Virus record (IMG/VR): IMGVR_UViG_3300044627_003120
DNA length: 64,000 bases
Strand: one strand, 5' to 3'
From: an uncultured virus (IMG/VR IMGVR_UViG_3300044627_003120)
Taxonomy: Duplodnaviria > Heunggongvirae > Uroviricota > Caudoviricetes
The notes under the pieces were generated by a model. It was not told the origin of the DNA. It searched no databases and saw only the letters and a program-made list of their open reading frames with translations. A program made the position numbers and the translations under genes. Positions 1-64,000 of this stretch are shown here, in pieces; position 1 is the first letter of the stretch; every line of letters starts with the position of its first letter.

Positions 1-907
1 CACGAGCAGAACGGTACCAATCAAGGCGTTCAGTTAGTGCATTGAAAGCACCCCAAGCATTACCAGCAATCATGCCGTTAAACTCGCCTGTGTAGATGTC
101 ATTGATAACATCAACCTTGTTTTCCCATTTCTTGAAAGCACCCTTAGAATCTTTTTCAGGCTTAGGGTATGCAGCAAGAATGATGTCGTTAAATTGCTTA
201 GCATTGATTTCTGTTTCAATCATAGCCTTAGCCATGAGGTCAAAAGAATCCATGTACTTATGAGCCATGCCAAGAGTCTCACGAGCAACGGCAACCTTAC
301 CAGAAGCGGTCTGAGTGTGGCGAATCTTGAAAGATTGCTTGACACCATTCTTTTTCTTAGTTGTGTTTAGTGCAAGGTTAAGAGTATTAGCGCACACAAC
401 ACGAACAGGTGTAATGCTTGCTTGAATAGCGATTGAGCCGTCATGTGATGTGTTGATAAGTAAATAAGTCTTTACCTTATCTGCAACACCGTTAGGGTCA
501 AGAACTGTCTCACGCTCTAATGCAAGTGCGCCAAATACTACACGACCACCCTTGATTGAGCCAGCGGTTTCCCAACGACCTCCACCGTCGAGAATGTTAT
601 CACCGAATGAAAATAAATCTTCATTCTGCATTACATGGTAACGCTCACCAACGACACCAAGAATGTCGGTCTGAGAGTTATCAGTAGGGTTAGTACGCAA
701 GACATACTGGTACGCCTTGTCGCTTGTAAGATGTGTAGGGGTTTCCAAATCTTCCAGACGAACATTCCAATTATTTAGATTGGCAGCAGCAAGCATTTCG
801 CTTGTTGTTTTTTCTTCTGTAAATACGGTACCCAATCCATGCCAAGCGGGTTCACGAAATGATGCGAATGAAGCCTTACCATTTTGTGTTTCGATTTCAT
901 GTGCCAT
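1..907 (-). CDS. DUF932 / TIGR03299 phage-plasmid family protein (3' end outside window)
   Basis: Manual translation from ATG at 907 (AAGGAG RBS): MAHEIETQNGKASFASFREPAWHGLGTV...WETAGSIKGGRVVFG...NTSHDGS...PVRVVCANTL; open to the window edge. Confidence 0.8.
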   Translation of the reverse strand, partial: MAHEIETQNGKASFASFREPAWHGLGTVFTEEKTTSEMLAAANLNNWNVRLEDLETPTHLTSDKAYQYVLRTNPTDNSQTDILGVVGERYHVMQNEDLFSFGDNILDGGGRWETAGSIKGGRVVFGALALERETVLDPNGVADKVKTYLLINTSHDGSIAIQASITPVRVVCANTLNLALNTTKKKNGVKQSFKIRHTQTASGKVAVARETLGMAHKYMDSFDLMAKAMIETEINAKQFNDIILAAYPKPEKDSKGAFKKWENKVDVINDIYTGEFNGMIAGNAWGAFNALTERLDWYRSAR

Positions 908-939
908 GAGTTTTCTCCTTTTTTGTTGTTGATTATTTA

Positions 940-961
940 AGTATAACAGGACGGGCTGACA
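940..961 (-). promoter_or_regulatory. TGTCAG-N10-TATACT promoter (PafBC/RecA-NDp-like), copy 1
   Basis: Minus strand TGTCAG CCCGTCCTGT TATACT upstream of the DUF932 gene. Confidence 0.7.
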
Positions 962-1009
962 AATGCAAATCGGGATAGTTAAACAAGGGCAAATCGGACA
1001 TTTTTTTAA

Positions 1010-1074
1010 TGTGATCGTAAACACATGTGATGTTGGTCATGTGGATAACCTGTGGATAACTTTTGCCCCCTAGG
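1010..1074. promoter_or_regulatory. Motif cluster: CRP-like box, two DnaA boxes, CCTAGG
   Basis: TGTGA-tcgtaa-ACACA 1010-1025; TGTGGATAA 1040-1048 and 1051-1059; CCTAGG 1069-1074. Confidence 0.6.
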
Positions 1075-1094
1075 AAATTTTTGAGGGAAGTGGG

Positions 1095-1122
1095 TGAGCA
1101 GTTTAAAAACATGCTCAGGTTT
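1095..1122 (-). ncRNA. Conserved H-type pseudoknot element, copy 1
   Basis: Minus strand AAAC-CTGAGCAT-GTTT-TTAAA-CTGCTCA. Confidence 0.6.
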
Positions 1123-1137
1123 ATTAGTAGCCCCCTA

Positions 1138-1554
1138 CTAAATATCTATTCTGTCAACGCTGGATGACAAATAAGTTACCTCTTCACCATATGATACAGA
1201 ATCAAAATCGATATCGTGAATTGCATTCTGTGCACTCTCTTCATCACGTGCATTGACTGTAATTGAATATTGAACTGTAACTTCTAATTCAAATTCTTTT
1301 GTTAACTCAAAGCCGCAAATGCTTGCAATCTCTTCTGCAGTGCTTTCATCAATGGTACCGTGCTCCATTGCTTCTAAGGTCCACTCTTGCATTTCGTTAC
1401 GCATACGGTTGCGCTCTGCAGCCTCGCCGTATGAGCGCTGAGTTACTGTTTGAATGTGCTTTTCTAATTCATCAATCCGTGCTTTGTTTTGAACAAGAGT
1501 AGTTTCTAAAAACTCTCGTGTCATGTAGTGATTGTCTATTACTGGTTGGTCCAT
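1138..1554 (-). CDS. Hypothetical early protein, coiled-coil N-terminus
   Basis: 138-aa ORF, AGAGG RBS, own promoter. Confidence 0.75.
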   Translation of the reverse strand: MDQPVIDNHYMTREFLETTLVQNKARIDELEKHIQTVTQRSYGEAAERNRMRNEMQEWTLEAMEHGTIDESTAEEIASICGFELTKEFELEVTVQYSITVNARDEESAQNAIHDIDFDSVSYGEEVTYLSSSVDRIDI

Positions 1555-1586
1555 GGGGGCCCTCTTTCTGTTTGTTGGTTAATTTA

Positions 1587-1608
1587 ATTATACTGGGTAC
1601 CGCTGACA
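1587..1608 (-). promoter_or_regulatory. TGTCAG-N10-TATAAT promoter, copy 2
   Basis: TGTCAG CGGTACCCAG TATAAT. Confidence 0.7.
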
Positions 1609-1691
1609 AATTAGGTGCCACTCCCCCAGGGGACTTTAGCCAAATTTATGGATTAGATCCATGATCTTGGATTGAACCAGGGGGAGAGGCG

Positions 1692-1719
1692 TGAGCAGTT
1701 TAGCGACATACTCAGGTCG
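1692..1719 (-). ncRNA. Pseudoknot element, copy 2
   Basis: CGAC-CTGAGTAT-GTCG-CTAAA-CTGCTCA (U-G wobble in stem 2). Confidence 0.6.
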
Positions 1720-1728
1720 TTTATCTAA

Positions 1729-2151
1729 TTAGAGATAACGAGATACCGCTTGATAAGTTGATGTGGAAACTGTTTCCTCATCTGTCATCTTGAGAATACG
1801 GATTGCGTTTTCCAATTCCTCTTTCATCTCATTGTATGAGTGGCGGTGTAGAACTTCGTAGTCCTTCTCAGGCTCTTTAGGAAAGTCTGACTCATTAACT
1901 GTTAAATCGAAATCAACATTAAGTGTCTTATTCCATGAGCGATAGTTTGTGCGGAAGTTTTCTGCCTTAGCAAAATTAGCCATAGCAAACTTTCCTACTT
2001 CTTTGCGCCACTTTTCTAAAGCCTTTTCGTGCTTTGCTTCGTTGGCTTCTTGTGAGGCATAGTCTGATTGCAACTTTGCAAGACGAGTCTCAAGTGCCTT
2101 GATTACCTTTGGTGTTGCTATCTTTACTGAGATTGCTTTCTGTCGTGCCAT
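1729..2151 (-). CDS. Hypothetical early protein
   Basis: 140-aa ORF, AAAGGA RBS. Confidence 0.75.
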   Translation of the reverse strand: MARQKAISVKIATPKVIKALETRLAKLQSDYASQEANEAKHEKALEKWRKEVGKFAMANFAKAENFRTNYRSWNKTLNVDFDLTVNESDFPKEPEKDYEVLHRHSYNEMKEELENAIRILKMTDEETVSTSTYQAVSRYL

Positions 2152-2185
2152 GTGGGTCTATTCCTTTACTGTTAGGGGGTTGGGT

Positions 2186-2213
2186 TGAGCAGTTTGTATT
2201 CATGCTCAGGAAT
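2186..2213 (-). ncRNA. Pseudoknot element, copy 3
   Basis: ATTC-CTGAGCAT-GAAT-ACAAA-CTGCTCA. Confidence 0.6.
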
Positions 2214-2224
2214 TACTAATTAGA

Positions 2225-2389
2225 TTACTTAGCCGTCCAAGTTGTGTAGCGGTGTGAGCCATTTACATCTAACTTAACACGAACATTTCCGTTAGCCTGT
2301 GGTTCGATTGCTACGATTGTGCCTGTGACCTTTGACTTCTGTGTTGTGTAGAGGTCGCCTACCTTGTATGTTGCTGTTGCTACTGACAT
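2225..2389 (-). CDS. Small hypothetical protein (SH3-like pattern YKVGD...GTIVAI)
   Basis: Start moved to ATG 2389, which follows an AAGGAG RBS and promoter copy 3. Confidence 0.7.
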   Translation of the reverse strand: MSVATATYKVGDLYTTQKSKVTGTIVAIEPQANGNVRVKLDVNGSHRYTTWTAK

Positions 2390-2417
2390 TTTTTCTCCTT
2401 TGTTGTTGTATGTATTA

Positions 2418-2439
2418 AGTATAACATTTCCTACTGACA
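2418..2439 (-). promoter_or_regulatory. TGTCAG-N10-TATACT promoter, copy 3
   Basis: TGTCAG TAGGAAATGT TATACT. Confidence 0.7.
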
Positions 2440-2499
2440 TTTATCAAGTTGATACCTGAATAATCTCACTATGTGGAATTGTTATTTTGTTATGTAATA

Positions 2500-2564
2500 A
2501 GTATAGCAAAAAATCTCATAAATCTCAAATCCTGCAAGGGTTTTTGGGTGTGACCTTAATCACA
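2500..2564 (-). promoter_or_regulatory. Sigma-A-type promoter with upstream CRP-like box
   Basis: TTGAGA-N17-TATACT (2528-2500); perfect TGTGA-ccttaa-TCACA at 2549-2564. Confidence 0.6.
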
Positions 2565-2622
2565 TCTTAAATAGTATGTTTAGACTTGACAAATCAAAAG
2601 TTTTGCCCCTAGGCGCTCCATT

Positions 2623-2691
2623 TCACAACGGTGCCGAAAACATAACAAATAAAAATATTGCAGTTAAAAATAAAATAATTACTTCGCCCAT
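2623..2691 (-). CDS. 22-aa hydrophobic mini-protein
   Basis: MGEVIILFLTAIFLFVMFSAPL, directly after the GP88-like gene. Confidence 0.4.
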   Translation of the reverse strand: MGEVIILFLTAIFLFVMFSAPL

Positions 2692-2697
2692 TAAATC

Positions 2698-3420
2698 TCA
2701 TTTCTTGGTTGCAGAAAAAATTATGTCACTCTTAGAGTATACACAAAGTGAGCAAGAAACGCAAGCCGAGCCAGCCGATGAGATAAGTGGAATTTGTTTA
2801 TTATTCTCAGGACACTTAGCAGCAGGTCGTCCTGTCATTTCTTTTACATCGGCTTGACCAATAGCAAAATTTTTAGCAAGGTATGCCATACGAACACCGC
2901 TATTAATTTTTAGATCAACGGCAGTTTTAACATTCTCGCTATCTGCAGAAAAGTATAAACTAAGATTAGCAATGTCCTTAAGAATAAGTGCAGCGCTCTT
3001 CACACGAGTGTATACCCAGAATTGAACATCCTCATGCTTATCGATAACTACTTTCCATGCATATGCATAGGTATCATTAAAGAAGTCTCCGTCCCAGTGG
3101 ATACGGAATAGCATGGGTGCGTTTTTCTTCATACAATCATTCTTGAAATCAACAATCATTTCATTAAGCAAGCGGACCATGGTCTCGCCGTCTGCGTCTT
3201 TAAGTAGGTCCCAGTTATGCAATAGGTTTACTTTAACGGAAGGGAAGATCTTTTCCAATTTGCCTGCATAGCAAACACTCTCGCAGACACTCGTTGCGCC
3301 AGGACATGAATAGTTTTTTCCTGCGGGTAATCCGAAAGTGTTAGCAATTGCGGCTTGCTTTCCATTTTTTGTGACAAGGTTAGCCACCTTTCTATCATTA
3401 GATCTTTTTAGTTTACTCAT
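2698..3420 (-). CDS. GP88 (gene product 88) family protein, radical-SAM-like Cys cluster
   Basis: CPGATSVCESVCYA, FRIHWDGDF, FWVYTR, C-terminal CP..CxxCxxC. Confidence 0.7.
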   Translation of the reverse strand: MSKLKRSNDRKVANLVTKNGKQAAIANTFGLPAGKNYSCPGATSVCESVCYAGKLEKIFPSVKVNLLHNWDLLKDADGETMVRLLNEMIVDFKNDCMKKNAPMLFRIHWDGDFFNDTYAYAWKVVIDKHEDVQFWVYTRVKSAALILKDIANLSLYFSADSENVKTAVDLKINSGVRMAYLAKNFAIGQADVKEMTGRPAAKCPENNKQIPLISSAGSACVSCSLCVYSKSDIIFSATKK

Positions 3421-3562
3421 GAGGGCCTCTTTCTTTCTTTAATTCTAACATAAGGGACTGACATTTTTTTCTATTGTATTTCTTTTTATTAGGTACGGCA
3501 GAGGCTGCATTGCTACGGCGTAGTTCCATAAGCCTGCGTAATTCCTCTTTATTCTTTTTCAT
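3413..3562 (-). CDS. 49-aa basic protein, probably leaderless
   Basis: MKKNKEELRRLMELRRSNAASAVPNKKKYNRKK...; ATG 6 nt after TTGACA-N17-TAAGAT (3597-3569). Confidence 0.55.
   Translation of the reverse strand: MKKNKEELRRLMELRRSNAASAVPNKKKYNRKKCQSLMLELKKERGPHE
3442..3463 (-). promoter_or_regulatory. TGTCAG-N10-TAGAAT promoter, copy 4
   Basis: TGTCAG TCCCTTATGT TAGAAT upstream of the GP88-like gene. Confidence 0.65.
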
Positions 3563-3697
3563 AAATTAATCTTAGCAGACTTGGGGAAAAATGTCAAATG
3601 CTACGTAAAGTGATCAATCTCACATTAAAAATAAAACGACACGCTAGGTAAATATCCTAGGCGATTTTGTGCAGGGAAGCACACAAAATCACTTTTA

Positions 3698-3937
3698 TTA
3701 TTCTTCTTCAGTAAAAACATACAACGGAATTAAATCATTGTATGCAAACTGTGTAACTTCTTTTTCACCAAACTCGTTTTGTGTTTGTATGTCATAGTTA
3801 TCTCCTGTTGAGTCACTCTCAATAAAAATAACTTCAACAATGTCATTATCAATCTTGATTAAATCACCAATCATGATTTGATCTGCCGTTAGATTATCAG
3901 CGTGTATCAATTCCATGCTTACCATTGTATCAGACAT
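3698..3937 (-). CDS. Hypothetical acidic protein
   Basis: 79-aa ORF coupled to its neighbour by TAATG overlap. Confidence 0.7.
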   Translation of the reverse strand: MSDTMVSMELIHADNLTADQIMIGDLIKIDNDIVEVIFIESDSTGDNYDIQTQNEFGEKEVTQFAYNDLIPLYVFTEEE

Positions 3938-4260
3938 TATTCTAACCCCAATCCTAATTCGTATCCGTTATCTTCTGCGCCATAAAAATCATCTTCATCT
4001 TGTGGCAACCAAAAATCTAAATGGTGTTGCTCAATTACTGCCCATGCTGGTGCATGACTCATGCCCTTATAGAATACTCCTTCTGGCATAGCAATAAATC
4101 GCATAGCATCATTATCATAGTATGCATCAATAGCATCAATGCAAGGCTGAACCATGCTTAGTGGTACGGGTGGATAGTGATTACCTTGTAAGTGATAAGC
4201 AATCTGAGTTTCTAAATCAAGTACGCTATCTTGTATTCCCAATGCTGTTACGCTTCCCAT
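3937..4260 (-). CDS. Hypothetical phage protein
   Basis: 107-aa ORF, HLQGNHYPPVP motif, TAATG overlaps. Confidence 0.75.
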   Translation of the reverse strand: MGSVTALGIQDSVLDLETQIAYHLQGNHYPPVPLSMVQPCIDAIDAYYDNDAMRFIAMPEGVFYKGMSHAPAWAVIEQHHLDFWLPQDEDDFYGAEDNGYELGLGLE

Positions 4261-4478
4261 TATCGTGTTGTTACCTTTCCCATGCGGTCAATTACTTTTG
4301 TATGCATTTTGCCTGACGGCTCTGATAAATTAATTGTTGAGTATTCGTTAGCAAAGCCGACATCAGTAAATTTTAGGTATGCTTGCACGGCAGTTAAAGC
4401 ATCTGAGTATCGACCAACCCAATGAGGCTTAGGGGCTGAGTCATAGGTTACTGTTATTGAGTATAGGTATTCGTTCAT
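4260..4478 (-). CDS. Hypothetical protein; homolog of the N-half of 32664-33119
   Basis: 72-aa ORF, DVGFANEY...EPSGKMHTKV. Confidence 0.75.
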   Translation of the reverse strand: MNEYLYSITVTYDSAPKPHWVGRYSDALTAVQAYLKFTDVGFANEYSTINLSEPSGKMHTKVIDRMGKVTTR

Positions 4479-4654
4479 TATGCGTTCTCCAATGTGTATT
4501 CGTTTAATTCGTTCTTAGCATACCATGCGGTGTATTCATTGTAAAGCATAACACCCTTGTTACACTCACAAAAATCTGTATCGTATTCGCCATTAGTGCT
4601 ACCCCAAAAGAGTACGCCTTCGTCATAGCAATCCATGCAATTCCATGTGTTCAT
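4478..4654 (-). CDS. 58-aa CxxC...CxC zinc-finger-like protein
   Basis: MNTWNCMDCYDEGVLFWGSTNGEYDTDFCECNKG...; fills the gap between coupled ORFs. Confidence 0.65.
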   Translation of the reverse strand: MNTWNCMDCYDEGVLFWGSTNGEYDTDFCECNKGVMLYNEYTAWYAKNELNEYTLENA

Positions 4655-4656
4655 TA

Positions 4657-4869
4657 TTATTCTCCTGTCTTTACTGCTAAATAGCGGTAAGTATCTTTTA
4701 AGTTAAGTGGTGCTGAGTAGTGGGGGCGTACTTGCACTCTGTATGTATCGCAATTTGCATACCATACATGATTTGTTTTTTCTGCATCAATGATTTCTCC
4801 CGTAAGTGTACGAGACTTATAAGTTTTTCCTACAAGTAGGTTTTCTATTGTATAGACATTTGCTGACAT
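4657..4869 (-). CDS. Hypothetical protein
   Basis: ORF with GAGG RBS before MSANVYT. Confidence 0.7.
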   Translation of the reverse strand: MSANVYTIENLLVGKTYKSRTLTGEIIDAEKTNHVWYANCDTYRVQVRPHYSAPLNLKDTYRYLAVKTGE

Positions 4870-4911
4870 GAGCAACCTCTTTCGTTTGTTTATTTACTTT
4901 ATTACTATGTA

Positions 4912-4933
4912 ATCCTATCATGGGGGTCTGACA
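4912..4933 (-). promoter_or_regulatory. TGTCAG-N10-TAGGAT promoter, copy 5
   Basis: TGTCAG ACCCCCATGA TAGGAT. Confidence 0.65.
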
Positions 4934-4981
4934 TTTATCAAATTAAAATCTTAAAATCTCAAAATGTGGACAGGTTTTGGG

Positions 4982-5057
4982 TGTGATTAATCTCACATCT
5001 TAAATGACCTGTGGATAAAGTGGTCTGACCTGTGGAAAACGGCCTAGATCGCCTAGG
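4982..5057. promoter_or_regulatory. Motif cluster: CRP-like box, DnaA boxes, CCTAGG
   Basis: TGTGA-ttaatc-TCACA 4982-4997; TGTGGATAA 5010-5018; TGTGGAAAA 5031-5039; CCTAGG 5052-5057. Confidence 0.6.
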
Positions 5058-5064
5058 AAAAATT

Positions 5065-5093
5065 TGAGCAGTTTTAAATCGTGCTCAGGATTT
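5065..5093 (-). ncRNA. Pseudoknot element, copy 4
   Basis: AAATC-CTGAGCAC-GATTT-AAAA-CTGCTCA. Confidence 0.6.
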
Positions 5094-5100
5094 TGTTTTT

Positions 5101-5295
5101 TTATTTTAGAGTTGCAAGAAATTTTGCATCATCAACGCAAGCATCATAGAATTTTTGTTCATCAAATCTTGGATTATCTGAAGCAAACCATTCGCTAAAT
5201 TCAAAAATTAAATTATCGAAATCGTGAGAGTCGATACTATCCGAAAATTTATTTAGAATTTTTGCAGTTTCTACATAGTCTTTACGAGTCATCAT
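5101..5295 (-). CDS. Hypothetical protein; homolog of the C-half of 32664-33119
   Basis: 64 aa, TRKDY...FASDNPRFDEQKF. Confidence 0.75.
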   Translation of the reverse strand: MMTRKDYVETAKILNKFSDSIDSHDFDNLIFEFSEWFASDNPRFDEQKFYDACVDDAKFLATLK

Positions 5296-5501
5296 TATTC
5301 TGCCACCTTTAGAATTGCATAAGAGCCACCTTCGTTAATTTTGTTAATTTCTGGAAGTAGCACAGGAACAAGTAGGTCCTTTAGCATTGACTCAAGCAAT
5401 TTAATTTGTGAGATTTCATCTAATTGCAAAAATCGCTGAGAGATTGGATGTGTTTCGTCAAATTCTGTAACGAAGTTTAGAGAGTGATTTACTTTTACCA
5501 T
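5295..5501 (-). CDS. Hypothetical protein
   Basis: 68-aa ORF, TAATG coupling. Confidence 0.65.
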   Translation of the reverse strand: MVKVNHSLNFVTEFDETHPISQRFLQLDEISQIKLLESMLKDLLVPVLLPEINKINEGGSYAILKVAE

Positions 5502-5520
5502 TGTTTTATTTCCTATTCTT

Positions 5521-5664
5521 TTAGTTGTTGTCTAATAAATTATCTTGAGCGATACCAAAATCGCAAGAGCAAGTTTCTACATCATAGTCAAAATCATTTC
5601 CAAAAAAGATTAGACCTGTTGAATTACATTCCTCGCAGGGAATTGTTAAGACGGAGTTTATCAT
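5521..5664 (-). CDS. 47-aa CxxC...CxC protein, paralog of 4478-4654
   Basis: MINSVLTIPCEECNSTGLIFFGNDFDYDVETCSCDFG... Confidence 0.6.
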   Translation of the reverse strand: MINSVLTIPCEECNSTGLIFFGNDFDYDVETCSCDFGIAQDNLLDNN

Positions 5665-5850
5665 TTATAGAACCGCCTTTCCTCTTAGTGTTCCGCTAAC
5701 GCCTAAAGCGTCACAGGATACTTTAACGGCAACGCCTACGGGTAATTGTGTAGGGTATGTTGAGATGAATTGAGCAACCGCACCTTTAGAGGCAAGGTTG
5801 ATTTTTTTAGTCGAACCGCTAAAGGTTTCGAGTGTTATAGTGTAAGTCAT
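5665..5850 (-). CDS. Hypothetical protein
   Basis: 61-aa ORF, AAAGGAAG RBS. Confidence 0.7.
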   Translation of the reverse strand: MTYTITLETFSGSTKKINLASKGAVAQFISTYPTQLPVGVAVKVSCDALGVSGTLRGKAVL

Positions 5851-5882
5851 TTATTGACTTCCTTTCTTTAATTGATAAGACT

Positions 5883-5904
5883 ATCCTATCATGGGGGGCT
5901 GACA
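5883..5904 (-). promoter_or_regulatory. TGTCAG-N10-TAGGAT promoter, copy 6
   Basis: TGTCAG CCCCCCATGA TAGGAT. Confidence 0.65.
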
Positions 5905-5911
5905 AATTGGG

Positions 5912-5969
5912 CACTTATTTGCTGAGGCTCATTGTGATACTCGTCACACTTATTCGCTCAGGCTCATTG
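5912..5969. repeat. 23-bp imperfect direct repeat flanking a perfect CRP-like box
   Basis: cacttatt(t/c)gct(g/c)aggctcattg at 5912 and 5947; TGTGA-tactcg-TCACA 5933-5948. Confidence 0.7.
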
Positions 5970-6000
5970 CTTATTTATCTTATTTAATTGTTATACTGCA

Positions 6001-6124
6001 AGTATAGCAAAAAAATCTCACAAAAGCAAATCGACACGCCGTAAATGGGGGGATAAATAGTGTGATCTTAACCACATAGGTTATCCACACCCCTGTGGAC
6101 GACACGCTAGGTAGATCGCCTAGG
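6001..6124. promoter_or_regulatory. Leftward sigma-A-type promoter plus CGACACGC x2, CRP-like box, DnaA box, CCTAGG
   Basis: TTGCTT-N17-TATACT (6029-6001); CGACACGC 6032 and 6100; TGTGA-N6-CCACA 6061; TTATCCACA 6081-6089; CCTAGG 6119. Confidence 0.6.
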
Positions 6125-6159
6125 AAAAAATCGCAGGTATTTATTCTGCGATCTTTTTT
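6125..6159. terminator. Probable intrinsic terminator, bidirectional
   Basis: A-run, atcgcagg...tctgcgat stem, T-run. Confidence 0.55.
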
Positions 6160-6160
6160 A

Positions 6161-6220
6161 TTAACTATGAATTGCAATAACAAAAGCAAAACAAGTAATT
6201 GCGATTAGAATAACTAACAT
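6161..6220 (-). CDS. 19-aa hydrophobic mini-protein
   Basis: MLVILIAITCFAFVIAIHS, GAGG RBS, TAATG coupling. Confidence 0.45.
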   Translation of the reverse strand: MLVILIAITCFAFVIAIHS

Positions 6221-6309
6221 TAGTTTTCCTCAATTTCATTTAGTAATTCCCAAAGTATTGGCTCTAATTCTTTAGAAACTAAATCTAATTTTTCTTGAAG
6301 TGTTTTCAT
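6220..6309 (-). CDS. 29-aa hypothetical protein
   Basis: MKTLQEKLDLVSKELEPILWELLNEIEEN, GAGG RBS, coupled. Confidence 0.55.
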   Translation of the reverse strand: MKTLQEKLDLVSKELEPILWELLNEIEEN

Positions 6310-6470
6310 TATGCAACCTCTTTTTCTTTTAGTATTCCAAGAATTAAATCTAATTGTTGTGTTGTGAGCAGTGCTGTTGCACAACCCCATGACCACGCAA
6401 GTGCCATGTCATCATAGTGTGTTTTAGCAAGAGCATTTATTTCTGCAATTATTTCGTTATTACTTTTCAT
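6309..6470 (-). CDS. 53-aa hypothetical protein
   Basis: MKSNNEIIAEINALAKTHYDDMALAWSWG..., coupled. Confidence 0.6.
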   Translation of the reverse strand: MKSNNEIIAEINALAKTHYDDMALAWSWGCATALLTTQQLDLILGILKEKEVA

Positions 6471-6608
6471 TTATGCAATTTCCAATTCGTTATAGTCAAT
6501 GACCTCAAAGTCATGTCGTTCCAATGGCATAGCCTTTAACCATGATAGGGCAGACTCAAAATCCTCAGCCTCAATAGTGACCATTAGGTCAAAGTTAAAT
6601 AGTGTCAT
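6471..6608 (-). CDS. 45-aa hypothetical protein
   Basis: MTLFNFDLMVTIEAEDFESA..., AGGAGG RBS. Confidence 0.6.
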   Translation of the reverse strand: MTLFNFDLMVTIEAEDFESALSWLKAMPLERHDFEVIDYNELEIA

Positions 6609-6772
6609 TACTTTACCTCCTTGTATAAAAAGTCCCAAGCCTTACGGCATAACACGATAGATTTGCAGTTATCGCAACAGATAACCCCATGAGGGTTAAG
6701 GTCTACATCATAGACATCAACGCTTGCTGATGTAGCCCCACATACTGAGGGGAGATTTACAAAGGTACTCAT
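6608..6772 (-). CDS. 54-aa Cys-containing protein
   Basis: MSTFVNLPSVCG...ICCDNCKS..., coupled. Confidence 0.6.
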   Translation of the reverse strand: MSTFVNLPSVCGATSASVDVYDVDLNPHGVICCDNCKSIVLCRKAWDFLYKEVK

Positions 6773-6969
6773 TTTCTAAGTCCTTCCTTTCCATAGGTAT
6801 TGATAAAATCGGTAAGAGGCATAACGCCTTTATAGTCTTTACATCTTGGGCAAAATCTATTCCACCCGTCAAATAGTGTTATGCAAAATGCACAAATGTT
6901 ATCCATAGCACATAAGCCTTGCTCATCTATAAATTGCATGGTATCTAAGAATTGATTAGTGTTATTCAT
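6769..6969 (-). CDS. Zinc-ribbon-like protein
   Basis: CAFC...CPRC. Confidence 0.65.
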   Translation of the reverse strand: MNNTNQFLDTMQFIDEQGLCAMDNICAFCITLFDGWNRFCPRCKDYKGVMPLTDFINTYGKEGLRK

Positions 6970-7142
6970 TTAGTCACATACCAATCTGTCCACATAGGGA
7001 ATTGCTCAGGGTCACTATCATAGTAGTAACGCTCAATGTTCTGCTCACAATTTTGGCAGAAGGTAAATTGCTCATCACCTATTTCGGAGATAGCGGAAAC
7101 CATAGGGTTATGGTCTTTACATAGTGTGTTTAGTGTAGTCAT
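6966..7142 (-). CDS. 58-aa CxxH...CxxC protein
   Basis: MTTLNTLCKDHNP...FCQNCEQNIE..., ATGA overlap. Confidence 0.6.
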   Translation of the reverse strand: MTTLNTLCKDHNPMVSAISEIGDEQFTFCQNCEQNIERYYYDSDPEQFPMWTDWYVTK

Positions 7143-7197
7143 TTTGACCTACCTTTCGTCAAGGGATTTCTTTACCCTTGTTTTTCTTTATACTGTA

Positions 7198-7352
7198 AGT
7201 GTAGCATGAGGGTCTGACAAATCGCAAGTCCAAAATGGTATCAATTCGGACATTGTGAGGTGTATCACAAGTGATAAAGGTCACATTTGTATGGTCATAA
7301 ATAACAATGACCATTTCTATCGGCGTGTCGACTTGACAAAAAACCGCCTAGG
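7198..7352 (-). promoter_or_regulatory. Promoter copy 7, tandem CRP-like boxes, GCGTGTCG, CCTAGG
   Basis: TGTCAG ACCCTCATGC TACACT (7219-7198); TGTGA-N6-TCACA 7254-7269; AGTGA-N6-TCACA 7270-7285; GCGTGTCG 7323; CCTAGG 7347. Confidence 0.65.
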
Positions 7353-7386
7353 CAATTTTGCAGGGGATCTGCAAAACTACTAACAA

Positions 7387-7500
7387 CTAACTAAGTGCAA
7401 TACCTAACACAACACACAATGCAACCGCAGTGAATGCGCTGATTAGTCCTGCTGCTGGATAGTCTTCTACCCAATCAATAAACATAGTGAATGGATTCAT
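7387..7500 (-). CDS. 37-aa single-TM mini-protein
   Basis: MNPFTMFIDWVEDYPAAGLISAFTAVALCVVLGIALS. Confidence 0.55.
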   Translation of the reverse strand: MNPFTMFIDWVEDYPAAGLISAFTAVALCVVLGIALS

Positions 7501-7646
7501 TAGTTTTCTTCTTTCGCTAATAGGTATTCGTTATTTAGGGGGCGAGAATTGTTTGAGAACATAGCCTCTACCATAGCCTTGTCTTTTATTGACTGAGCAG
7601 CACGGCGTTCCTGTTGCTCTTTTAGTATTCTATTATAAGTGTCCAT
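7500..7646 (-). CDS. 48-aa hypothetical protein
   Basis: MDTYNRILKEQQERRAAQS..., directly after promoter copy 8. Confidence 0.6.
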   Translation of the reverse strand: MDTYNRILKEQQERRAAQSIKDKAMVEAMFSNNSRPLNNEYLLAKEEN

Positions 7647-7683
7647 GTAGGGGGGTAACCTTTCTTGTTTTCGTTATGTTGCA

Positions 7684-7811
7684 AGTATAGCAGGGGGGAC
7701 TGACAAATTGCGGCGTATAGTGGGCGTGTCGTGAAACTATTTTATGTGATTTACAACACAAAAACTATCCACATAGCCTGTGGATAACTTTACCTAGGCA
7801 TTGGCGTGTCG
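7684..7811 (-). promoter_or_regulatory. Promoter copy 8, GCGTGTCG x2, CRP-like box, inverted DnaA boxes, CCTAGG
   Basis: TGTCAG TCCCCCCTGC TATACT (7705-7684); GCGTGTCG 7724 and 7804; TGTGA-N6-ACACA 7745; CTATCCACA 7765; TGTGGATAA 7779; CCTAGG 7793. Confidence 0.65.
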
Positions 7812-7939
7812 GATTATGTGCTCACTATATTTTTGTGATAGTATTTATATAAACACGTATCATACATCTGAACAAAATATTCAGATTTTAGGCTATTTGG
7901 GTTTTATAAAATTTTTCAGAATTATGCTATAATAAATTC

Positions 7940-8038
7940 ATGACTGAAGAATTAGACGAATATGGCTATGAAGGCGATAACTGCTGTGCTGGATGTACAT
8001 GCAAGATTGCTCATAGTTCAGTACCACCAGTAGAATAA
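7940..8038 (+). CDS. 32-aa CCxxCxC peptide, leaderless
   Basis: MTEELDEYGYEGDNCCAGCTCKIAHSSVPPVE; ATG 6 nt after TGCTATAAT. Confidence 0.5.
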   Translation: MTEELDEYGYEGDNCCAGCTCKIAHSSVPPVE

Positions 8039-8047
8039 TTTTTTTAA

Positions 8048-8722
8048 ATGAATGATTTATTTCTATTTAACTCACCTCCAAGATGTGGCAATGTGTTTTC
8101 TACATTTTTGTTTTCTTTATTTATTCATGGAAACACAAGAAAATGCACAGACGTAGAAAAATATTCAGATAAGACACAAAAACAAGCAGCATTCTTTCGT
8201 AACCCATATGACTCTTTGCCATCATACGTGCTAAAAGCAAGGGTAGATGTCGGAGCACCGATTGATAAAAACAATCCTGCTGATCTTGTTAACAACATAG
8301 AAGTTTTTGCAAAACAATATCTTGACACTATAAAGCAAGCAAAAGCAAACCAATCAAACATATACATTGGTAAGTCTGAAGATTTAATGGCAGATCCGAT
8401 TGGCACAATAAAAGATATTGCTTTATTTTTTAATATTAAAATACAGAATAATCATTTTTCTGACAACGAAGAACTTATTAAAGAAATTAAGAACAGAATG
8501 AACAACACAGAAAGAACCAGGGTAGATAAAAATGGGGAAACTATAGTTGAAACTCTTATGTCAGTTCATGATGGACATATGCCTAGAGAGAAAACAGAAG
8601 ATAGAATTTTTTTAGACAAACTTGTTCGAGAAACTGATTCAAATATTGTAACTCAATGTTATAATGAATATATATCGATTATATCTACAAATGCGAAAGA
8701 AGGAAAAAGATGGGAATACTAG
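8048..8722 (+). CDS. Sulfotransferase-like protein
   Basis: NSPPRCGN (5'-PSB-like), RNPYDSL (3'-PB-like), EDLMADP. Confidence 0.5.
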   Translation: MNDLFLFNSPPRCGNVFSTFLFSLFIHGNTRKCTDVEKYSDKTQKQAAFFRNPYDSLPSYVLKARVDVGAPIDKNNPADLVNNIEVFAKQYLDTIKQAKANQSNIYIGKSEDLMADPIGTIKDIALFFNIKIQNNHFSDNEELIKEIKNRMNNTERTRVDKNGETIVETLMSVHDGHMPREKTEDRIFLDKLVRETDSNIVTQCYNEYISIISTNAKEGKRWEY

Positions 8723-8922
8723 AAAATTTTGAAAATGCTTGGGATATAGATTTTCAAGAAGAGCCAAAGGCTCCTGAGTTTGAATCTAAGCCAATGCCAG
8801 AAACAGACAACATGGGTAGGTCAACTGGTGCATGGACAAAAGGTCCAGCCGTATATGATTCTTTAACTGTAAAACTATTTGAAGAAGCATGCTGCACTAA
8901 CTGTTCTTGCAAATCAGAATAA
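8710..8922 (+). CDS. Small protein with C-terminal CCxxCxC
   Basis: 70-aa ORF ending ACCTNCSCKSE. Confidence 0.6.
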   Translation: MGILENFENAWDIDFQEEPKAPEFESKPMPETDNMGRSTGAWTKGPAVYDSLTVKLFEEACCTNCSCKSE

Positions 8923-8923
8923 A

Positions 8924-9514
8924 TTAAGGATAAGCAGATCCATCTGATTGTTCAACATCTTCAAATAAAAATTTATTAAGTTTTACTGGTTTGTCAACAG
9001 AGCCTCTAACAAATGTTGTAGAAAAATATCTATTAGATCCATCTGTAACTGGTTTTGTTCCATGTTTAATGTTTCCACCATGCATAACTAAAGACCTTGC
9101 TTTTGGTTTGTGTAAAATTTCCAGGGACGGATAACTAATCTCGCCTCCTGTATAATCATCATTATAATATATAACTATTCCAAACCTTACATAAGACTCT
9201 GGGTCAAAAGTATGATAATCTTTATGTACAGCCATTGGCTTATCATCTTTGTGTCTTTGTAAGCACACACCGTACATTACTGAATATTGAGAAAAAAGAC
9301 TTGCAATGTTTGCATCTATTTCTGAAAAAACATCTGGCAACTCACCAAGTTTTTGTCGTCCATAGAAAAAGCCTCTTTTGTATTCATCATTATGAGATTT
9401 CCACCATTCATCTTCATCAAGGTTTGTGCAATAGTCCAAAACCCTTTTTTGCTGATCAACTGTTAAAAAATCTTCAATCTCATATATGTCAGGAGATATC
9501 CTGTTTATCTTCAT
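8924..9514 (-). CDS. 2OG-Fe(II) oxygenase, prolyl-4-hydroxylase-like
   Basis: HKD, YYNDDYTGGEI, HGTKPV, RY. Confidence 0.8.
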   Translation of the reverse strand: MKINRISPDIYEIEDFLTVDQQKRVLDYCTNLDEDEWWKSHNDEYKRGFFYGRQKLGELPDVFSEIDANIASLFSQYSVMYGVCLQRHKDDKPMAVHKDYHTFDPESYVRFGIVIYYNDDYTGGEISYPSLEILHKPKARSLVMHGGNIKHGTKPVTDGSNRYFSTTFVRGSVDKPVKLNKFLFEDVEQSDGSAYP

Positions 9515-9704
9515 CGACCAACTCCCACATTCTGATATCTACAAATCCATACATAACTTGCTGAGCCTTTTCCTCTGAACTTGCTTCAACAAAAAGATTT
9601 ACAGCAGATTCAATATCAACGCCTGGCTTGTATTCTGTTTTTGCATTTTCCAGATAAGTCTCTTGAACTTTTTCAAGAATCGGACGGTATTGATATTTAG
9701 GCAA
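9489..9704 (-). CDS. Hypothetical protein
   Basis: ORF in a tightly packed minus-strand operon; TTG start proposed. Confidence 0.55.
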   Translation of the reverse strand: MPKYQYRPILEKVQETYLENAKTEYKPGVDIESAVNLFVEASSEEKAQQVMYGFVDIRMWELVDEDKQDIS

Positions 9705-9882
9705 TTGCCTTAACATCCTTTAACTTATCATAAATGTTTCCAAAGATAAAAACCAAACTTGGCTGACTCTGCTCAATTTGCTTATTAGTATCTTCTTCGC
9801 TCATTCCATTATGAAGACACATAGTTCTATTATCTTCGTTAATGCTATCTAACATGATCTTGATAACTTCGTCTTTTGTCAT
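9697..9882 (-). CDS. Hypothetical protein
   Basis: 61-aa ORF. Confidence 0.6.
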   Translation of the reverse strand: MTKDEVIKIMLDSINEDNRTMCLHNGMSEEDTNKQIEQSQPSLVFIFGNIYDKLKDVKAIA

Positions 9883-9886
9883 TTTT

Positions 9887-10093
9887 TCACCATTTCTCTA
9901 TTGGACATTTTGCTTCTTGCAATGTGGTTTTCAATTTCATGAAACATCCACACTTCCTACATTTTTGAAGTGATTTTTTAAACCACTCACACTCATTGCA
10001 TATTTTAAGGCGGGATTCAATGAGTTCACGATTTGATCTTGGTTGATTAGGATCAAATAAGTCCGTAAACTTAACATCATCACTCACTTCCAC
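9887..10093 (-). CDS. Small Cys-rich protein (DUF6171-like), paralog 1
   Basis: RLxICxxC...CxKCGCxM..K..L..A.CP..KW. Confidence 0.7.
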   Translation of the reverse strand: MEVSDDVKFTDLFDPNQPRSNRELIESRLKICNECEWFKKSLQKCRKCGCFMKLKTTLQEAKCPIEKW

Positions 10094-10854
10094 TCCACCT
10101 CTTGATCATATGTAACCGAATACTCTCCACCAAATATTTCAGCATATGACACTATATCTCTATTATACCTTATAACGGTATTGATACCAACTTTGTCGCA
10201 CATGTACTTCATACCCTGGACTAGTGGCTCAAAAGCCATCTGCTGGCCTGCTAGGGCATTGTTTAGGGTATCTAAATATCTTTCCTTGCCATAACGTTTA
10301 GATACAAATGCTTGGTCTACATATTCAAATCTTGCATCTCTATCATTATCCCTTGCAATGTCCGAATTGTCCGTTATGTACTTAACTGCAGGATGATTCA
10401 TCCGTGTAGACCAGTTTCGCATGTTATCGCTGTACTTCTCCATGTTCTTTAGAGTTGAGTCAGCGAAAGCCATGCGTATAAGGTCTTTTTCGGAAAGATC
10501 AACCTCTGTTGCGAACGAAATCAAAAAAGCGGTTGCATATGGGAACTTGTCAGTATATGTCGTCACGCCGAAATGAACATTTGGATTAAACGACTCGACT
10601 GACATATTGTCATCAAGTAGGCGCATATGATTTCCGAGAGATACATACTCTTGTCGATTCATATCACAATCGACGAACAAACATTCTTCTGGATTGATCC
10701 CGTCGGCGAGACATAAAATATTTTTGTCATATGAACCCACTATTTTCGAACCGTTAAAACGCTCTAATAATTTTGCGGTCATAAAACCATCCATGTCAGG
10801 GGATATAATCAAATTCTTAGAATGCTCCAATGTGTTAAGTATCTCTGTTTTCAT
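10084..10854 (-). CDS. DHH-superfamily phosphoesterase-like protein
   Basis: ISPDMDG (DxDG), FVDCD, GNH in place of DHH. Confidence 0.5.
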   Translation of the reverse strand: MKTEILNTLEHSKNLIISPDMDGFMTAKLLERFNGSKIVGSYDKNILCLADGINPEECLFVDCDMNRQEYVSLGNHMRLLDDNMSVESFNPNVHFGVTTYTDKFPYATAFLISFATEVDLSEKDLIRMAFADSTLKNMEKYSDNMRNWSTRMNHPAVKYITDNSDIARDNDRDARFEYVDQAFVSKRYGKERYLDTLNNALAGQQMAFEPLVQGMKYMCDKVGINTVIRYNRDIVSYAEIFGGEYSVTYDQEVEWK

Positions 10855-10883
10855 TTAGTATAAACGTCCCTTATAATAATGTC

Positions 10884-11150
10884 ATGACTGTGCAAGACTG
10901 GGCTTCCCTAATCGTAGCAATACTTACAATTGTATCATCTCTCGGTCTTGCAATCAAGTGGCTTGTAAAACATTATTTAAGCGAACTTAAAACCAATGGT
11001 GGATCATCACTAAAAGACCAAATAAATAGACTTGAAGATGCTGTTGAAGGTCAAAGAGTTGACTCTATAATGTCACGAGATAGACAAGAGAAGAAACTTG
11101 ATGAAATGTATAAAATATTAATTGAGCATATTGCTAAAAGCAATAAGTAA
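10884..11150 (+). CDS. Single-TM coiled-coil membrane protein (holin-like)
   Basis: N-terminal TM, NGGSSLKDQINRLE. Confidence 0.55.
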   Translation: MTVQDWASLIVAILTIVSSLGLAIKWLVKHYLSELKTNGGSSLKDQINRLEDAVEGQRVDSIMSRDRQEKKLDEMYKILIEHIAKSNK

Positions 11151-11345
11151 TTCCCTATATACTATATATAATATATCTTCTATATATAAAACTTAAAGAT
11201 AGTTCTTTTTTCTTATATATTTTAAGTATACACTATCCGACATCCTGACTATTAAGACTTATTATGACAAAACGGACATTACCTATTATAACAATTTTAT
11301 AACTTTAAATATCACTGTCCGAATTGTACTGATATGATATACTTT
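11151..11345. other. Very AT-rich non-coding segment with (TA)n runs
   Basis: About 200 nt with no ORF; ctatatactatatataatatat... Confidence 0.6.
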
Positions 11346-11350
11346 AATCT

Positions 11351-11406
11351 GACTAGTACTCTGGTTTGTCTCTCATACCCACCAGCCTGAGTACTAGTCT
11401 TTTTTT
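11351..11406 (+). ncRNA. Candidate small hairpin RNA or terminator
   Basis: TGATATACT at 11335-11343, stem GACTAGTACT/AGTACTAGTC, then T7. Confidence 0.4.
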
Positions 11407-11422
11407 ATGGTATAATCTCAAT

Positions 11423-11803
11423 ATGAGTCTTTGTTCACCTGAGATATTTGGAGCAGATCCTGCTCGAATCAAATGGAATATAGTTAGAGGAGATACCTCT
11501 CCGCTTAGAGTTGAATTTTTAGAAGACGACGAAACAACATATTTTGATACCTCTGATTGGACATTTGAAGCCACTTCTTATGATCCTCAGTCTGATGTTC
11601 TTGATGCCTTGGAAGTTACAGCAGGAGAAGGATATGTAGATATTATGGCTCCAGCATCTCTGACTCAATTCTGGGGTACTGGATTTAAATCAGTTGTAAC
11701 AGAGTTAACATTTGATCTTCAGGTTACTATTGATGAAGACACAGTTTGGACACCTTTGATTGGAACTATCTCTGTAATAGGAGATATTACGGGTAGCCTA
11801 TAA
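11423..11803 (+). CDS. Minor virion protein, RGDT beta-sandwich paralog 1
   Basis: WNIVRGDT...FDLQV...GTISVIGDIT; leaderless start at 11423. Confidence 0.65.
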   Translation: MSLCSPEIFGADPARIKWNIVRGDTSPLRVEFLEDDETTYFDTSDWTFEATSYDPQSDVLDALEVTAGEGYVDIMAPASLTQFWGTGFKSVVTELTFDLQVTIDEDTVWTPLIGTISVIGDITGSL

Positions 11804-11889
11804 TGGCAGTAGTAAAAGTTACAACTCCAAGACCTGATTTACCGCCAGTAATTAAAATTAAGAATAAAATATTTAAAGTAAACAAATAA
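11803..11889 (+). CDS. 28-aa peptide
   Basis: MAVVKVTTPRPDLPPVIKIKNKIFKVNK, TAATG coupling. Confidence 0.45.
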   Translation: MAVVKVTTPRPDLPPVIKIKNKIFKVNK

Positions 11890-11907
11890 TCATGAGATAA
11901 TATTTGT

Positions 11908-12639
11908 ATGGCTACTTCTAAATCTATGGACTTTCCAGGTGCGAAAAAATCTTCTTATGCTGCACAAGTAGAGCAAAGTCAAGCATCTCCTTCTATAGAC
12001 AATTCTCTTTCATTTCTTCCAGTCCCTGGCCCAGTCGGACCACAGGGACCATCAGGTAGAGATGGAAAAGATGGAAAAGAAGGACCTCAAGGACCAGAAG
12101 GAAAGCCAGGTCCAAAAGGTGATAAAGGAGTAGCAGGAAAAGACGGGTTAAGTTCTTTATCATCTTCAGGACAACAAGCAGGATGGGCATCTTACATAAA
12201 CACAATTACAAAACCAACAAAACTTGGTATTTCTCAAGGAAATGATGGCTGGGTAACACTTTTGTTAGACACAAAGGACAAATCACAAAACGAGTTATAC
12301 CTTCCTAAAGGATGTACCAGTCTTTGGAATAGTCATCAAAGAGCCCTAAACTTCCACGGTATAAAAGAAGGATCTCAAATATTCGTAACATATAACTTTG
12401 AACTAACTACCTATACAGCCAACACTGAGGTTTGGCTAAGGACATACTTTGCAAGCAAGGATCAGGAGTTTGTCCAGTTTGTAGGTTCGTTAAAGTACCA
12501 GAATGTCTACAACCTTTCAGTTACACAAAATATATTTATTGAGGACAAGGCTATGTGGGGTAATGGGGCAGTTCCGCAGATTAGAACAGACTTTGATGCA
12601 TCTGTAATTCTTAATTCTATATACGTCAGCGTGGTATAA
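11908..12639 (+). CDS. Collagen-like (Gly-X-Y) minor tail/fibre protein
   Basis: About 14 G-X-Y triplets followed by a globular domain. Confidence 0.8.
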   Translation: MATSKSMDFPGAKKSSYAAQVEQSQASPSIDNSLSFLPVPGPVGPQGPSGRDGKDGKEGPQGPEGKPGPKGDKGVAGKDGLSSLSSSGQQAGWASYINTITKPTKLGISQGNDGWVTLLLDTKDKSQNELYLPKGCTSLWNSHQRALNFHGIKEGSQIFVTYNFELTTYTANTEVWLRTYFASKDQEFVQFVGSLKYQNVYNLSVTQNIFIEDKAMWGNGAVPQIRTDFDASVILNSIYVSVV

Positions 12640-12646
12640 TAAAATC

Positions 12647-13276
12647 ATGGCATTTCCAGGAGAACTTAATATAAATTACTATAAGGGTGACACCTATGAG
12701 TTTAAAATCTACCCTCAAAAGACTGATGGATCTATTTTTCAATTAAACGATTACAGCAATGCCACATTCACAATTGCCACAGAGCGTGGAGAAGACCCAG
12801 TAACAAGGATTTTTGGCCATGCCTCAATTGATGGCAGCGGAACTTATATTACCTGTGCCATTACTCCTGATAATGGAGCGATAATGAACTCGTCCACTAC
12901 ATATGTTTATGATGTTCAAATTTATTCTCAAGGATCAGGAACATATGATAAAGTTATTACACTTTTAACTGGATCAATTTCAGTAACAGATGACATAACT
13001 CAAGATATTGGAAATCCAAGTAGAGCAATTCCTACATATCGTGTTATATATCATAATACTAATGCAACTGGAGGAGCAGTTCCAACCGATCAAAATAAGT
13101 ACGTTACAAATCAAGATCCAGTTGTTGCAAATAATGGAACTCTTGTAAGAGAAGGTTTTACATTTTCTGGCTGGAACACAGCAGCAGATGGACTTGGAGT
13201 TAATTACGCAGTAGGATCTACAATTCTAAATATTAGTGCAGACGTAAAACTTTATCCTAAGTGGACGGCAGTATGA
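12647..13276 (+). CDS. Virion protein: KGDT domain plus Listeria-Bacteroides (InlB B) repeat
   Basis: YYKGDT...YDVQI; REGFTFSGWNTAADG...LYPKW. Confidence 0.75.
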   Translation: MAFPGELNINYYKGDTYEFKIYPQKTDGSIFQLNDYSNATFTIATERGEDPVTRIFGHASIDGSGTYITCAITPDNGAIMNSSTTYVYDVQIYSQGSGTYDKVITLLTGSISVTDDITQDIGNPSRAIPTYRVIYHNTNATGGAVPTDQNKYVTNQDPVVANNGTLVREGFTFSGWNTAADGLGVNYAVGSTILNISADVKLYPKWTAV

Positions 13277-13860
13277 CAAACATATTTGTATCACCTGATG
13301 ATGTTAAGGTAATTGGTGGCACAACTGATGTTCAAGTAAATGTAGATTTTGGTCCACAAGGAGATAGGGGAAATCTTTTTCTTGTAGGATATGGAGATCC
13401 AAATACAATATCACATTCTGTTACATTACAACTACTTGATCTATATATCAACGTACAAGCAACAGATGAAGACTATCTTGTTATGTATCAATATGTAAAC
13501 CAGGGTGGAGTTAATACTTGGGTTCAAACTTCTAAGTTGATGACAGACAAGTTTAGTGTAATTAGACAGGTTTCCTTTACAAATGGAGAGGCTACTGATA
13601 CTGTAGATTTTAAGGTTTCTAATATTGTTCCTATGAGTCTTGTTAGTGGTTTAACAGAGCAAAATTTTAATATTCAATGCACCTTCTCTCACCCCGAAAA
13701 TCCTATAGCACACTCAATATCTATAAATCCAATAACAATTCAGGCTGGTACTGGGGATGTAATACTTCCAATTAATATCCGTGCCGTTGAGTTTTCTGGA
13801 GGGGAGTGGACTGGACTAAACGAAACAGCATATGTTCATTTCCTAATTACGGTGGTATAA
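13273..13860 (+). CDS. Minor virion protein
   Basis: VDFGPQGDRG motif, within the fibre gene block. Confidence 0.6.
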   Translation: MTNIFVSPDDVKVIGGTTDVQVNVDFGPQGDRGNLFLVGYGDPNTISHSVTLQLLDLYINVQATDEDYLVMYQYVNQGGVNTWVQTSKLMTDKFSVIRQVSFTNGEATDTVDFKVSNIVPMSLVSGLTEQNFNIQCTFSHPENPIAHSISINPITIQAGTGDVILPINIRAVEFSGGEWTGLNETAYVHFLITVV

Positions 13861-13879
13861 TCTAAGATGGTGATATGTG

Positions 13880-15886
13880 ATGGCTGCTGAATTTATTGAT
13901 GATACAGAAAATGGCTCTGGGTTATACCCAACCAAGATACCTGGTTATGAAGATGCAGCAGATATTCAGGAAGCCTTAAGACTTTATCACTATGGATCAA
14001 CAATAATCCCAACAGACAACAATCTTGGAACACCAAACGGTATAAATACAAAATCAGTAGCAGGACACCTTAAAAGTTTAGCCAATGCAGATTCTACACA
14101 CGCTGCCCTAACACAAAATGTTCACGGGATAGACGATACATCACTTTTAGCAACAACAGCATATGTTACAAACGCAATAGAAACATCAACTGGAGGATAT
14201 CCCGATCTTGCTGGAACAGGGCTTGGTTGGAATTCTGTAGACACAAGGTTTGATGTAGAGCCAAGAATTGCAAATACTAACACTGTTATAACAAAAACAT
14301 CTGGTTTTACCTTGGAGTTAGGTGATGTTAGCAAAACCATTCTTCTTAATACTTCGTCTACAATGAATTTGACTATTCCCACAAATTCTGCAGTAGCAAT
14401 TCCAGTTGGATATAAGTATCATTTAATTGAAATAGGATCAGGAATAACAACGTTTGTTCCAGGATCAGGTGTAACTATTAATAGCAAAAATGCACAACTT
14501 TTTATTGATACACAATACGGACAAGTTACACTTATAAAAATTGCAGAAAATTCTTGGATTGCTTATGGCGATATATATGAAGGAGCCTCTACTCCTACAC
14601 CAATTGCTCCAACTCCAACTCCCGTAGCACCAACACCTGTTGCTCCTACACCTACTCCAGTTGCTCCAACTCCAGTAGCACCAATTCCTACACCAACTGC
14701 TCCAGTAACACCAACTGCGCCAACACCAACACCAGTAGAACCTACACCAACACCTACCACACCAACACCTGTTGCTCCCGTTACACCTACCGAACCAACA
14801 CCTGTTGCTCCCGTTACACCTACCGAACCAACACCTGTTGCTCCCGTTACACCTACCGAACCAACACCTGTTGCACCAGTTGCCCCAGTAGCACTTGATT
14901 GTTCTAATGCTGGTTCTTTAAACCAGACACAATGTGCAGCATGTAACTACACATGGTCTGGAGGACAGTGTTACGATAATCCTTCACCAGTAGCACCAAC
15001 TCCAACTCCCGTAGCACCAGTTGCACCAGTTGCACCTGTAGCACTTGATTGTTCTAATGCTGGTTCACTAAACGAAACACAATGTGCAGAATGTAACTAC
15101 ACCTGGTCTGGAGGCCAATGTATTGACTCTCCAGCACCAGTAGCACCTACACCTACACCTACTCCCGTAGCACCTGTTACACCAACAACACCTGTTGCTC
15201 CCGTTACACCTACCGCTCCAACACCTGTCGCCCCTGTCGCCCCTGTAGCACTTGATTGTTCTAATGCTGGTTCACTAAACGAAACACAATGTGCAGAATG
15301 TAACTACACCTGGTCAGGTGGTCAATGCATAGACTCGCCAAGCCCTTTTAGCGGAGGGGGAGGCGACACCCCAACACCAACACCTGTTGCACCAACTCCA
15401 ACTCCAGTTGCTCCAACACCAACCCCCGTAGCACCTACGCCAACTCCCGTAGCACCAACTCCAACTCCCGTAGCACCAACTCCAACTCCAGTTGCTCCAA
15501 CACCAACCCCCGTAGCACCTACGCCAACTCCCGTAGCACCAGTTGCCCCAGTAGCACTTGATTGTTCTAATGCTGGTTCTTTAAACCAGACACAGTGTGC
15601 AGCATGTAACTATACTTGGTCTGGAGGACAGTGCATTGACTCTCCAACACCAACTCCCGTAGCACCTGTTGCTCCAACAGCACCACCGTTTTTCCCATTC
15701 TTCCCACCATTCTTCCCTTACTTCCCGTTCTTTCCATTCTTCCCACCGTTCTTCCCGTTCTTCCCATACTTCCCATATTTTGCTCCAGTAGCACCTGTTA
15801 CGCCAACCGCGCCAACTGCACCAACACCAGTATATGATCCACTTGCTCCATATTTCCCATATTTTACAATTGAGGGTGGCCAGTAG
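13880..15886 (+). CDS. Fibre/adhesin with Pro-Thr mucin-like stalk, four Cys repeats and a PFF tract
   Basis: [10 protein letters not shown] fibre repeat, PTPVAP repeats, [27 protein letters not shown] x4, PPFFPFF... Confidence 0.75.
14762..14860 (+). repeat. Perfect 33-bp tandem repeat x3 ([11 protein letters not shown])
   Basis: ccaacacctgttgctcccgttacacctaccgaa x3. Confidence 0.9.
14891..15634 (+). repeat. Four dispersed 81-bp Cys-rich repeats
   Basis: Starts at 14891, 15041, 15248, 15554. Confidence 0.9.
15683..15781 (+). repeat. PFF/PYF coding repeat tract 1
   Basis: (ccattcttc)n-like. Confidence 0.9.
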
Positions 15887-15918
15887 TTTAGGTTTTTGAT
15901 ATAGTGTATAATTAAAAC

Positions 15919-16164
15919 ATGACAAGCAGAATAGATAAAATAAAAGAAATAATTGAAAATAATAAAGCATCTAATGTAAGCCCAATGGATTTAATTAATC
16001 CAAATACAGAATGGGCTGATGAAGCAAAGGCTTTACAAAGATATGAAATTTGTAAATCTTGTCCAGAACTAATAAAATTAACAAAACAATGTAAAAAATG
16101 TGGTTGTCAAATGCAATTAAAAACAAAATTAGAATTAGCAGCATGTCCAATTGGTAAGTGGTAA
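15919..16164 (+). CDS. Small Cys-rich protein (DUF6171-like), paralog 2
   Basis: RYEICKSC...CKKCGCQM...ACPIGKW. Confidence 0.75.
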   Translation: MTSRIDKIKEIIENNKASNVSPMDLINPNTEWADEAKALQRYEICKSCPELIKLTKQCKKCGCQMQLKTKLELAACPIGKW

Positions 16165-16165
16165 A

Positions 16166-16747
16166 ATGAAAAAACCATATTTATTAAAAAATGTTTTGCC
16201 AGAACAAGAACATAAAGCATTGCAAAATTTAGCAATGAATTTGTGGGCAACCGATAAAACTACTTTTGACGAAAGTTTTGGAAGACATCAATGGGCTATT
16301 TGGGACGGAACTCATAAAGAAAATACAGAACCACTAAGAAGATTTCATGAAATGCTATTACCATTAGCAAGAGAAGAGTTTGAGTCAGAAACGCTTTTGC
16401 CGTCTTGGTGTCTTATAAGCATTTATGAAGGAGATAAAGCAAGACTGTGGAAGCATAAAGATGATAATGCTTGTACATATCATATAAACTATACAATATT
16501 TCACAAGACTCCATGGGATTTTTATGTTGAAGGTGAAAAATTTCAACCAGAAGAAAATGATGCAGTAATGTCTTATGGTAATGATCAAGAACACTGGAGA
16601 GAAGAGTTTCCAAACCCAGAAACAAATTTGGTTGCTAATGCATTCTTTTTTTATACAGAACCAGACCATTGGTTTTTTACAGAAGGCCCTAAATATCTAT
16701 ACACTGGAATCCGTGCCAAAAAAGATGAGCCAACAGCGAGTATGTAA
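16166..16747 (+). CDS. 2OG-Fe(II) oxygenase
   Basis: HKDDNAC ... EHWRE. Confidence 0.7.
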   Translation: MKKPYLLKNVLPEQEHKALQNLAMNLWATDKTTFDESFGRHQWAIWDGTHKENTEPLRRFHEMLLPLAREEFESETLLPSWCLISIYEGDKARLWKHKDDNACTYHINYTIFHKTPWDFYVEGEKFQPEENDAVMSYGNDQEHWREEFPNPETNLVANAFFFYTEPDHWFFTEGPKYLYTGIRAKKDEPTASM

Positions 16748-16749
16748 TA

Positions 16750-17793
16750 ATGGGAAGTATATTTTATCAACTTTATCAACCATGCGGTTTGTTTAATCAG
16801 ATAACAAGTATAGAGATTGCAGTTGGTTTATCTAGTAGATATAAAAAACAGTTGGTATTTCATAATATAAGTAACCCTCCAAATGGAGACTATAACGGTG
16901 CTAGAGTTCCAATATATTCTGCAAATTATAAATTTAACGAAAGAAGCCATTTGATTGATTCTAATATTTTCCCTAATATTACAGATTTGATAGATTGGGA
17001 AAATAAAGAGTGTAATATTTTTATAAACGACACAGTAGAAACTTTTACGCATGAAGATTTAAGAATTGAAAATTTAATGTTGCACTATTCTGCACCATCA
17101 GATACATATAAAGATGAAGAGCATGATTTTGCAGAAGGTAGGAAAAGACTATTTTTAGATAATTATGAAAACATTCATTTAAAAAAAACATTAGGATATT
17201 ACAGCAGATTCTTTTTTGATCGTGATAAAGATTTAGATAAGAGTCTATCCTCTGTACGATTTAAGCCAGAATATTATCAGTTAGCAGAAAAAATAGCAAA
17301 CTCTATTGGAGTTTTTAATGGCTCACATTTTAGATTAACAGATCACAAGGGAATGTTTGATCCAGATAGCAATATTTTAGATTCTGGAATAAGCAAAATA
17401 GATAATGGTTTGCCAATTGTAATGTGCACAGACCAGCCAGACAGTGAACTAATAAAAAACTCTTCTTACAACTATCTATTGCTAGATGAATACATACTAA
17501 ACAACTTTCACAAAGAGTTTAGAGAGTTTAAGTTTAAGGAAGAAGTTTCTTTTGGAATCTTAAATAACCTTGTAATGCACTACAGCCAAGAGTTTATCGG
17601 AAGCCCAGGAAGCACATATACTGGATATATTCACAGAGGTTTAAATCAAAAAAGAGATATACAATGGAGAATATTCGGGGAAGAAGAGCATTTGCAGAGC
17701 GGTCCATACTCTTGGAATGGATACAGTAATAAAGATAGTTTTACAAAACAATGGTGGAGAGAGTGGGAGGAGTCAAGGCTATGTACAATATAG
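16750..17793 (+). CDS. O-fucosyltransferase-like glycosyltransferase (GT-B, GDP-sugar donor)
   Basis: GLFNQ, HFRLTD, CTD, FIGSPGSTYT motifs of the POFUT/GT23/GT68 clan. Confidence 0.7.
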   Translation: MGSIFYQLYQPCGLFNQITSIEIAVGLSSRYKKQLVFHNISNPPNGDYNGARVPIYSANYKFNERSHLIDSNIFPNITDLIDWENKECNIFINDTVETFTHEDLRIENLMLHYSAPSDTYKDEEHDFAEGRKRLFLDNYENIHLKKTLGYYSRFFFDRDKDLDKSLSSVRFKPEYYQLAEKIANSIGVFNGSHFRLTDHKGMFDPDSNILDSGISKIDNGLPIVMCTDQPDSELIKNSSYNYLLLDEYILNNFHKEFREFKFKEEVSFGILNNLVMHYSQEFIGSPGSTYTGYIHRGLNQKRDIQWRIFGEEEHLQSGPYSWNGYSNKDSFTKQWWREWEESRLCTI

Positions 17794-18419
17794 CGCAAGT
17801 TTTAGGAATACATGGGCTAAAACCAAAAAGTGTTATTCATGTTGGAGCACATATTGGTCAGGAACTGTCAATGTACAAAGATATCGGAATAACTAGTGGA
17901 ATTTTTATTGAAGCAGACCCAACAGTATACAAAAGATTGGAAGAGTATCTTGTTTGTGAACCAAACTGGAAAGCAATAGAGGCTTTAGTTTCAGATACTC
18001 AGGATGTTGAGGTAGATTTTTGGGTATCGAGCAATGATAAGATGAGTTCTAGCCTATTGGAGCCAGGATTACATTTGACAGAGCATCCAGATGTTAAATT
18101 TGATTCTCAGCCTATAAAAATAAAAACAAAAACTTTGGACTCATTATCTCTAGGAAAGTTTGATCTAGTTGTAATGGATGTCCAGGGTGCTGAACTAAAA
18201 GTCTTGTCTGGTGGCATTGAGACTTTCAAAGATGCAGATGCTTTATGGCTTGAGGTTGCCCTAGGTGGTCTTTATAAGAATGACTGCAGCATTAACGACC
18301 TGTCAGAATTTTTAGCACCTTTTGGCTTTTATCCAGTGTATGTTATTATTGGAAGTACAATGTGGGGGGACGCTCTTTTTATAAAGAAAGAGACACTAAT
18401 TAAAAGGAGACAATTGTGA
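17781..18419 (+). CDS. FkbM family methyltransferase
   Basis: HVGAHIG, IEAD, TLD, MDVQGAELKVL. Confidence 0.85.
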   Translation: MYNIAQVLGIHGLKPKSVIHVGAHIGQELSMYKDIGITSGIFIEADPTVYKRLEEYLVCEPNWKAIEALVSDTQDVEVDFWVSSNDKMSSSLLEPGLHLTEHPDVKFDSQPIKIKTKTLDSLSLGKFDLVVMDVQGAELKVLSGGIETFKDADALWLEVALGGLYKNDCSINDLSEFLAPFGFYPVYVIIGSTMWGDALFIKKETLIKRRQL

Positions 18420-19450
18420 TGAAAACAGCACTTGTATTAGGGGCAGGCGGTTTTATTGGAAGTCATATGGTAAAGCGTTTAAAGTCAGAAGGATATTGGG
18501 TTCGTGGTGTTGATTTAAAACATCCAGACTTTTCTGAAACACAAGCAGATGAATTTATAGAAAGAGATTTATCTGTATATGAAAATGTTGAAAAAGTAAT
18601 TCAATTTAAAGGATATCAGGGAAACTTTTATCATGAAGTTCCATATCGTGTTATAACTTCTTTTGATGAGATATATCAATTTGCAGCAGACATGGGTGGT
18701 GCTGGATATATCTTTACTGGAGATAATGATTCTCAAATTATGGAAAACTCTGCTTTGATAAATCTTAATCTTCTTAGGGCACAATCAAGATTAAATGCTA
18801 AATATGATATTAACAAGACAAAGATTTTTTATTCAAGTTCTGCCTGTATGTATCCTGACCATAAGCAGTTAGATGTAAATAACCCTGGACTTAAGGAGTC
18901 TGACGCATACCCTGCAGACCCTGACAGCGAGTATGGGTGGGAAAAACTATTTAGTGAGAGAATGTTTTTAGCATTTAATAGAAATAATAAGATCCCAGTA
19001 GCAATTGCAAGATATCACAACATCTATGGACCAGAAGGAACTTGGGATGGTGGAAAAGAAAAGGCTCCTGCAGCAATGTGTCGAAAAGTTATACAGTCAG
19101 ATGGCTTTATAGAAATTTGGGGGGATGGAGAACAAACCCGTTCATTCCTATATATAGACGAATGCATAGAGGCAACAAGAAGGCTTATGAAGTCAGACTT
19201 TACTGGACCAGTTAATATTGGGTCTGAAGAAATGGTTACTATAAATCAGTTAGTTGATATTGCCTGTAGCGTTGAAGGAAAGACTTTAAGTAAGATGCAC
19301 ATCCCAGGACCTTTAGGGGTTAGAGGAAGAAACTCTCAGAATGATTTAGTAAGAAAAGAATTAGGCTGGGACTATTCTATGACCTTAAAAGAAGGAATTG
19401 AAAAAACCTATCTATGGATTAAGGGTCAAACAGAAAAGCCCCAGCACTAA
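18416..19450 (+). CDS. NAD-dependent epimerase, GDP-mannose 3,5-epimerase-like
   Basis: GAGGFIG, AADMGG, SSACMYP, YGWEK, EKAPAAMCRK, GVRGRNS. Confidence 0.85.
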   Translation: MMKTALVLGAGGFIGSHMVKRLKSEGYWVRGVDLKHPDFSETQADEFIERDLSVYENVEKVIQFKGYQGNFYHEVPYRVITSFDEIYQFAADMGGAGYIFTGDNDSQIMENSALINLNLLRAQSRLNAKYDINKTKIFYSSSACMYPDHKQLDVNNPGLKESDAYPADPDSEYGWEKLFSERMFLAFNRNNKIPVAIARYHNIYGPEGTWDGGKEKAPAAMCRKVIQSDGFIEIWGDGEQTRSFLYIDECIEATRRLMKSDFTGPVNIGSEEMVTINQLVDIACSVEGKTLSKMHIPGPLGVRGRNSQNDLVRKELGWDYSMTLKEGIEKTYLWIKGQTEKPQH

Positions 19451-19451
19451 T

Positions 19452-20015
19452 CTACTTAGGGAATTTAGACATCCAGAACTTAGTTCTTGGAGTAATGCCT
19501 TTCCAGGCAGTCCAGTTTTCTCCACCATCAGTCATATGGTGTGCAATTTGTGCATTTAAAACTGGGTTAAAAAGTTCAGCATTTGCAGATAACTCAAACT
19601 TGTCTCTACGATCAGGACCAAGAGAGTCAATCATATTGATTTGGAATATTCCGTATGAGGAGTCTCCAGTGCTTTCGTTTCCGTTAAAAGCCAATGGGCG
19701 ACCATTAGACTCTTTCTTTGCTACAGCCCAAGCCTCAACAAGGTTCTGGCCCTTAAATCCAACCAGGGATAGCATTTTCTTTAGTTCTAAGTCAGTAAGA
19801 GATGTCTTGTTTGCAAAACTCTCCAACATTTTTTCCTTAGAAACCAAAAAAACCTCTTTCGAGGTTGTGTCTGATGTCTGAGCCTGTTCAAGGCTAAGAT
19901 TGTTCTTTGTATCAAGATCTGAAATAGCATTAGCAGAGTTTGACAAAACCGTTACTAGTGCTACGATACTGAGTGTGCTAATGATCTCTTTGTTTCTTTC
20001 GATAAATTTAATCAT
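19452..20015 (-). CDS. Lysozyme-like / SLT transglycosylase with N-terminal signal or anchor
   Basis: KESNG, SYGIFQINM, LFNP..NA, W.AW; AAGGAGG RBS before ATG 20015. Confidence 0.8.
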   Translation of the reverse strand: MIKFIERNKEIISTLSIVALVTVLSNSANAISDLDTKNNLSLEQAQTSDTTSKEVFLVSKEKMLESFANKTSLTDLELKKMLSLVGFKGQNLVEAWAVAKKESNGRPLAFNGNESTGDSSYGIFQINMIDSLGPDRRDKFELSANAELFNPVLNAQIAHHMTDGGENWTAWKGITPRTKFWMSKFPK

Positions 20016-20146
20016 AGTTTCCTCCTTAGAAAACAATAACACCTTGGTAGGTGTTACTACCAAGTATAACATAATTTTAAGCCAAAAGTCAAATTTGAGC
20101 ATAATCTGACTTAGATGTGATAAAATTAGAATATAAGGGGAAATCT

Positions 20147-20605
20147 ATGTATGCACTTGTAGTAAAAAATAGTCAAAATACTTGGGATGTTTGGAAGACA
20201 CTTCCTACTATTCCGTTTATTGAAAGAGAAGAAAGACTTCAGGCTGCAATTAAAAGCGGGATGCCAATAATTGGAAAAAATGTAACAGAATATAAATCCT
20301 TTGCCAAAAGTGGTGCTGTTTGGGATGGTAAAAATTTTTCAGGTGGCGAAATTGGAAAAATAAAATCAGGTGCTGGAGAGGTTTTTGAAAAAATAACAGA
20401 AGACACACCATTAAGTATCTATGCATACCTATGTAATGACGTTATTGTACTTTTGCAGTTTGGAGACACAGGAACAGAGTTTGATAGCCTACTTCAGGCA
20501 ATTTTTGAAAGTGAAACAACTGTGATTAATATACCAGAAGGACAGACAGCAAATCCTGGAGATGTTTGGGACGGAACAAACATAATTAAAACAGGTAGGT
20601 CCTAA
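20147..20605 (+). CDS. WDG-motif protein, paralog of 29316-29753 (fibre-associated)
   Basis: MYALVVK..WDV...GAVWDGKNFSGG...WDG. Confidence 0.65.
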   Translation: MYALVVKNSQNTWDVWKTLPTIPFIEREERLQAAIKSGMPIIGKNVTEYKSFAKSGAVWDGKNFSGGEIGKIKSGAGEVFEKITEDTPLSIYAYLCNDVIVLLQFGDTGTEFDSLLQAIFESETTVINIPEGQTANPGDVWDGTNIIKTGRS

Positions 20606-20610
20606 AACTA

Positions 20611-20838
20611 ATGTCAAAGTGGGAAGAGTGGAAGTCGTCTTTAGGAGAAACAAGGCCATGGCATTTACTGGATCCAAACCAATATGTACAAGACGAGAGC
20701 ATATCTATTCAAAGGCTTTCTATTTGTCATGTATGTCCAGAATTTATTAAAACAACAAATCAGTGCAAAAAATGTGGGTGTATAATGAGTTTAAAGTCAA
20801 AACTAGAAAAGGCAACTTGCCCGTTAGGAAAATGGTAA
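20611..20838 (+). CDS. Small Cys-rich protein (DUF6171-like), paralog 3
   Basis: RLSICHVC...CKKCGCIM...CPLGKW. Confidence 0.75.
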   Translation: MSKWEEWKSSLGETRPWHLLDPNQYVQDESISIQRLSICHVCPEFIKTTNQCKKCGCIMSLKSKLEKATCPLGKW

Positions 20839-21434
20839 TGAAAAAAAGAACACTAGCACCAGGAATTGTAATATATTCAGACGTAATAGATGATCATGAG
20901 TCTCTTATAGATGAAATTGAAAAGGGCGTATCTAAAAACTTTGATGCCTGGTATCCAGCAACGGCAATAATAAACGGACAAGATGTTCCAGAAAAGACTA
21001 TAAGAGATACCGATTCTTTGTATATTGAGTATCAAGATCATATTGTTAACAATACCATGCATGAGTACTATGAATTTAAAGCAAAACTATCAAACACTTT
21101 TTTGTTGGGATTTAAAGATTTAGAGTTAGACTACAAAAAAGAATATAATATAGGCACAGAATGGCACGATTCTTATGGTATTTTAAAGTATGGTCCAGGA
21201 CAAAAGGTAGTTAACCATATAGATGATAACCATAAGTACCATAGAAGAATCTCTACTGTCTATTATTTAAACGATAACTACTCTGGTGGAGAAATTACAT
21301 TTCCAAGATTTGACATAACCTACAAGCCAGTAGCAAACGAGTTTTTAATATTTCCATCAAACTATGTATATAACCACTCAGTCATTCCAGTAACAGAGGG
21401 AATAAGATACTCTGTAGTCAGTTGGCTACGATGA
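20838..21434 (+). CDS. 2OG-Fe(II) oxygenase, prolyl-4-hydroxylase-like
   Basis: HID, YLNDNYSGGEI, FPS, HSV.PV..G.RYS. Confidence 0.85.
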   Translation: MKKRTLAPGIVIYSDVIDDHESLIDEIEKGVSKNFDAWYPATAIINGQDVPEKTIRDTDSLYIEYQDHIVNNTMHEYYEFKAKLSNTFLLGFKDLELDYKKEYNIGTEWHDSYGILKYGPGQKVVNHIDDNHKYHRRISTVYYLNDNYSGGEITFPRFDITYKPVANEFLIFPSNYVYNHSVIPVTEGIRYSVVSWLR

Positions 21435-21470
21435 CAAAGCCATCAAATCTGGGTGTATAATAATTTTACT

Positions 21471-21995
21471 ATGACTACATATGATTTTTCTGCCACTGGA
21501 GTTAAATATCCCCTTGAAAACTCTCCTGTAAATGTGCATGGAGATTTTAAGAAATTAGCAGAATCCCTTGATGCAATTCTTCCAGCATATGGTGTGTCAT
21601 ATTTTCAGATTGATATAAATAATAATAGCGGAGCAACAATTAATGCAGGAGTCCCAGTTTACGCAACAAACGGGAAAATAAATGGCAAGGTTACAATTGC
21701 AAAAGCCCTTCCATCAACAACTGCCCCAATATTGGGATTACTAAAAAATAATACAGCAAACAACTCAGACGGAATAGTTGTAGTTGCTGGGGTTATGGAA
21801 GGCTTAAACACTTCAGGCTTTGCTGCAGGACAAACACTTTATGTAGGAACATCTGGAGGACTAACAAATGTTAGACCGTCAGGCGGATCAGCAGCAGTTG
21901 GAATTTGTGCTGTTGCAGACAATGTTAATGGGATAGTGATTGTAGAGGCAAAAGGAAACGGTACCTGGGGAGCACTCAGAGACGGTTTGTCGTGA
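21471..21995 (+). CDS. Minor virion protein (cement/fibre-like)
   Basis: Gly-rich beta pattern GQTLYVGTSGGLT; structural context. Confidence 0.55.
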   Translation: MTTYDFSATGVKYPLENSPVNVHGDFKKLAESLDAILPAYGVSYFQIDINNNSGATINAGVPVYATNGKINGKVTIAKALPSTTAPILGLLKNNTANNSDGIVVVAGVMEGLNTSGFAAGQTLYVGTSGGLTNVRPSGGSAAVGICAVADNVNGIVIVEAKGNGTWGALRDGLS

Positions 21996-22007
21996 TATAA
22001 TAAACAA

Positions 22008-22418
22008 ATGGCAACTTTAAGAGGATCTCAATCATTATATAATATAGGTAATCCACCACCAACAGTTATTTGGACTGTAGTTCGTGGAGATACATCTGGA
22101 TTCAAGGTTTATGTAACAGACGATGCCAAAGAGCCTTTGATCTTAAAAGGTCCTGAATCTGAATGGGATATTGCAATGAAGATTAAAAGACCCACTTCAA
22201 CTCCTGGAGTAATTACAGATGATGCTACAACAATAATGGCTTTACATCCAGTTGCAGATGAAGACGACCTTGTTGGAGAGTTTACAGTTTGGCTTACAGC
22301 AGAAGAATCTAATGTCTTACAAACAGGAGACATCTTTGATATTCAAGTCTCAGACCCAACAAGAGTTTGGACAGTTGCTCAGGGTAGCATGAGAATTCTT
22401 GAAGATGTAACAGATTAA
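22008..22418 (+). CDS. Minor virion protein, RGDT paralog 3
   Basis: WTVVRGDT...FDIQV...GSMRILEDVT. Confidence 0.65.
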   Translation: MATLRGSQSLYNIGNPPPTVIWTVVRGDTSGFKVYVTDDAKEPLILKGPESEWDIAMKIKRPTSTPGVITDDATTIMALHPVADEDDLVGEFTVWLTAEESNVLQTGDIFDIQVSDPTRVWTVAQGSMRILEDVTD

Positions 22419-22642
22419 TGGCAACATCAGTAATTCTTGATGACCTACAAAATAAGACAGAGCGAATCTTTCCAATAGATTATTCAGAAGTTAAGATAGA
22501 AGACTTTACAAGAAAAACAGTTATAACTGAGGTTTTGCCTTTTAGAGTTAAGTTTACAGCCATTCAAATTGTGGCTATTGGTTTGGGAAATACCCCAGCA
22601 ATTCCTCTGCAAGTTATTGGCTATAGCAACTATATTCTCTAA
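22418..22642 (+). CDS. Hypothetical protein
   Basis: 74-aa coupled ORF. Confidence 0.6.
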   Translation: MATSVILDDLQNKTERIFPIDYSEVKIEDFTRKTVITEVLPFRVKFTAIQIVAIGLGNTPAIPLQVIGYSNYIL

Positions 22643-22675
22643 TAGTATTATTAAAAGGGATGATATAATCTCTAC

Positions 22676-23122
22676 ATGGCTAAAATATCAATTCCATCAG
22701 TTAAAAGTCTATTTCAAACAGGTGATAGACCTACTCAAGAAAATTATGAAGATTTAATTGATACCGTCGCAGCACAGGCAACAGACCTTGGCTCAGCAGG
22801 TAACAATGAAAACACAATCAACGGTATTGAGAACGTAACTGTTATTGATAACTTTGATGCTACAGTTTGGCGTATGGTTAAGTATATTGTTTCAATATCA
22901 AAGACCACAGCAGGGGACAACAAGTTCTATGCAACCGAACTAACAATTCTCGTTGACGGTACAAATGTAAGTGTCAGCGAATACGGAACAATCGACAATG
23001 ATGGGAATATTGGCACCATTAATGTCTCTCGCACTGGAAATACCGTGGCCCTAACAGTCACTCCAGATAATGCGATCAAGCCAGTCACAGTTCGTTACGC
23101 ACGAATTGGACTTAAGGCATAA
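22676..23122 (+). CDS. Fibre-associated virion protein
   Basis: FQTGDRPTQENYEDLID; C-domain resembles the C-terminus of 23140-25218 (KY...TE...EYGTI). Confidence 0.65.
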   Translation: MAKISIPSVKSLFQTGDRPTQENYEDLIDTVAAQATDLGSAGNNENTINGIENVTVIDNFDATVWRMVKYIVSISKTTAGDNKFYATELTILVDGTNVSVSEYGTIDNDGNIGTINVSRTGNTVALTVTPDNAIKPVTVRYARIGLKA

Positions 23123-23139
23123 CTAAGGAGATATAAAAA

Positions 23140-25218
23140 ATGGCAACAGTAAATAAAGATTTTAAGATTAAGAGTGGTCTCGTCGTTGAAGGTACAACAG
23201 GTACAATCAATGGTTTAGACATTCTTACAAAGAAGCAAGCAGACCAAGATTACATCGTTGGTCTTATTGGTGGTACAGCAACATCTGCTAACACACCAAA
23301 CACAGTTGTAAAGCGTGATGCTAACGGTAACTTTGCTGCAGGCATAATTACGGCAAATATTACTGGTAATGTAACAGGTGATGTAACTGGTCAAGTATCA
23401 GATATTTCAAACCACGATACAGACGATCTTGCTGAAGGTTCAAGACTATATTTCACAAACCAAAGAGCACTTGATGCAACTAACGCTGCATACGATGCAG
23501 CAGGAACTGCAGCAACAGAAGCAGGAAATGTAGCACAAGATCTTACAGATCACGAGAACCTAACTTCAGGAGTACACGGAGTAACTGGTTCAGTAGTTGG
23601 AACAACTGACACACAAGATATTTCAAATAAGAGAATAATTGATACACTTTACTTTACAGATGGTGTAACAGTTAATAATGAAGCAGAAATTGAAGTACAG
23701 GCTGGAAGCCACGTATTTAATGTTCAGGCCAACTACGGAGACCTTAATCTTAAGGCAGTAGCAACAAATGCTAGTGTTTATGTAATCTCAGAAGATGCAG
23801 ACATTGTTCTTACAGCAGATGGTGGTTCATACATTGGAACAGTTGCAGCAGAAAATGAAATTGCAACTAAGGGATACGCAGATGGTGTAGCAGGAGATGT
23901 TGCATCAGATTTGTCAACACACGAACAAGCAACAACTGGTGTTCATGGCGTAACTGGAAATATCGTTGGAACAACAGACACACAGACACTTTCTAATAAG
24001 ACACTTGGTAGCGACCTTGCTGCTGGTGGATATAAGGTTTCAGGTCTTTTGAATCCTTCAGCAAACCAGGATGCAGCAACAAAGTCATATGTTGATACAG
24101 CAGTATCAAACCTAATTGGTGCAGCACCTGAACTTCTTGACACTCTTAACGAGTTGGCACAAGCAATTGGTGATGACGAAGACTTTATTGGAACAGTTAC
24201 AGCATCAATTGGTGAAAAGGTAGCAAAGGCTGGCGACAGTATGTCTGGCAACCTTGACTTTGGTGGAACAAGTAAGGTAACAAGCCTTGCAGCACCAACA
24301 AACTCAGGCGATGCAGCAAACAAGAACTATGTTGATACAGAGATTTCAAATCTTGATACAGCAGCACAGGGTTATGCTAACACAGCAGAAGACGATGCTA
24401 AGGCATACACAGATCTTCGTGAGATTGCAATAACAACTGCTTATGAATTATATGCAGATACAGCAGAAGCAGATGCAAAGACTTATGCAGATGGTTTAGC
24501 AGTAAACTATGATGCATCAGGTTCTGCTTCAGCAGCACAGACAGCAGCAGAAGGTTTTGCTACTGGTCTTAACAATACAACTAATGATCGTATTGATGAC
24601 CTTACAACATCTGATATTCCAGAAGGCTCAAACCTTTACTTTACAGATTACGCAGCAAAGACTTCAGCAGTTGATCTTTTGACTAATGCTACAAAGAATA
24701 ATATTGAGATTACTTGGAGCAATCCAACAGGTCTTGTTATTACCGCCGAAAACGGTGTAGCAGATTCTACAACAACTGATCTTGCAGAAGGTACAAACCT
24801 TTACTTTACAGATGAAAGAGCCCTTAGTGCAATCAGTGGCGAAAATATTCAACCACAGTCAATTGACATCACATGGGTTCGTCGTGAAGAAGCAACTTGG
24901 ACAGATGTCGCAACTGCTTCAAAGGCTACCTGTCACTCAGCAAGCACAAGCGAGGGAAGCATGAAGTACCTTGTTCGTGTAACAGCATCAGTTGGAGGAA
25001 CTCGTCACTCACATGTTACAGAAGTTCTTGCAACGGTCGATGGTGCAAATGGAGTAGCAGTTGTCGAATACGGCACAATCTACACATCAGCAGAACCACT
25101 AGCAACTGTAACAGTTGAGTGGAATGCTTCAACATCAAAGTATGACCTAAATGTAACTACAGCAAATAACTCTTCAGAGGTTATGGTTGCAGCAACATTG
25201 ATGGCAACACTTGACTAA
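23140..25218 (+). CDS. Long fibre protein
   Basis: EGxNLYFT, VHGVTG, DAATKxYVD, LDTLNELA fibre repeats. Confidence 0.75.
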   Translation: MATVNKDFKIKSGLVVEGTTGTINGLDILTKKQADQDYIVGLIGGTATSANTPNTVVKRDANGNFAAGIITANITGNVTGDVTGQVSDISNHDTDDLAEGSRLYFTNQRALDATNAAYDAAGTAATEAGNVAQDLTDHENLTSGVHGVTGSVVGTTDTQDISNKRIIDTLYFTDGVTVNNEAEIEVQAGSHVFNVQANYGDLNLKAVATNASVYVISEDADIVLTADGGSYIGTVAAENEIATKGYADGVAGDVASDLSTHEQATTGVHGVTGNIVGTTDTQTLSNKTLGSDLAAGGYKVSGLLNPSANQDAATKSYVDTAVSNLIGAAPELLDTLNELAQAIGDDEDFIGTVTASIGEKVAKAGDSMSGNLDFGGTSKVTSLAAPTNSGDAANKNYVDTEISNLDTAAQGYANTAEDDAKAYTDLREIAITTAYELYADTAEADAKTYADGLAVNYDASGSASAAQTAAEGFATGLNNTTNDRIDDLTTSDIPEGSNLYFTDYAAKTSAVDLLTNATKNNIEITWSNPTGLVITAENGVADSTTTDLAEGTNLYFTDERALSAISGENIQPQSIDITWVRREEATWTDVATASKATCHSASTSEGSMKYLVRVTASVGGTRHSHVTEVLATVDGANGVAVVEYGTIYTSAEPLATVTVEWNASTSKYDLNVTTANNSSEVMVAATLMATLD

Positions 25219-25258
25219 GTTCTAAAAAATAAAAAATAGTTGGAAGAAGGAGTAGTAA

Positions 25259-25708
25259 ATGGCAACAGTCGAAAAAGACTTCAAAGTCAAGAATGGATTA
25301 GTCGTTACAAACGGCGGTACATTCGGAGATGCAGTAACAGTAGGAGCACCAACTCTTAATGCACATGCAGCAACTAAGGAGTATGTCGATAGTCGTTCAA
25401 TGGCCGTAGGCACAACTGCTCCTTCTTCACCAACTAACGGAACACAGTGGTTAGACACTCTAACAAACAGAGTTAATTTTTATTACGATGGAACTTGGTA
25501 TACCCAAGCAACTATCGATGATACAAATAACTTACCACAGCACATTCACGATACCGCAATTGATGGAACTGGTTTCATAGTATCTCAGTTCTATGAAGGT
25601 GGATCATTCAACAGCCCATTGGGTGTAGGTTTGGATGCAGGTGGACCCTCTACAACAGAGTGGACAGTTGTATTCGATGGCGGTAGTGTAGTAGATAACT
25701 TCAATTAA
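25259..25708 (+). CDS. Short fibre-related protein
   Basis: N-terminus MATVEKDFKVKNGL shared with 23140; HAATKEYVD. Confidence 0.65.
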   Translation: MATVEKDFKVKNGLVVTNGGTFGDAVTVGAPTLNAHAATKEYVDSRSMAVGTTAPSSPTNGTQWLDTLTNRVNFYYDGTWYTQATIDDTNNLPQHIHDTAIDGTGFIVSQFYEGGSFNSPLGVGLDAGGPSTTEWTVVFDGGSVVDNFN

Positions 25709-25765
25709 AACAGGGGTTATAATAAGATAAGTTAATGGGCAGCCCCCATAAGGAGAAATAAAAAT

Positions 25766-28240
25766 ATGGCAACAAGAATGCAACAGCGCAGAGGTACTGC
25801 AGCACAATGGACGGCTGCAAACCCAATTCTAGCAGCAGGTGAAATCGGTTTTGAAACTGATACAAGTAAGTTTAAGATGGGTAACGGATCATCAACATGG
25901 TCTGCCCTACAGTACTTTGCTAACGCAGCAGAACTAGCAGCAATTATTGATAGTGCTCCAGGAACTATGGACACATTAAACGAGTTAGCAGCAGCCCTTG
26001 GAGATGATCCAGCGTTCTTTACAACAACAGCAAACAATCTTGCACTAAAGGCTCCAATCAACAATCCTACATTTACAGGAACAGTTGGCGGAGTTACAAA
26101 GTCAATGGTCGGTCTTGGCAATGTTGATAATACAACAGATGCTAATAAGCCAGTATCAACAGCAGCACAAGAAGCCCTTGATCTTAAGGCACCATTAGCA
26201 TCACCATCATTAACTGGTGTTCCAACAGCACCAACAGCATCTTCACTAACAAATACAACACAAATTGCAACAACAGAATTTGTTCAGACAAAGGTAAACA
26301 ATTTAGTAAATGGCGCACCAGGACTGCTAGATACATTAGACGAGTTAGCAGCAGCACTAGGAAATAATGAAAACTTTGCTTCAGAATTAACAAACACTCT
26401 TGCACTAAAAGCATCACTAACAAATCTAAGTGATCACAACAGTTCTACAGAAAATGTACACGGAATTGCAGACACTTCTCTTCTTGTAACAGATGCTGGT
26501 CTTGCAGAAGCACTAACAGACGCAATTGAAGCACACAATGATCTTACAACAAACGTACATGGAATTGCAGATACTGCAGAACTTGCTACAGCAGCAGATA
26601 TTGTAGCAGCAAATTCAGCGGCTTCTACAGCACTTGGACTACACGCTGATGCAACAACAAGCGTACACGGAATTGCAGATACTTCACTTCTTGTGACAGT
26701 CTCAGATCTTGAAGACGCACTTGATGAAGCGTCAGTAGATCAATCAGCACTTGCAGGAACAGGAATTGATTGGAATGCAGCAGAGTTAAGATTTGATATT
26801 GATGCAACAATTGCAACTACAGCATATGCTGATCAAGCAGAAGCAGACGCAATTACAGCAGCAGGAACAGCAGCAGACACAAAGATTTCAACTGCAGTAG
26901 CAGCACTTACAAAGTCTTCAGTAGGTCTTGGAAATGTTGACAATACTTCAGACGCTAATAAGCCAGTTTCAACTGCTACACAAACAGCGCTTGACCTAAA
27001 GTCACCACTTGCTTCACCAACATTTACAGGTACTGTCACCACAGGACATGTACTACCAGCAACAGATATTACATTTGACTTGGGCTCTCCTACAAAGATG
27101 TGGAGAGATATTTATGTTGGTCCAGGATCCTTGTACGTTAACGGACAAAAGGTTCTTCAAACTGACGCAGGTGACGTTGTTATCACTGCAGATGCTAATG
27201 AAAACTTGGCATTAAGAACAAGCGGAAGTGGTAACATTGAACTAGATCCAACAGGTGCTGGTTCTGTTAACATAAAGGGACCTTTAGTTGTTGAAGCAGG
27301 AGCCAACTTCTCAAGCAATGATGGAAACGGAATTGCATTTAGCAATGGAATAAAGGCTGATTCTGTATCAAGCAATACTCTAAATACAGACCTATCTCTA
27401 TCTGGAAACGGTACAGGAAAAGTTTATCTTAATGATAATGCAGAAGTAAATGGAAACCTTGTTGTTGGTGGAAACCTAACAGTAAGCGGAACAACTACAA
27501 CTGTAAACAGCGAAACAATCTCATTGGCTGATAACATTATCGACCTAAACAGCAACTTTACTACTGGTACTCCAACAGAGAATGCAGGAATAAAGATTAA
27601 GCGTGGAGACTCATCTGATGTTCAACTTCGTTGGAATGAGTCTACTGATTCTTGGGAGTTCACAAATGATGGAACAACCTATTCTGCAATTGCAGGACTT
27701 AATTCTCCAACATTTACTGGAACAGTATCTGGTATAACAAAAACTATGGTTGGTCTTGGTAATGTTGATAATACAACAGATACTAACAAGCCAATTTCAA
27801 CTGCCACACAGACAGCACTTGACCTAAAAGCCCCAATTGCTTCTCCAACATTTACTGGAACAGTAACAGTTGCAGCAGCAGGAGTAGCGTTTACAGATGG
27901 TACACAGACAAAAGAAGGAACTCCTTCGAGAACTCCTATTATCCAAAAAACAGCAGCGTACACACTTTCATCACTTACAGAAAGAGACTCTTTAATCGAA
28001 GTTGCACATAGTGGTACTTCAGCAGTAAATGTTACAATTCCTGCAGATTCAACACTAAACTTCCCAATCGGAACTTCTATTGATGTTCTTCAAACAAGTA
28101 CAGGACCAGTTGCAATTGCAGCATCCGCAGGAGTAACATTAAACTCTACTCCAGGATCAACACTTCGTACAACTTGGTCATCTGCAACTCTCTTTAAGAG
28201 AGCAGCAAACACATGGGTTCTCTTCGGAGACCTAAAGTAA
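25766..28240 (+). CDS. Tail fibre with Mtd/hyaluronidase-type N-terminal domain
   Basis: RRGTAAQW..NPILAAGEIGFETDT; VGLGNVDNT.D.NKP x3; VHGIADT x3. Confidence 0.8.
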   Translation: MATRMQQRRGTAAQWTAANPILAAGEIGFETDTSKFKMGNGSSTWSALQYFANAAELAAIIDSAPGTMDTLNELAAALGDDPAFFTTTANNLALKAPINNPTFTGTVGGVTKSMVGLGNVDNTTDANKPVSTAAQEALDLKAPLASPSLTGVPTAPTASSLTNTTQIATTEFVQTKVNNLVNGAPGLLDTLDELAAALGNNENFASELTNTLALKASLTNLSDHNSSTENVHGIADTSLLVTDAGLAEALTDAIEAHNDLTTNVHGIADTAELATAADIVAANSAASTALGLHADATTSVHGIADTSLLVTVSDLEDALDEASVDQSALAGTGIDWNAAELRFDIDATIATTAYADQAEADAITAAGTAADTKISTAVAALTKSSVGLGNVDNTSDANKPVSTATQTALDLKSPLASPTFTGTVTTGHVLPATDITFDLGSPTKMWRDIYVGPGSLYVNGQKVLQTDAGDVVITADANENLALRTSGSGNIELDPTGAGSVNIKGPLVVEAGANFSSNDGNGIAFSNGIKADSVSSNTLNTDLSLSGNGTGKVYLNDNAEVNGNLVVGGNLTVSGTTTTVNSETISLADNIIDLNSNFTTGTPTENAGIKIKRGDSSDVQLRWNESTDSWEFTNDGTTYSAIAGLNSPTFTGTVSGITKTMVGLGNVDNTTDTNKPISTATQTALDLKAPIASPTFTGTVTVAAAGVAFTDGTQTKEGTPSRTPIIQKTAAYTLSSLTERDSLIEVAHSGTSAVNVTIPADSTLNFPIGTSIDVLQTSTGPVAIAASAGVTLNSTPGSTLRTTWSSATLFKRAANTWVLFGDLK

Positions 28241-28269
28241 TATTGTAATAAGAAAAGGGGAATTAAAAG

Positions 28270-29232
28270 ATGGCAAATAAAAAAGTAGGAAAAAAGTCCC
28301 AAGCAGCAAATGACTTCTTGGAGCCAAAGCCACCAATCAATGTTGGCAGAACTGACGTTGGTACAAATAGACCATTTAATAGTGCAGCAGCATCAGTTAC
28401 TTTTGAATTGCCAGCAGGTTCTCCACCAGCAACTTCTTACACAGTATCTGCAACATTTGTTGCAACAGGTGCAGGAGGAGATGGTTCAACTGGAACTACT
28501 GTAACTCAGGCAGGAGCATCATCCCCAATTGTTATAGGTGGACTTAAGTCTGCAGCATCTTATACATTTACTGTAACTGCAACAAATGCTTCTGGAACAT
28601 CAGCAGCATCAACTGCTACTGATGCGCTTACTGTTACATCAGTACCAAACAAGGTTGGAACAGTAACTGCATCAGTTACAGCAGGGTCACAAAACGATAC
28701 AATTACTTGGTCAGCACCAGCAACTGGTGGAAAGCCAATTACTCTTTACAGATATACTTCATCTGATGCTAAAACTGGAACATCAGCATCTTTATCTTCT
28801 TCAGTAGCACAAGAAGCAACAACTGCACAGACCTATCAGGTACGGGCAGAAAATGGTAATGGGTTTGGAGACTATTCTAATCCATCTAATAGCGTTACCA
28901 CTCCTCCATTCTTCCCGCCGTTTTTCCCATTCTTCCCATTCTTCCCATTCTTCCCATTCTTCCCACCATTTTTCCCTTACTTCCCGTTCTTCCCATTCTT
29001 CCCACCGTTCTTCCCGTTCTTTCCATTCTTTCCATTCTTCCCACCATTCTTCCCATTCTTCCCATTCTTCCCATTCTTCCCACCTTACTTCCCGTTCTTT
29101 CCATTCTTCCCATTCTTCCCACCATTCTTCGTTGGAGTAGGTGTTGGAGTAGGTGTTGGAGTTGGAGTTGGAGTTGGAGGATGCTTCGCTAACTATTGCT
29201 GGCTATGCTCTTGCTCAAATTGTACTTGTTAA
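28270..29232 (+). CDS. Two fibronectin-III domains, PFF tract, (VG)n linker, Cys-rich tip
   Basis: GLK...YTFTVTATNASG; YQVRAENGNG; 76-aa Pro/Phe/Tyr tract; CFANYCWLCSCSNCTC. Confidence 0.8.
   Translation: MANKKVGKKSQAANDFLEPKPPINVGRTDVGTNRPFNSAAASVTFELPAGSPPATSYTVSATFVATGAGGDGSTGTTVTQAGASSPIVIGGLKSAASYTFTVTATNASGTSAASTATDALTVTSVPNKVGTVTASVTAGSQNDTITWSAPATGGKPITLYRYTSSDAKTGTSASLSSSVAQEATTAQTYQVRAENGNGFGDYSNPSNSVTTPPFFPPFFPFFPFFPFFPFFPPFFPYFPFFPFFPPFFPFFPFFPFFPPFFPFFPFFPFFPPYFPFFPFFPFFPPFFVGVGVGVGVGVGVGVGGCFANYCWLCSCSNCTC
28903..29130 (+). repeat. PFF/PYF coding repeat tract 2
   Basis: 9-nt unit ccattcttc with variants. Confidence 0.9.
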
Positions 29233-29241
29233 AAATTAGAA

Positions 29242-29270
29242 AGGGGTGTGTATACCAAATATGCACCCCT
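29242..29270. terminator. Hairpin after the PFF gene
   Basis: aggggtgtgtat-accaa-atatgcacccct; no clear U tract. Confidence 0.4.
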
Positions 29271-29315
29271 AACTAAAGAATATGATATACTAATAATTAA
29301 GAAAAAGGAGATATT

Positions 29316-29753
29316 ATGTACGCAGTTTTATCAAAGAAAAATGAGACATCTTGGGATGTTCTTAGAACTATCGCTCCGTATGAAAATTTAGACAGGAACG
29401 CTATTGTTGAAAGTGCTGTAGCAAAAACTCCGCCTCCATTTGGAATGGAGACTACATCTTTTAGAGATAGCGCAAGACTTGGATCTACTTGGGATGGAGT
29501 TTCATTTTCTGGAGGAGTTAATCGACCTGAAGATTCTGTAGTACTTGATATCTGGGATGAGAATAAAAGATTTTCTTTACTTTCTGACAATGTAATAATT
29601 GCAAATTTTGTTTTAAGCAATTCTTCTGTTCTGTCAGATTTTATGTCTGAAAGATTTCAAGGAGAAGTTATTTTGGTTAAGGTTCCAGCAGACCAAGCAG
29701 TTGCTGCAGGTGAAACTCATGGCTGGGATGGCTCAAGATTTACAGAAGTTTAA
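29316..29753 (+). CDS. WDG-motif protein, paralog of 20147-20605
   Basis: MYAVLSK..WDV...GSTWDGVSFSGG...WDGSRF. Confidence 0.65.
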   Translation: MYAVLSKKNETSWDVLRTIAPYENLDRNAIVESAVAKTPPPFGMETTSFRDSARLGSTWDGVSFSGGVNRPEDSVVLDIWDENKRFSLLSDNVIIANFVLSNSSVLSDFMSERFQGEVILVKVPADQAVAAGETHGWDGSRFTEV

Positions 29754-29787
29754 TTTTTAAACTATACAAATAGAAAAGGGTTTTAAA

Positions 29788-30495
29788 ATGTATGATGAAA
29801 ATAACAATGTGTGGTTTACAAAAGATAGGTCTGAAACAGCCTTAAATAGGTATCCATCAAAAACTATTGGGAATAACATACTGGTTGAAAATCCAGCATT
29901 AGGAATTAATCTGTACAGAAATGTGTTTTCAAAAGAAGATTCCGAAAGATATATAAAAACATTAGAGTCTAATTTGGGTGGAAATGGCAAATACAAATGG
30001 TCAGAGGCAAAAGTAACTAATTCAGATGTGCCAATTAAGAAGGCTAGAGACGCTGTAGACTTTAGATTTAAGCAAGAAAACTTGGGACCAAGAGATGAGC
30101 ATAATGCCGAACTTATTGACTTGCATGAAGAGATCTATCAAAAGTTAAAGTTTTGTGTTGATGACTATGCCAGGTACTGGGGAATAAATGTTGTATACTA
30201 TGAAGCATTTAACTTTGTAAAATACGAAGGAGAAGGAACTCACTTTAATATTCATGCAGATCACGGTCCAATGTACAACTGCACTGTATCCGCAGTAATA
30301 TATATAAATGAAGACTATGAAGGTGGAGAAATTAGGTTCCCACGACTTGACGGATATACTCATACTCCAAAGGTAGGAGATATATTAATTTGCCCATCTA
30401 ACTATATCTATGAGCATGCATCCTTACCAATGAAAGAGGGAGCAAAATATTGTGTTGTCGTAATGACAGACATTAATGAACTGGGACACAAGTAG
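29788..30495 (+). CDS. 2OG-Fe(II) oxygenase, P4H-like
   Basis: HAD, YINEDYEGGEI, HAS, KY. Confidence 0.85.
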   Translation: MYDENNNVWFTKDRSETALNRYPSKTIGNNILVENPALGINLYRNVFSKEDSERYIKTLESNLGGNGKYKWSEAKVTNSDVPIKKARDAVDFRFKQENLGPRDEHNAELIDLHEEIYQKLKFCVDDYARYWGINVVYYEAFNFVKYEGEGTHFNIHADHGPMYNCTVSAVIYINEDYEGGEIRFPRLDGYTHTPKVGDILICPSNYIYEHASLPMKEGAKYCVVVMTDINELGHK

Positions 30496-31262
30496 TGTCT
30501 CTTGTTGCTATTTTCCGATCATTCAGACCATGGCTAAATAAAGATAGCGTTTCTGTTCCTGTTCCAACACAAAAAGAAATTCCAGATTGGTATAAGGATG
30601 CAGACAGATTTGCAAAAATGCCAAATGGAGAATACTACAAGGCCCCAAAAGAGGTTTGTCCATTTCCTAAAGAAGGAACAACAGATGATTACGGAAAGAT
30701 TCCAACCTGGAAAGCCTGCCCAGCAATCATGGATGCTTTTTCAACAGGGTATGTGTTTAAAACCCCATGCGATCTAACATTTGCCAAAAATTCTTACGGA
30801 GTAATTAATGTAACAGTCGCTGATCCTAAGTATAAAGACTTTTGCACCCAGAGACCACCAATGCCACAGTTTGAACATCCAAAAGGATTTTATACACATC
30901 ATTTTGCTTGGAGTTCTGACTGGGGGCTAGAGTTGCCAGAAGGTTATAGTGCTCTGTTTATGACACCAATGAACAGATTTGATCTTCCATTTATGAACAC
31001 TACTGGAATTGTTGACAGCGACAAGGTGCATCTTCTTGGAAGTTTTCCATTTTTTATTGCAGATGGATGGGAAGGAACAATCCCAGCAGGAACTCCATAT
31101 CTTCAGGTGCTGCCATTTAAAAGAGAAAACTGGGAACACGAAATAGAAATTTTAAGTCAATCTGATATGTATGGTAAAATGGTAGATAACGCAAACTTTT
31201 ACCGTCAACCAGATGGCGGGGTATATAAAAATAAAGTATGGTCAAGACGAGAGTATAGATAG
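30495..31262 (+). CDS. DUF6065-like protein (dUTPase-like fold suspected)
   Basis: TWKACP...GY, GIVDSD, IPAGTP..Q.LPFKRE. Confidence 0.55.
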   Translation: MSLVAIFRSFRPWLNKDSVSVPVPTQKEIPDWYKDADRFAKMPNGEYYKAPKEVCPFPKEGTTDDYGKIPTWKACPAIMDAFSTGYVFKTPCDLTFAKNSYGVINVTVADPKYKDFCTQRPPMPQFEHPKGFYTHHFAWSSDWGLELPEGYSALFMTPMNRFDLPFMNTTGIVDSDKVHLLGSFPFFIADGWEGTIPAGTPYLQVLPFKRENWEHEIEILSQSDMYGKMVDNANFYRQPDGGVYKNKVWSRREYR

Positions 31263-31270
31263 GAAACAAA

Positions 31271-31954
31271 ATGCAAACTTGGACAGAAAAAGAAATTCTT
31301 GGAAATGGAATTGTGTGTTACAGAAACGTTATAAAAAACGAGTTTGATGTAATAAACAGACTTGAAAATGCTCTTGGCTCTGTTGCTGGGTATGGAGAAT
31401 TATCAGCAGAAGGCAAAAGATACCATTGGATGCCAGCATACGTAGGATATCAACAATTGATGCCAGACTATAGAGACTGCGTAGATTTTAAATTTAAGAA
31501 AAGTGACATAGAATTAGACAAAAGCGAAGAGTCGCTAAAACTACAATCTTTATGGCAAGATATATATGACGCACAGGCTGCTGCTGTAGAAGATTACAGA
31601 AGAGATTACAATATTATGCCATTAAAATATTGGGAAGCCTTTAATTTTATTAAGTATGGTCCAGGTCAACACTTTAAAGAACACCACGATCACGGATACT
31701 CATACAATTGCACGGTCTCACTTGTTGCATATGTTAATGATGACTATGAGGGTGGAGAGTTGTATTTTAGACTGCAAGGTCTGAATATCAAGCCAAAGGC
31801 TGGAGATCTTTACATTTTCCCATCAAACTTCATGTATCCTCATCAAGCAATGCCAGTACACTCTGGAACAAAGTATTCAATTGTTACTATGCTTGACTAC
31901 AGCAAGAAGTACCATACACCAGATATGTATGACCCAAAGTGGGATAAAGAATAG
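31271..31954 (+). CDS. 2OG-Fe(II) oxygenase, P4H-like
   Basis: HHD, YVNDDYEGGEL, FPS, HQAMPV, KYS. Confidence 0.85.
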   Translation: MQTWTEKEILGNGIVCYRNVIKNEFDVINRLENALGSVAGYGELSAEGKRYHWMPAYVGYQQLMPDYRDCVDFKFKKSDIELDKSEESLKLQSLWQDIYDAQAAAVEDYRRDYNIMPLKYWEAFNFIKYGPGQHFKEHHDHGYSYNCTVSLVAYVNDDYEGGELYFRLQGLNIKPKAGDLYIFPSNFMYPHQAMPVHSGTKYSIVTMLDYSKKYHTPDMYDPKWDKE

Positions 31955-32667
31955 TGATCAACATCTCAGTTGAGAAGATGCCTGGCAACTCTTTTGTAAT
32001 TTCTCCCATGTCTATCAAAAGAGATTGGATGGATGCTACATCAGAAAATCATGCATATAGATGTTTTCCTGTAACACAAGCAAATGTTATTGGATGGAGT
32101 CTTTCATGCTTAGAGGATATTTCTTTTATCTGGGATGGGATAAATGACCAAACACAAGACCACATTAAGATTGTTTCTGCACCAGAAGGGTCTTATACTG
32201 GAAGAGGGCAATCTTCTCTTAGCCTTAACACTGGGTTAGTTTTTAAAACTGAACAAGAAGTAAGCATACTTAGCATAAATCCAGTAAACTATTTTAATGA
32301 AGATTTTGAGACAATGTCAAATCTAATTAGCACTTCCTTTTTTGATAATCCGCTTCCTTTAGCGATTAAGGCAAAATCAGCAAATAAAGAAGTAACAATA
32401 AAGGCTGGAACGCCATTAGCAACAATCATTCCAATATCTTTGACTAATTTAAATAATAGTGCTATAGAAATTGTTAATTATAAAGATGAAGACAGGTCTA
32501 GAACAGAGTCCAATATTGCCTATGGAGAAGCAGCACAAGTGCTAAACTCTTCTGGGCAATGGACTGATTGGTATAGAGATGCTGTTGATGAAAATGGAAA
32601 AACACGAGGACAGCATGAAACAAAAACATTAAAACTTTACGTTAATGATAATACTGGTGCACAATGA
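31954..32667 (+). CDS. DUF6065 family protein
   Basis: RDWMD...HAYRCFP...AN..GW; KAGTPLA.IIP. Confidence 0.65.
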   Translation: MINISVEKMPGNSFVISPMSIKRDWMDATSENHAYRCFPVTQANVIGWSLSCLEDISFIWDGINDQTQDHIKIVSAPEGSYTGRGQSSLSLNTGLVFKTEQEVSILSINPVNYFNEDFETMSNLISTSFFDNPLPLAIKAKSANKEVTIKAGTPLATIIPISLTNLNNSAIEIVNYKDEDRSRTESNIAYGEAAQVLNSSGQWTDWYRDAVDENGKTRGQHETKTLKLYVNDNTGAQ

Positions 32668-33119
32668 ACGACACAAGGCCAAACCATGATGATATGGTAA
32701 ATAACTATATTCAAAATGCAAAAGATGGAAAAATTAGTCATTATATAATTACAGTCTCAAGAGATGGAGAGTCTCCAGTTAGATCAATAATATCTTTTGA
32801 TAATGAAAAGCAGGCTAACGAAGGATATGAAATGTATCAAGATGCTGGCTTTGCAAAAGACTATTTAACTGTATCTATGTATGAGCCATCTGGAAAAATA
32901 AATACAAAGGTTTTAAAAAGAAACCACGCAGGAGATCCATCATTTGTAAGGCAAAACTATATAGATACAGTTGAAGCATTGCACTCTTTGAAGGATAAGT
33001 TAGACAAGGAAGACTATGAGAATGTCTGCATTAAAATTGTCACTTCTTTTGCAAAAGATAACTGGAGATTCAATCCAGAAAGGTTTTTAAAACAACTAGA
33101 GATTGAGAGGGAATTATAG
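32664..33119 (+). CDS. Fusion of homologs of early genes 4260-4478 and 5101-5295
   Basis: DAGFAKDY...EPSGKINTKV plus RQNY...FAKDNWRFNPERF. Confidence 0.7.
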   Translation: MNDTRPNHDDMVNNYIQNAKDGKISHYIITVSRDGESPVRSIISFDNEKQANEGYEMYQDAGFAKDYLTVSMYEPSGKINTKVLKRNHAGDPSFVRQNYIDTVEALHSLKDKLDKEDYENVCIKIVTSFAKDNWRFNPERFLKQLEIEREL

Positions 33120-33147
33120 GGTATAAACCCTATGATATAATCAAATT

Positions 33148-33822
33148 ATGGATAAATCAGAAGCATCTGTTGTTGTTAGAAAGCCTTCTATGACACCTTC
33201 TGGGTGGTTTGGCAATAGCAAAGATATGATTGTTGAGTTAGAAAATTTTATGACTCAAGAAGAGATGGACTTTTTAGAAAAGGCTGCAAAGTCTTTAACA
33301 ATTTGGGATGTAACAGAAAGCCACGTTAATGAAAATGGAACTGTTGTTTATGATTCTAATTATTGGAAAGACAGAGTAGCAACATATCCTACTTTAAATA
33401 AAAACAATCCAGAAATAGCCCCAGTTGTTGCAGGACTATTTGAAAGACTAAAGCCGATTGTTGAAGATTTTTACAAGGTAGAAGTTATACCTACAGGACC
33501 TACAATTGTTAGATGGCTACCAGGACAGTTGCAAAATCCGCATGCAGATAAAGAACTTCATGAAGGACCAGATGCAGGTCTTCCAAATGATTTTCCAAAC
33601 TACGATCTTTCAAGTCTGTTTTATTTAAATGAAGACTATGAAGGTGGAGAACTATATTTCCCATTACAAGGAATTCAGTTTAAGCCTAAAAAGGGTGCAG
33701 CATATTTTTTCCCAGGGGATAAAAATTATATTCACGGAGTAACAGAAATTAAAAGTGGTATTAGATACACCTGTCCTTTCTTTTGGGAGATAACAAAGCA
33801 CACAGGAGAAAGACAACCATGA
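33148..33822 (+). CDS. 2OG-Fe(II) oxygenase, P4H-like
   Basis: HAD, YLNEDYEGGEL, HGV, RYT. Confidence 0.85.
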   Translation: MDKSEASVVVRKPSMTPSGWFGNSKDMIVELENFMTQEEMDFLEKAAKSLTIWDVTESHVNENGTVVYDSNYWKDRVATYPTLNKNNPEIAPVVAGLFERLKPIVEDFYKVEVIPTGPTIVRWLPGQLQNPHADKELHEGPDAGLPNDFPNYDLSSLFYLNEDYEGGELYFPLQGIQFKPKKGAAYFFPGDKNYIHGVTEIKSGIRYTCPFFWEITKHTGERQP

Positions 33823-34682
33823 CAACACAGCCTGTAGAGCATATTGAGATATATCCAAATATATTTGTATATAAAAATCTTTTTAAAGATATATCTAAAA
33901 CAACATCTTTGTTAAAAGAAGAAGACGAAGAAGGCTTGTTTAGTCCATGGACCCAGTGGGCTTCTTTTGGTCAATACATTAATCCTTTATTTAAAGATCA
34001 TCCACACACGATGACTATGGATTACATAGAAAAAGAAGTAGAAACTGCAAGCCCAAAACAAGAAGAACAAAAACTTGCAATTTTAGAAGTTTTTAAAAAT
34101 TTTCATTTAGCAACAAAAGATTATATAGCCAAACATAATGTTGAGTTTGATGAGGAAGCATTAGTAAAAGATCACGATGGTGCAACTCGTAAACTTTGGA
34201 CTAGTAATGGGCCTTCAATTGCAAGATATAGAACAGACATTGAAGACTCCATAGGATTGGTCTACCACTCTGATTATGTAAGAGAGCCAATTAAAAGCCC
34301 AGGAAACAAGTTTGTAATAACGGCATTAACATACTTTAATGATGATTATGAGGGAGGAGAAATTGATTTTGTTGTTGGCAAAGATGCTTATATGTATAAG
34401 CCAGAGGCTGGAGACGTTTTAGTTTTTCCTTCAGGTCACCCAGACATACTAACTAAGGATGGCAAAGTTTACCTACACGGGGTTATGGTTCCAAGAAAAG
34501 AAAATAAGTATATTGCCAGAATGTACTGGATGAAGTACGAAGATGCTTCTCAAGAATGGATTGACAAAGAAAATGATTTTGGAAAAGAAGTGTGGCAAGA
34601 AATGCAAACAGAAATTATAAAAAACTTTTGGGCTGGCATTCCGCCAAGAAAAAGTGCAGGAGAGGTAAACAGAATAAAATGA
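33819..34682 (+). CDS. 2OG-Fe(II) oxygenase, P4H-like
   Basis: HSD, YFNDDYEGGEI, FPS, HGV, KY. Confidence 0.85.
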   Translation: MTTQPVEHIEIYPNIFVYKNLFKDISKTTSLLKEEDEEGLFSPWTQWASFGQYINPLFKDHPHTMTMDYIEKEVETASPKQEEQKLAILEVFKNFHLATKDYIAKHNVEFDEEALVKDHDGATRKLWTSNGPSIARYRTDIEDSIGLVYHSDYVREPIKSPGNKFVITALTYFNDDYEGGEIDFVVGKDAYMYKPEAGDVLVFPSGHPDILTKDGKVYLHGVMVPRKENKYIARMYWMKYEDASQEWIDKENDFGKEVWQEMQTEIIKNFWAGIPPRKSAGEVNRIK

Positions 34683-35422
34683 ATTTAAATAATAAAAAAA
34701 GAATAACAAAAGATATTGTTGTTTATGAAAACTTTATAAGTAAAGAAGATTGTCAAAAAATGATACAGGCCCTTGATGCACAAGCAGACAATGGAAAGAT
34801 TTCATGGATGCCAATATCTTTTTATGAGTCATACTCTTCTGTCCTTCCACAAGACAACGATCAAGAAGTGTTAGATGCTGGCCTTATCCCAACAATCTTT
34901 TCAGACATTGAAAAAATGATGCCAGAGGCAATAGCATCAGTTCACGATCTTGATCCAAAGATTATATCTAAGATTGGGTATCACACACAAAAGTGGGAGC
35001 CAGGAGCCTATGCAAGAATTCACTCAGATAACACGGATGAGCACGGAAACTCTGGAGCATTTACAAGAAGTCGCTACGCTGGATTCTTATATCTTAATGA
35101 TGATTTTGAAGGTGGGCTTCTTAGGTTTCCAGATCAAAGCATAGAGATTAAACCACAGGTAGGAATGCTTGCTGTTTTTGACGGGGGATTTAATAATATG
35201 CACGAAGTCTCCTTAATAGAAAGCGGAGTAAGATATACCATAGGATCTTTCTGGGACGATAGGGAAGAATCTGATTACCCACAAGAAGTACGAGACGCTT
35301 GGGCAGCAGAGATGAAAGAGACAAGGGCAAAGCAAGAAATTGAAAGAGCAGAATGGCAAGAGTTATTAAAACAAGGATACAAATTAGATAAAAATGGCAA
35401 CAAGTATAAGGTTGGAGACTAA
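34679..35422 (+). CDS. 2OG-Fe(II) oxygenase, P4H-like
   Basis: HSD, YLNDDFEGG, HEV, RYT. Confidence 0.85.
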   Translation: MNLNNKKRITKDIVVYENFISKEDCQKMIQALDAQADNGKISWMPISFYESYSSVLPQDNDQEVLDAGLIPTIFSDIEKMMPEAIASVHDLDPKIISKIGYHTQKWEPGAYARIHSDNTDEHGNSGAFTRSRYAGFLYLNDDFEGGLLRFPDQSIEIKPQVGMLAVFDGGFNNMHEVSLIESGVRYTIGSFWDDREESDYPQEVRDAWAAEMKETRAKQEIERAEWQELLKQGYKLDKNGNKYKVGD

Positions 35423-35423
35423 A

Positions 35424-36089
35424 ATGGAAATTTTCTTAGAGAAAGAATTTGTGGATGCTAATTATGAGATAGAGGTTTGGCACGACCAAGTTCTTGCTAT
35501 TAAAAACTTTATATCGGATGAAGAGTTAGAAACAATTTGGCAAATAATCAATAACGCTACAGAAGCAGACTGGGGCATAGAATATACAAAAAATCTTGCT
35601 AGATTCTGCATGGAAAAATTTGGAAGAGACGACGTTGACAATCTGGTTGCTGAAGGCAAGTTTGAGATTACTCAAGGATGGCAAGACAAGAACCTGAACA
35701 TTGTTCATGAGCCAATCACTGTTACTCTACAAAGAAGACTTGGTAATTTAATTGCTCTTTCAGATCCATCTCTAGAACTTGCTGGGTTTGGAACATTGCA
35801 AAGAATGCAAGAAGGAGTTGAACTAAAGTCTCATACAGACCAGCACACTGACCCATCAATAAGATATGCTGCTATCTTGTACATTAATGATGACTATAAA
35901 GATGGAACATTATTCTTTGAAAACAAATCAGAATCTGATTTGAGACCAGCACCAAAGACATTGCTTATTTTTCCAGGAACAGAAGAATATGAGCATGGTG
36001 TAAGACCTGTAGGAAAAAATAGTCCAATAAGATATGTAACTGTTGGATTTATAAAAGTTAGAGGTTGGTATGAAAATAATAAATACTAA
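35424..36089 (+). CDS. 2OG-Fe(II) oxygenase, P4H-like
   Basis: HTD, YINDDY.DG, HGV, RYV. Confidence 0.85.
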   Translation: MEIFLEKEFVDANYEIEVWHDQVLAIKNFISDEELETIWQIINNATEADWGIEYTKNLARFCMEKFGRDDVDNLVAEGKFEITQGWQDKNLNIVHEPITVTLQRRLGNLIALSDPSLELAGFGTLQRMQEGVELKSHTDQHTDPSIRYAAILYINDDYKDGTLFFENKSESDLRPAPKTLLIFPGTEEYEHGVRPVGKNSPIRYVTVGFIKVRGWYENNKY

Positions 36090-36100
36090 GGAGAAATACT

Positions 36101-36718
36101 ATGGATAGAGAAATACTTGAAGAGAAGGTTTATTATTACACAAACGTAATTGAAGACCCAAAGAAACTTGTTGACGCAATTGAAAATGATAATAAAGATG
36201 AGTGGGGAGAGTGGATGGCTTGTAGTGGTCAGCACTACGTGTATGGAACCGACAAGACAATTGCTCCTTCAGAGGGAAATGACTATATCTATAAGACTTT
36301 AGAAAAAGCATTTGACGATGTTGCAAGAGATTATGCAAAGGCTCAAGGGATTACAGATGAGCCAAAGTTATTTCCTCAGTATCCAATTAAGAAGTATCAG
36401 CCAGGAACATTTATGGGCGCACACTTTGATCAGCAAGAGGGTGATGAAAGACTTAAGGTTTCTTTTGTAATGTATCTTAACGATGACTACGAAGGTGGAG
36501 AGATATCTTTTACAATTGCTTCTCCAGGAGGAATATTAACAGGAGCAAGACCTCCGTCAGATTTTGATCTTGCAGAAAAAGACACAAATTATACATTTGC
36601 AGTAAAGCCAAAAGCAGGAAGTATTATTGTTTTCCCTCCATCACCACCATATCATCACACTGCTCACTTAGTAAAAAGTGGTGAAAAGATAATGGTTCCT
36701 CAGCACTGGATCCACTAA
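36101..36718 (+). CDS. 2OG-Fe(II) oxygenase, P4H-like
   Basis: HFD, YLNDDYEGGEI, HTA, K. Confidence 0.85.
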   Translation: MDREILEEKVYYYTNVIEDPKKLVDAIENDNKDEWGEWMACSGQHYVYGTDKTIAPSEGNDYIYKTLEKAFDDVARDYAKAQGITDEPKLFPQYPIKKYQPGTFMGAHFDQQEGDERLKVSFVMYLNDDYEGGEISFTIASPGGILTGARPPSDFDLAEKDTNYTFAVKPKAGSIIVFPPSPPYHHTAHLVKSGEKIMVPQHWIH

Positions 36719-36815
36719 ACAATAAACCTAAACAACATATTTAGGTAGAGTTTTACTTTTTTGAAAACTCTGCTATACTTAACACTATTCCGTTTTTGAA
36801 AGGACGATACGCATT

Positions 36816-38849
36816 ATGTCAGATTTTTTTAGTTTTAAACTTCCAGAGGACTTTGTAGAAAAGTATAAAGCACAAGAGAGCCCGTTTGGTTTTAAAGATG
36901 CAGCAGAAAACTCACTTGGAGAAATTACTTTTATTCGTACATATTCTCGAATGAAGGAAGATGGAACTAAAGAAAGATGGCACGAAGTTTGTCGTCGTGT
37001 AATCGAGGGTATGTATTCAGTACAAAAGAATCATGCTAAAGAAAATCGTCTACCATGGAATGACTACAAGGCTCAGAAGTCTGCACAAGAAGCATTTCAA
37101 AGAATGTTTGAATTGAAGTGGACACCACCAGGACGAGGCATGTGGGCATTTGGAACTCCTATGACCATGGAGAAAAAGAACTCTGCAGCACTACAAAACT
37201 GTGCAATGGTTTCAACAAAGGATCTTGACAAGAATGATCCAGGAGCACTATTTGCTTGGGTGATGGATGCACTGATGCTTGGTATTGGTGTAGGGTTTGA
37301 TACAGTGGGACAGGATAAGAATTTCTCAATCTATACCCCAACAGAACCAGAACAGGTGTTCGAAATTCCAGACACTCGTGAAGGCTGGGTAGAGTCAGTC
37401 AGACTTCTTATCAATTCATACCTTAGAGCAAACCAGAGCATCCAAAAGTTTAACTATGATTTGATTAGGCCTCTTGGAGCACCCATTAAAGGCTTTGGAG
37501 GCGTTGCATCAGGACCTGCACCTCTTATCAAGTTACACGACCAGATAGACCGTGTAATAGGCTCCAGAGGCGGAGAAACGCTAGACTCTCGTGCCATCGT
37601 AGACTTGGTTAACCTAATTGGTACCTGCGTGGTATCAGGCAATGTCCGTAGATCAGCAACACTCGCTTTGGGTACTGCAGGGGATGAAACATTTATGAAC
37701 CTAAAGAACTCAGAGATGTTCCCAGAGCGTAACTCATTTGACCCAGAAAATCCAGGTTGGGCTTGGATGTCTAATAATTCTATTTCAGCAGAAGTAGGAA
37801 CAAAGTACGAAGACTATGTAGATTTAATTACTGAAAACGGAGAACCAGGTTTTATCTGGCTTGATGTTGCTCGTAATTATGGACGACTAAAGGATGCGCC
37901 AGACGGTAAGGATTATCGTGTGATGGGATTTAACCCATGTGCGGAGCAGCCATTGGAATCATACGAATTATGTACACTTGTAGAAGTGCACTTGAATCGT
38001 CATGAATCTAAGGAAGACTTCCTGCGTACCCTGAAGTTCGCATACCTTTATGGAAAGACTGTTACACTTGTTCCAACACACTGGCCACAAACAAACGGTA
38101 TCATGCAACGCAATCGTCGTATTGGTACATCACTAACAGGTATTGCATCATTTGCAGATCAAAAGGGTTTGCCAATTGTTCGTGAGTGGATGGATGAAGG
38201 ATACAACAAGATTCGTCACTATGACCACCAGTATTCAGAATGGCTATGTGTTCGTGAATCAATTCGTGTAACAACAGTTAAGCCATCAGGATCAGTTTCA
38301 ATTCTTTCTGGGGCAACTCCTGGAGTTCACTGGGGACCTGGAGGAAACTTCTTCCTTCGTGCAGTTCGATTTGGAAATACAGATCCAATGATGCATTTGT
38401 TCAAAGCAGCGGGGTACACAATTGAAGATGACGTAGTGTCAGCAAATACATCAGTAGTTTACTTCCCAATTAAGTCAGGTCATCCAAGATCTGAAAAGGA
38501 TGTAACACTATTTGAAAAGATTGCCCTTGCTGCAACTGCTCAAAAGTACTGGTCTGATAATGGTGTTTCTGTAACTCTTTCATTTGACAAGGAAACAGAG
38601 TCAAAGCATGTTGTTCCAGCGCTGCATATGTACGAGGGACAATTAAAGGCAGTTTCGTTCCTACCAATGGGAAATCACACATATCCGCAACAGCCATATA
38701 CTCAGATTACTGAAGAGCAGTATGAGTCATATATTGGCAAGTTAAAGCACATTGATTTTTCTGCTATCTATGACGGAGCAGAAAATCTTGAGGCTCAAGG
38801 AGAAATGTACTGCACCACTGACTACTGTGAAATTAAAATAAATAAGTAG
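36816..38849 (+). CDS. nrdJ: Class II (adenosylcobalamin-dependent) ribonucleotide reductase, monomeric RTPR type
   Basis: PPGRG, LQNCA, NVRRSA, NPCAEQ.L...ELC, TTVKPSG, C-terminal CTTDYC; no beta subunit nearby. Confidence 0.9.
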   Translation: MSDFFSFKLPEDFVEKYKAQESPFGFKDAAENSLGEITFIRTYSRMKEDGTKERWHEVCRRVIEGMYSVQKNHAKENRLPWNDYKAQKSAQEAFQRMFELKWTPPGRGMWAFGTPMTMEKKNSAALQNCAMVSTKDLDKNDPGALFAWVMDALMLGIGVGFDTVGQDKNFSIYTPTEPEQVFEIPDTREGWVESVRLLINSYLRANQSIQKFNYDLIRPLGAPIKGFGGVASGPAPLIKLHDQIDRVIGSRGGETLDSRAIVDLVNLIGTCVVSGNVRRSATLALGTAGDETFMNLKNSEMFPERNSFDPENPGWAWMSNNSISAEVGTKYEDYVDLITENGEPGFIWLDVARNYGRLKDAPDGKDYRVMGFNPCAEQPLESYELCTLVEVHLNRHESKEDFLRTLKFAYLYGKTVTLVPTHWPQTNGIMQRNRRIGTSLTGIASFADQKGLPIVREWMDEGYNKIRHYDHQYSEWLCVRESIRVTTVKPSGSVSILSGATPGVHWGPGGNFFLRAVRFGNTDPMMHLFKAAGYTIEDDVVSANTSVVYFPIKSGHPRSEKDVTLFEKIALAATAQKYWSDNGVSVTLSFDKETESKHVVPALHMYEGQLKAVSFLPMGNHTYPQQPYTQITEEQYESYIGKLKHIDFSAIYDGAENLEAQGEMYCTTDYCEIKINK

Positions 38850-38874
38850 CCTTCTGTGGTAAAATAGACTTATA

Positions 38875-41800
38875 ATGTCTAGTTCATCAAACCTATATGC
38901 AGAAAAAATATATGCAGAACATCCCATTGCTCTTTGGGCATTGGATGACGTTGCAGATTATATTAGTTTAATTGATGAGTCTGATAGAGATGTAACCTCT
39001 TGGACAATAACCAATGGAACTGCGGTCAATCATGCTACTACTGACGAGCCATTTATAGACAGTCAAACAACAAAAATTACAGGAATTCTTACAGAGAATG
39101 ACTTTGGACAAATTACTTGTATAAGCAATAATATAGTTAACTTTTCATCTTTAAACGATACTTTGTCTACATTCTCAGTAGGTGCATTTTTTAACTCAAT
39201 AAGTGCCTATGCCTCTAGTTTTGAAATTGGTTATGAATACTATGACACAACTTCAGGAAGCACGATTCAAAGACTTAAGTCTTATACAACATCGGTTAAA
39301 GACAAGTGGTTTTTTATCTCTGAAACATTTGATATTCCAGAAGATAATACAGAGTTTAGAATTGTATTAAAGATCAATTATATTGGTGGTGCATCAAGCG
39401 TAGACGATTACGAATTTCTTGTTAATGGCATTACCGCTGGCCAATGGTGTGAAGAGTTTAACTCATCATCTTTGGGTGTTCAAAAAATATCAATACCATC
39501 AGATATAGCATTAAGTCCATATTTTGGAATTGAAGCAAACGCCTATGGATTACAAAACAATAAAGGATATTATTTAGTTAAAGACAATAGTCTTATGGCA
39601 AAGAACACTGGTATTCCACTTGTATATGGAGCATCAAACCTTACAAAACTTTTACCAAACAATGGAGATCCTTCTTTAATTATTCCAGGCTTAGGATTTT
39701 TATCTGAGGTAGGCCAATACAAAGAGTATACATTGGAGGCTTGGCTTAGAATCAACTCTGACTCATCGACCATTAAAAGAATTATTGGTCCAATTAGTTC
39801 TGATGATGGTGTTTATGTTGACGGGCCATTTCTTACTTTAAAGATTGGAAGTAGTTCTGGCTCTTATTATGTTGGCGAATGGACAAGACCAATGTTGATG
39901 CATGTTCGCATTTCAGAAAACTATGCATCTATGCTCATAAATGGCGAAGAAGTTATATCTCTTAACTATATAACTTCAGAACTACAACTACCTTCAAAAC
40001 TTAATTCTTTTGAAAAAGATCAAGACTGGATTGGGTTTTATGCATACGAAGATGTATCCCCAGTAGAACTTGATTGCGTTGCAATTTATACGTATCAAGT
40101 ACCTCTAGTATTAGCAAAGAAAAGATTTATATACGGACAAGGTGTTGAATTTCCAGAGGGAATTAATCAGGCATATAGTGGATCATCAGTTTACATAGAC
40201 TATCCCTTTGCAGATTATACAAACAACTACTCTTATCCAAACATTGGAAAGTGGAGTCAGGCAGTAGTTGATAACCTTTCTGTAGAAAACAATATGCTTT
40301 GCACACCAGAATATTCATTGCCAGAAATAGTTTTAGGGTCATCTAATATTGACGGTTTATATTCTCAACTACAAACAATGCAAAATGAAAGTGAGAAATT
40401 CTTTTCTTTTAGCCCAGTGCAAAATGGATATATGTATTTTGATAACTTAAACTTTTTAAATCAAAAGATTAGTTCGTTCTACGGATCGTTTAAATTTTTG
40501 CAAGAGCCAACAACAAAGCAAATACTTTTTAGGATAGAGTCTCAAAATTCTTCAGACTACTTTGAGATATCTACAGTCAATAGCGATGTTGTATATAGTT
40601 TAAAGTATGGCTCAGTTGAGCCAACAACGCTTGCAACATTTTCATGGTATGACGAAAATGCACTTGCTGGGATTACTGTAAATGAGATATTTTCTGCAGG
40701 GCTAGACATAGAAAAAGTTTCTAAATACTTTGGAGGAAATGTTGCATCATTCTTTGGTAACGCAAACACCCTTAAGTTTTATATAGGCGGAAAGTCAGAC
40801 CTCACAGAAACTTTTTCTGGAAAAATTTATAAAGTTGGTTTTTGTACAGCAAGAAATCATAAAAAAATTGAGCACTTGTTTAATGAAAGAGGAATTCCTA
40901 TAAGTGGTGAAAACGTTTTTTATCTGTATGCAGATACAGTTGACGTAGAATACAATTCAACAGATAACTATTTTGGAACTAATCCTGCAGAATGGGATGA
41001 AATTATTGATTCAGGAGGAGTAAACTCTTACTCAATAGAAGGATTTCAAGAGCACACAGCAAGTTATACTCTATCTCCATCTTCATATTTTGAAAATTAC
41101 ACATTAGATATTGACGTTCAGGGCTATTGGGAAGACTACATTCCTCTTACATATTTTGCTCAATATATCAAAGACGAAAAAGGCAAAGAGTTATATGACT
41201 TAGATTTAATTCAATTTAACATTAATTACCCAGCGCCATCTGTATTTGTTGAAGAAGAACAAACTGGCTCTTGGACTTACAAAGAACTATATGATGAGTA
41301 TAACATTCCAACACAAAGAACATATTCATCACTAGATAATCAGTTGTTTACTGGTTATTTAAACTATGATGATTTAAAAAATAGAGCGTACAAAAACTAT
41401 AAGTATGATACGTCAAATGCTTTAGTAAAATCGTATATTACTTTTCAATATATTGAAAATGGTACAAACCTGCCAGAATCAAATTTTGTTAACAGTGAAA
41501 AACCATCAAATGATTCTTTTGTTGTTCCAGGAGAAAACTGGATTAACACAAAGTATGAAGTAGTTAATAATATGATTATTTACCCACCATCAAATGCAAG
41601 AGCACTTGACCTTGCAATAGTAACTCATTTAGATTTTAATGTAAAGGGAATATTAAAGAATAGAGTTAAACTTAGAAACCTTGAGTATGCTTCTCAAGCA
41701 TTTAACTCAACATCTCCAAACCCTATTGGCACAAGATTTGGCAATGAAATATATCCATACAAAAAGTCTGGTTTCTACTATGACTACAAAGACAGAAACC

Positions 41801-42585
41801 CTTTTACAATTTATAAGGGCAGTTCTCCATATCTATATCTAACAAGATATACTGGCATAGAGTTAAAGGGTGTTTATGATCCACTAATTAACCGTGGTCT
41901 TTCAATTCCAATAAATAAAACTATGGCAGAAAATTACAAAGTAATAGCACTACAGACAGCCATAAGGTATGACCAAGATGCATTCCCATATGGTTCAACA
42001 GAAATATTTGAGATAAAGTCAAGAAACAGCCACATAAAGTTTTATATGGTAGCCATTCATCCAAGCGGAGAGAGAGCAAAAATTTATGCAATCAATGCAA
42101 AGACTGGAAGGCTAGAAGACGGTATATCTTTTTATTGGAATGGCAAACTTGTAAAAGAGCCAGTCATTACAGTAAAAGAATGGGGATTCTTAGGTATATC
42201 TTTCCCAAACATCTTAGACTTTAAAAATAGGGTTGGATCAATAAATCTTAATGGACCCATTACGTTCAACACCATATCTTACTACCAGTCTACAAACCTT
42301 CAAGAGGTTCAGCAGGTAGAGATTCGACCATGGTTTGCTGTTAAGTATGCAAGCCCACTTACTCTTGAATGGGACTACTGGCAGTCTTCAGCCTTTATTT
42401 GGGATGGGGTCTTAGTCTTGGCTTCAAGCAGTTATTACGGAGTAAACCCAGAAACAATATATAAGAGTTATACAGGAACAAATAAGATTATTATTGACAC
42501 AGACAAGGTGTTTACGGTAAACGGATATGAGTACAACGTATATAAAGGTATAACTTCGCAACAAACCACTGTCGATGCTGTCTAA
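38875..42585 (+). CDS. Large virion protein with LamG/concanavalin-like domains
   Basis: P.ALWALD, YTLEAWLR, INGEEV; 1236 aa, upstream of head genes. Confidence 0.6.
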   Translation: MSSSSNLYAEKIYAEHPIALWALDDVADYISLIDESDRDVTSWTITNGTAVNHATTDEPFIDSQTTKITGILTENDFGQITCISNNIVNFSSLNDTLSTFSVGAFFNSISAYASSFEIGYEYYDTTSGSTIQRLKSYTTSVKDKWFFISETFDIPEDNTEFRIVLKINYIGGASSVDDYEFLVNGITAGQWCEEFNSSSLGVQKISIPSDIALSPYFGIEANAYGLQNNKGYYLVKDNSLMAKNTGIPLVYGASNLTKLLPNNGDPSLIIPGLGFLSEVGQYKEYTLEAWLRINSDSSTIKRIIGPISSDDGVYVDGPFLTLKIGSSSGSYYVGEWTRPMLMHVRISENYASMLINGEEVISLNYITSELQLPSKLNSFEKDQDWIGFYAYEDVSPVELDCVAIYTYQVPLVLAKKRFIYGQGVEFPEGINQAYSGSSVYIDYPFADYTNNYSYPNIGKWSQAVVDNLSVENNMLCTPEYSLPEIVLGSSNIDGLYSQLQTMQNESEKFFSFSPVQNGYMYFDNLNFLNQKISSFYGSFKFLQEPTTKQILFRIESQNSSDYFEISTVNSDVVYSLKYGSVEPTTLATFSWYDENALAGITVNEIFSAGLDIEKVSKYFGGNVASFFGNANTLKFYIGGKSDLTETFSGKIYKVGFCTARNHKKIEHLFNERGIPISGENVFYLYADTVDVEYNSTDNYFGTNPAEWDEIIDSGGVNSYSIEGFQEHTASYTLSPSSYFENYTLDIDVQGYWEDYIPLTYFAQYIKDEKGKELYDLDLIQFNINYPAPSVFVEEEQTGSWTYKELYDEYNIPTQRTYSSLDNQLFTGYLNYDDLKNRAYKNYKYDTSNALVKSYITFQYIENGTNLPESNFVNSEKPSNDSFVVPGENWINTKYEVVNNMIIYPPSNARALDLAIVTHLDFNVKGILKNRVKLRNLEYASQAFNSTSPNPIGTRFGNEIYPYKKSGFYYDYKDRNPFTIYKGSSPYLYLTRYTGIELKGVYDPLINRGLSIPINKTMAENYKVIALQTAIRYDQDAFPYGSTEIFEIKSRNSHIKFYMVAIHPSGERAKIYAINAKTGRLEDGISFYWNGKLVKEPVITVKEWGFLGISFPNILDFKNRVGSINLNGPITFNTISYYQSTNLQEVQQVEIRPWFAVKYASPLTLEWDYWQSSAFIWDGVLVLASSSYYGVNPETIYKSYTGTNKIIIDTDKVFTVNGYEYNVYKGITSQQTTVDAV

Positions 42586-42603
42586 TATGGTATACTTGAG
42601 TAT

Positions 42604-43008
42604 ATGAACATGCAAGATCCACGTAAAAAAAAGAAGCAACTGCCTAAAATGAAGGGGCAAGTGGGTGAGTCTCGTGCAAAAATTATTGAAAAGCATTATG
42701 ACTGGGGCCTATATGTTTATAAGAAGGCTAACGGTAAGTGGTTTACAGACGGAAATGGTTCAGTGTTAAACATTGAGTCCATGAAAGGTGACATTATGCA
42801 GATCTCTAAACTAAAGGAAGCAGCAAAATATTACGGGGACGAAGGAGATGGCGAGTGCATCTTCGTACCAGGACTAACAAGAATTTCAGAAGAAGAATAC
42901 TCTGAGCAAAAGCAAAGATTATCAGAAGGACTTATCCCTTCTATGAACGATCTTGGTGCAGTACAAGCAGCCAAGGATACTATTGCAAAATATGGAAGTG
43001 ATGACTAA
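42604..43008 (+). CDS. Hypothetical protein coupled to the portal gene
   Basis: 134 aa, leaderless, TAATG overlap with portal. Confidence 0.7.
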   Translation: MNMQDPRKKKKQLPKMKGQVGESRAKIIEKHYDWGLYVYKKANGKWFTDGNGSVLNIESMKGDIMQISKLKEAAKYYGDEGDGECIFVPGLTRISEEEYSEQKQRLSEGLIPSMNDLGAVQAAKDTIAKYGSDD

Positions 43009-44615
43009 TGAGTGAAGACAAAGAGTTTTTTATTAGAGCAAAGACAGACACACCACTTCCAGAAGATGATACTTTTATAAAGCAAGATCCATTTAACCAG
43101 TCTTGGGATATAATAAAAGATCTTCAAGGATTAGATTCTAACTTTAAAAGAAGAACTTCTCGTCTTATAAAAGGAGAAGCAACACAAGGATATATTGATA
43201 GTTCACGAGCAGAAAGCACAGGCCGTGATGGAGCAAAGTCTAAAGAAATTAATTCAGGAACTGTATTTAGAAATGCATACGGACTATTTGATGTGATTAC
43301 ACCACCATGGAATTTATACGAACTTGCAAGTTTTTATGATACCTCTTTTGCTAACCATGCAGCAATTGATGCTAAAGTAGAAAACATTGTTGGACTTGGA
43401 TATGAGTTTAAGATATCAAAAAGAACAATGCTTAAATTAGAAGCGTCAGAACCAAAAACAGCAGAGAATGCACGTAAGAGAATTGAAAGAGCAAAGATTG
43501 AATTGACTGACTGGCTTGAGTCATTAAATACAGAAGATTCATTTACCACTACAATGGAAAAAGTCTTCACTGATTTGCAGGCAACAGGAAACGGATACCT
43601 TGAAATAGGAAGAACTGTTCGTGGAGACATTGGGTACGTAGGACACATTCCTTCTACAACAATGCGTGTTCGTCGTCTTCGTGATGGATTTGTTCAGGTT
43701 ATTGCAAACAAAGTAGTTTACTTCCGCAACTTTGGAGCAACAAATCCAAACCCACTTGGAACAGATGCACGACCAAATGAGATTATTCACTTTAAGGAAT
43801 ATTCACCATTAAATACTTTTTACGGTGTACCAGACATAATGTCTGCAATTGGTTCACTACATGGAGACCAACTTGCATCACAGTACAACATTGACTATTT
43901 TCAAAACAAGGCAACTCCAAGATATGTAGTAACATTGAAAGGCGCAAAGTTGTCTGCAGAGGCAGAAGACAAGATGTTTAGATTCTTGCAGACTGGACTT
44001 AAAGGTCAAAACCACAGAACTCTTTATATTCCTTTGCCAGGAGACTCTGACACAAACAAGGTAGAGTTTAAGATGGACCCAGTTGAAAATGGAGTTCAGG
44101 AAGCATCATTCAAGGAGTACAGAAAACAAAACCGTGATGACATTCTTGTTGCTCACCAGGTTCCTCTTTCTAAGATCGGTGGGTCAGACTCTGCAGCCAT
44201 CGCAGCAGCACTTTCCCAGGATAGAACATTTAAAGAGCAGGTTGCACGACCAGCACAAAGAAACCTTGAAAAGATGATCAACAAAATCATCAAGGAAAAA
44301 ACAGACATTCTTGAGTTTAAGTTTAATGAACTTACACTTACAGATGAAATTGCTCAGTCACAGATTATTGAAAGACTTGTTAAGACACAGGTAATGCTTC
44401 CTAACGAAGGAAGAGAACTTCTTGGTTTGCCTCAGATCGAAGGCGGTAATGAACCGTTTGATCCAAAGGCTCAAGACACAGCAAATGCTAACGCAAACAG
44501 ACAAAGAGATACCGAAAGAACGAACAATCAGTCTGATGGACCAGCCACAGTAAGTGGAAGAAATCCAAAGGGCGAAGGTCGTAAATCTGAAGACGTGTCC
44601 GATATGTCCAAATAG
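43008..44615 (+). CDS. Portal protein
   Basis: TGNGYLE, EIIHFK, YGVP, YFQNKATP, AHQVP, NEGRE.LGLP.IEGG. Confidence 0.9.
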   Translation: MSEDKEFFIRAKTDTPLPEDDTFIKQDPFNQSWDIIKDLQGLDSNFKRRTSRLIKGEATQGYIDSSRAESTGRDGAKSKEINSGTVFRNAYGLFDVITPPWNLYELASFYDTSFANHAAIDAKVENIVGLGYEFKISKRTMLKLEASEPKTAENARKRIERAKIELTDWLESLNTEDSFTTTMEKVFTDLQATGNGYLEIGRTVRGDIGYVGHIPSTTMRVRRLRDGFVQVIANKVVYFRNFGATNPNPLGTDARPNEIIHFKEYSPLNTFYGVPDIMSAIGSLHGDQLASQYNIDYFQNKATPRYVVTLKGAKLSAEAEDKMFRFLQTGLKGQNHRTLYIPLPGDSDTNKVEFKMDPVENGVQEASFKEYRKQNRDDILVAHQVPLSKIGGSDSAAIAAALSQDRTFKEQVARPAQRNLEKMINKIIKEKTDILEFKFNELTLTDEIAQSQIIERLVKTQVMLPNEGRELLGLPQIEGGNEPFDPKAQDTANANANRQRDTERTNNQSDGPATVSGRNPKGEGRKSEDVSDMSK

Positions 44616-44653
44616 TGATACTTCAATAAAAAAGGGTATATAATAGAATAACC

Positions 44654-45970
44654 ATGATTATATCAAAAGCACATTGGAATTCCGATGGTGATAATCTTCG
44701 CCTATCTATGCCTTTAACTAAGGTAGATAAAGAACGTAGAATCGTTTCTGGTTTTGCATCCCTTGACAATATTGACAAGCAGGATGACATTGTAACAGCC
44801 GAAGCATCAATGAATGCATTTGCAAAGTTTCGTGGTAACATCAGAGAAATGCATCAGCCAGTAGCCGTAGGAAAGATGGTAGATTTTAAAGAAGATAGGT
44901 ATTTTGATCCAGAAACCAAGAAGTTCTATAAGGGTGTATTTGTTTCAGCATATGTTTCAAAGGGCGCACAAGATACTTGGGAAAAGGTTCTAGATGGAAC
45001 GCTAACTGGTTTTTCTATTGGTGGACGAATGAATAAGTGGGACGATGCTTATGATGAGAAAGCAGATAAGACAATTAGAGTTATTAAGGAATATGATTTA
45101 GTGGAGTTGAGTCTTGTGGATTCCCCTGCTAATCAATTTGCAAATATTGTTTCAGTAGAAAAAGTTGACGGTGTAGATGTTATCAAGGGTGACTCAACTG
45201 TCTTAGAAAATGTTTTTTATGACAAGGAAAATGGAATAGTTATAGCATCTGAAAATGAATCAGAACTTAGCCCGATTACTGGTGAGCAGATGGAAAACAT
45301 AGGATTCGTTGAAAAAACGGATAGCGAAAAAACAAACATGATAAAATTCTTAGTTGATAGTGCTAAAGGCATTAATACTTCTAAGATTAACAAGGAGGTA
45401 CAACCTATGACAGCAAACACAGAAACAGTTGCAGAAGTTATTGAAACAGAAGCATCAGTAGAAGTAGAAAAGTCAGAGGTCGCTCCAGAGGTTGATGCCG
45501 TAGTTGAGGCACCTACAGAAGAAGTTGCTAAGGCTGACGAAGCCCTAGTATCTGAAGAAGTTGCAAAGTCTGAAGAGACTCCTGCAGTTGATGTAGTTGA
45601 AGAAGTTACAGAAGTATCTAAATCAGATGAGGCAGTTGTTGACTCAGTTGCTGAAATCAAGAACACTCTAGAATCAGCCTTTAGCGATCTAGTTTCAACA
45701 GTTAAGTCTTTGCAGGCAGAAGTAGAAATGCTTAAGTCTACAAAGGTGGATGTTGAGACAGCAAAACAATCATTTGAAGCAGTTGCAAAAGATATTGCAG
45801 CAGCAACAAATACATTCAATGAATTTGGTAAGCGTGTGGAACTTGTAGAGCAAGACACTGCTTTCCGAAAGTCTGGCGATCTCGGCGAGATAGTACAGAA
45901 TCAACCTGAAACGGTTGAAAAATCCCTATGGGGCGGTAGTTTCCTCAAAACAGCCGACTTATTCAATTAA
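44654..45970 (+). CDS. HK97-type prohead protease fused to an acidic scaffold
   Basis: REMH, GFSIGG, ELSLVDSPAN; E/V/A-rich C-half. Confidence 0.85.
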   Translation: MIISKAHWNSDGDNLRLSMPLTKVDKERRIVSGFASLDNIDKQDDIVTAEASMNAFAKFRGNIREMHQPVAVGKMVDFKEDRYFDPETKKFYKGVFVSAYVSKGAQDTWEKVLDGTLTGFSIGGRMNKWDDAYDEKADKTIRVIKEYDLVELSLVDSPANQFANIVSVEKVDGVDVIKGDSTVLENVFYDKENGIVIASENESELSPITGEQMENIGFVEKTDSEKTNMIKFLVDSAKGINTSKINKEVQPMTANTETVAEVIETEASVEVEKSEVAPEVDAVVEAPTEEVAKADEALVSEEVAKSEETPAVDVVEEVTEVSKSDEAVVDSVAEIKNTLESAFSDLVSTVKSLQAEVEMLKSTKVDVETAKQSFEAVAKDIAAATNTFNEFGKRVELVEQDTAFRKSGDLGEIVQNQPETVEKSLWGGSFLKTADLFN

Positions 45971-46006
45971 AAAACAAATAAGTAAAAAATCACAGGAGGT
46001 GACAAT

Positions 46007-47155
46007 ATGTCGGAACAAAATATAGAAAAGAACCAGCCTGGAACATCAGGTAACCTTGGTGGAACAGCACCAGGATTGTATCAGGGACAAGGTGCATTCG
46101 CATCTGGCTCAGAGAATGGTTCAAACGTACCAGGTAATTACACCGATGGTGGCGTGTTAGGAAATATCCCAACAGCACTATCAGGCGTTACATCTGGACC
46201 AAATGCAGTTAACCCTTCAGGTGAGGCTGGATCAGGTATCCTACGCCCAGAGCAAGCACGTCGTTTTATTGACTACGTGTGGGATGCAACCATTCTCGCC
46301 CAAGATGGCCGTCGCGTTACAATGAGAGCCAATACAATGGAACTCGAAAAGGTAAACGTCGGAGAGCGTGTAATTCGTGCAGCAGCGCAAGCAGTTGGCG
46401 ACTACACAAACGCAGGTGCAACATTCTCAAAGGTTGAATTGACTACAAAGAAGATTCGTCTTGACTGGGAAGTATCTGCAGAAGCACTAGAAGATAACAT
46501 CGAAGGTGCAGCACTAGAAGATCACATTGTCCGCTTGATGACAAACGCTTTCGGTAACGATATCGAAGACCTTGCAATCAACGGAACAGGTACAGGATCA
46601 GACGCATTCCTTTCAATCATGGAAGGTTTCGTTCCTCGTGTCAAGACAGATGGAGACGCACATGAGTCAGTTGTAACAGTCACTAATGATGCCTGGACAA
46701 CAGAAGTAATGCAGAACATCATTCTTGCAATGCCACGTAAGTATCGTGCTATCAAGTCTAACTTGAAGTTCTATGCTGGTACAGATGCATTCCAGGGAAT
46801 CATTAAGAACAATGGTACTTTGGCAGACGCAATTGCAGAAGCATTTGCTGGTACTCCAGCAGGTACACCTGCAAACCGTCAGGCATACCTTGATGGTACA
46901 GCACAGACATTCGGCGGAGCACGTACAACACGTGTTCTCGGAATTGACGTACAGGAAGTTCCTTACTACCCTGCAGGATATGTCGACTTGACATTCCCAC
47001 AGAACCGTGTATGGGGATTCCAGCGTGACATCACTGTAAACCGTGAATACAAGCCAAAGAAGGATACTGTAGAATACACAGTCTTCGTTCGCTTCGGTAT
47101 TCAGTGGGAAGAGCAGGATGCAATCGCATTCGCTGACGCTGCATCAGATGCATAA
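46007..47155 (+). CDS. Major capsid protein (HK97 fold)
   Basis: GILRPEQARRFI, EALEDNIE, DLAINGTG; position after protease. Confidence 0.9.
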   Translation: MSEQNIEKNQPGTSGNLGGTAPGLYQGQGAFASGSENGSNVPGNYTDGGVLGNIPTALSGVTSGPNAVNPSGEAGSGILRPEQARRFIDYVWDATILAQDGRRVTMRANTMELEKVNVGERVIRAAAQAVGDYTNAGATFSKVELTTKKIRLDWEVSAEALEDNIEGAALEDHIVRLMTNAFGNDIEDLAINGTGTGSDAFLSIMEGFVPRVKTDGDAHESVVTVTNDAWTTEVMQNIILAMPRKYRAIKSNLKFYAGTDAFQGIIKNNGTLADAIAEAFAGTPAGTPANRQAYLDGTAQTFGGARTTRVLGIDVQEVPYYPAGYVDLTFPQNRVWGFQRDITVNREYKPKKDTVEYTVFVRFGIQWEEQDAIAFADAASDA

Positions 47156-47174
47156 TCTGTAAACAGTAAAAATT

Positions 47175-47211
47175 AAGGGGAGTAGGAGTTAACGCTCCTG
47201 CTCCCTTTATT
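47175..47211 (+). terminator. Intrinsic terminator after capsid gene
   Basis: gggagtaggag-loop-ctcctgctccc-tttatt. Confidence 0.7.
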
Positions 47212-47245
47212 ACTTATAATGATATAATACTAACAAGGAGGAATT

Positions 47246-47707
47246 ATGGAAAACAATAATGAAAATCCAATTGTAGAAGAAGCAGTAGTTGAGGCACCAG
47301 TATTTGAAGCACCAGTTTTTGAAGCACCAGTTGCAGAAGAGCCTGTTGTAGAGGCACCTGTTGTTGAGCATGTTGTAGAAACTCCAGTTGTAGAAGAAGT
47401 TCAAGCAGTTGTAGAAGCACCTGCTTACCAGGCACCTGAAGAAGTTCAGGCACTTGGATCAGTAGCAGAGGGAGTCATTGGAGCAACAACAGCACCAAAG
47501 GCACCTGAAAGAAAAAAGAAGGAAAAGGCTGCAGAAGTTAAAGAAAAGGTAGCACTTTATTCAACAAAGAATGTAACATGGTCAGAGGTAGGCAAGGTTT
47601 ACCGTGGCTATAACATTGTTGAAAAGGAGGCTGCTGAAAAGTGGCTTACTCGTTCTCACATCCGCACAGCCACCCCAGAAGAAGTTGCCAAGGAATTTGG
47701 TAAGTAA
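47246..47707 (+). CDS. Acidic E/A/P/V-rich protein
   Basis: EAPV repeats, AAGGAGG RBS. Confidence 0.7.
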   Translation: MENNNENPIVEEAVVEAPVFEAPVFEAPVAEEPVVEAPVVEHVVETPVVEEVQAVVEAPAYQAPEEVQALGSVAEGVIGATTAPKAPERKKKEKAAEVKEKVALYSTKNVTWSEVGKVYRGYNIVEKEAAEKWLTRSHIRTATPEEVAKEFGK

Positions 47708-47710
47708 AAT

Positions 47711-48631
47711 ATGGAAATATTGAGAGTTCCGCCATATGATGACATCATAGTAAACTTTGTTGTTCCTTCAGGATACAGCGATGCAGATATCTATGCAAGA
47801 GTAACAGATATGGCGGATCTTTCAGTACAAGTTTTAGAATTTTTAGAATGGTCAACAGGAGACAACATCAACATCTCACTTCCTGGAAGATACGACAATA
47901 ATTACAGAGTAGAGATTTTTACAATTGGCGAGGGTGAAGAATTAATTCACGAAGAGTACTACGAACTAGTCAGACCATATGTAGATCCAAACACATTAGG
48001 AACAACAGCATCAGAGATTGCTGAATACAAAATTTTAGAATTAGTAGCAAGATCAATGATAGACACCTTTTGCCCAGAAGGATTTTATAACAAAAAGATA
48101 ACAGTAGTTGGAACTGGTAACGGCTCAGACTACTTTTCTTTATGGGAAAAAGTTTATAGAGTATTTAAGGTTTATGAAAACAATGTCTTAGTTTACGATA
48201 GATCAAACCCAGAATTGGGCGACTATCAATATACAATAACACCAGATAAGACTGCTATACAAAGAGTTAGTGCAGATGTTCTTGAGTTAAATAGATACGA
48301 ATCAACAGCGCAAAACCTACCAGTTGCAAGCGGAGATCTTGGCTACTACGGATATGAAGGAATATCTTTTCCATCAGGATATGACTACACATTTGTTGTA
48401 GACCACGGGTATCTAAACGTTCCTGAAGATGTTGAGTATGCAGCCAAGTTGCTGATAGAAGATCTTAAGTGTGGCAAGTTAGATTATTACAAGAGATATG
48501 TAACATCATATAATACAGATCAGTTTAAAATTCAGTTTGATAAGGCAATGCTTGGCGGTACTGGTAACTTCTTAGTAGATAAGATTCTTGACAAATATGT
48601 TAAGACCATTGTCAAGCCAGGGATAATTTAA
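47711..48631 (+). CDS. Head-to-tail adaptor
   Basis: GY..VPEDVEYAA, VDKILDKY; position. Confidence 0.7.
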   Translation: MEILRVPPYDDIIVNFVVPSGYSDADIYARVTDMADLSVQVLEFLEWSTGDNINISLPGRYDNNYRVEIFTIGEGEELIHEEYYELVRPYVDPNTLGTTASEIAEYKILELVARSMIDTFCPEGFYNKKITVVGTGNGSDYFSLWEKVYRVFKVYENNVLVYDRSNPELGDYQYTITPDKTAIQRVSADVLELNRYESTAQNLPVASGDLGYYGYEGISFPSGYDYTFVVDHGYLNVPEDVEYAAKLLIEDLKCGKLDYYKRYVTSYNTDQFKIQFDKAMLGGTGNFLVDKILDKYVKTIVKPGII

Positions 48632-49077
48632 TGATATGCGAAGAGCCAGATTTTATATTCCCATTGCAAGCAGATATATATTATCCAATTGTTGAGCAGG
48701 GAACTTATGGCAATGTTAAGAAAACTTGGATTATAGATAAGACTATAGCAGCAAACTTTAATGCTGTAGGAACTGCAGGCAATGAAGAAGTAAGGCCAAA
48801 TGTAAATATCACACAAAGATCAAGTCTAATTGGAAGAGTAAAGACAGACTTAAGAATTTCAAGTTTAGATGCCCCACACTCAATAACAAATATTATATTA
48901 ACAAACATTCGTGACAAGAACTGTAATTATATATACACAGAGACATCAGGCCCACGTGCAGGAAAGTCAACCATCTTTGAAGTGGCAACTCAAGAACCGT
49001 ATGTTGGTCCTTTTGGCGGTATTGAGTATTACAATTTAGTAATCCGTAGATCTGAAAATCAGGCGGTAGATGTCTAA
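48631..49077 (+). CDS. Head closure/stopper protein
   Basis: Position and size; beta-rich. Confidence 0.55.
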   Translation: MICEEPDFIFPLQADIYYPIVEQGTYGNVKKTWIIDKTIAANFNAVGTAGNEEVRPNVNITQRSSLIGRVKTDLRISSLDAPHSITNIILTNIRDKNCNYIYTETSGPRAGKSTIFEVATQEPYVGPFGGIEYYNLVIRRSENQAVDV

Positions 49078-49751
49078 TGCTGAGTTTAACTATAGATAGC
49101 AGACAGTTTCAAAAAGAAATAAACAACATAATGCAATACTCTACTGGATTTTTAGATGGAGTACAAAAAGGAAAGTCTGCATTCTACATGGATCTGGCAC
49201 CAAAAATAGCAGAACTAGCATCACAGTTTGTTGATGTAAACTCAAGAATGTCTCCAGAACTACTTCACCATATTTATGAATGGCATAAGGTTGGAAGCCC
49301 AGAGGCAAGATTATTTGATATTGATTACAAAATAACCAAGATAGGAATAACTTTTACTTCATCTTTAAAACAATCACAGTCAATTAAAAATGGATCAAAT
49401 GTACCTTTTTATAATAAAGCAAAGATTATGGAAGAAGGGATTGCAGTTACGATTAGACCTAAAAAAGCAAACGCTTTAAGGTTTGAGGTTGACGGACAAG
49501 AAATTTTTACTTCATCAGAAGTAACTGTAGATAACCCTGGTGGACAAACAAAAGGTCAGTTTGAGAATGTTCTTAATAACTTCTTTGGTGTATATTTTAG
49601 ACAATCATTTTTAAACTCAAGCGGTTTGCTACAATACTTTAAGACTCCAAATACCTATAAGAAAAACCTTGGCTCAGCAAAAAGAGGCGGTAGATCTTTA
49701 GGTCTAAAAACTGGATACCAGTGGGTTGCTAATGCAGGGAGGATGGGATAA
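49077..49751 (+). CDS. Neck/tail completion protein
   Basis: Position; IRPKKANALRF...V.NPG. Confidence 0.5.
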   Translation: MLSLTIDSRQFQKEINNIMQYSTGFLDGVQKGKSAFYMDLAPKIAELASQFVDVNSRMSPELLHHIYEWHKVGSPEARLFDIDYKITKIGITFTSSLKQSQSIKNGSNVPFYNKAKIMEEGIAVTIRPKKANALRFEVDGQEIFTSSEVTVDNPGGQTKGQFENVLNNFFGVYFRQSFLNSSGLLQYFKTPNTYKKNLGSAKRGGRSLGLKTGYQWVANAGRMG

Positions 49752-50386
49752 TGGCAGAATCAACATCAGTATTTAATACACCAGTACTATGGATAAATGA
49801 ATATCTAAAAGAAAAAATAGGACTCGATACAGGAATTGGAGTTCCATTTTTCCCATCACGACCAGCATCAATCGATGAGTTGACAGAGAGTTGGATTATA
49901 ATTACTCCAGAAAGTACGATTGAGCCACAAAGACTTGCCTATGCTGGAGTTATGGCTACATGGGATAGGCTTGTTCGTATGCGTAGATCGCCATTTCCAC
50001 ACATAAAACAAGAGCAACTTTTATATTATTTTTATGCAACAGAAAGTGATGTTACTGAAAAAATGGTTCAGGTTCAGGAGAAGGTTCTTCGCCTAATGGA
50101 TCGTGAAGACGAGACTGCAGAAGAAATTAACAAGTGGGCAAAGGCCAAAGGCCAGATAGATGGAATGGACTGTAAATTCTTTTTCCATAAGTTTAAGGTA
50201 TATCAATTAGAAGAAGTCAGAGATATAATAGATTTCGGAACAGCCAGGACATATGGCGGAAACAAAATAATTATAGACTTTGAGTATCACCAGGTATCAA
50301 ATAAGTATGAAGAGTCAGAAGGCTCAACTGCAGATAGACCAAGATATAATAAGGATACTATTACTGACGCAGGAATCCTTCCTTAA
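49751..50386 (+). CDS. Tail terminator (putative)
   Basis: Directly before the major tail gene. Confidence 0.5.
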   Translation: MAESTSVFNTPVLWINEYLKEKIGLDTGIGVPFFPSRPASIDELTESWIIITPESTIEPQRLAYAGVMATWDRLVRMRRSPFPHIKQEQLLYYFYATESDVTEKMVQVQEKVLRLMDREDETAEEINKWAKAKGQIDGMDCKFFFHKFKVYQLEEVRDIIDFGTARTYGGNKIIIDFEYHQVSNKYEESEGSTADRPRYNKDTITDAGILP

Positions 50387-50454
50387 AAGGGTGTTATAAT
50401 TAACTTGAGGAAACAAGCCCTTTTAATCCAAAAGAAAAAAAAGAGGTGAAAAAT

Positions 50455-51078
50455 ATGGCATATACACGTGGTAGCAGCAACAATATTATTGTTGGAGCAG
50501 CAGCCCTCTTCACACATGAAGACGGCGTACTCACAGACGCAGGACTTCCAGCATATGTAGCAGGAACATCATACAGAGAGACTCTCTCAAATGATACAGA
50601 CTTCCGCAATGTTGGTTACACAATGAATGGTTTGGAAATTCAATTCCAGCCAGATTTCGGTGAAGTAGCAGTAGACCAGGTACTTGACGTTGCTAAGTTG
50701 TTCAAGCAAGGCATGCAGGTAAACCTAAATACTACATTCGCAGAATCAACACTAGAGAACCTATTGTTTGCACTAGCAGGCAAGGATGGAGATCTATCAA
50801 CAGTATCAGGAAACCCAACACTTAATCTTTCAGCAGGAGACATCGGCGAATGCCCAGTCGAACGTGGTTTGGTTGCAGTTGGTCCAGGAACTGGAGATTG
50901 TGCAATTGGAGACGAACTCGAAAGAGTTTACGTAGCATACCGTGCACTCTCAATCGAGAGCGTAACAGTATCTGCAAAGAGAGATGAAGCGACAATGTTC
51001 GAAGTATCATTCCGTCTTCTTCCAAATGATGATGCGTCATACGGTAAGATCGTAGACCGCACTATCCCAGCAGCATAA
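50455..51078 (+). CDS. Major tail tube protein
   Basis: NIIVGAA, VGYT.NG, VDQ, E.TLENL; GAGGTG RBS; terminator follows. Confidence 0.8.
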   Translation: MAYTRGSSNNIIVGAAALFTHEDGVLTDAGLPAYVAGTSYRETLSNDTDFRNVGYTMNGLEIQFQPDFGEVAVDQVLDVAKLFKQGMQVNLNTTFAESTLENLLFALAGKDGDLSTVSGNPTLNLSAGDIGECPVERGLVAVGPGTGDCAIGDELERVYVAYRALSIESVTVSAKRDEATMFEVSFRLLPNDDASYGKIVDRTIPAA

Positions 51079-51093
51079 TACAACTTAATATAC

Positions 51094-51130
51094 GAGAGGC
51101 TCAATCCTTCGGGGTTGGGCCTTTCTGTTT
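51094..51130 (+). terminator. Intrinsic terminator with UUCG loop
   Basis: gagaggctcaatcc-ttcg-gggttgggcctttc-tgttt. Confidence 0.75.
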
Positions 51131-51144
51131 GGTATACTTATATA

Positions 51145-51849
51145 ATGCCTACAGAAATATACAAAACCTCAACCATTGAACTTTTTGATGGAACAGAACT
51201 ATATATTACTCCATTAAAGATAAAATACTTAAAGTTATTTTTAGAAGAATTTGAGAATGTAAAAAAATCAAATGGAGATGACGAGGCAATTCATTATTTG
51301 TCTAAGTGTGCAACAATTACAATGAGGCAGTATTATCCAAGCATAAAGACACAAGAAGAATTAGAAGATAATATCGATATGCCAACAATTTATAAACTAT
51401 TAGATTTTTCGGCAGGTATAAAGATAAATGAAAAGTCTGAAGAACCAGTAAAGACTCAAGCAACAGAAAGTGGGTCAACCTGGGATGAGTTAGATTTAGC
51501 AGAGTTGGAATCTGAGGTTTTTTTGCTCGGAATATGGAAAGACTATGACGAGTTAGAATCATCTATGTCCATGCCAGAGATTGTAGCAACACTAAAAGCA
51601 AAAAGAGATCTTGACTATTCTCAAAAGAAATTTCTTGCTGCCATGCAAGGTGTTGATTTAGACAAAGCCAGTGGCAAAGGAAACGCATGGGAAGAAATGA
51701 AGGCAAGGGTATTCAGTGGTGGCCAGGCAGCAGACTCTAAAGATATTGTTGCACTTCAAGGAATTAATGCACAAAAAGCAGGTTTTGGAATTGGTATGGG
51801 CTTAACCTATGAAAAATTAGACGAATCTACACCGTCCAACGTGGTATAA
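51145..51849 (+). CDS. Tail assembly chaperone, long (GT-like) form
   Basis: N-half paralogous to 51879-52205; C-half WKDYDELESSMSMPE. Confidence 0.65.
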   Translation: MPTEIYKTSTIELFDGTELYITPLKIKYLKLFLEEFENVKKSNGDDEAIHYLSKCATITMRQYYPSIKTQEELEDNIDMPTIYKLLDFSAGIKINEKSEEPVKTQATESGSTWDELDLAELESEVFLLGIWKDYDELESSMSMPEIVATLKAKRDLDYSQKKFLAAMQGVDLDKASGKGNAWEEMKARVFSGGQAADSKDIVALQGINAQKAGFGIGMGLTYEKLDESTPSNVV

Positions 51850-51878
51850 TTAATTGTTAACCTACAAGGAGGAAAACT

Positions 51879-52205
51879 ATGGCTGACAAGCCTTTAAAAA
51901 ATAGAAGCGTCAAACTAATAGACGGAACAGAAATTGAAGTAAGACCACTTAAGTTATCTTTACTTAGACCATTTATGGCTAAGTTTGCATTGCTTTCAGG
52001 AGTTTCCGAAGACAACGATAAGTCTATGGATATCCTTATTGAATGTGCACAAATTGCAATGAAACAATTCAAGCCAGAATTGGCAGAAGATAAGGCAGCA
52101 CTAGAAGAACTTCTAGATCTTCCTACAGTTTACGAAATTATTGATGCAGCATCAGGTGTTCAGAACAACGACACAAGCGCAGTACTAACTTCGTTGACAA
52201 AATAA
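51879..52205 (+). CDS. Tail assembly chaperone, short (G-like) form
   Basis: L.DGTE...PLK...D.PT.Y; AAGGAGG RBS; before tape measure gene. Confidence 0.7.
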   Translation: MADKPLKNRSVKLIDGTEIEVRPLKLSLLRPFMAKFALLSGVSEDNDKSMDILIECAQIAMKQFKPELAEDKAALEELLDLPTVYEIIDAASGVQNNDTSAVLTSLTK

Positions 52206-52227
52206 AATAAAAAGAGGTGTTTGAGAA

Positions 52228-55200
52228 TTGGCAGATGTAAACTCTAATATAAATATTAATTTTAATACAACTGCCGCTCTCGCACAACTTCGTCAACTAC
52301 AGGCAGGCCTCAGTAAGTTTCATCAATCACTTGCTGAGGGCAACCTGGCTGCTGCAAATGCTCAAAAAGGTTTAAACGCACAACTTATTCAGTCTGTTGG
52401 AGCCACAGGACATTTTTCTGCAAGTCAAGTTAAAGTTGCAGGCAGCACACTTGCTTTTACATCCGCATTAGAAAAAAATAAACTATCTCTTCGTGAGTAC
52501 TACAGATACACAATGGCAGCAGCAACTGCCAATACTCGTGTTCTTGGCAGGGCTTTTGCAGCAGAAAGAGAAATTATTAACCGTGCTCGAAGAGATAGAG
52601 TAAAGGCCCTACAAGCACAATACATCCAGATGAACAAGTCCAATGCTGGATTTATGGATGCAATTCGAGTTATGCCAAAAAGCCTGCAGATGGCTAATGG
52701 AAAGTTTACAGAACTTGGAACAAGAATACAATACGCTGCACAAAGACAGCAGTTTCTTAATCAATTATTAAAGCAAGGCTCAACCCAACTTCTAAACTTC
52801 GGTAAGAATACTCAATGGGCAGGTCGCCAGTTAATGGTTGGTCTTACAATGCCACTTGCTTTGTTCGGCGCTGCAGCAGCGAAAGCGTTCAGAGAACTAG
52901 ATGCAGAGGTTATAAAGTTTCGTCGTGTCTATGGAGATGCTTTTACAAATGACGCAGAAGTTGAAGCAGCAGTCCAAAATATAAAAAAATTAGGAAGCGA
53001 ATATGTAAAGTATGGAGTCTCTGTTACAAAAACTATGGAGATGGCTGCAACTGCAGCAGCAGCAGGTTTTCAAGGGGATGCCTTATCTGCACAAGTTCAA
53101 ACAGCAACAAAGTTAGCAGTTCTTGGTCAGATAGAACAGCAGCAGGCACTTGAAACAACAATATCTTTGCAAAGCGCATTTGGAATCTCTAGCGATGAAC
53201 TTGCAAAGAAGATTGATTTCCTTAACGCAGTAGAAAACCAGACACTACTATCTATTGAAGACTTGACGATTGCAATTCCTAAAGCAGCACCAGTTGTAAA
53301 GCAACTTGGTGGAAATGTAGAAGATTTGGCCTTCTTCTTAACTGCTATGAAAGAAGGTGGAATTAATGCCTCAGAAGGTGCTAACGCATTAAAGTCTGGT
53401 CTTGCTTCATTAATTAATCCATCTGAAAAATCAGCAAAGTTTCTTGGTAAATTAGGCATCAACATAAAGGGACTTGTTGAGGCAAACAAGGGAGACATCA
53501 AGGGAACCGTAGTTGGATTTGCTAGAGCGTTAGACGAACTTGATCCACTAAATCGTGCAAGAGCAATTGAACAGTTGTTTGGTAAGTTTCAGTTTGCACG
53601 TTTGTCAACACTGTTTCAGAATGTAACAAAAGACGGATCTCAAGCATCAAGAGCATTTAAGTTAGCAGGTGCATCAGTAGAAGAATTAGCAATTCTATCC
53701 GAAAGAGAAATGAAGAAGATAGAAGATTCAACTGGTGTTAAGTTTCAAGCAGCATTAGAAAACATTAAAAAAGAAATAATGCCATTAGGAAAAGCATTCC
53801 TAGAGGCCTTGACTCCAGTAGTTAAGTTTTTCTCAGGGCTACTTGAAAAGTTTAATGGTCTTGGAGATAATACAAAAAAGGTTATTGCAATAATTGTTGC
53901 AGCAGTTGCAGGGCTTGGACCAATCCTGCTTATGACATTTGGTCTTCTTATGAATGGTGTTGCAAATGTTATTAAATTGTTTGCACTGCTTCGTGGAGGA
54001 ATTGCCAAGTTAAACGGACAAACAAGTGTTATGGGTGCAGGATTCAACTATATGACACAAGAGCAGATTGAAAATGCTGCATCGTCTCAACAACTTCACC
54101 AGACACACACAAGATTGATAGAAGTTTTCAATGTTGAAAAAGCATCTGTAAATGCTCTTGCCTCATCTTATAACTCACTAAGCACACAGATGAGAGCAAT
54201 GGCTACTGCCAACCCATCATTATTTGCAGGTGGAGCACCAGGTGCAGCCCGTGCAGTAAGAGGTTTGCCACCAGTTAAAAAGTACAAAGAAGGTATTTTA
54301 AGCGTTCCAGGTCCAAAGGGTGCAGGAGATGTTGTTCCAGCAATGCTTTCTCCAGGAGAAGCAGTTATTCCTACAGATACAACAAACAAATATAGAGGTC
54401 TTATAAGTGCAATGTTTAAAGACAAGGTTCCAGGATTTATGGCTGGAAGACTTCCTGGCGGACCAGGCAGAGGAATACCCCTATCTGATGGACCCGCAGC
54501 AGTTAGAAAAGCACAGCAAGCAAAGTATAGAAGACAAAACGATGCAAGACAAGGATGGAATGAACCTCATCCAGAAGCACCCAAGGGTCCAGTATTTGTT
54601 GGAATGCCAGTTAGTGCAGACAAGGCATCACAGTCTAGACAAATACTAGACAAGATATCAGAGCAGGCCAGTCTTGGAAGATTTGGCACCATGCCAGCGT
54701 CAAACTTTGGAACAAAACTTCAAGGCTTTAAGGGTTATAGTTTTCCTGAGCGTGGAATTGGCGGGGTATACAGAAAGCCTAACGGCAAGATCGTAGTAGT
54801 AAAGCCAACAATAGATGAGAAGACTGCATTAGCAGAAGTTCGCATGGCTGAGATAGAGGCTGCTAGAGGAATGGTAGTTCCAAAACAAACTATTAGAACA
54901 ATGATAGACCCAACAGATCCTACAGGACAAAGAAAATTTATTGTACTTGAGTCTCCTTACGATCCAAGATTTGCAAACATGGATGGAAAATTTAGAAAGA
55001 CTGACATGGTTAAGCAGTTAGTTGGATCATTACTGCGTGGAGACAAAGATTTACAAAAATCAAATGTATCTGGAAATAGGGTACCAGATGTAAGCAATGC
55101 TGGAGTATTTGATAGAGCATCTGGTTTTAGAGACTACGCTGAAAATATGCCAAGTTTTAGAGAGCAGGCAATGGTTAATCTCCTTGGTGTTAAGGGTGGA

Positions 55201-58200
55201 GCAAGAAAAGATTTTGCACTAGCAACAGCACCAATCGCAGCAAAGATGACCCCAAAGCAATATGACGATGAAATTAAGGGAGAGATTAATAGAAGCATTC
55301 CTATAGTGGAAAAAGTTATTAAGTCTTGGGATCGTGACTTACTTCCAGAGGAAAAAATTGTTTATAACAATATGCTTGAAAGACTTAAGGCTGGCGCAAA
55401 AGTAGAATGGGATGAATTCCAGCCAATCCATGCTCGTGCTGGACAGGATGTTATAAAAGCAAAAAAGGGTGTTAATTCAGACGCAACGCCTTCTGAAACT
55501 AAAAAACAACAATCGCTATATGAAATGGCTGCTCTGCGTGATAAATCAAAAACACAAATTGATAAACTTGTTAAACAATTAAATCAAGATATAGAAAATA
55601 CATTAAAAGAATTAAAAAATACAAACCCAGCACAATATAAAAAAGCAATGGCGCTATTAGAAAAATCTGGAGTTACTCCAAAAGCAGATGGCTCCATAAA
55701 CTTTAAAGAGTCTAAAGTTTATTCAGACTTTATAGAAAAAAATTTATTTTATAAAGATGGAGCATTTCACACGGCCAAGGCTATAGAAAAAGGCCAAAGC
55801 CCAACAACTTCTGCAAAAACTTATGATGCTATAAAAAATCAGATATTGTATAGAATGGGTGCTGCTCCAAAACCTGGTAAAGAAACATTTAGCAATAAAC
55901 CATTTACTCCAGGTAGACTGCACGAAGACCTAACATCAACAACTCAATCTGGTGGCTGGAGAGCAAATATTGATCCAAAGAGTGATTTGTACAAGGCCCT
56001 AGATGCCGCAGAGAAAGATCATAAAGCAAGAAATGTTCAAAATCCAAAGAATGTTGTTTTAAATAAATTAAGAACTCAAATGCTTGCAGATGGCTATACT
56101 GTAAAACAAATTGATGCCATGTTGAGAACAGAGTTGTCACATCTTTCAAAAACTGGAGAGGCTGGCTTGGGTCCAGAAAAATGGAAGAGTGGTTTTGCTA
56201 AGTTTGATTTGCGATTAATTAATAGTTATGTAAACCCAGGAGGCAAGCCAGGGAAGCCAATTGAAAATCCAAGACTAGCAAAGATTTTGAATTGGGATGC
56301 TAGAAATGGCAATGTGTTGTTTAATCCAACACAAACAGCAGAATTAAAAAAGGCTTTAGAGTTTATGAAAACAGGAGCACACCCTGTAACTGAAGCCCAA
56401 GCAAGACTAGTTCGTGCAGCAGCAGAAGCACAAGTTCGTGCAGATGAACATTTAGCAAAATACAAAAAGGAAAACAACGGCGCAAAGCCAAAGGGTTTCC
56501 CAGACCTTGGTTCTGTAAAACAGGCTAAGGCAGTTTCTCTGCTTCTTAGAGAAAGACTTGGCGGTGGATACTATCAAGGAACTCCTACTATATATCGCCT
56601 TGGACCAGGCTCAGTTCTAGCACAACCAGGAGAATACTTAGCAGATTTAGAAAACAGAACAGCAGATAAACTTTCTGTTGGCAATACTCAATCAAGACCA
56701 ATGGGCGCATCGCCATCAACAGGGAAAACAAGTGATAACTTAACTGTTGAAGAAACTCAAACAAAGAGAGTAGTTACTAAAGACCAAGCCCGTAAGGGTG
56801 GATTTACGATGCGTTCTAAGTCTACTGGAGATTCAAGTGTTAAATTAACTCCTTATCAAAGACAAGAACTTAAAAAGATTGCAACCAAATATCCAAACTT
56901 GAGCGAAACTCAATTAATGGATACGTTAAGAAGAAAACTAAAGGCTGACGAAAATATAATAAAGTCAAAAGAAAAGGAAGGTGCATCAGCAGCAAAGGCT
57001 GCACGACGTGCAGAACAACTTCCAAAGCAACAGGCTGCTCAACAGGCTAGATTAGACAGAATCGAAAGAGACAGACAAACAAGAATTATTCAGGCATCTA
57101 AAGATCAAGATAAAGCAAACAGGATGAATCGTGCAATTGACAGCAAGAAGCAAAGAATGCTTCGACAAGAAAAGGTTGGTAGATGGTCTGGTGGAGCATC
57201 TATGGCCCTTGGAACTGCTGGTATGGGTCTTATGATGGCTGGACAGCAAGGGGCGGGTATGGCTGCAATGGGTGCATCTGCAGTTGCTGGTATGGCACCA
57301 ATGCTTGCTGGTATGTCTAGTTTTGGATTAGCATTAACAGCACTTGTAACAGTTGGTGGTGGTCTATTCATATTAGACAAAATGGCAAAGAAGGCAGCAG
57401 AAAGCCAGTCAAAATTTGTTGATAAAGTCACGGCAACAACTGAGCAAATGTCTGCAGTCGGAGCAATAACAGACAAAGTTGGAGCCAGCGAGTTATATAA
57501 AAGAAAAAGACAGCAGGGTACTGGCAATAGATTTACTGCAGGATTTGAAAGAGGTAAAGAGCAATTTGGAGAAACATTCATATCCTCTGAGGTTGGCAAG
57601 ACAGTATATGAATCATTTAAGAAAAATTTAACTGCTGGAGGAATTGCATCTGCAAAGCAAATATCTTTACAGTTAGCAGCATATGTTTCTGATGGTGTTA
57701 TGTCAGCAGAACAGGCTCACAGCGTAGCAAGTCAAATAGGAATAGAATTAAATAACTCTACATTGACATCTCAGATTAGTGGAAACCTTTTAGAACTAAT
57801 TGGACCAGAAGGACAAGACCTTAAGACTGACCCACTAAATGTTAGAGTTAATCTAGTAAGAGAACAAGGAAAGATTAATGAAGATGTTGTAAAGGGTATG
57901 CAGGATGCTATTGGACAAGATTACCAATGGTGGAATCCAGCGAAATTTTTTGCTCCAGTATTTACAGAATCAGCAGGAGAAAAAGCAGCAGCAACTACTG
58001 CAGCACTAGGAGTTTCATCATTAGAATTAGCACAGGCACAGCAAGACTCTTTGTCTAAATACTACGATACACAAATTGAGGTATTAAGAAAACAAAAAGA
58101 GATTACATCTGATAAAGCAAAACAGAAAAAAATAGATGATGAGATTGCGGCTTTAGAAGGTAAGAAAAAGGATGGCTTAAGTTCTTTAAGAAATGAATCA

Positions 58201-61200
58201 AAAAAACTTTTAAATGATCAAGTAGCCAACTATAAGAAGGTTAAAAATATTGGACTTAGTGGAGACGACTACTATTCTAAAGCGTTTATGAATTCCGTAG
58301 ACACTCAAGTAAGAACAAAATTTGAGGGAGATCCATATGCAGATGTTTTTCTTGGTTCTGCAAAAAATAATTTAAAGTCAGAAGAACTAGAAGTAAAAAT
58401 TAAAACCTTCGTTGCCTATGAAGGAGCAACTCCAGAAGTTGGAACATCTCTTATATCAATGTTTGGCAAGGGTGAAAAAAATGAGGCCCAACTTGATGCA
58501 GCATTGGACTTGCTAATAACTCAAGATTCTGCAGAAACAATTGAGTTAGTAAATGCACTTAGTATTCTCGAAAGCGAGTCTGATGCAAAGAGAATATTCA
58601 TTAAGATTATTGAAAAAGATCCAGCAGAAAGATCAGACCTAATTGACGCAATTGGGCTAGTTCAAAAACTACAGGGGAAAGAAATCAACATCGATGCATT
58701 CTTTTCTAGCAAAGATGAAAATGGCAATTCTATTGATCCTATGGCAAAACTTGAAGCCTTAACCAAATCACTTAAAGCAATTGACGATGTAAAGGGACCA
58801 ATAACAAAACAAGTTTTAATTGAAACAAAAGAAATTGGTGGAGTAAGCCTGGATGGTCTTATACCTATTTTTGATAGATGGAAAAATCAACCTCAAGAAG
58901 TAATAAGAACAGTTATTGCACAATATATTGCAATACATAAAACCATAACAGATGGTGACATTTCCGCTGCCCGTGCAAGAGATATGGCAAAAGCGGTAAG
59001 CCAAGGCATTCCTTCCCATGCAGCATCCCTTATTGCTAACAGTCCAACCGACAAGGCATACAGAGATAAAATTGCTGGAGACACAGTAATGCAAATGACT
59101 GATCAAGAAATTGCTTCAAAAGCAGCAAATGATCTGCTAGATGATGATAGTGGAGGAAGTAAAAAAGCAGATCCATTTCAATTTATTTTAGAAAGATTAA
59201 AGAACGTTAGAAATGCTGCTATTAATGCAGCAGGTGGAATTAAAGAATTAAATAAGGCTCTAGCAGAAGGAAACTCAAAGTCTGTCCAGAATAAGTTTAG
59301 AGGAATAGAGCAACAGATGAATGCTCAAGGACGTAATAGACAGTTTATTGACTTTGCTATGTCACAAGATCCAACAGAACAGAAAAAGTATTTTACTACT
59401 GCAGGGTCTAAAATTAAGACTGGGAAAAACAAGGGAAGAATATTAAACCCATACGATAGTAAAAAGTTATTGCCAAAGACAGCAAAGTCAGGAGATGTTG
59501 TACTTTCTGAACTTGGAGAACTATACAATAAGGCCTTTGATGCAGCGGTAGTTGGAGAGTTTAATTCCTATGCAAGCAAGTCTATCTTATTACTAAATGA
59601 ACAAGAAGCAGTAAGACGCAAACTGGTTGCTGCTGGATATGATGCTGTATCAATAGAAAATATTCTTCAGGATGAGTATACAACAGCAGCAATTGCTACT
59701 GGAAAGATAACAGATGAAGAACTAAAGACAAACGTTGAACTAAGCAAGCAGTTAACAAATAGACAAAAAATTAACAACTTAATTGCTAAGGGATCAGAAG
59801 CACTTAATCAACAAAAAAATATTAAACAAATTCCAGATGTCATAAAGTTTTTAGGAAGTCAGGGAGTATCTTCAAAAGCCCTAAAAGATATTATAGGTGA
59901 TCCAGAATCACTAGCAGAAGCAATCGCAGCAATGGAAGACTACAAGTCGGGAGCAGCGGGAGCAGCAGACAGACTTAAAGATATCGTGGCTGGTCTTAAG
60001 GCTATACAAGCAAACTCAAATATAAAAATTGCTCTTGAGTTTGCAGTAAAAAATGTTGCAGATCAGATTCGTGATGGAGCAGATGCAGCAACCAAGGTGA
60101 TGGATTCAAAGAGAACTGTCTATTCTTATTTGAACAGATCACAACTAGAAAGTGCAACATCTGCATACAGAGATCCAAACAAAGCCCCACAACAAGTTGG
60201 AAAAATTGCAACTGCAAATGTAGCAGCAAGATATAAGGCAGCAGGAGTTGCAATACCAACAATTCCTGCAGGAGCAAGTTTAAACAGCATTGGAAAAGAA
60301 AGAGCATCTCTTGGTAAAACAATAGATATAGCATCCTCAAACCTTCAAAGCATTCAAAGAAGCAGGTCTGAAATTCAAGATAAAATTGCTAATGCTCAAA
60401 ATGATTTAGAAAAGGCACTAGACGCTGTAAATAATTCGTTTGATCAAACAATAAAGGGAATTGAAGATGTAATTAAAAAATACGAAAATAACATTAAGTC
60501 AATAGAAAAAAGTATTAAGGCAAAAGAAGATGAAATAAAAACAAAGTTTATCGACAAGATAGAAGCCTTTAACAAAGAAAACCAAATGCTTAACAACGAC
60601 CTTGCAATAATGGACAAGGCTGCAGAAGATATTAATGAAAAGTATGACAAGCAGGTAGAGGCTTTACAGCAAGTAAATGATTTAAACAAGCAGATAATTG
60701 ACTCTCAAGGTCAGCAATTAGGTTTGGCTGATGCTCTTTCTCAAGGAGATATTGCAGCAGCAGCAAGAGTTGCACAAGAAATGAGAGCCGCATCAGCAAA
60801 TAGTCAAGCAGACATGATTATGCAAGGTCTTGAACTGTCCAGAACTAATGAACTAGGATCTCTTACTGGCGCAGAAAGCAAGATGACTAGAGATGAGATT
60901 TCAGAAAGACAGTTTGTTATAAGTCAAGAAATATATAGATTAGAAACAGACCCTGCTAGACTTGCAATAGAAAAAGAAATAGAGGCTTTAAACCTAAGCA
61001 TATTGAGAATTCAAGAAAGCATTACCTTAGAACAAGAAAAAATTGAAGCACAAGAGGTTCTTAGAGCAGCAGCACTTAAGGCAGCAGAAGCAGCACACAT
61101 AGCAGCAGTTGCAAATCTAAAAGCACAAGAAGCCAGCCTATTAGAACAAGAAAAAACTCAAGCAGAGATACTAAGGAAATTAGAAGCACAAGACTTAGAA

Positions 61201-64000
61201 TTGGCATCTCAAGAAGCATACCTACAAAGTATTGCAGATGAAGCAGTTGCAATTGATGAGACAACTGGAATGACTCTTGAAAAGTGGCAAGAGACAGTCG
61301 ACAAGATAACCGCTGTTGATGAACTAGCAAAATCATATGCGATTGCTTTAGCAGCAGCAGAAACATCAGCAGCAAACACATCAACCTCTTGGTCTACAAT
61401 TTTAGACACTATTAATAAAATTCCTAAGAGCGTTGAGACAGATCAGATAATCAATGAAATTAGAAACATAACTGAATATATTACTAGATATGTTACTACA
61501 GTTAATCTTGGTGGATCTGGTGGAAATGATGGAAAAACAGGATCAGACAAAGCGGCAAAAGATGCAGCAGACAAAGCGGCAAAAGATGCAGCAGACAAAG
61601 CGGCAAAAGATGCAGCAGACAAAGCGGCGAAAGCAGCAGCAGATGGAGCCCTTAAATTACTTAAGGATGCAGAGGCTAAGGCAGATGCTGAATCAGCAGC
61701 AGATGCTTGGCTTGGATCATTTGGAAATTGGGGAGGACTAAGTTCTGGAGGAGTTGTTCCTAAGTATTTTGCAGATGGAGGATTTACTCCAAAGGGTACA
61801 GACACTGTACCTGCAATGTTAACTCCAGGAGAGTTTGTAGTTAGAAAGTCTGCAGTTGATCAGTACGGCGAAGGATTCTTAAATGATATAAATGTTCAAA
61901 GATTTTCAACTGGTGGAACAGTAGGTGCACCACACGGTCTAGGAATGTCATCTATGGGATCTGCAAAACCAAAGGCTAAAGAAGAAGAAAAAAGAGCAAC
62001 ATCATTATTTGATAAGAAGATATGGGAAAAAACTGCTAACTTCTTTGCGCTTCCATCAATAGCAAAAACTGCTTTGGATATTGCAAAGTATGGCGGTATT
62101 CCTCAAATGTTTGCTGCTAAGTTAGCAGGTCAGCCAATGAAGTCTGACATAAAAGACAACTTAAATGCTGCTCTAGCGGTTGCACCATTTCCAGGTCTTA
62201 AAGCAGTAAAGCCAATAATAAATAAGATAGGAAACGTAATTCCTAAAAGAATAAAAGAATCACTTGGTAAAAACGGTATAGATATATTTAGTAAAGTAGC
62301 AAGTAAAGCAAATCATGCCCCAGCGCCAACTACAAGTTTAGTGGAAGAAAAACTAACTATTCCTACAGCCTCTACTGGAAAGGGAGAATGGGATAGCACA
62401 GAATGGGGCAAGTATGACGATTGGGTTCCAGGTCCTCTTCCTCTTAAGTCAAGAATTGCTAGTGCTCTATATGGCAATGGTGGCCCAATTGGAAGAGCAT
62501 TAGAAAGTGCCTTTCTTGCTCCTGGAAGGTTTGCAAGCAACCTTCAAATTCCATTACAAAGTGCGTGGAAATATGGAGGCAAAGATACAAACATAAACGA
62601 ATCATTCTTAAGTACTAAACTTGGAAGCACATTAGCATCTAAAGCAGTACCATATGTTTCTGATTTAGGTAAAAAGATTAATCCTAGAAGACTTCATGAA
62701 ACAGATATTCAAGACCTTTCATATCTTCAAAAGTCTATGTTTGATGAAAGTAAAAAATATTCAAATGCTTCATATTCTAATATGTTTAAAAACATAGGAA
62801 AAGATATGATGGACCCAGTTAAGGTAACACTTGGCAAATTAAAAGAAGCAATAGTTGCTCCAATAGCAAAACGACTTGCAGACACAAACTTTGGAAGAAA
62901 TATAAGTCTTGCACGTTTAACTAGGGAGGTAGGTGGAGATGATGCAGAGGCATTTGTAAAACACTACAAGACTCAGGCAATCATAGACTCAATTCCAGGT
63001 GGATTAGGTGCTTTGATTACAATGAAGCGGGGCGTTCATAGACATGGAAAGCCTATAGATGACCTTCCGTCTCCTTTAGAAAGATATTTAAAATCAAAAA
63101 CAGATCCAACAGCAACACCAGTTAATGCCTTTGGTCCAGGACTGTATAGTGCAACTAGTCCACTAATGTCTAAAGAGCATTTTGGACAATTTGGGTCTTA
63201 TCAATATGGAATAGACTTAGAACCACGTGCAATCGCTAAGGTTTTATCTAGCAAAGGATTTATAGATCCAGAAGGATTAAAAAAGTTTAAAGAAGCATAT
63301 GTTAAAAAAACTGGTATTCAGCCAAGAGATATGAGCAGTATAAATGCTGACATAACTGATCCATTTATGCAAGAACTACTTAAGGCTGGTTATATTGGAT
63401 ATAGACATGGAGATGCATACACAAATTGGGGTGTTGGAAATATTCCTGGAATGAACCTAAAGGTTGTGGATGCCCCAGATCTTCAGGCAGTAGTAAAAGA
63501 TGGTAGAGTAGTTATGGTTCCAAGAACAGATATTCCTGCTATCGTTGAACCAAATCTAAAAGAAACTTCAAAAATTGGTACAAGCAAATCTGCTGTTGCA
63601 ACTATGCTGGGAACAGTCGCTGGTATTACTGGTCTTTCTTTATACGGTGCATCAAAGGCTATTGCAAGCATTCCTTCTTTAGGTTCTACTTCACAAGTAA
63701 GTTCCGATGATAAAGTTTTAAGTGGTGGGTTTGGCAGTGGCGGTGGCGGTGGAATGGCAAGTATGATGATGCTTTCTAAGGGTGGACTAGTTCCAAGTTA
63801 CTTCGCTAAAGGCGGATACGCTTCTGGAACAGACACTATCCCAGCAATGCTTACCCCTGGAGAATTTGTAATGAGTAAGTATGCTGTACAGTCTCATGGA
63901 GCAGATACAATGAGGGCAATAAATAATGGCTCATCAGTAGGCGACTCAGTGTATAATTATAGTATTAGTGTTAATGTAAAATCAGATGCAAACCCAGATG
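52228..64000 (+). CDS. Tape measure protein, more than 3900 aa, 3' end outside window
   Basis: TTG start with GAGGTG RBS (MADVNSNININF); TP901-type core ...GGINASEGANALKSGLASLINP; no stopped ORF in this frame in the track; ends ...GDSVYNYSISVNVKSDANPD. Confidence 0.85.
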   Translation, partial: MADVNSNININFNTTAALAQLRQLQAGLSKFHQSLAEGNLAAANAQKGLNAQLIQSVGATGHFSASQVKVAGSTLAFTSALEKNKLSLREYYRYTMAAATANTRVLGRAFAAEREIINRARRDRVKALQAQYIQMNKSNAGFMDAIRVMPKSLQMANGKFTELGTRIQYAAQRQQFLNQLLKQGSTQLLNFGKNTQWAGRQLMVGLTMPLALFGAAAAKAFRELDAEVIKFRRVYGDAFTNDAEVEAAVQNIKKLGSEYVKYGVSVTKTMEMAATAAAAGFQGDALSAQVQTATKLAVLGQIEQQQALETTISLQSAFGISSDELAKKIDFLNAVENQTLLSIEDLTIAIPKAAPVVKQLGGNVEDLAFFLTAMKEGGINASEGANALKSGLASLINPSEKSAKFLGKLGINIKGLVEANKGDIKGTVVGFARALDELDPLNRARAIEQLFGKFQFARLSTLFQNVTKDGSQASRAFKLAGASVEELAILSEREMKKIEDSTGVKFQAALENIKKEIMPLGKAFLEALTPVVKFFSGLLEKFNGLGDNTKKVIAIIVAAVAGLGPILLMTFGLLMNGVANVIKLFALLRGGIAKLNGQTSVMGAGFNYMTQEQIENAASSQQLHQTHTRLIEVFNVEKASVNALASSYNSLSTQMRAMATANPSLFAGGAPGAARAVRGLPPVKKYKEGILSVPGPKGAGDVVPAMLSPGEAVIPTDTTNKYRGLISAMFKDKVPGFMAGRLPGGPGRGIPLSDGPAAVRKAQQAKYRRQNDARQGWNEPHPEAPKGPVFVGMPVSADKASQSRQILDKISEQASLGRFGTMPASNFGTKLQGFKGYSFPERGIGGVYRKPNGKIVVVKPTIDEKTALAEVRMAEIEAARGMVVPKQTIRTMIDPTDPTGQRKFIVLESPYDPRFANMDGKFRKTDMVKQLVGSLLRGDKDLQKSNVSGNRVPDVSNAGVFDRASGFRDYAENMPSFREQAMVNLLGVKGGARKDFALATAPIAAKMTPKQYDDEIKGEINRSIPIVEKVIKSWDRDLLPEEKIVYNNMLERLKAGAKVEWDEFQPIHARAGQDVIKAKKGVNSDATPSETKKQQSLYEMAALRDKSKTQIDKLVKQLNQDIENTLKELKNTNPAQYKKAMALLEKSGVTPKADGSINFKESKVYSDFIEKNLFYKDGAFHTAKAIEKGQSPTTSAKTYDAIKNQILYRMGAAPKPGKETFSNKPFTPGRLHEDLTSTTQSGGWRANIDPKSDLYKALDAAEKDHKARNVQNPKNVVLNKLRTQMLADGYTVKQIDAMLRTELSHLSKTGEAGLGPEKWKSGFAKFDLRLINSYVNPGGKPGKPIENPRLAKILNWDARNGNVLFNPTQTAELKKALEFMKTGAHPVTEAQARLVRAAAEAQVRADEHLAKYKKENNGAKPKGFPDLGSVKQAKAVSLLLRERLGGGYYQGTPTIYRLGPGSVLAQPGEYLADLENRTADKLSVGNTQSRPMGASPSTGKTSDNLTVEETQTKRVVTKDQARKGGFTMRSKSTGDSSVKLTPYQRQELKKIATKYPNLSETQLMDTLRRKLKADENIIKSKEKEGASAAKAARRAEQLPKQQAAQQARLDRIERDRQTRIIQASKDQDKANRMNRAIDSKKQRMLRQEKVGRWSGGASMALGTAGMGLMMAGQQGAGMAAMGASAVAGMAPMLAGMSSFGLALTALVTVGGGLFILDKMAKKAAESQSKFVDKVTATTEQMSAVGAITDKVGASELYKRKRQQGTGNRFTAGFERGKEQFGETFISSEVGKTVYESFKKNLTAGGIASAKQISLQLAAYVSDGVMSAEQAHSVASQIGIELNNSTLTSQISGNLLELIGPEGQDLKTDPLNVRVNLVREQGKINEDVVKGMQDAIGQDYQWWNPAKFFAPVFTESAGEKAAATTAALGVSSLELAQAQQDSLSKYYDTQIEVLRKQKEITSDKAKQKKIDDEIAALEGKKKDGLSSLRNESKKLLNDQVANYKKVKNIGLSGDDYYSKAFMNSVDTQVRTKFEGDPYADVFLGSAKNNLKSEELEVKIKTFVAYEGATPEVGTSLISMFGKGEKNEAQLDAALDLLITQDSAETIELVNALSILESESDAKRIFIKIIEKDPAERSDLIDAIGLVQKLQGKEINIDAFFSSKDENGNSIDPMAKLEALTKSLKAIDDVKGPITKQVLIETKEIGGVSLDGLIPIFDRWKNQPQEVIRTVIAQYIAIHKTITDGDISAARARDMAKAVSQGIPSHAASLIANSPTDKAYRDKIAGDTVMQMTDQEIASKAANDLLDDDSGGSKKADPFQFILERLKNVRNAAINAAGGIKELNKALAEGNSKSVQNKFRGIEQQMNAQGRNRQFIDFAMSQDPTEQKKYFTTAGSKIKTGKNKGRILNPYDSKKLLPKTAKSGDVVLSELGELYNKAFDAAVVGEFNSYASKSILLLNEQEAVRRKLVAAGYDAVSIENILQDEYTTAAIATGKITDEELKTNVELSKQLTNRQKINNLIAKGSEALNQQKNIKQIPDVIKFLGSQGVSSKALKDIIGDPESLAEAIAAMEDYKSGAAGAADRLKDIVAGLKAIQANSNIKIALEFAVKNVADQIRDGADAATKVMDSKRTVYSYLNRSQLESATSAYRDPNKAPQQVGKIATANVAARYKAAGVAIPTIPAGASLNSIGKERASLGKTIDIASSNLQSIQRSRSEIQDKIANAQNDLEKALDAVNNSFDQTIKGIEDVIKKYENNIKSIEKSIKAKEDEIKTKFIDKIEAFNKENQMLNNDLAIMDKAAEDINEKYDKQVEALQQVNDLNKQIIDSQGQQLGLADALSQGDIAAAARVAQEMRAASANSQADMIMQGLELSRTNELGSLTGAESKMTRDEISERQFVISQEIYRLETDPARLAIEKEIEALNLSILRIQESITLEQEKIEAQEVLRAAALKAAEAAHIAAVANLKAQEASLLEQEKTQAEILRKLEAQDLELASQEAYLQSIADEAVAIDETTGMTLEKWQETVDKITAVDELAKSYAIALAAAETSAANTSTSWSTILDTINKIPKSVETDQIINEIRNITEYITRYVTTVNLGGSGGNDGKTGSDKAAKDAADKAAKDAADKAAKDAADKAAKAAADGALKLLKDAEAKADAESAADAWLGSFGNWGGLSSGGVVPKYFADGGFTPKGTDTVPAMLTPGEFVVRKSAVDQYGEGFLNDINVQRFSTGGTVGAPHGLGMSSMGSAKPKAKEEEKRATSLFDKKIWEKTANFFALPSIAKTALDIAKYGGIPQMFAAKLAGQPMKSDIKDNLNAALAVAPFPGLKAVKPIINKIGNVIPKRIKESLGKNGIDIFSKVASKANHAPAPTTSLVEEKLTIPTASTGKGEWDSTEWGKYDDWVPGPLPLKSRIASALYGNGGPIGRALESAFLAPGRFASNLQIPLQSAWKYGGKDTNINESFLSTKLGSTLASKAVPYVSDLGKKINPRRLHETDIQDLSYLQKSMFDESKKYSNASYSNMFKNIGKDMMDPVKVTLGKLKEAIVAPIAKRLADTNFGRNISLARLTREVGGDDAEAFVKHYKTQAIIDSIPGGLGALITMKRGVHRHGKPIDDLPSPLERYLKSKTDPTATPVNAFGPGLYSATSPLMSKEHFGQFGSYQYGIDLEPRAIAKVLSSKGFIDPEGLKKFKEAYVKKTGIQPRDMSSINADITDPFMQELLKAGYIGYRHGDAYTNWGVGNIPGMNLKVVDAPDLQAVVKDGRVVMVPRTDIPAIVEPNLKETSKIGTSKSAVATMLGTVAGITGLSLYGASKAIASIPSLGSTSQVSSDDKVLSGGFGSGGGGGMASMMMLSKGGLVPSYFAKGGYASGTDTIPAMLTPGEFVMSKYAVQSHGADTMRAINNGSSVGDSVYNYSISVNVKSDANPD
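61544..61633 (+). repeat. 24-bp tandem repeat, about 3.7 copies (DKAAKDAA), within tape measure gene
   Basis: cagacaaagcggcaaaagatgcag. Confidence 0.9.

What the first reader, a model, noticed from the sequence alone, without database searches (positions are those of the whole stretch)
1095..5093. Four copies of a covarying H-type RNA pseudoknot just after stop codons
Seen: minus-strand consensus [P1]-CUGAGYAY-[P1']-N(1-2)AAA-CUGCUCA at 1095, 1692, 2186 and 5065. P1 differs in each copy but always pairs (AAAC/GUUU, CGAC/GUCG, AUUC/GAAU, AAAUC/GAUUU). The loop UGAGYA pairs with the 3' UGCUCA. One copy has a U-G wobble that only works on the transcribed strand. Each lies 7-15 nt after a stop codon and has no U-tract. 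Inference: a structured RNA such as a nuclease block, processing or antitermination signal, readthrough stimulator, or small-ligand/protein aptamer. I cannot assign it to a named family.
Basis: partly seen in the sequence, partly recalled or inferred. Interest (0 to 1): 0.78.

Follow-up and report, generated by a model that had tools for sequence, protein, structure and literature searches.

The report
Coremin-like RNA knots after phage genes
Four copies of a tiny knotted RNA fold sit just behind gene ends in this phage; many unrelated phages carry the same fold, whose core matches a plant-virus RNA that stops enzymes chewing RNA from its front end, so it probably shields the RNA that follows it, though nobody has tested this in bacteria.

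Summary
Confirmed: four sense-strand, 28-29-nt H-type pseudoknots 7-15 nt behind stop codons. Both stems covary across unrelated phages. No Rfam 15 family matches. The conserved core (C-G closing pair, loop C…A, spacer AAACU) is the mutationally essential core of the coremin Xrn1-resistant RNA of eukaryotic RNA viruses. Canonical coremins also occur in DNA phages, and this 8-nt-loop form occurs in a dicistro-like RNA virus. It lacks coremin's loop G and second hairpin, so it is a variant, not a member. Best reading (0.5): a 5'-facing barrier shielding downstream RNA from RNase J or RNase E scanning. It was found in 16 of 980 sampled genomes of RNase J phyla and 0 of 760 without, but exceptions exist. 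Rivals: 3' cap (two copies precede hammerheads; three of four window copies have no near downstream gene) and ribosome insulator (57 of 314 copies sit at one minimal stop distance). Function is untested. This scan noted the family before on at least 24 other genomes.

The parts
1095..1122 (-). Pseudoknot copy 1 (P1 AAAC/GUUU, loop CUGAGCAU, spacer ..AAAC, P2 UGAGCA/UGCUCA); 15 nt after a UAG UAG double stop, 187 nt before the next ATG
1692..1719 (-). Pseudoknot copy 2 (P1 CGAC/GUCG, U-G pair in P2); 9 nt after UAA, 137 nt before the next ATG
2186..2213 (-). Pseudoknot copy 3 (P1 AUUC/GAAU); inside an operon, 11 nt after UAA and 34 nt before the next ATG, with no promoter-like site between
5065..5093 (-). 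Pseudoknot copy 4 (P1 AAAUC/GAUUU); 7 nt after UAA, followed by a short U run, 195 nt before the next ATG
1138..1554 (-). 138-aa ORF upstream of copy 1; no PHROG match. Relatives keep a knot behind it in 4 of 7 distinct loci (loci were fetched by the motif, so enriched)
1729..2151 (-). 140-aa ORF between copies 3 and 2; no PHROG match. Relatives keep a knot behind it in 17 of 20 distinct loci, with changed P1
2225..2389 (-). About 54-aa ORF upstream of copy 3; no PHROG match. Homologs and paralogs are followed by a knot in 16 of 28 loci
5101..5295 (-). 64-aa ORF upstream of copy 4 (weak phrog_19432 match). Knot behind homologs in 2 of 7 loci
907..1094 (-). Context: intergenic promoter/operator module behind copy 1 (CCTAGG, two DnaA-like boxes, CRP-like site, promoter-like repeat). 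A similar module lies behind copy 4 at about 4870-5064
   Evidence: the names DnaA box and CRP site are recalled consensus labels

Best explanation
Each copy folds in the transcript into a compact H-type pseudoknot: a 3-5-bp P1, a one-base L1 (C), a 5-6-bp P2, and an AAAC spacer that probably packs against P1. It is a Watson-Crick, 8-nt-loop variant of the coremin fold and acts as a protein-free barrier facing 5'. After the upstream message is cut or decapped, RNase J (or RNase E scanning, in hosts without RNase J) moves 5'->3' and stops at the knot. The downstream cistron, tRNA or non-coding remainder then survives with a defined 5' end. The knot sits as close behind the stop codon as a terminating ribosome allows without melting it. 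Shown here: the fold by covariation, sense-strand intergenic placement, sharing of the essential coremin core, and a continuum of loop sizes across phages and RNA viruses. Inferred: tertiary packing, nuclease resistance, direction of protection, and which enzyme is blocked.
For: (1) With the core left free, 90 of 115 distinct hits had at least 6 of 8 core bases (binomial expectation under 1). Among those 90: loop C 90, penultimate loop A 90, spacer A 90, 90 and 88, spacer C 64, U 63. In coremin the C-G closing pair, loop C and A, and spacer A16-A17-C18-U19 are essential for stalling Xrn1 (PMC6546385; PMC10520033). (2) Short-loop scan: 9 of 17 four-base loops fit YGAD, 0 of 7 five-base loops fit, and 40 of 65 six-base loops fit YGNNAD. 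This is the published pattern, including the non-functional five-base loop. Such hits flank RdRp or coat genes in 11 of 38 loci checked and phage scaffold, head, repressor or cyanophage genes in 7. (3) The 8-base-loop form lies just behind an RdRp stop and upstream of a Cripavirus IRES in L302. (4) It precedes scaffold or head genes, or sits in the head operon just ahead of them, in phages D6E, phig1e and DW2 (DW2 ORF42 taken as scaffold from its position), where the downstream gene needs the higher output. (5) A tRNA lies within 40 nt downstream for 24 of 360 copies and upstream for 5; several of these have no upstream ORF. (6) Sampled genomes: Bacillota 8 of 380, Actinomycetota 5 of 300, Cyanobacteriota 3 of 300, against Gammaproteobacteria 0 of 380 and Bacteroidota 0 of 380 (Fisher p 1.3e-4). 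RNase J was found in 41 of 41 Bacillota, 0 of 41 Gammaproteobacteria and 0 of 41 Bacteroidota. (7) The 3'-terminal P2 pair is not under pairing selection (59% paired against 54% shuffled), so the conserved face is the 5' one. (8) Precedent: a flaviviral xrRNA blocks RNase J1 in vitro (PMC5760640), and the guanidine-III pseudoknot blocks RNase E scanning (as reviewed in PMC12186494).
Against: Coremin needs G at loop position 2 and a second hairpin (hp2) to stall Xrn1. Here position 2 is U in 86 of 90 copies, and downstream folding is no better than shuffled (-1.72 against -1.55 kcal/mol over 358 copies). Known frameshift pseudoknots of this size do not stall Xrn1 (PMC10321173). Three of four window copies have no gene within 137 nt downstream, and the next gene has its own promoter-like site. 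84 of 320 copies have a close stop but no close downstream start or tRNA. In L174 two copies are each followed by a hammerhead that cuts 5 nt downstream, which makes 5' shielding pointless there. Copies occur in E. coli phage flopper, crAss-like cr7_1 and Vibrio phages. Only 3 of 7 motif-bearing genomes tested had RNase J over the cut-off (several are MAGs). The phylum contrast rests on five lineages and one P1 class, and RNase J in Actinomycetota and Cyanobacteriota was checked only in one genome each plus tool controls. No RNA ends could be mapped.
Confidence: 0.5

Rival explanations
1. 3' end cap: the knot protects the upstream message from 3'->5' exonucleases after termination, RNase P cleavage of a following tRNA, or ribozyme cleavage.
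For: A same-strand stop lies within 40 nt upstream of 52 of 80 copies, against 1 of 46 chance hits. L174 has two ORF-stop / knot / hammerhead units with the cut 5 nt after the knot. 23 of the 24 close downstream tRNAs start 1-13 nt after the knot. Three window copies end transcription units, and in some relatives a plain hairpin plus promoter stands in the same place. It needs no RNase J.
Against: The outermost P2 pair is not conserved as a pair, and the short-loop phage forms have almost no P2. Stop anchoring is shared with RNA-virus coremins, whose block is 5'->3'. Copies between tRNAs or before tRNAs without an upstream ORF (L373, L380, L390, L473), placement before scaffold genes, and the phylum bias are not predicted.
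Confidence: 0.22
2. Ribosome insulator: the knot presses against the mRNA entry channel of the terminating ribosome and stops post-termination scanning or re-initiation, protecting what folds or initiates downstream.
For: 57 of 314 copies with an upstream stop have exactly 9 nt between stop and loop C, and only 14 lie closer (one search gives 57 of 193 within 24 nt, 6 closer). Coremin stalls scanning ribosomes and stimulates frameshifting, and the frameshift screen was run in E. coli (PMC10520033, PMC10321173). It works in any host and fits the hammerhead and tRNA neighbours.
Against: The 9-nt floor is equally explained by the need to stay outside the ribosome. The spike was not corrected for related phages. 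Most copies lie further away, including all four window copies (12-19 nt). 70 of 320 have a close downstream feature but no close stop.
Confidence: 0.14
3. Binding site for a host or phage factor, or a block to Rho, that lets transcription run through (antitermination or processing signal).
For: Conserved unpaired bases could be a recognition surface. Most copies lack a U tract (98 of 360 have one; no control computed) and often lie inside operons.
Against: The same core occurs in phages of many phyla, in a Methanobrevibacter genome and in eukaryotic RNA viruses, so no common protein partner is plausible. I did not search for a co-occurring phage protein.
Confidence: 0.09
4. Readthrough stimulator, riboswitch, self-cleaving ribozyme, or a DNA palindrome bound by a dimeric protein.
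For: The spacing resembles recoding pseudoknots (recalled). The two P2 arms form an inverted repeat in DNA. The knot is adjacent to tRNAs and ribozymes.
Against: 157 of 221 stops are UAA and 111 of 221 frames close within 9 codons. The flanking genes are unrelated. P2 sequence varies freely while pairing is kept, G-U outnumbers A-C 83 to 35 on the sense strand, and P1 covaries, none of which fits a DNA site. No Rfam ribozyme or riboswitch matches. Where cleavage is needed, a separate hammerhead is present.
Confidence: 0.05

Closest known systems
Coremin motif (xrRNA-C) of beny-, cucumo-, umbra-, hypo- and other eukaryotic RNA viruses (PMC6546385, PMC10520033)
   Same: 3-5-bp first hairpin with a C-G closing pair; loop begins with C and has A in the penultimate position; spacer of 2-3 free bases then AAACU; position just after a stop codon in a UTR or intergenic region; loop can be enlarged in the middle.
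   Different: 8-base loop with U, not G, at position 2; a canonical 5-6-bp P2; no second hairpin; found in DNA phages and prophages; resistance untested.
Watson-Crick coremin (xrRNA-WCC; Sanxia picorna-like virus 5; PMC10321173)
   Same: Canonical loop-spacer pseudoknot stem on the same hp1 and spacer scaffold; starts about 8 nt into the 3' UTR.
   Different: It has a 4-base loop, a 3-bp second stem in another register and an essential G as L1, and it needs hp2 for Xrn1 resistance.
Guanidine-III riboswitch pseudoknot as an obstacle to RNase E scanning (seen only as reviewed in PMC12186494)
   Same: A compact bacterial pseudoknot that protects downstream RNA from a 5'-entering nuclease.
   Different: Ligand-dependent and tied to particular genes; no Rfam match to this motif.
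tmRNA pk1
   Same: One tmRNA (L224) has a pk1 that matches the window's P2 and A-rich spacer.
   Different: 9-base loop, embedded in tmRNA; a single case, probably convergent.
STAXI motif (RF01728; PMC2864571) and the T4 gene 32 leader pseudoknot (mentioned in PMC10690425)
   Same: Small pseudoknots of mobile DNA.
   Different: STAXI is tandem with UUCG loops in Enterobacteriales and was not matched. The gene 32 knot is a single autoregulatory site.

Membership tests
Coremin xrRNA-C | hp1 of 3-5 bp with C-G (or U-A) loop-closing pair | tested here: met
   C-G in 130 of 134 aligned copies, G-C 3, U-A 1; all four window copies C-G
Coremin xrRNA-C | Loop starts with Y and has A in the penultimate position | tested here: met
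   C 90 of 90 and A 90 of 90 when left free
Coremin xrRNA-C | G at loop position 2 (YG..AD) | tested here: not met
   U in 86 of 90; U in all four window copies. Met by other, short-loop phage copies
Coremin xrRNA-C | Spacer A16-A17-C18-U19 | tested here: met
   All four window copies. 57 of 90 free-core hits match all 8 core bases; about a quarter form an AAAAG subclass
Coremin xrRNA-C | A20 after the spacer CU | tested here: not met
   G in all four window copies; the base pairs in P2 and varies
Coremin xrRNA-C | Second hairpin hp2 directly downstream | tested here: not met
   358 copies fold at -1.72 against -1.55 shuffled. RNA-virus coremins: 12 of 12 at or below -2. DNA-phage short-loop copies: 4 of 15
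Coremin xrRNA-C | Stalls a 5'->3' exoribonuclease | not testable with these tools
   Only assembled contigs were available for RNA runs
xrRNA-WCC | 4-base loop with G as L1 and a 3-bp second stem | tested here: not met
   8-base loop, C as L1, 5-6-bp P2
Any Rfam 15 family (STAXI, ToxI, riboswitches, ribozymes) | Covariance-model match over the motif | tested here: not met
   No match over a copy; only the tmRNA model covers the pk1 look-alike of L224
Intrinsic terminator | G+C-rich hairpin followed by a U tract | tested here: not met
   None of the four copies listed by the terminator scan; U run after 1 of 4 window copies and 98 of 360 overall

The most novel reading that the evidence does not exclude
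Coremin is the eukaryotic-virus branch of a much larger family of 20-30-nt RNA barriers used by bacteriophages. Phages scatter them behind stop codons to set 5' ends and relative mRNA levels inside operons by stopping RNase J or RNase E scanning. These would be natural exoribonuclease-resistant RNAs in bacteria, and their canonical 8-base-loop form would reveal the unsolved coremin fold.
Probability: 0.45. Interest if true: 0.85.

Novelty: new variant of a known kind. Interest (0 to 1): 0.66.

Why it matters
The papers read place coremin only in RNA viruses of eukaryotes and state that its structure is unsolved. A large, strongly covarying phage family with the same core supplies the missing comparative evidence for its pseudoknot and a well-paired version to crystallise. 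If it blocks RNase J or RNase E scanning, it is a general way for phages to tune gene output within an operon (for example scaffold and capsid over portal). It would also be a 28-base portable mRNA stabiliser for Gram-positive and cyanobacterial engineering. Cultured phages on laboratory hosts carry it, so it can be tested directly.

Tried and rejected
STAXI was considered from memory, then rejected from the paper text and Rfam scans (the literature search returned only psychology papers). A type III antitoxin (ToxI/CptI) mimic was considered from recall only: the copies are dispersed, not tandem, and no Rfam ToxI match appeared. RNA end mapping failed: all 8 runs offered were contigs with small shares, and the 4 laid show only relatives' pieces and no ends, so no claim of expression or habitat is made. 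No whole genome is held for the window; the nearest record G001 gave 1 raw match with a mismatched look. The GTDB pattern scan was mostly chance: 37 of 118 distinct hits had P1 of 3 bp or more, against 127 of 133 viral hits; the rest served as controls. Loops of 9-12 bases were mostly unpaired chance hits with a few bulged variants (that output was cut). In one search I scored Bacillota as 9 of 380; G247 pairs only 3 of 5 in P2, so one search uses 8. Bacillota and Actinomycetota rows were scored by eye, the other three groups by script. The seed genome of each sample was left out. A search for published 5'-end maps of processed late phage transcripts found nothing usable. Literature searches for the motif or a phage xrRNA found no description. 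The library lacks most subscription journals. In PMC10690425 only 3 of 6 held supplements could be searched and 3 more files were unreadable, so the motif may be among its 10,006 unnamed candidates. No covariance model was built and R-scape was not available.
Full report
Setting. The window is a tailed-phage fragment, 38% G+C. Structural genes lie on the plus strand, with a major capsid protein 44% identical to Streptomyces phage capsids. A block of short minus-strand genes fills 1-7,700. An actinobacterial host is an inference from that similarity. No whole genome is held and the window has no tRNA.

Observation. The pattern occurs four times, all on the minus (coding) strand, against 0.00 expected. 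The copies lie 15, 9, 11 and 7 nt behind stop codons and 187, 137, 34 and 195 nt before the next start. One copy has a short U run behind it.

The fold is real RNA. On 134 aligned copies, 91.5% of cells pair, the covariation score is 0.393 against 0.123 shuffled, and slid partners score below 0.1. That alignment was selected for P1 pairing, so I ran scans that fixed P1 and left P2 free. In these, 99 of 122 and 88 of 120 distinct hits paired at 4 or 5 of 5 free positions, with many compensatory changes. Per pair, over 209 distinct cores, the four inner pairs exceed all 1,000 shuffles and the outermost pair does not (0.59 against 0.54). G-U outnumbers A-C 83 to 35 on the sense strand. Fixing both stems and freeing the core gave a bimodal set: 90 of 115 hits carried at least 6 of 8 core bases. 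About a quarter of those read AAAAG in place of AAACU.

Where it sits. Among 80 copies with long flanks (76 viral plus the 4 window copies), 52 had a same-strand stop within 40 nt upstream and 33 a start within 50 nt downstream; among 46 chance hits 1 had such a stop. In a set of 360 distinct viral copies, 57 of the 314 with an upstream stop had exactly 9 nt between the stop and the loop C, and 14 were closer. Starts peaked 15-39 nt downstream. tRNAs lay within 40 nt downstream of 24 copies and upstream of 5. Of 320 copies with both flanks, 109 had a close stop and a close downstream feature, 84 the stop only, 70 the downstream feature only, and 57 neither. ORFs were called mechanically and related phages were not down-weighted. 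Cultured carriers include cyanophages S-EIVl and S-SM2, Mycobacterium phage Labelle, Staphylococcus phage DW2, Lactobacillus phage phig1e, D6E, crAss-like cr7_1 and E. coli phage flopper, all intergenic and sense to their neighbours. A Vibrio phage copy overlaps a short ORF annotated on the other strand.

Comparison with known RNA. No Rfam 15 family covers a copy. The core matches the coremin motif. I read parts 1-4 of 6 of PMC10520033 and of PMC10321173, and part 2 of 4 of PMC6546385; figures were not visible. These papers give as essential for stalling Xrn1: the C-G closing pair, a loop YG(N)nAD, spacer A16-A20, and a second hairpin. They report tolerated 7- and 8-base loops and a Watson-Crick variant, and place all examples in eukaryotic RNA viruses. 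A loop-size scan of IMG/VR reproduced their rule: 9 of 17 four-base loops, 0 of 7 five-base loops, 40 of 65 six-base loops and 3 of 22 seven-base loops fit, and 47 of the 49 fitting four- and six-base loops were followed by A. Of 38 loci checked with Pfam, 11 short-loop loci were RNA viruses and 7 carried phage scaffold, head, repressor or cyanophage genes; the rest were unassigned or less clear. One is Lactobacillus prophage Lj928. Conversely, L302 carries the window's 8-base-loop form between an RdRp stop and a Cripavirus IRES. The window's form fails three coremin tests: loop G, A20 and hp2. It works like coremin by inference but is not filed as a member. A plausible, untested reading is that the long P2 replaces hp2. 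PMC12397905 (passages) uses 'class 3' for a different, larger plant-virus xrRNA.

Direction of action. For a 5'-facing barrier: the conserved face is P1 and its spacer while the 3' terminal pair is free; copies precede tRNAs without an upstream ORF and precede scaffold genes; and the motif tracks RNase J at phylum level. With one P1 class, it was found in 8 of 380 Bacillota, 5 of 300 Actinomycetota and 3 of 300 Cyanobacteriota genomes, and in none of 380 Gammaproteobacteria or 380 Bacteroidota. RNase J was present in 41 of 41, 0 of 41 and 0 of 41 sampled Bacillota, Gammaproteobacteria and Bacteroidota. Passages of PMC5760640 and PMC8374639 show that xrRNAs can block RNase J1, and a review, PMC12186494, reports a pseudoknot blocking RNase E scanning (primary paper not seen). 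Against: five lineages are few; only 3 of 7 motif-bearing genomes tested had RNase J; E. coli, Vibrio and crAss-like phages carry copies; three window copies face promoter modules, not genes; and L174 has two stop / knot / hammerhead units in which cleavage leaves the knot at the 3' end of the upstream RNA. The 9-nt spike fits either exclusion from the ribosome or a working contact with it. I weigh these as 0.5 for a 5' shield, 0.22 for a 3' cap, 0.14 for a ribosome insulator, 0.09 for a factor site and 0.05 for the rest. One stable knot could serve more than one role.

Novelty. Searches found no description of this motif or of coremin in phages. Passages of PMC2864571, PMC5737381, PMC10690425, PMC12191101 and bioRxiv 10.64898/2026.09.22.753630 do not describe it. 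The alignment archives of PMC10690425 could not be searched and may hold it unnamed. Earlier AI notes of this scan report the same family on at least 24 other genomes (read after my coremin lead); they split between 5' shield and 3' cap and are not independent evidence. A sequence look-up and a second word look-up returned nothing.

Verdict. Real, widespread and not in Rfam 15; a new variant of a known kind; function untested; interest 0.66.

Noticed in passing
window 900-8100: Nine CRP-like TGTGA-N6-TCACA palindromes, six DnaA-like boxes and seven CCTAGG sites cluster before the early promoters, against 2, 2 and 1 in the other 56 kb. The repeated order CCTAGG, DnaA box, CRP site, promoter suggests host regulators or a replication origin region. 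The labels are recalled consensus names.
   Followed up: partly
window 5910-5970 (-): Behind a promoter-like site lies a short non-coding stretch with a near-direct repeat flanking a perfect CRP-like palindrome (5933-5948); possibly a small RNA or operator.
   Followed up: no
window 52228-63999 (+): Tape-measure-like ORF of at least 3,924 aa with apparent inserted domains, running off the window.
   Followed up: no
L174 2179-2524 (-): Two consecutive units of ORF stop, knot and type III hammerhead, on a contig binned in a Polynucleobacter MAG.
   Followed up: partly
L302 91-430 (-): Dicistro-like RNA virus contig with the 8-base-loop knot between the RdRp stop and the intergenic IRES. L566 and L581 have six-base-loop coremins just after RdRp stops.
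   Followed up: partly
L224 249-600 (+): A tmRNA whose pk1 matches the window's motif except for a 9-base loop.
   Followed up: partly
L761, L776, L780 and others: An AAAAG-spacer subclass, about 24 of 90 core-bearing hits, with the same stems.
   Followed up: no
L006, L018, L019, L027, L039, L040, L055, L073: In loci related to this phage a knot directly precedes a tRNA-Asp gene; the window has no tRNA.
   Followed up: partly
L253 and L390 (crAss-like): Tandem pair of knots, in L390 followed 6 nt later by a tRNA-Ile gene.
   Followed up: no
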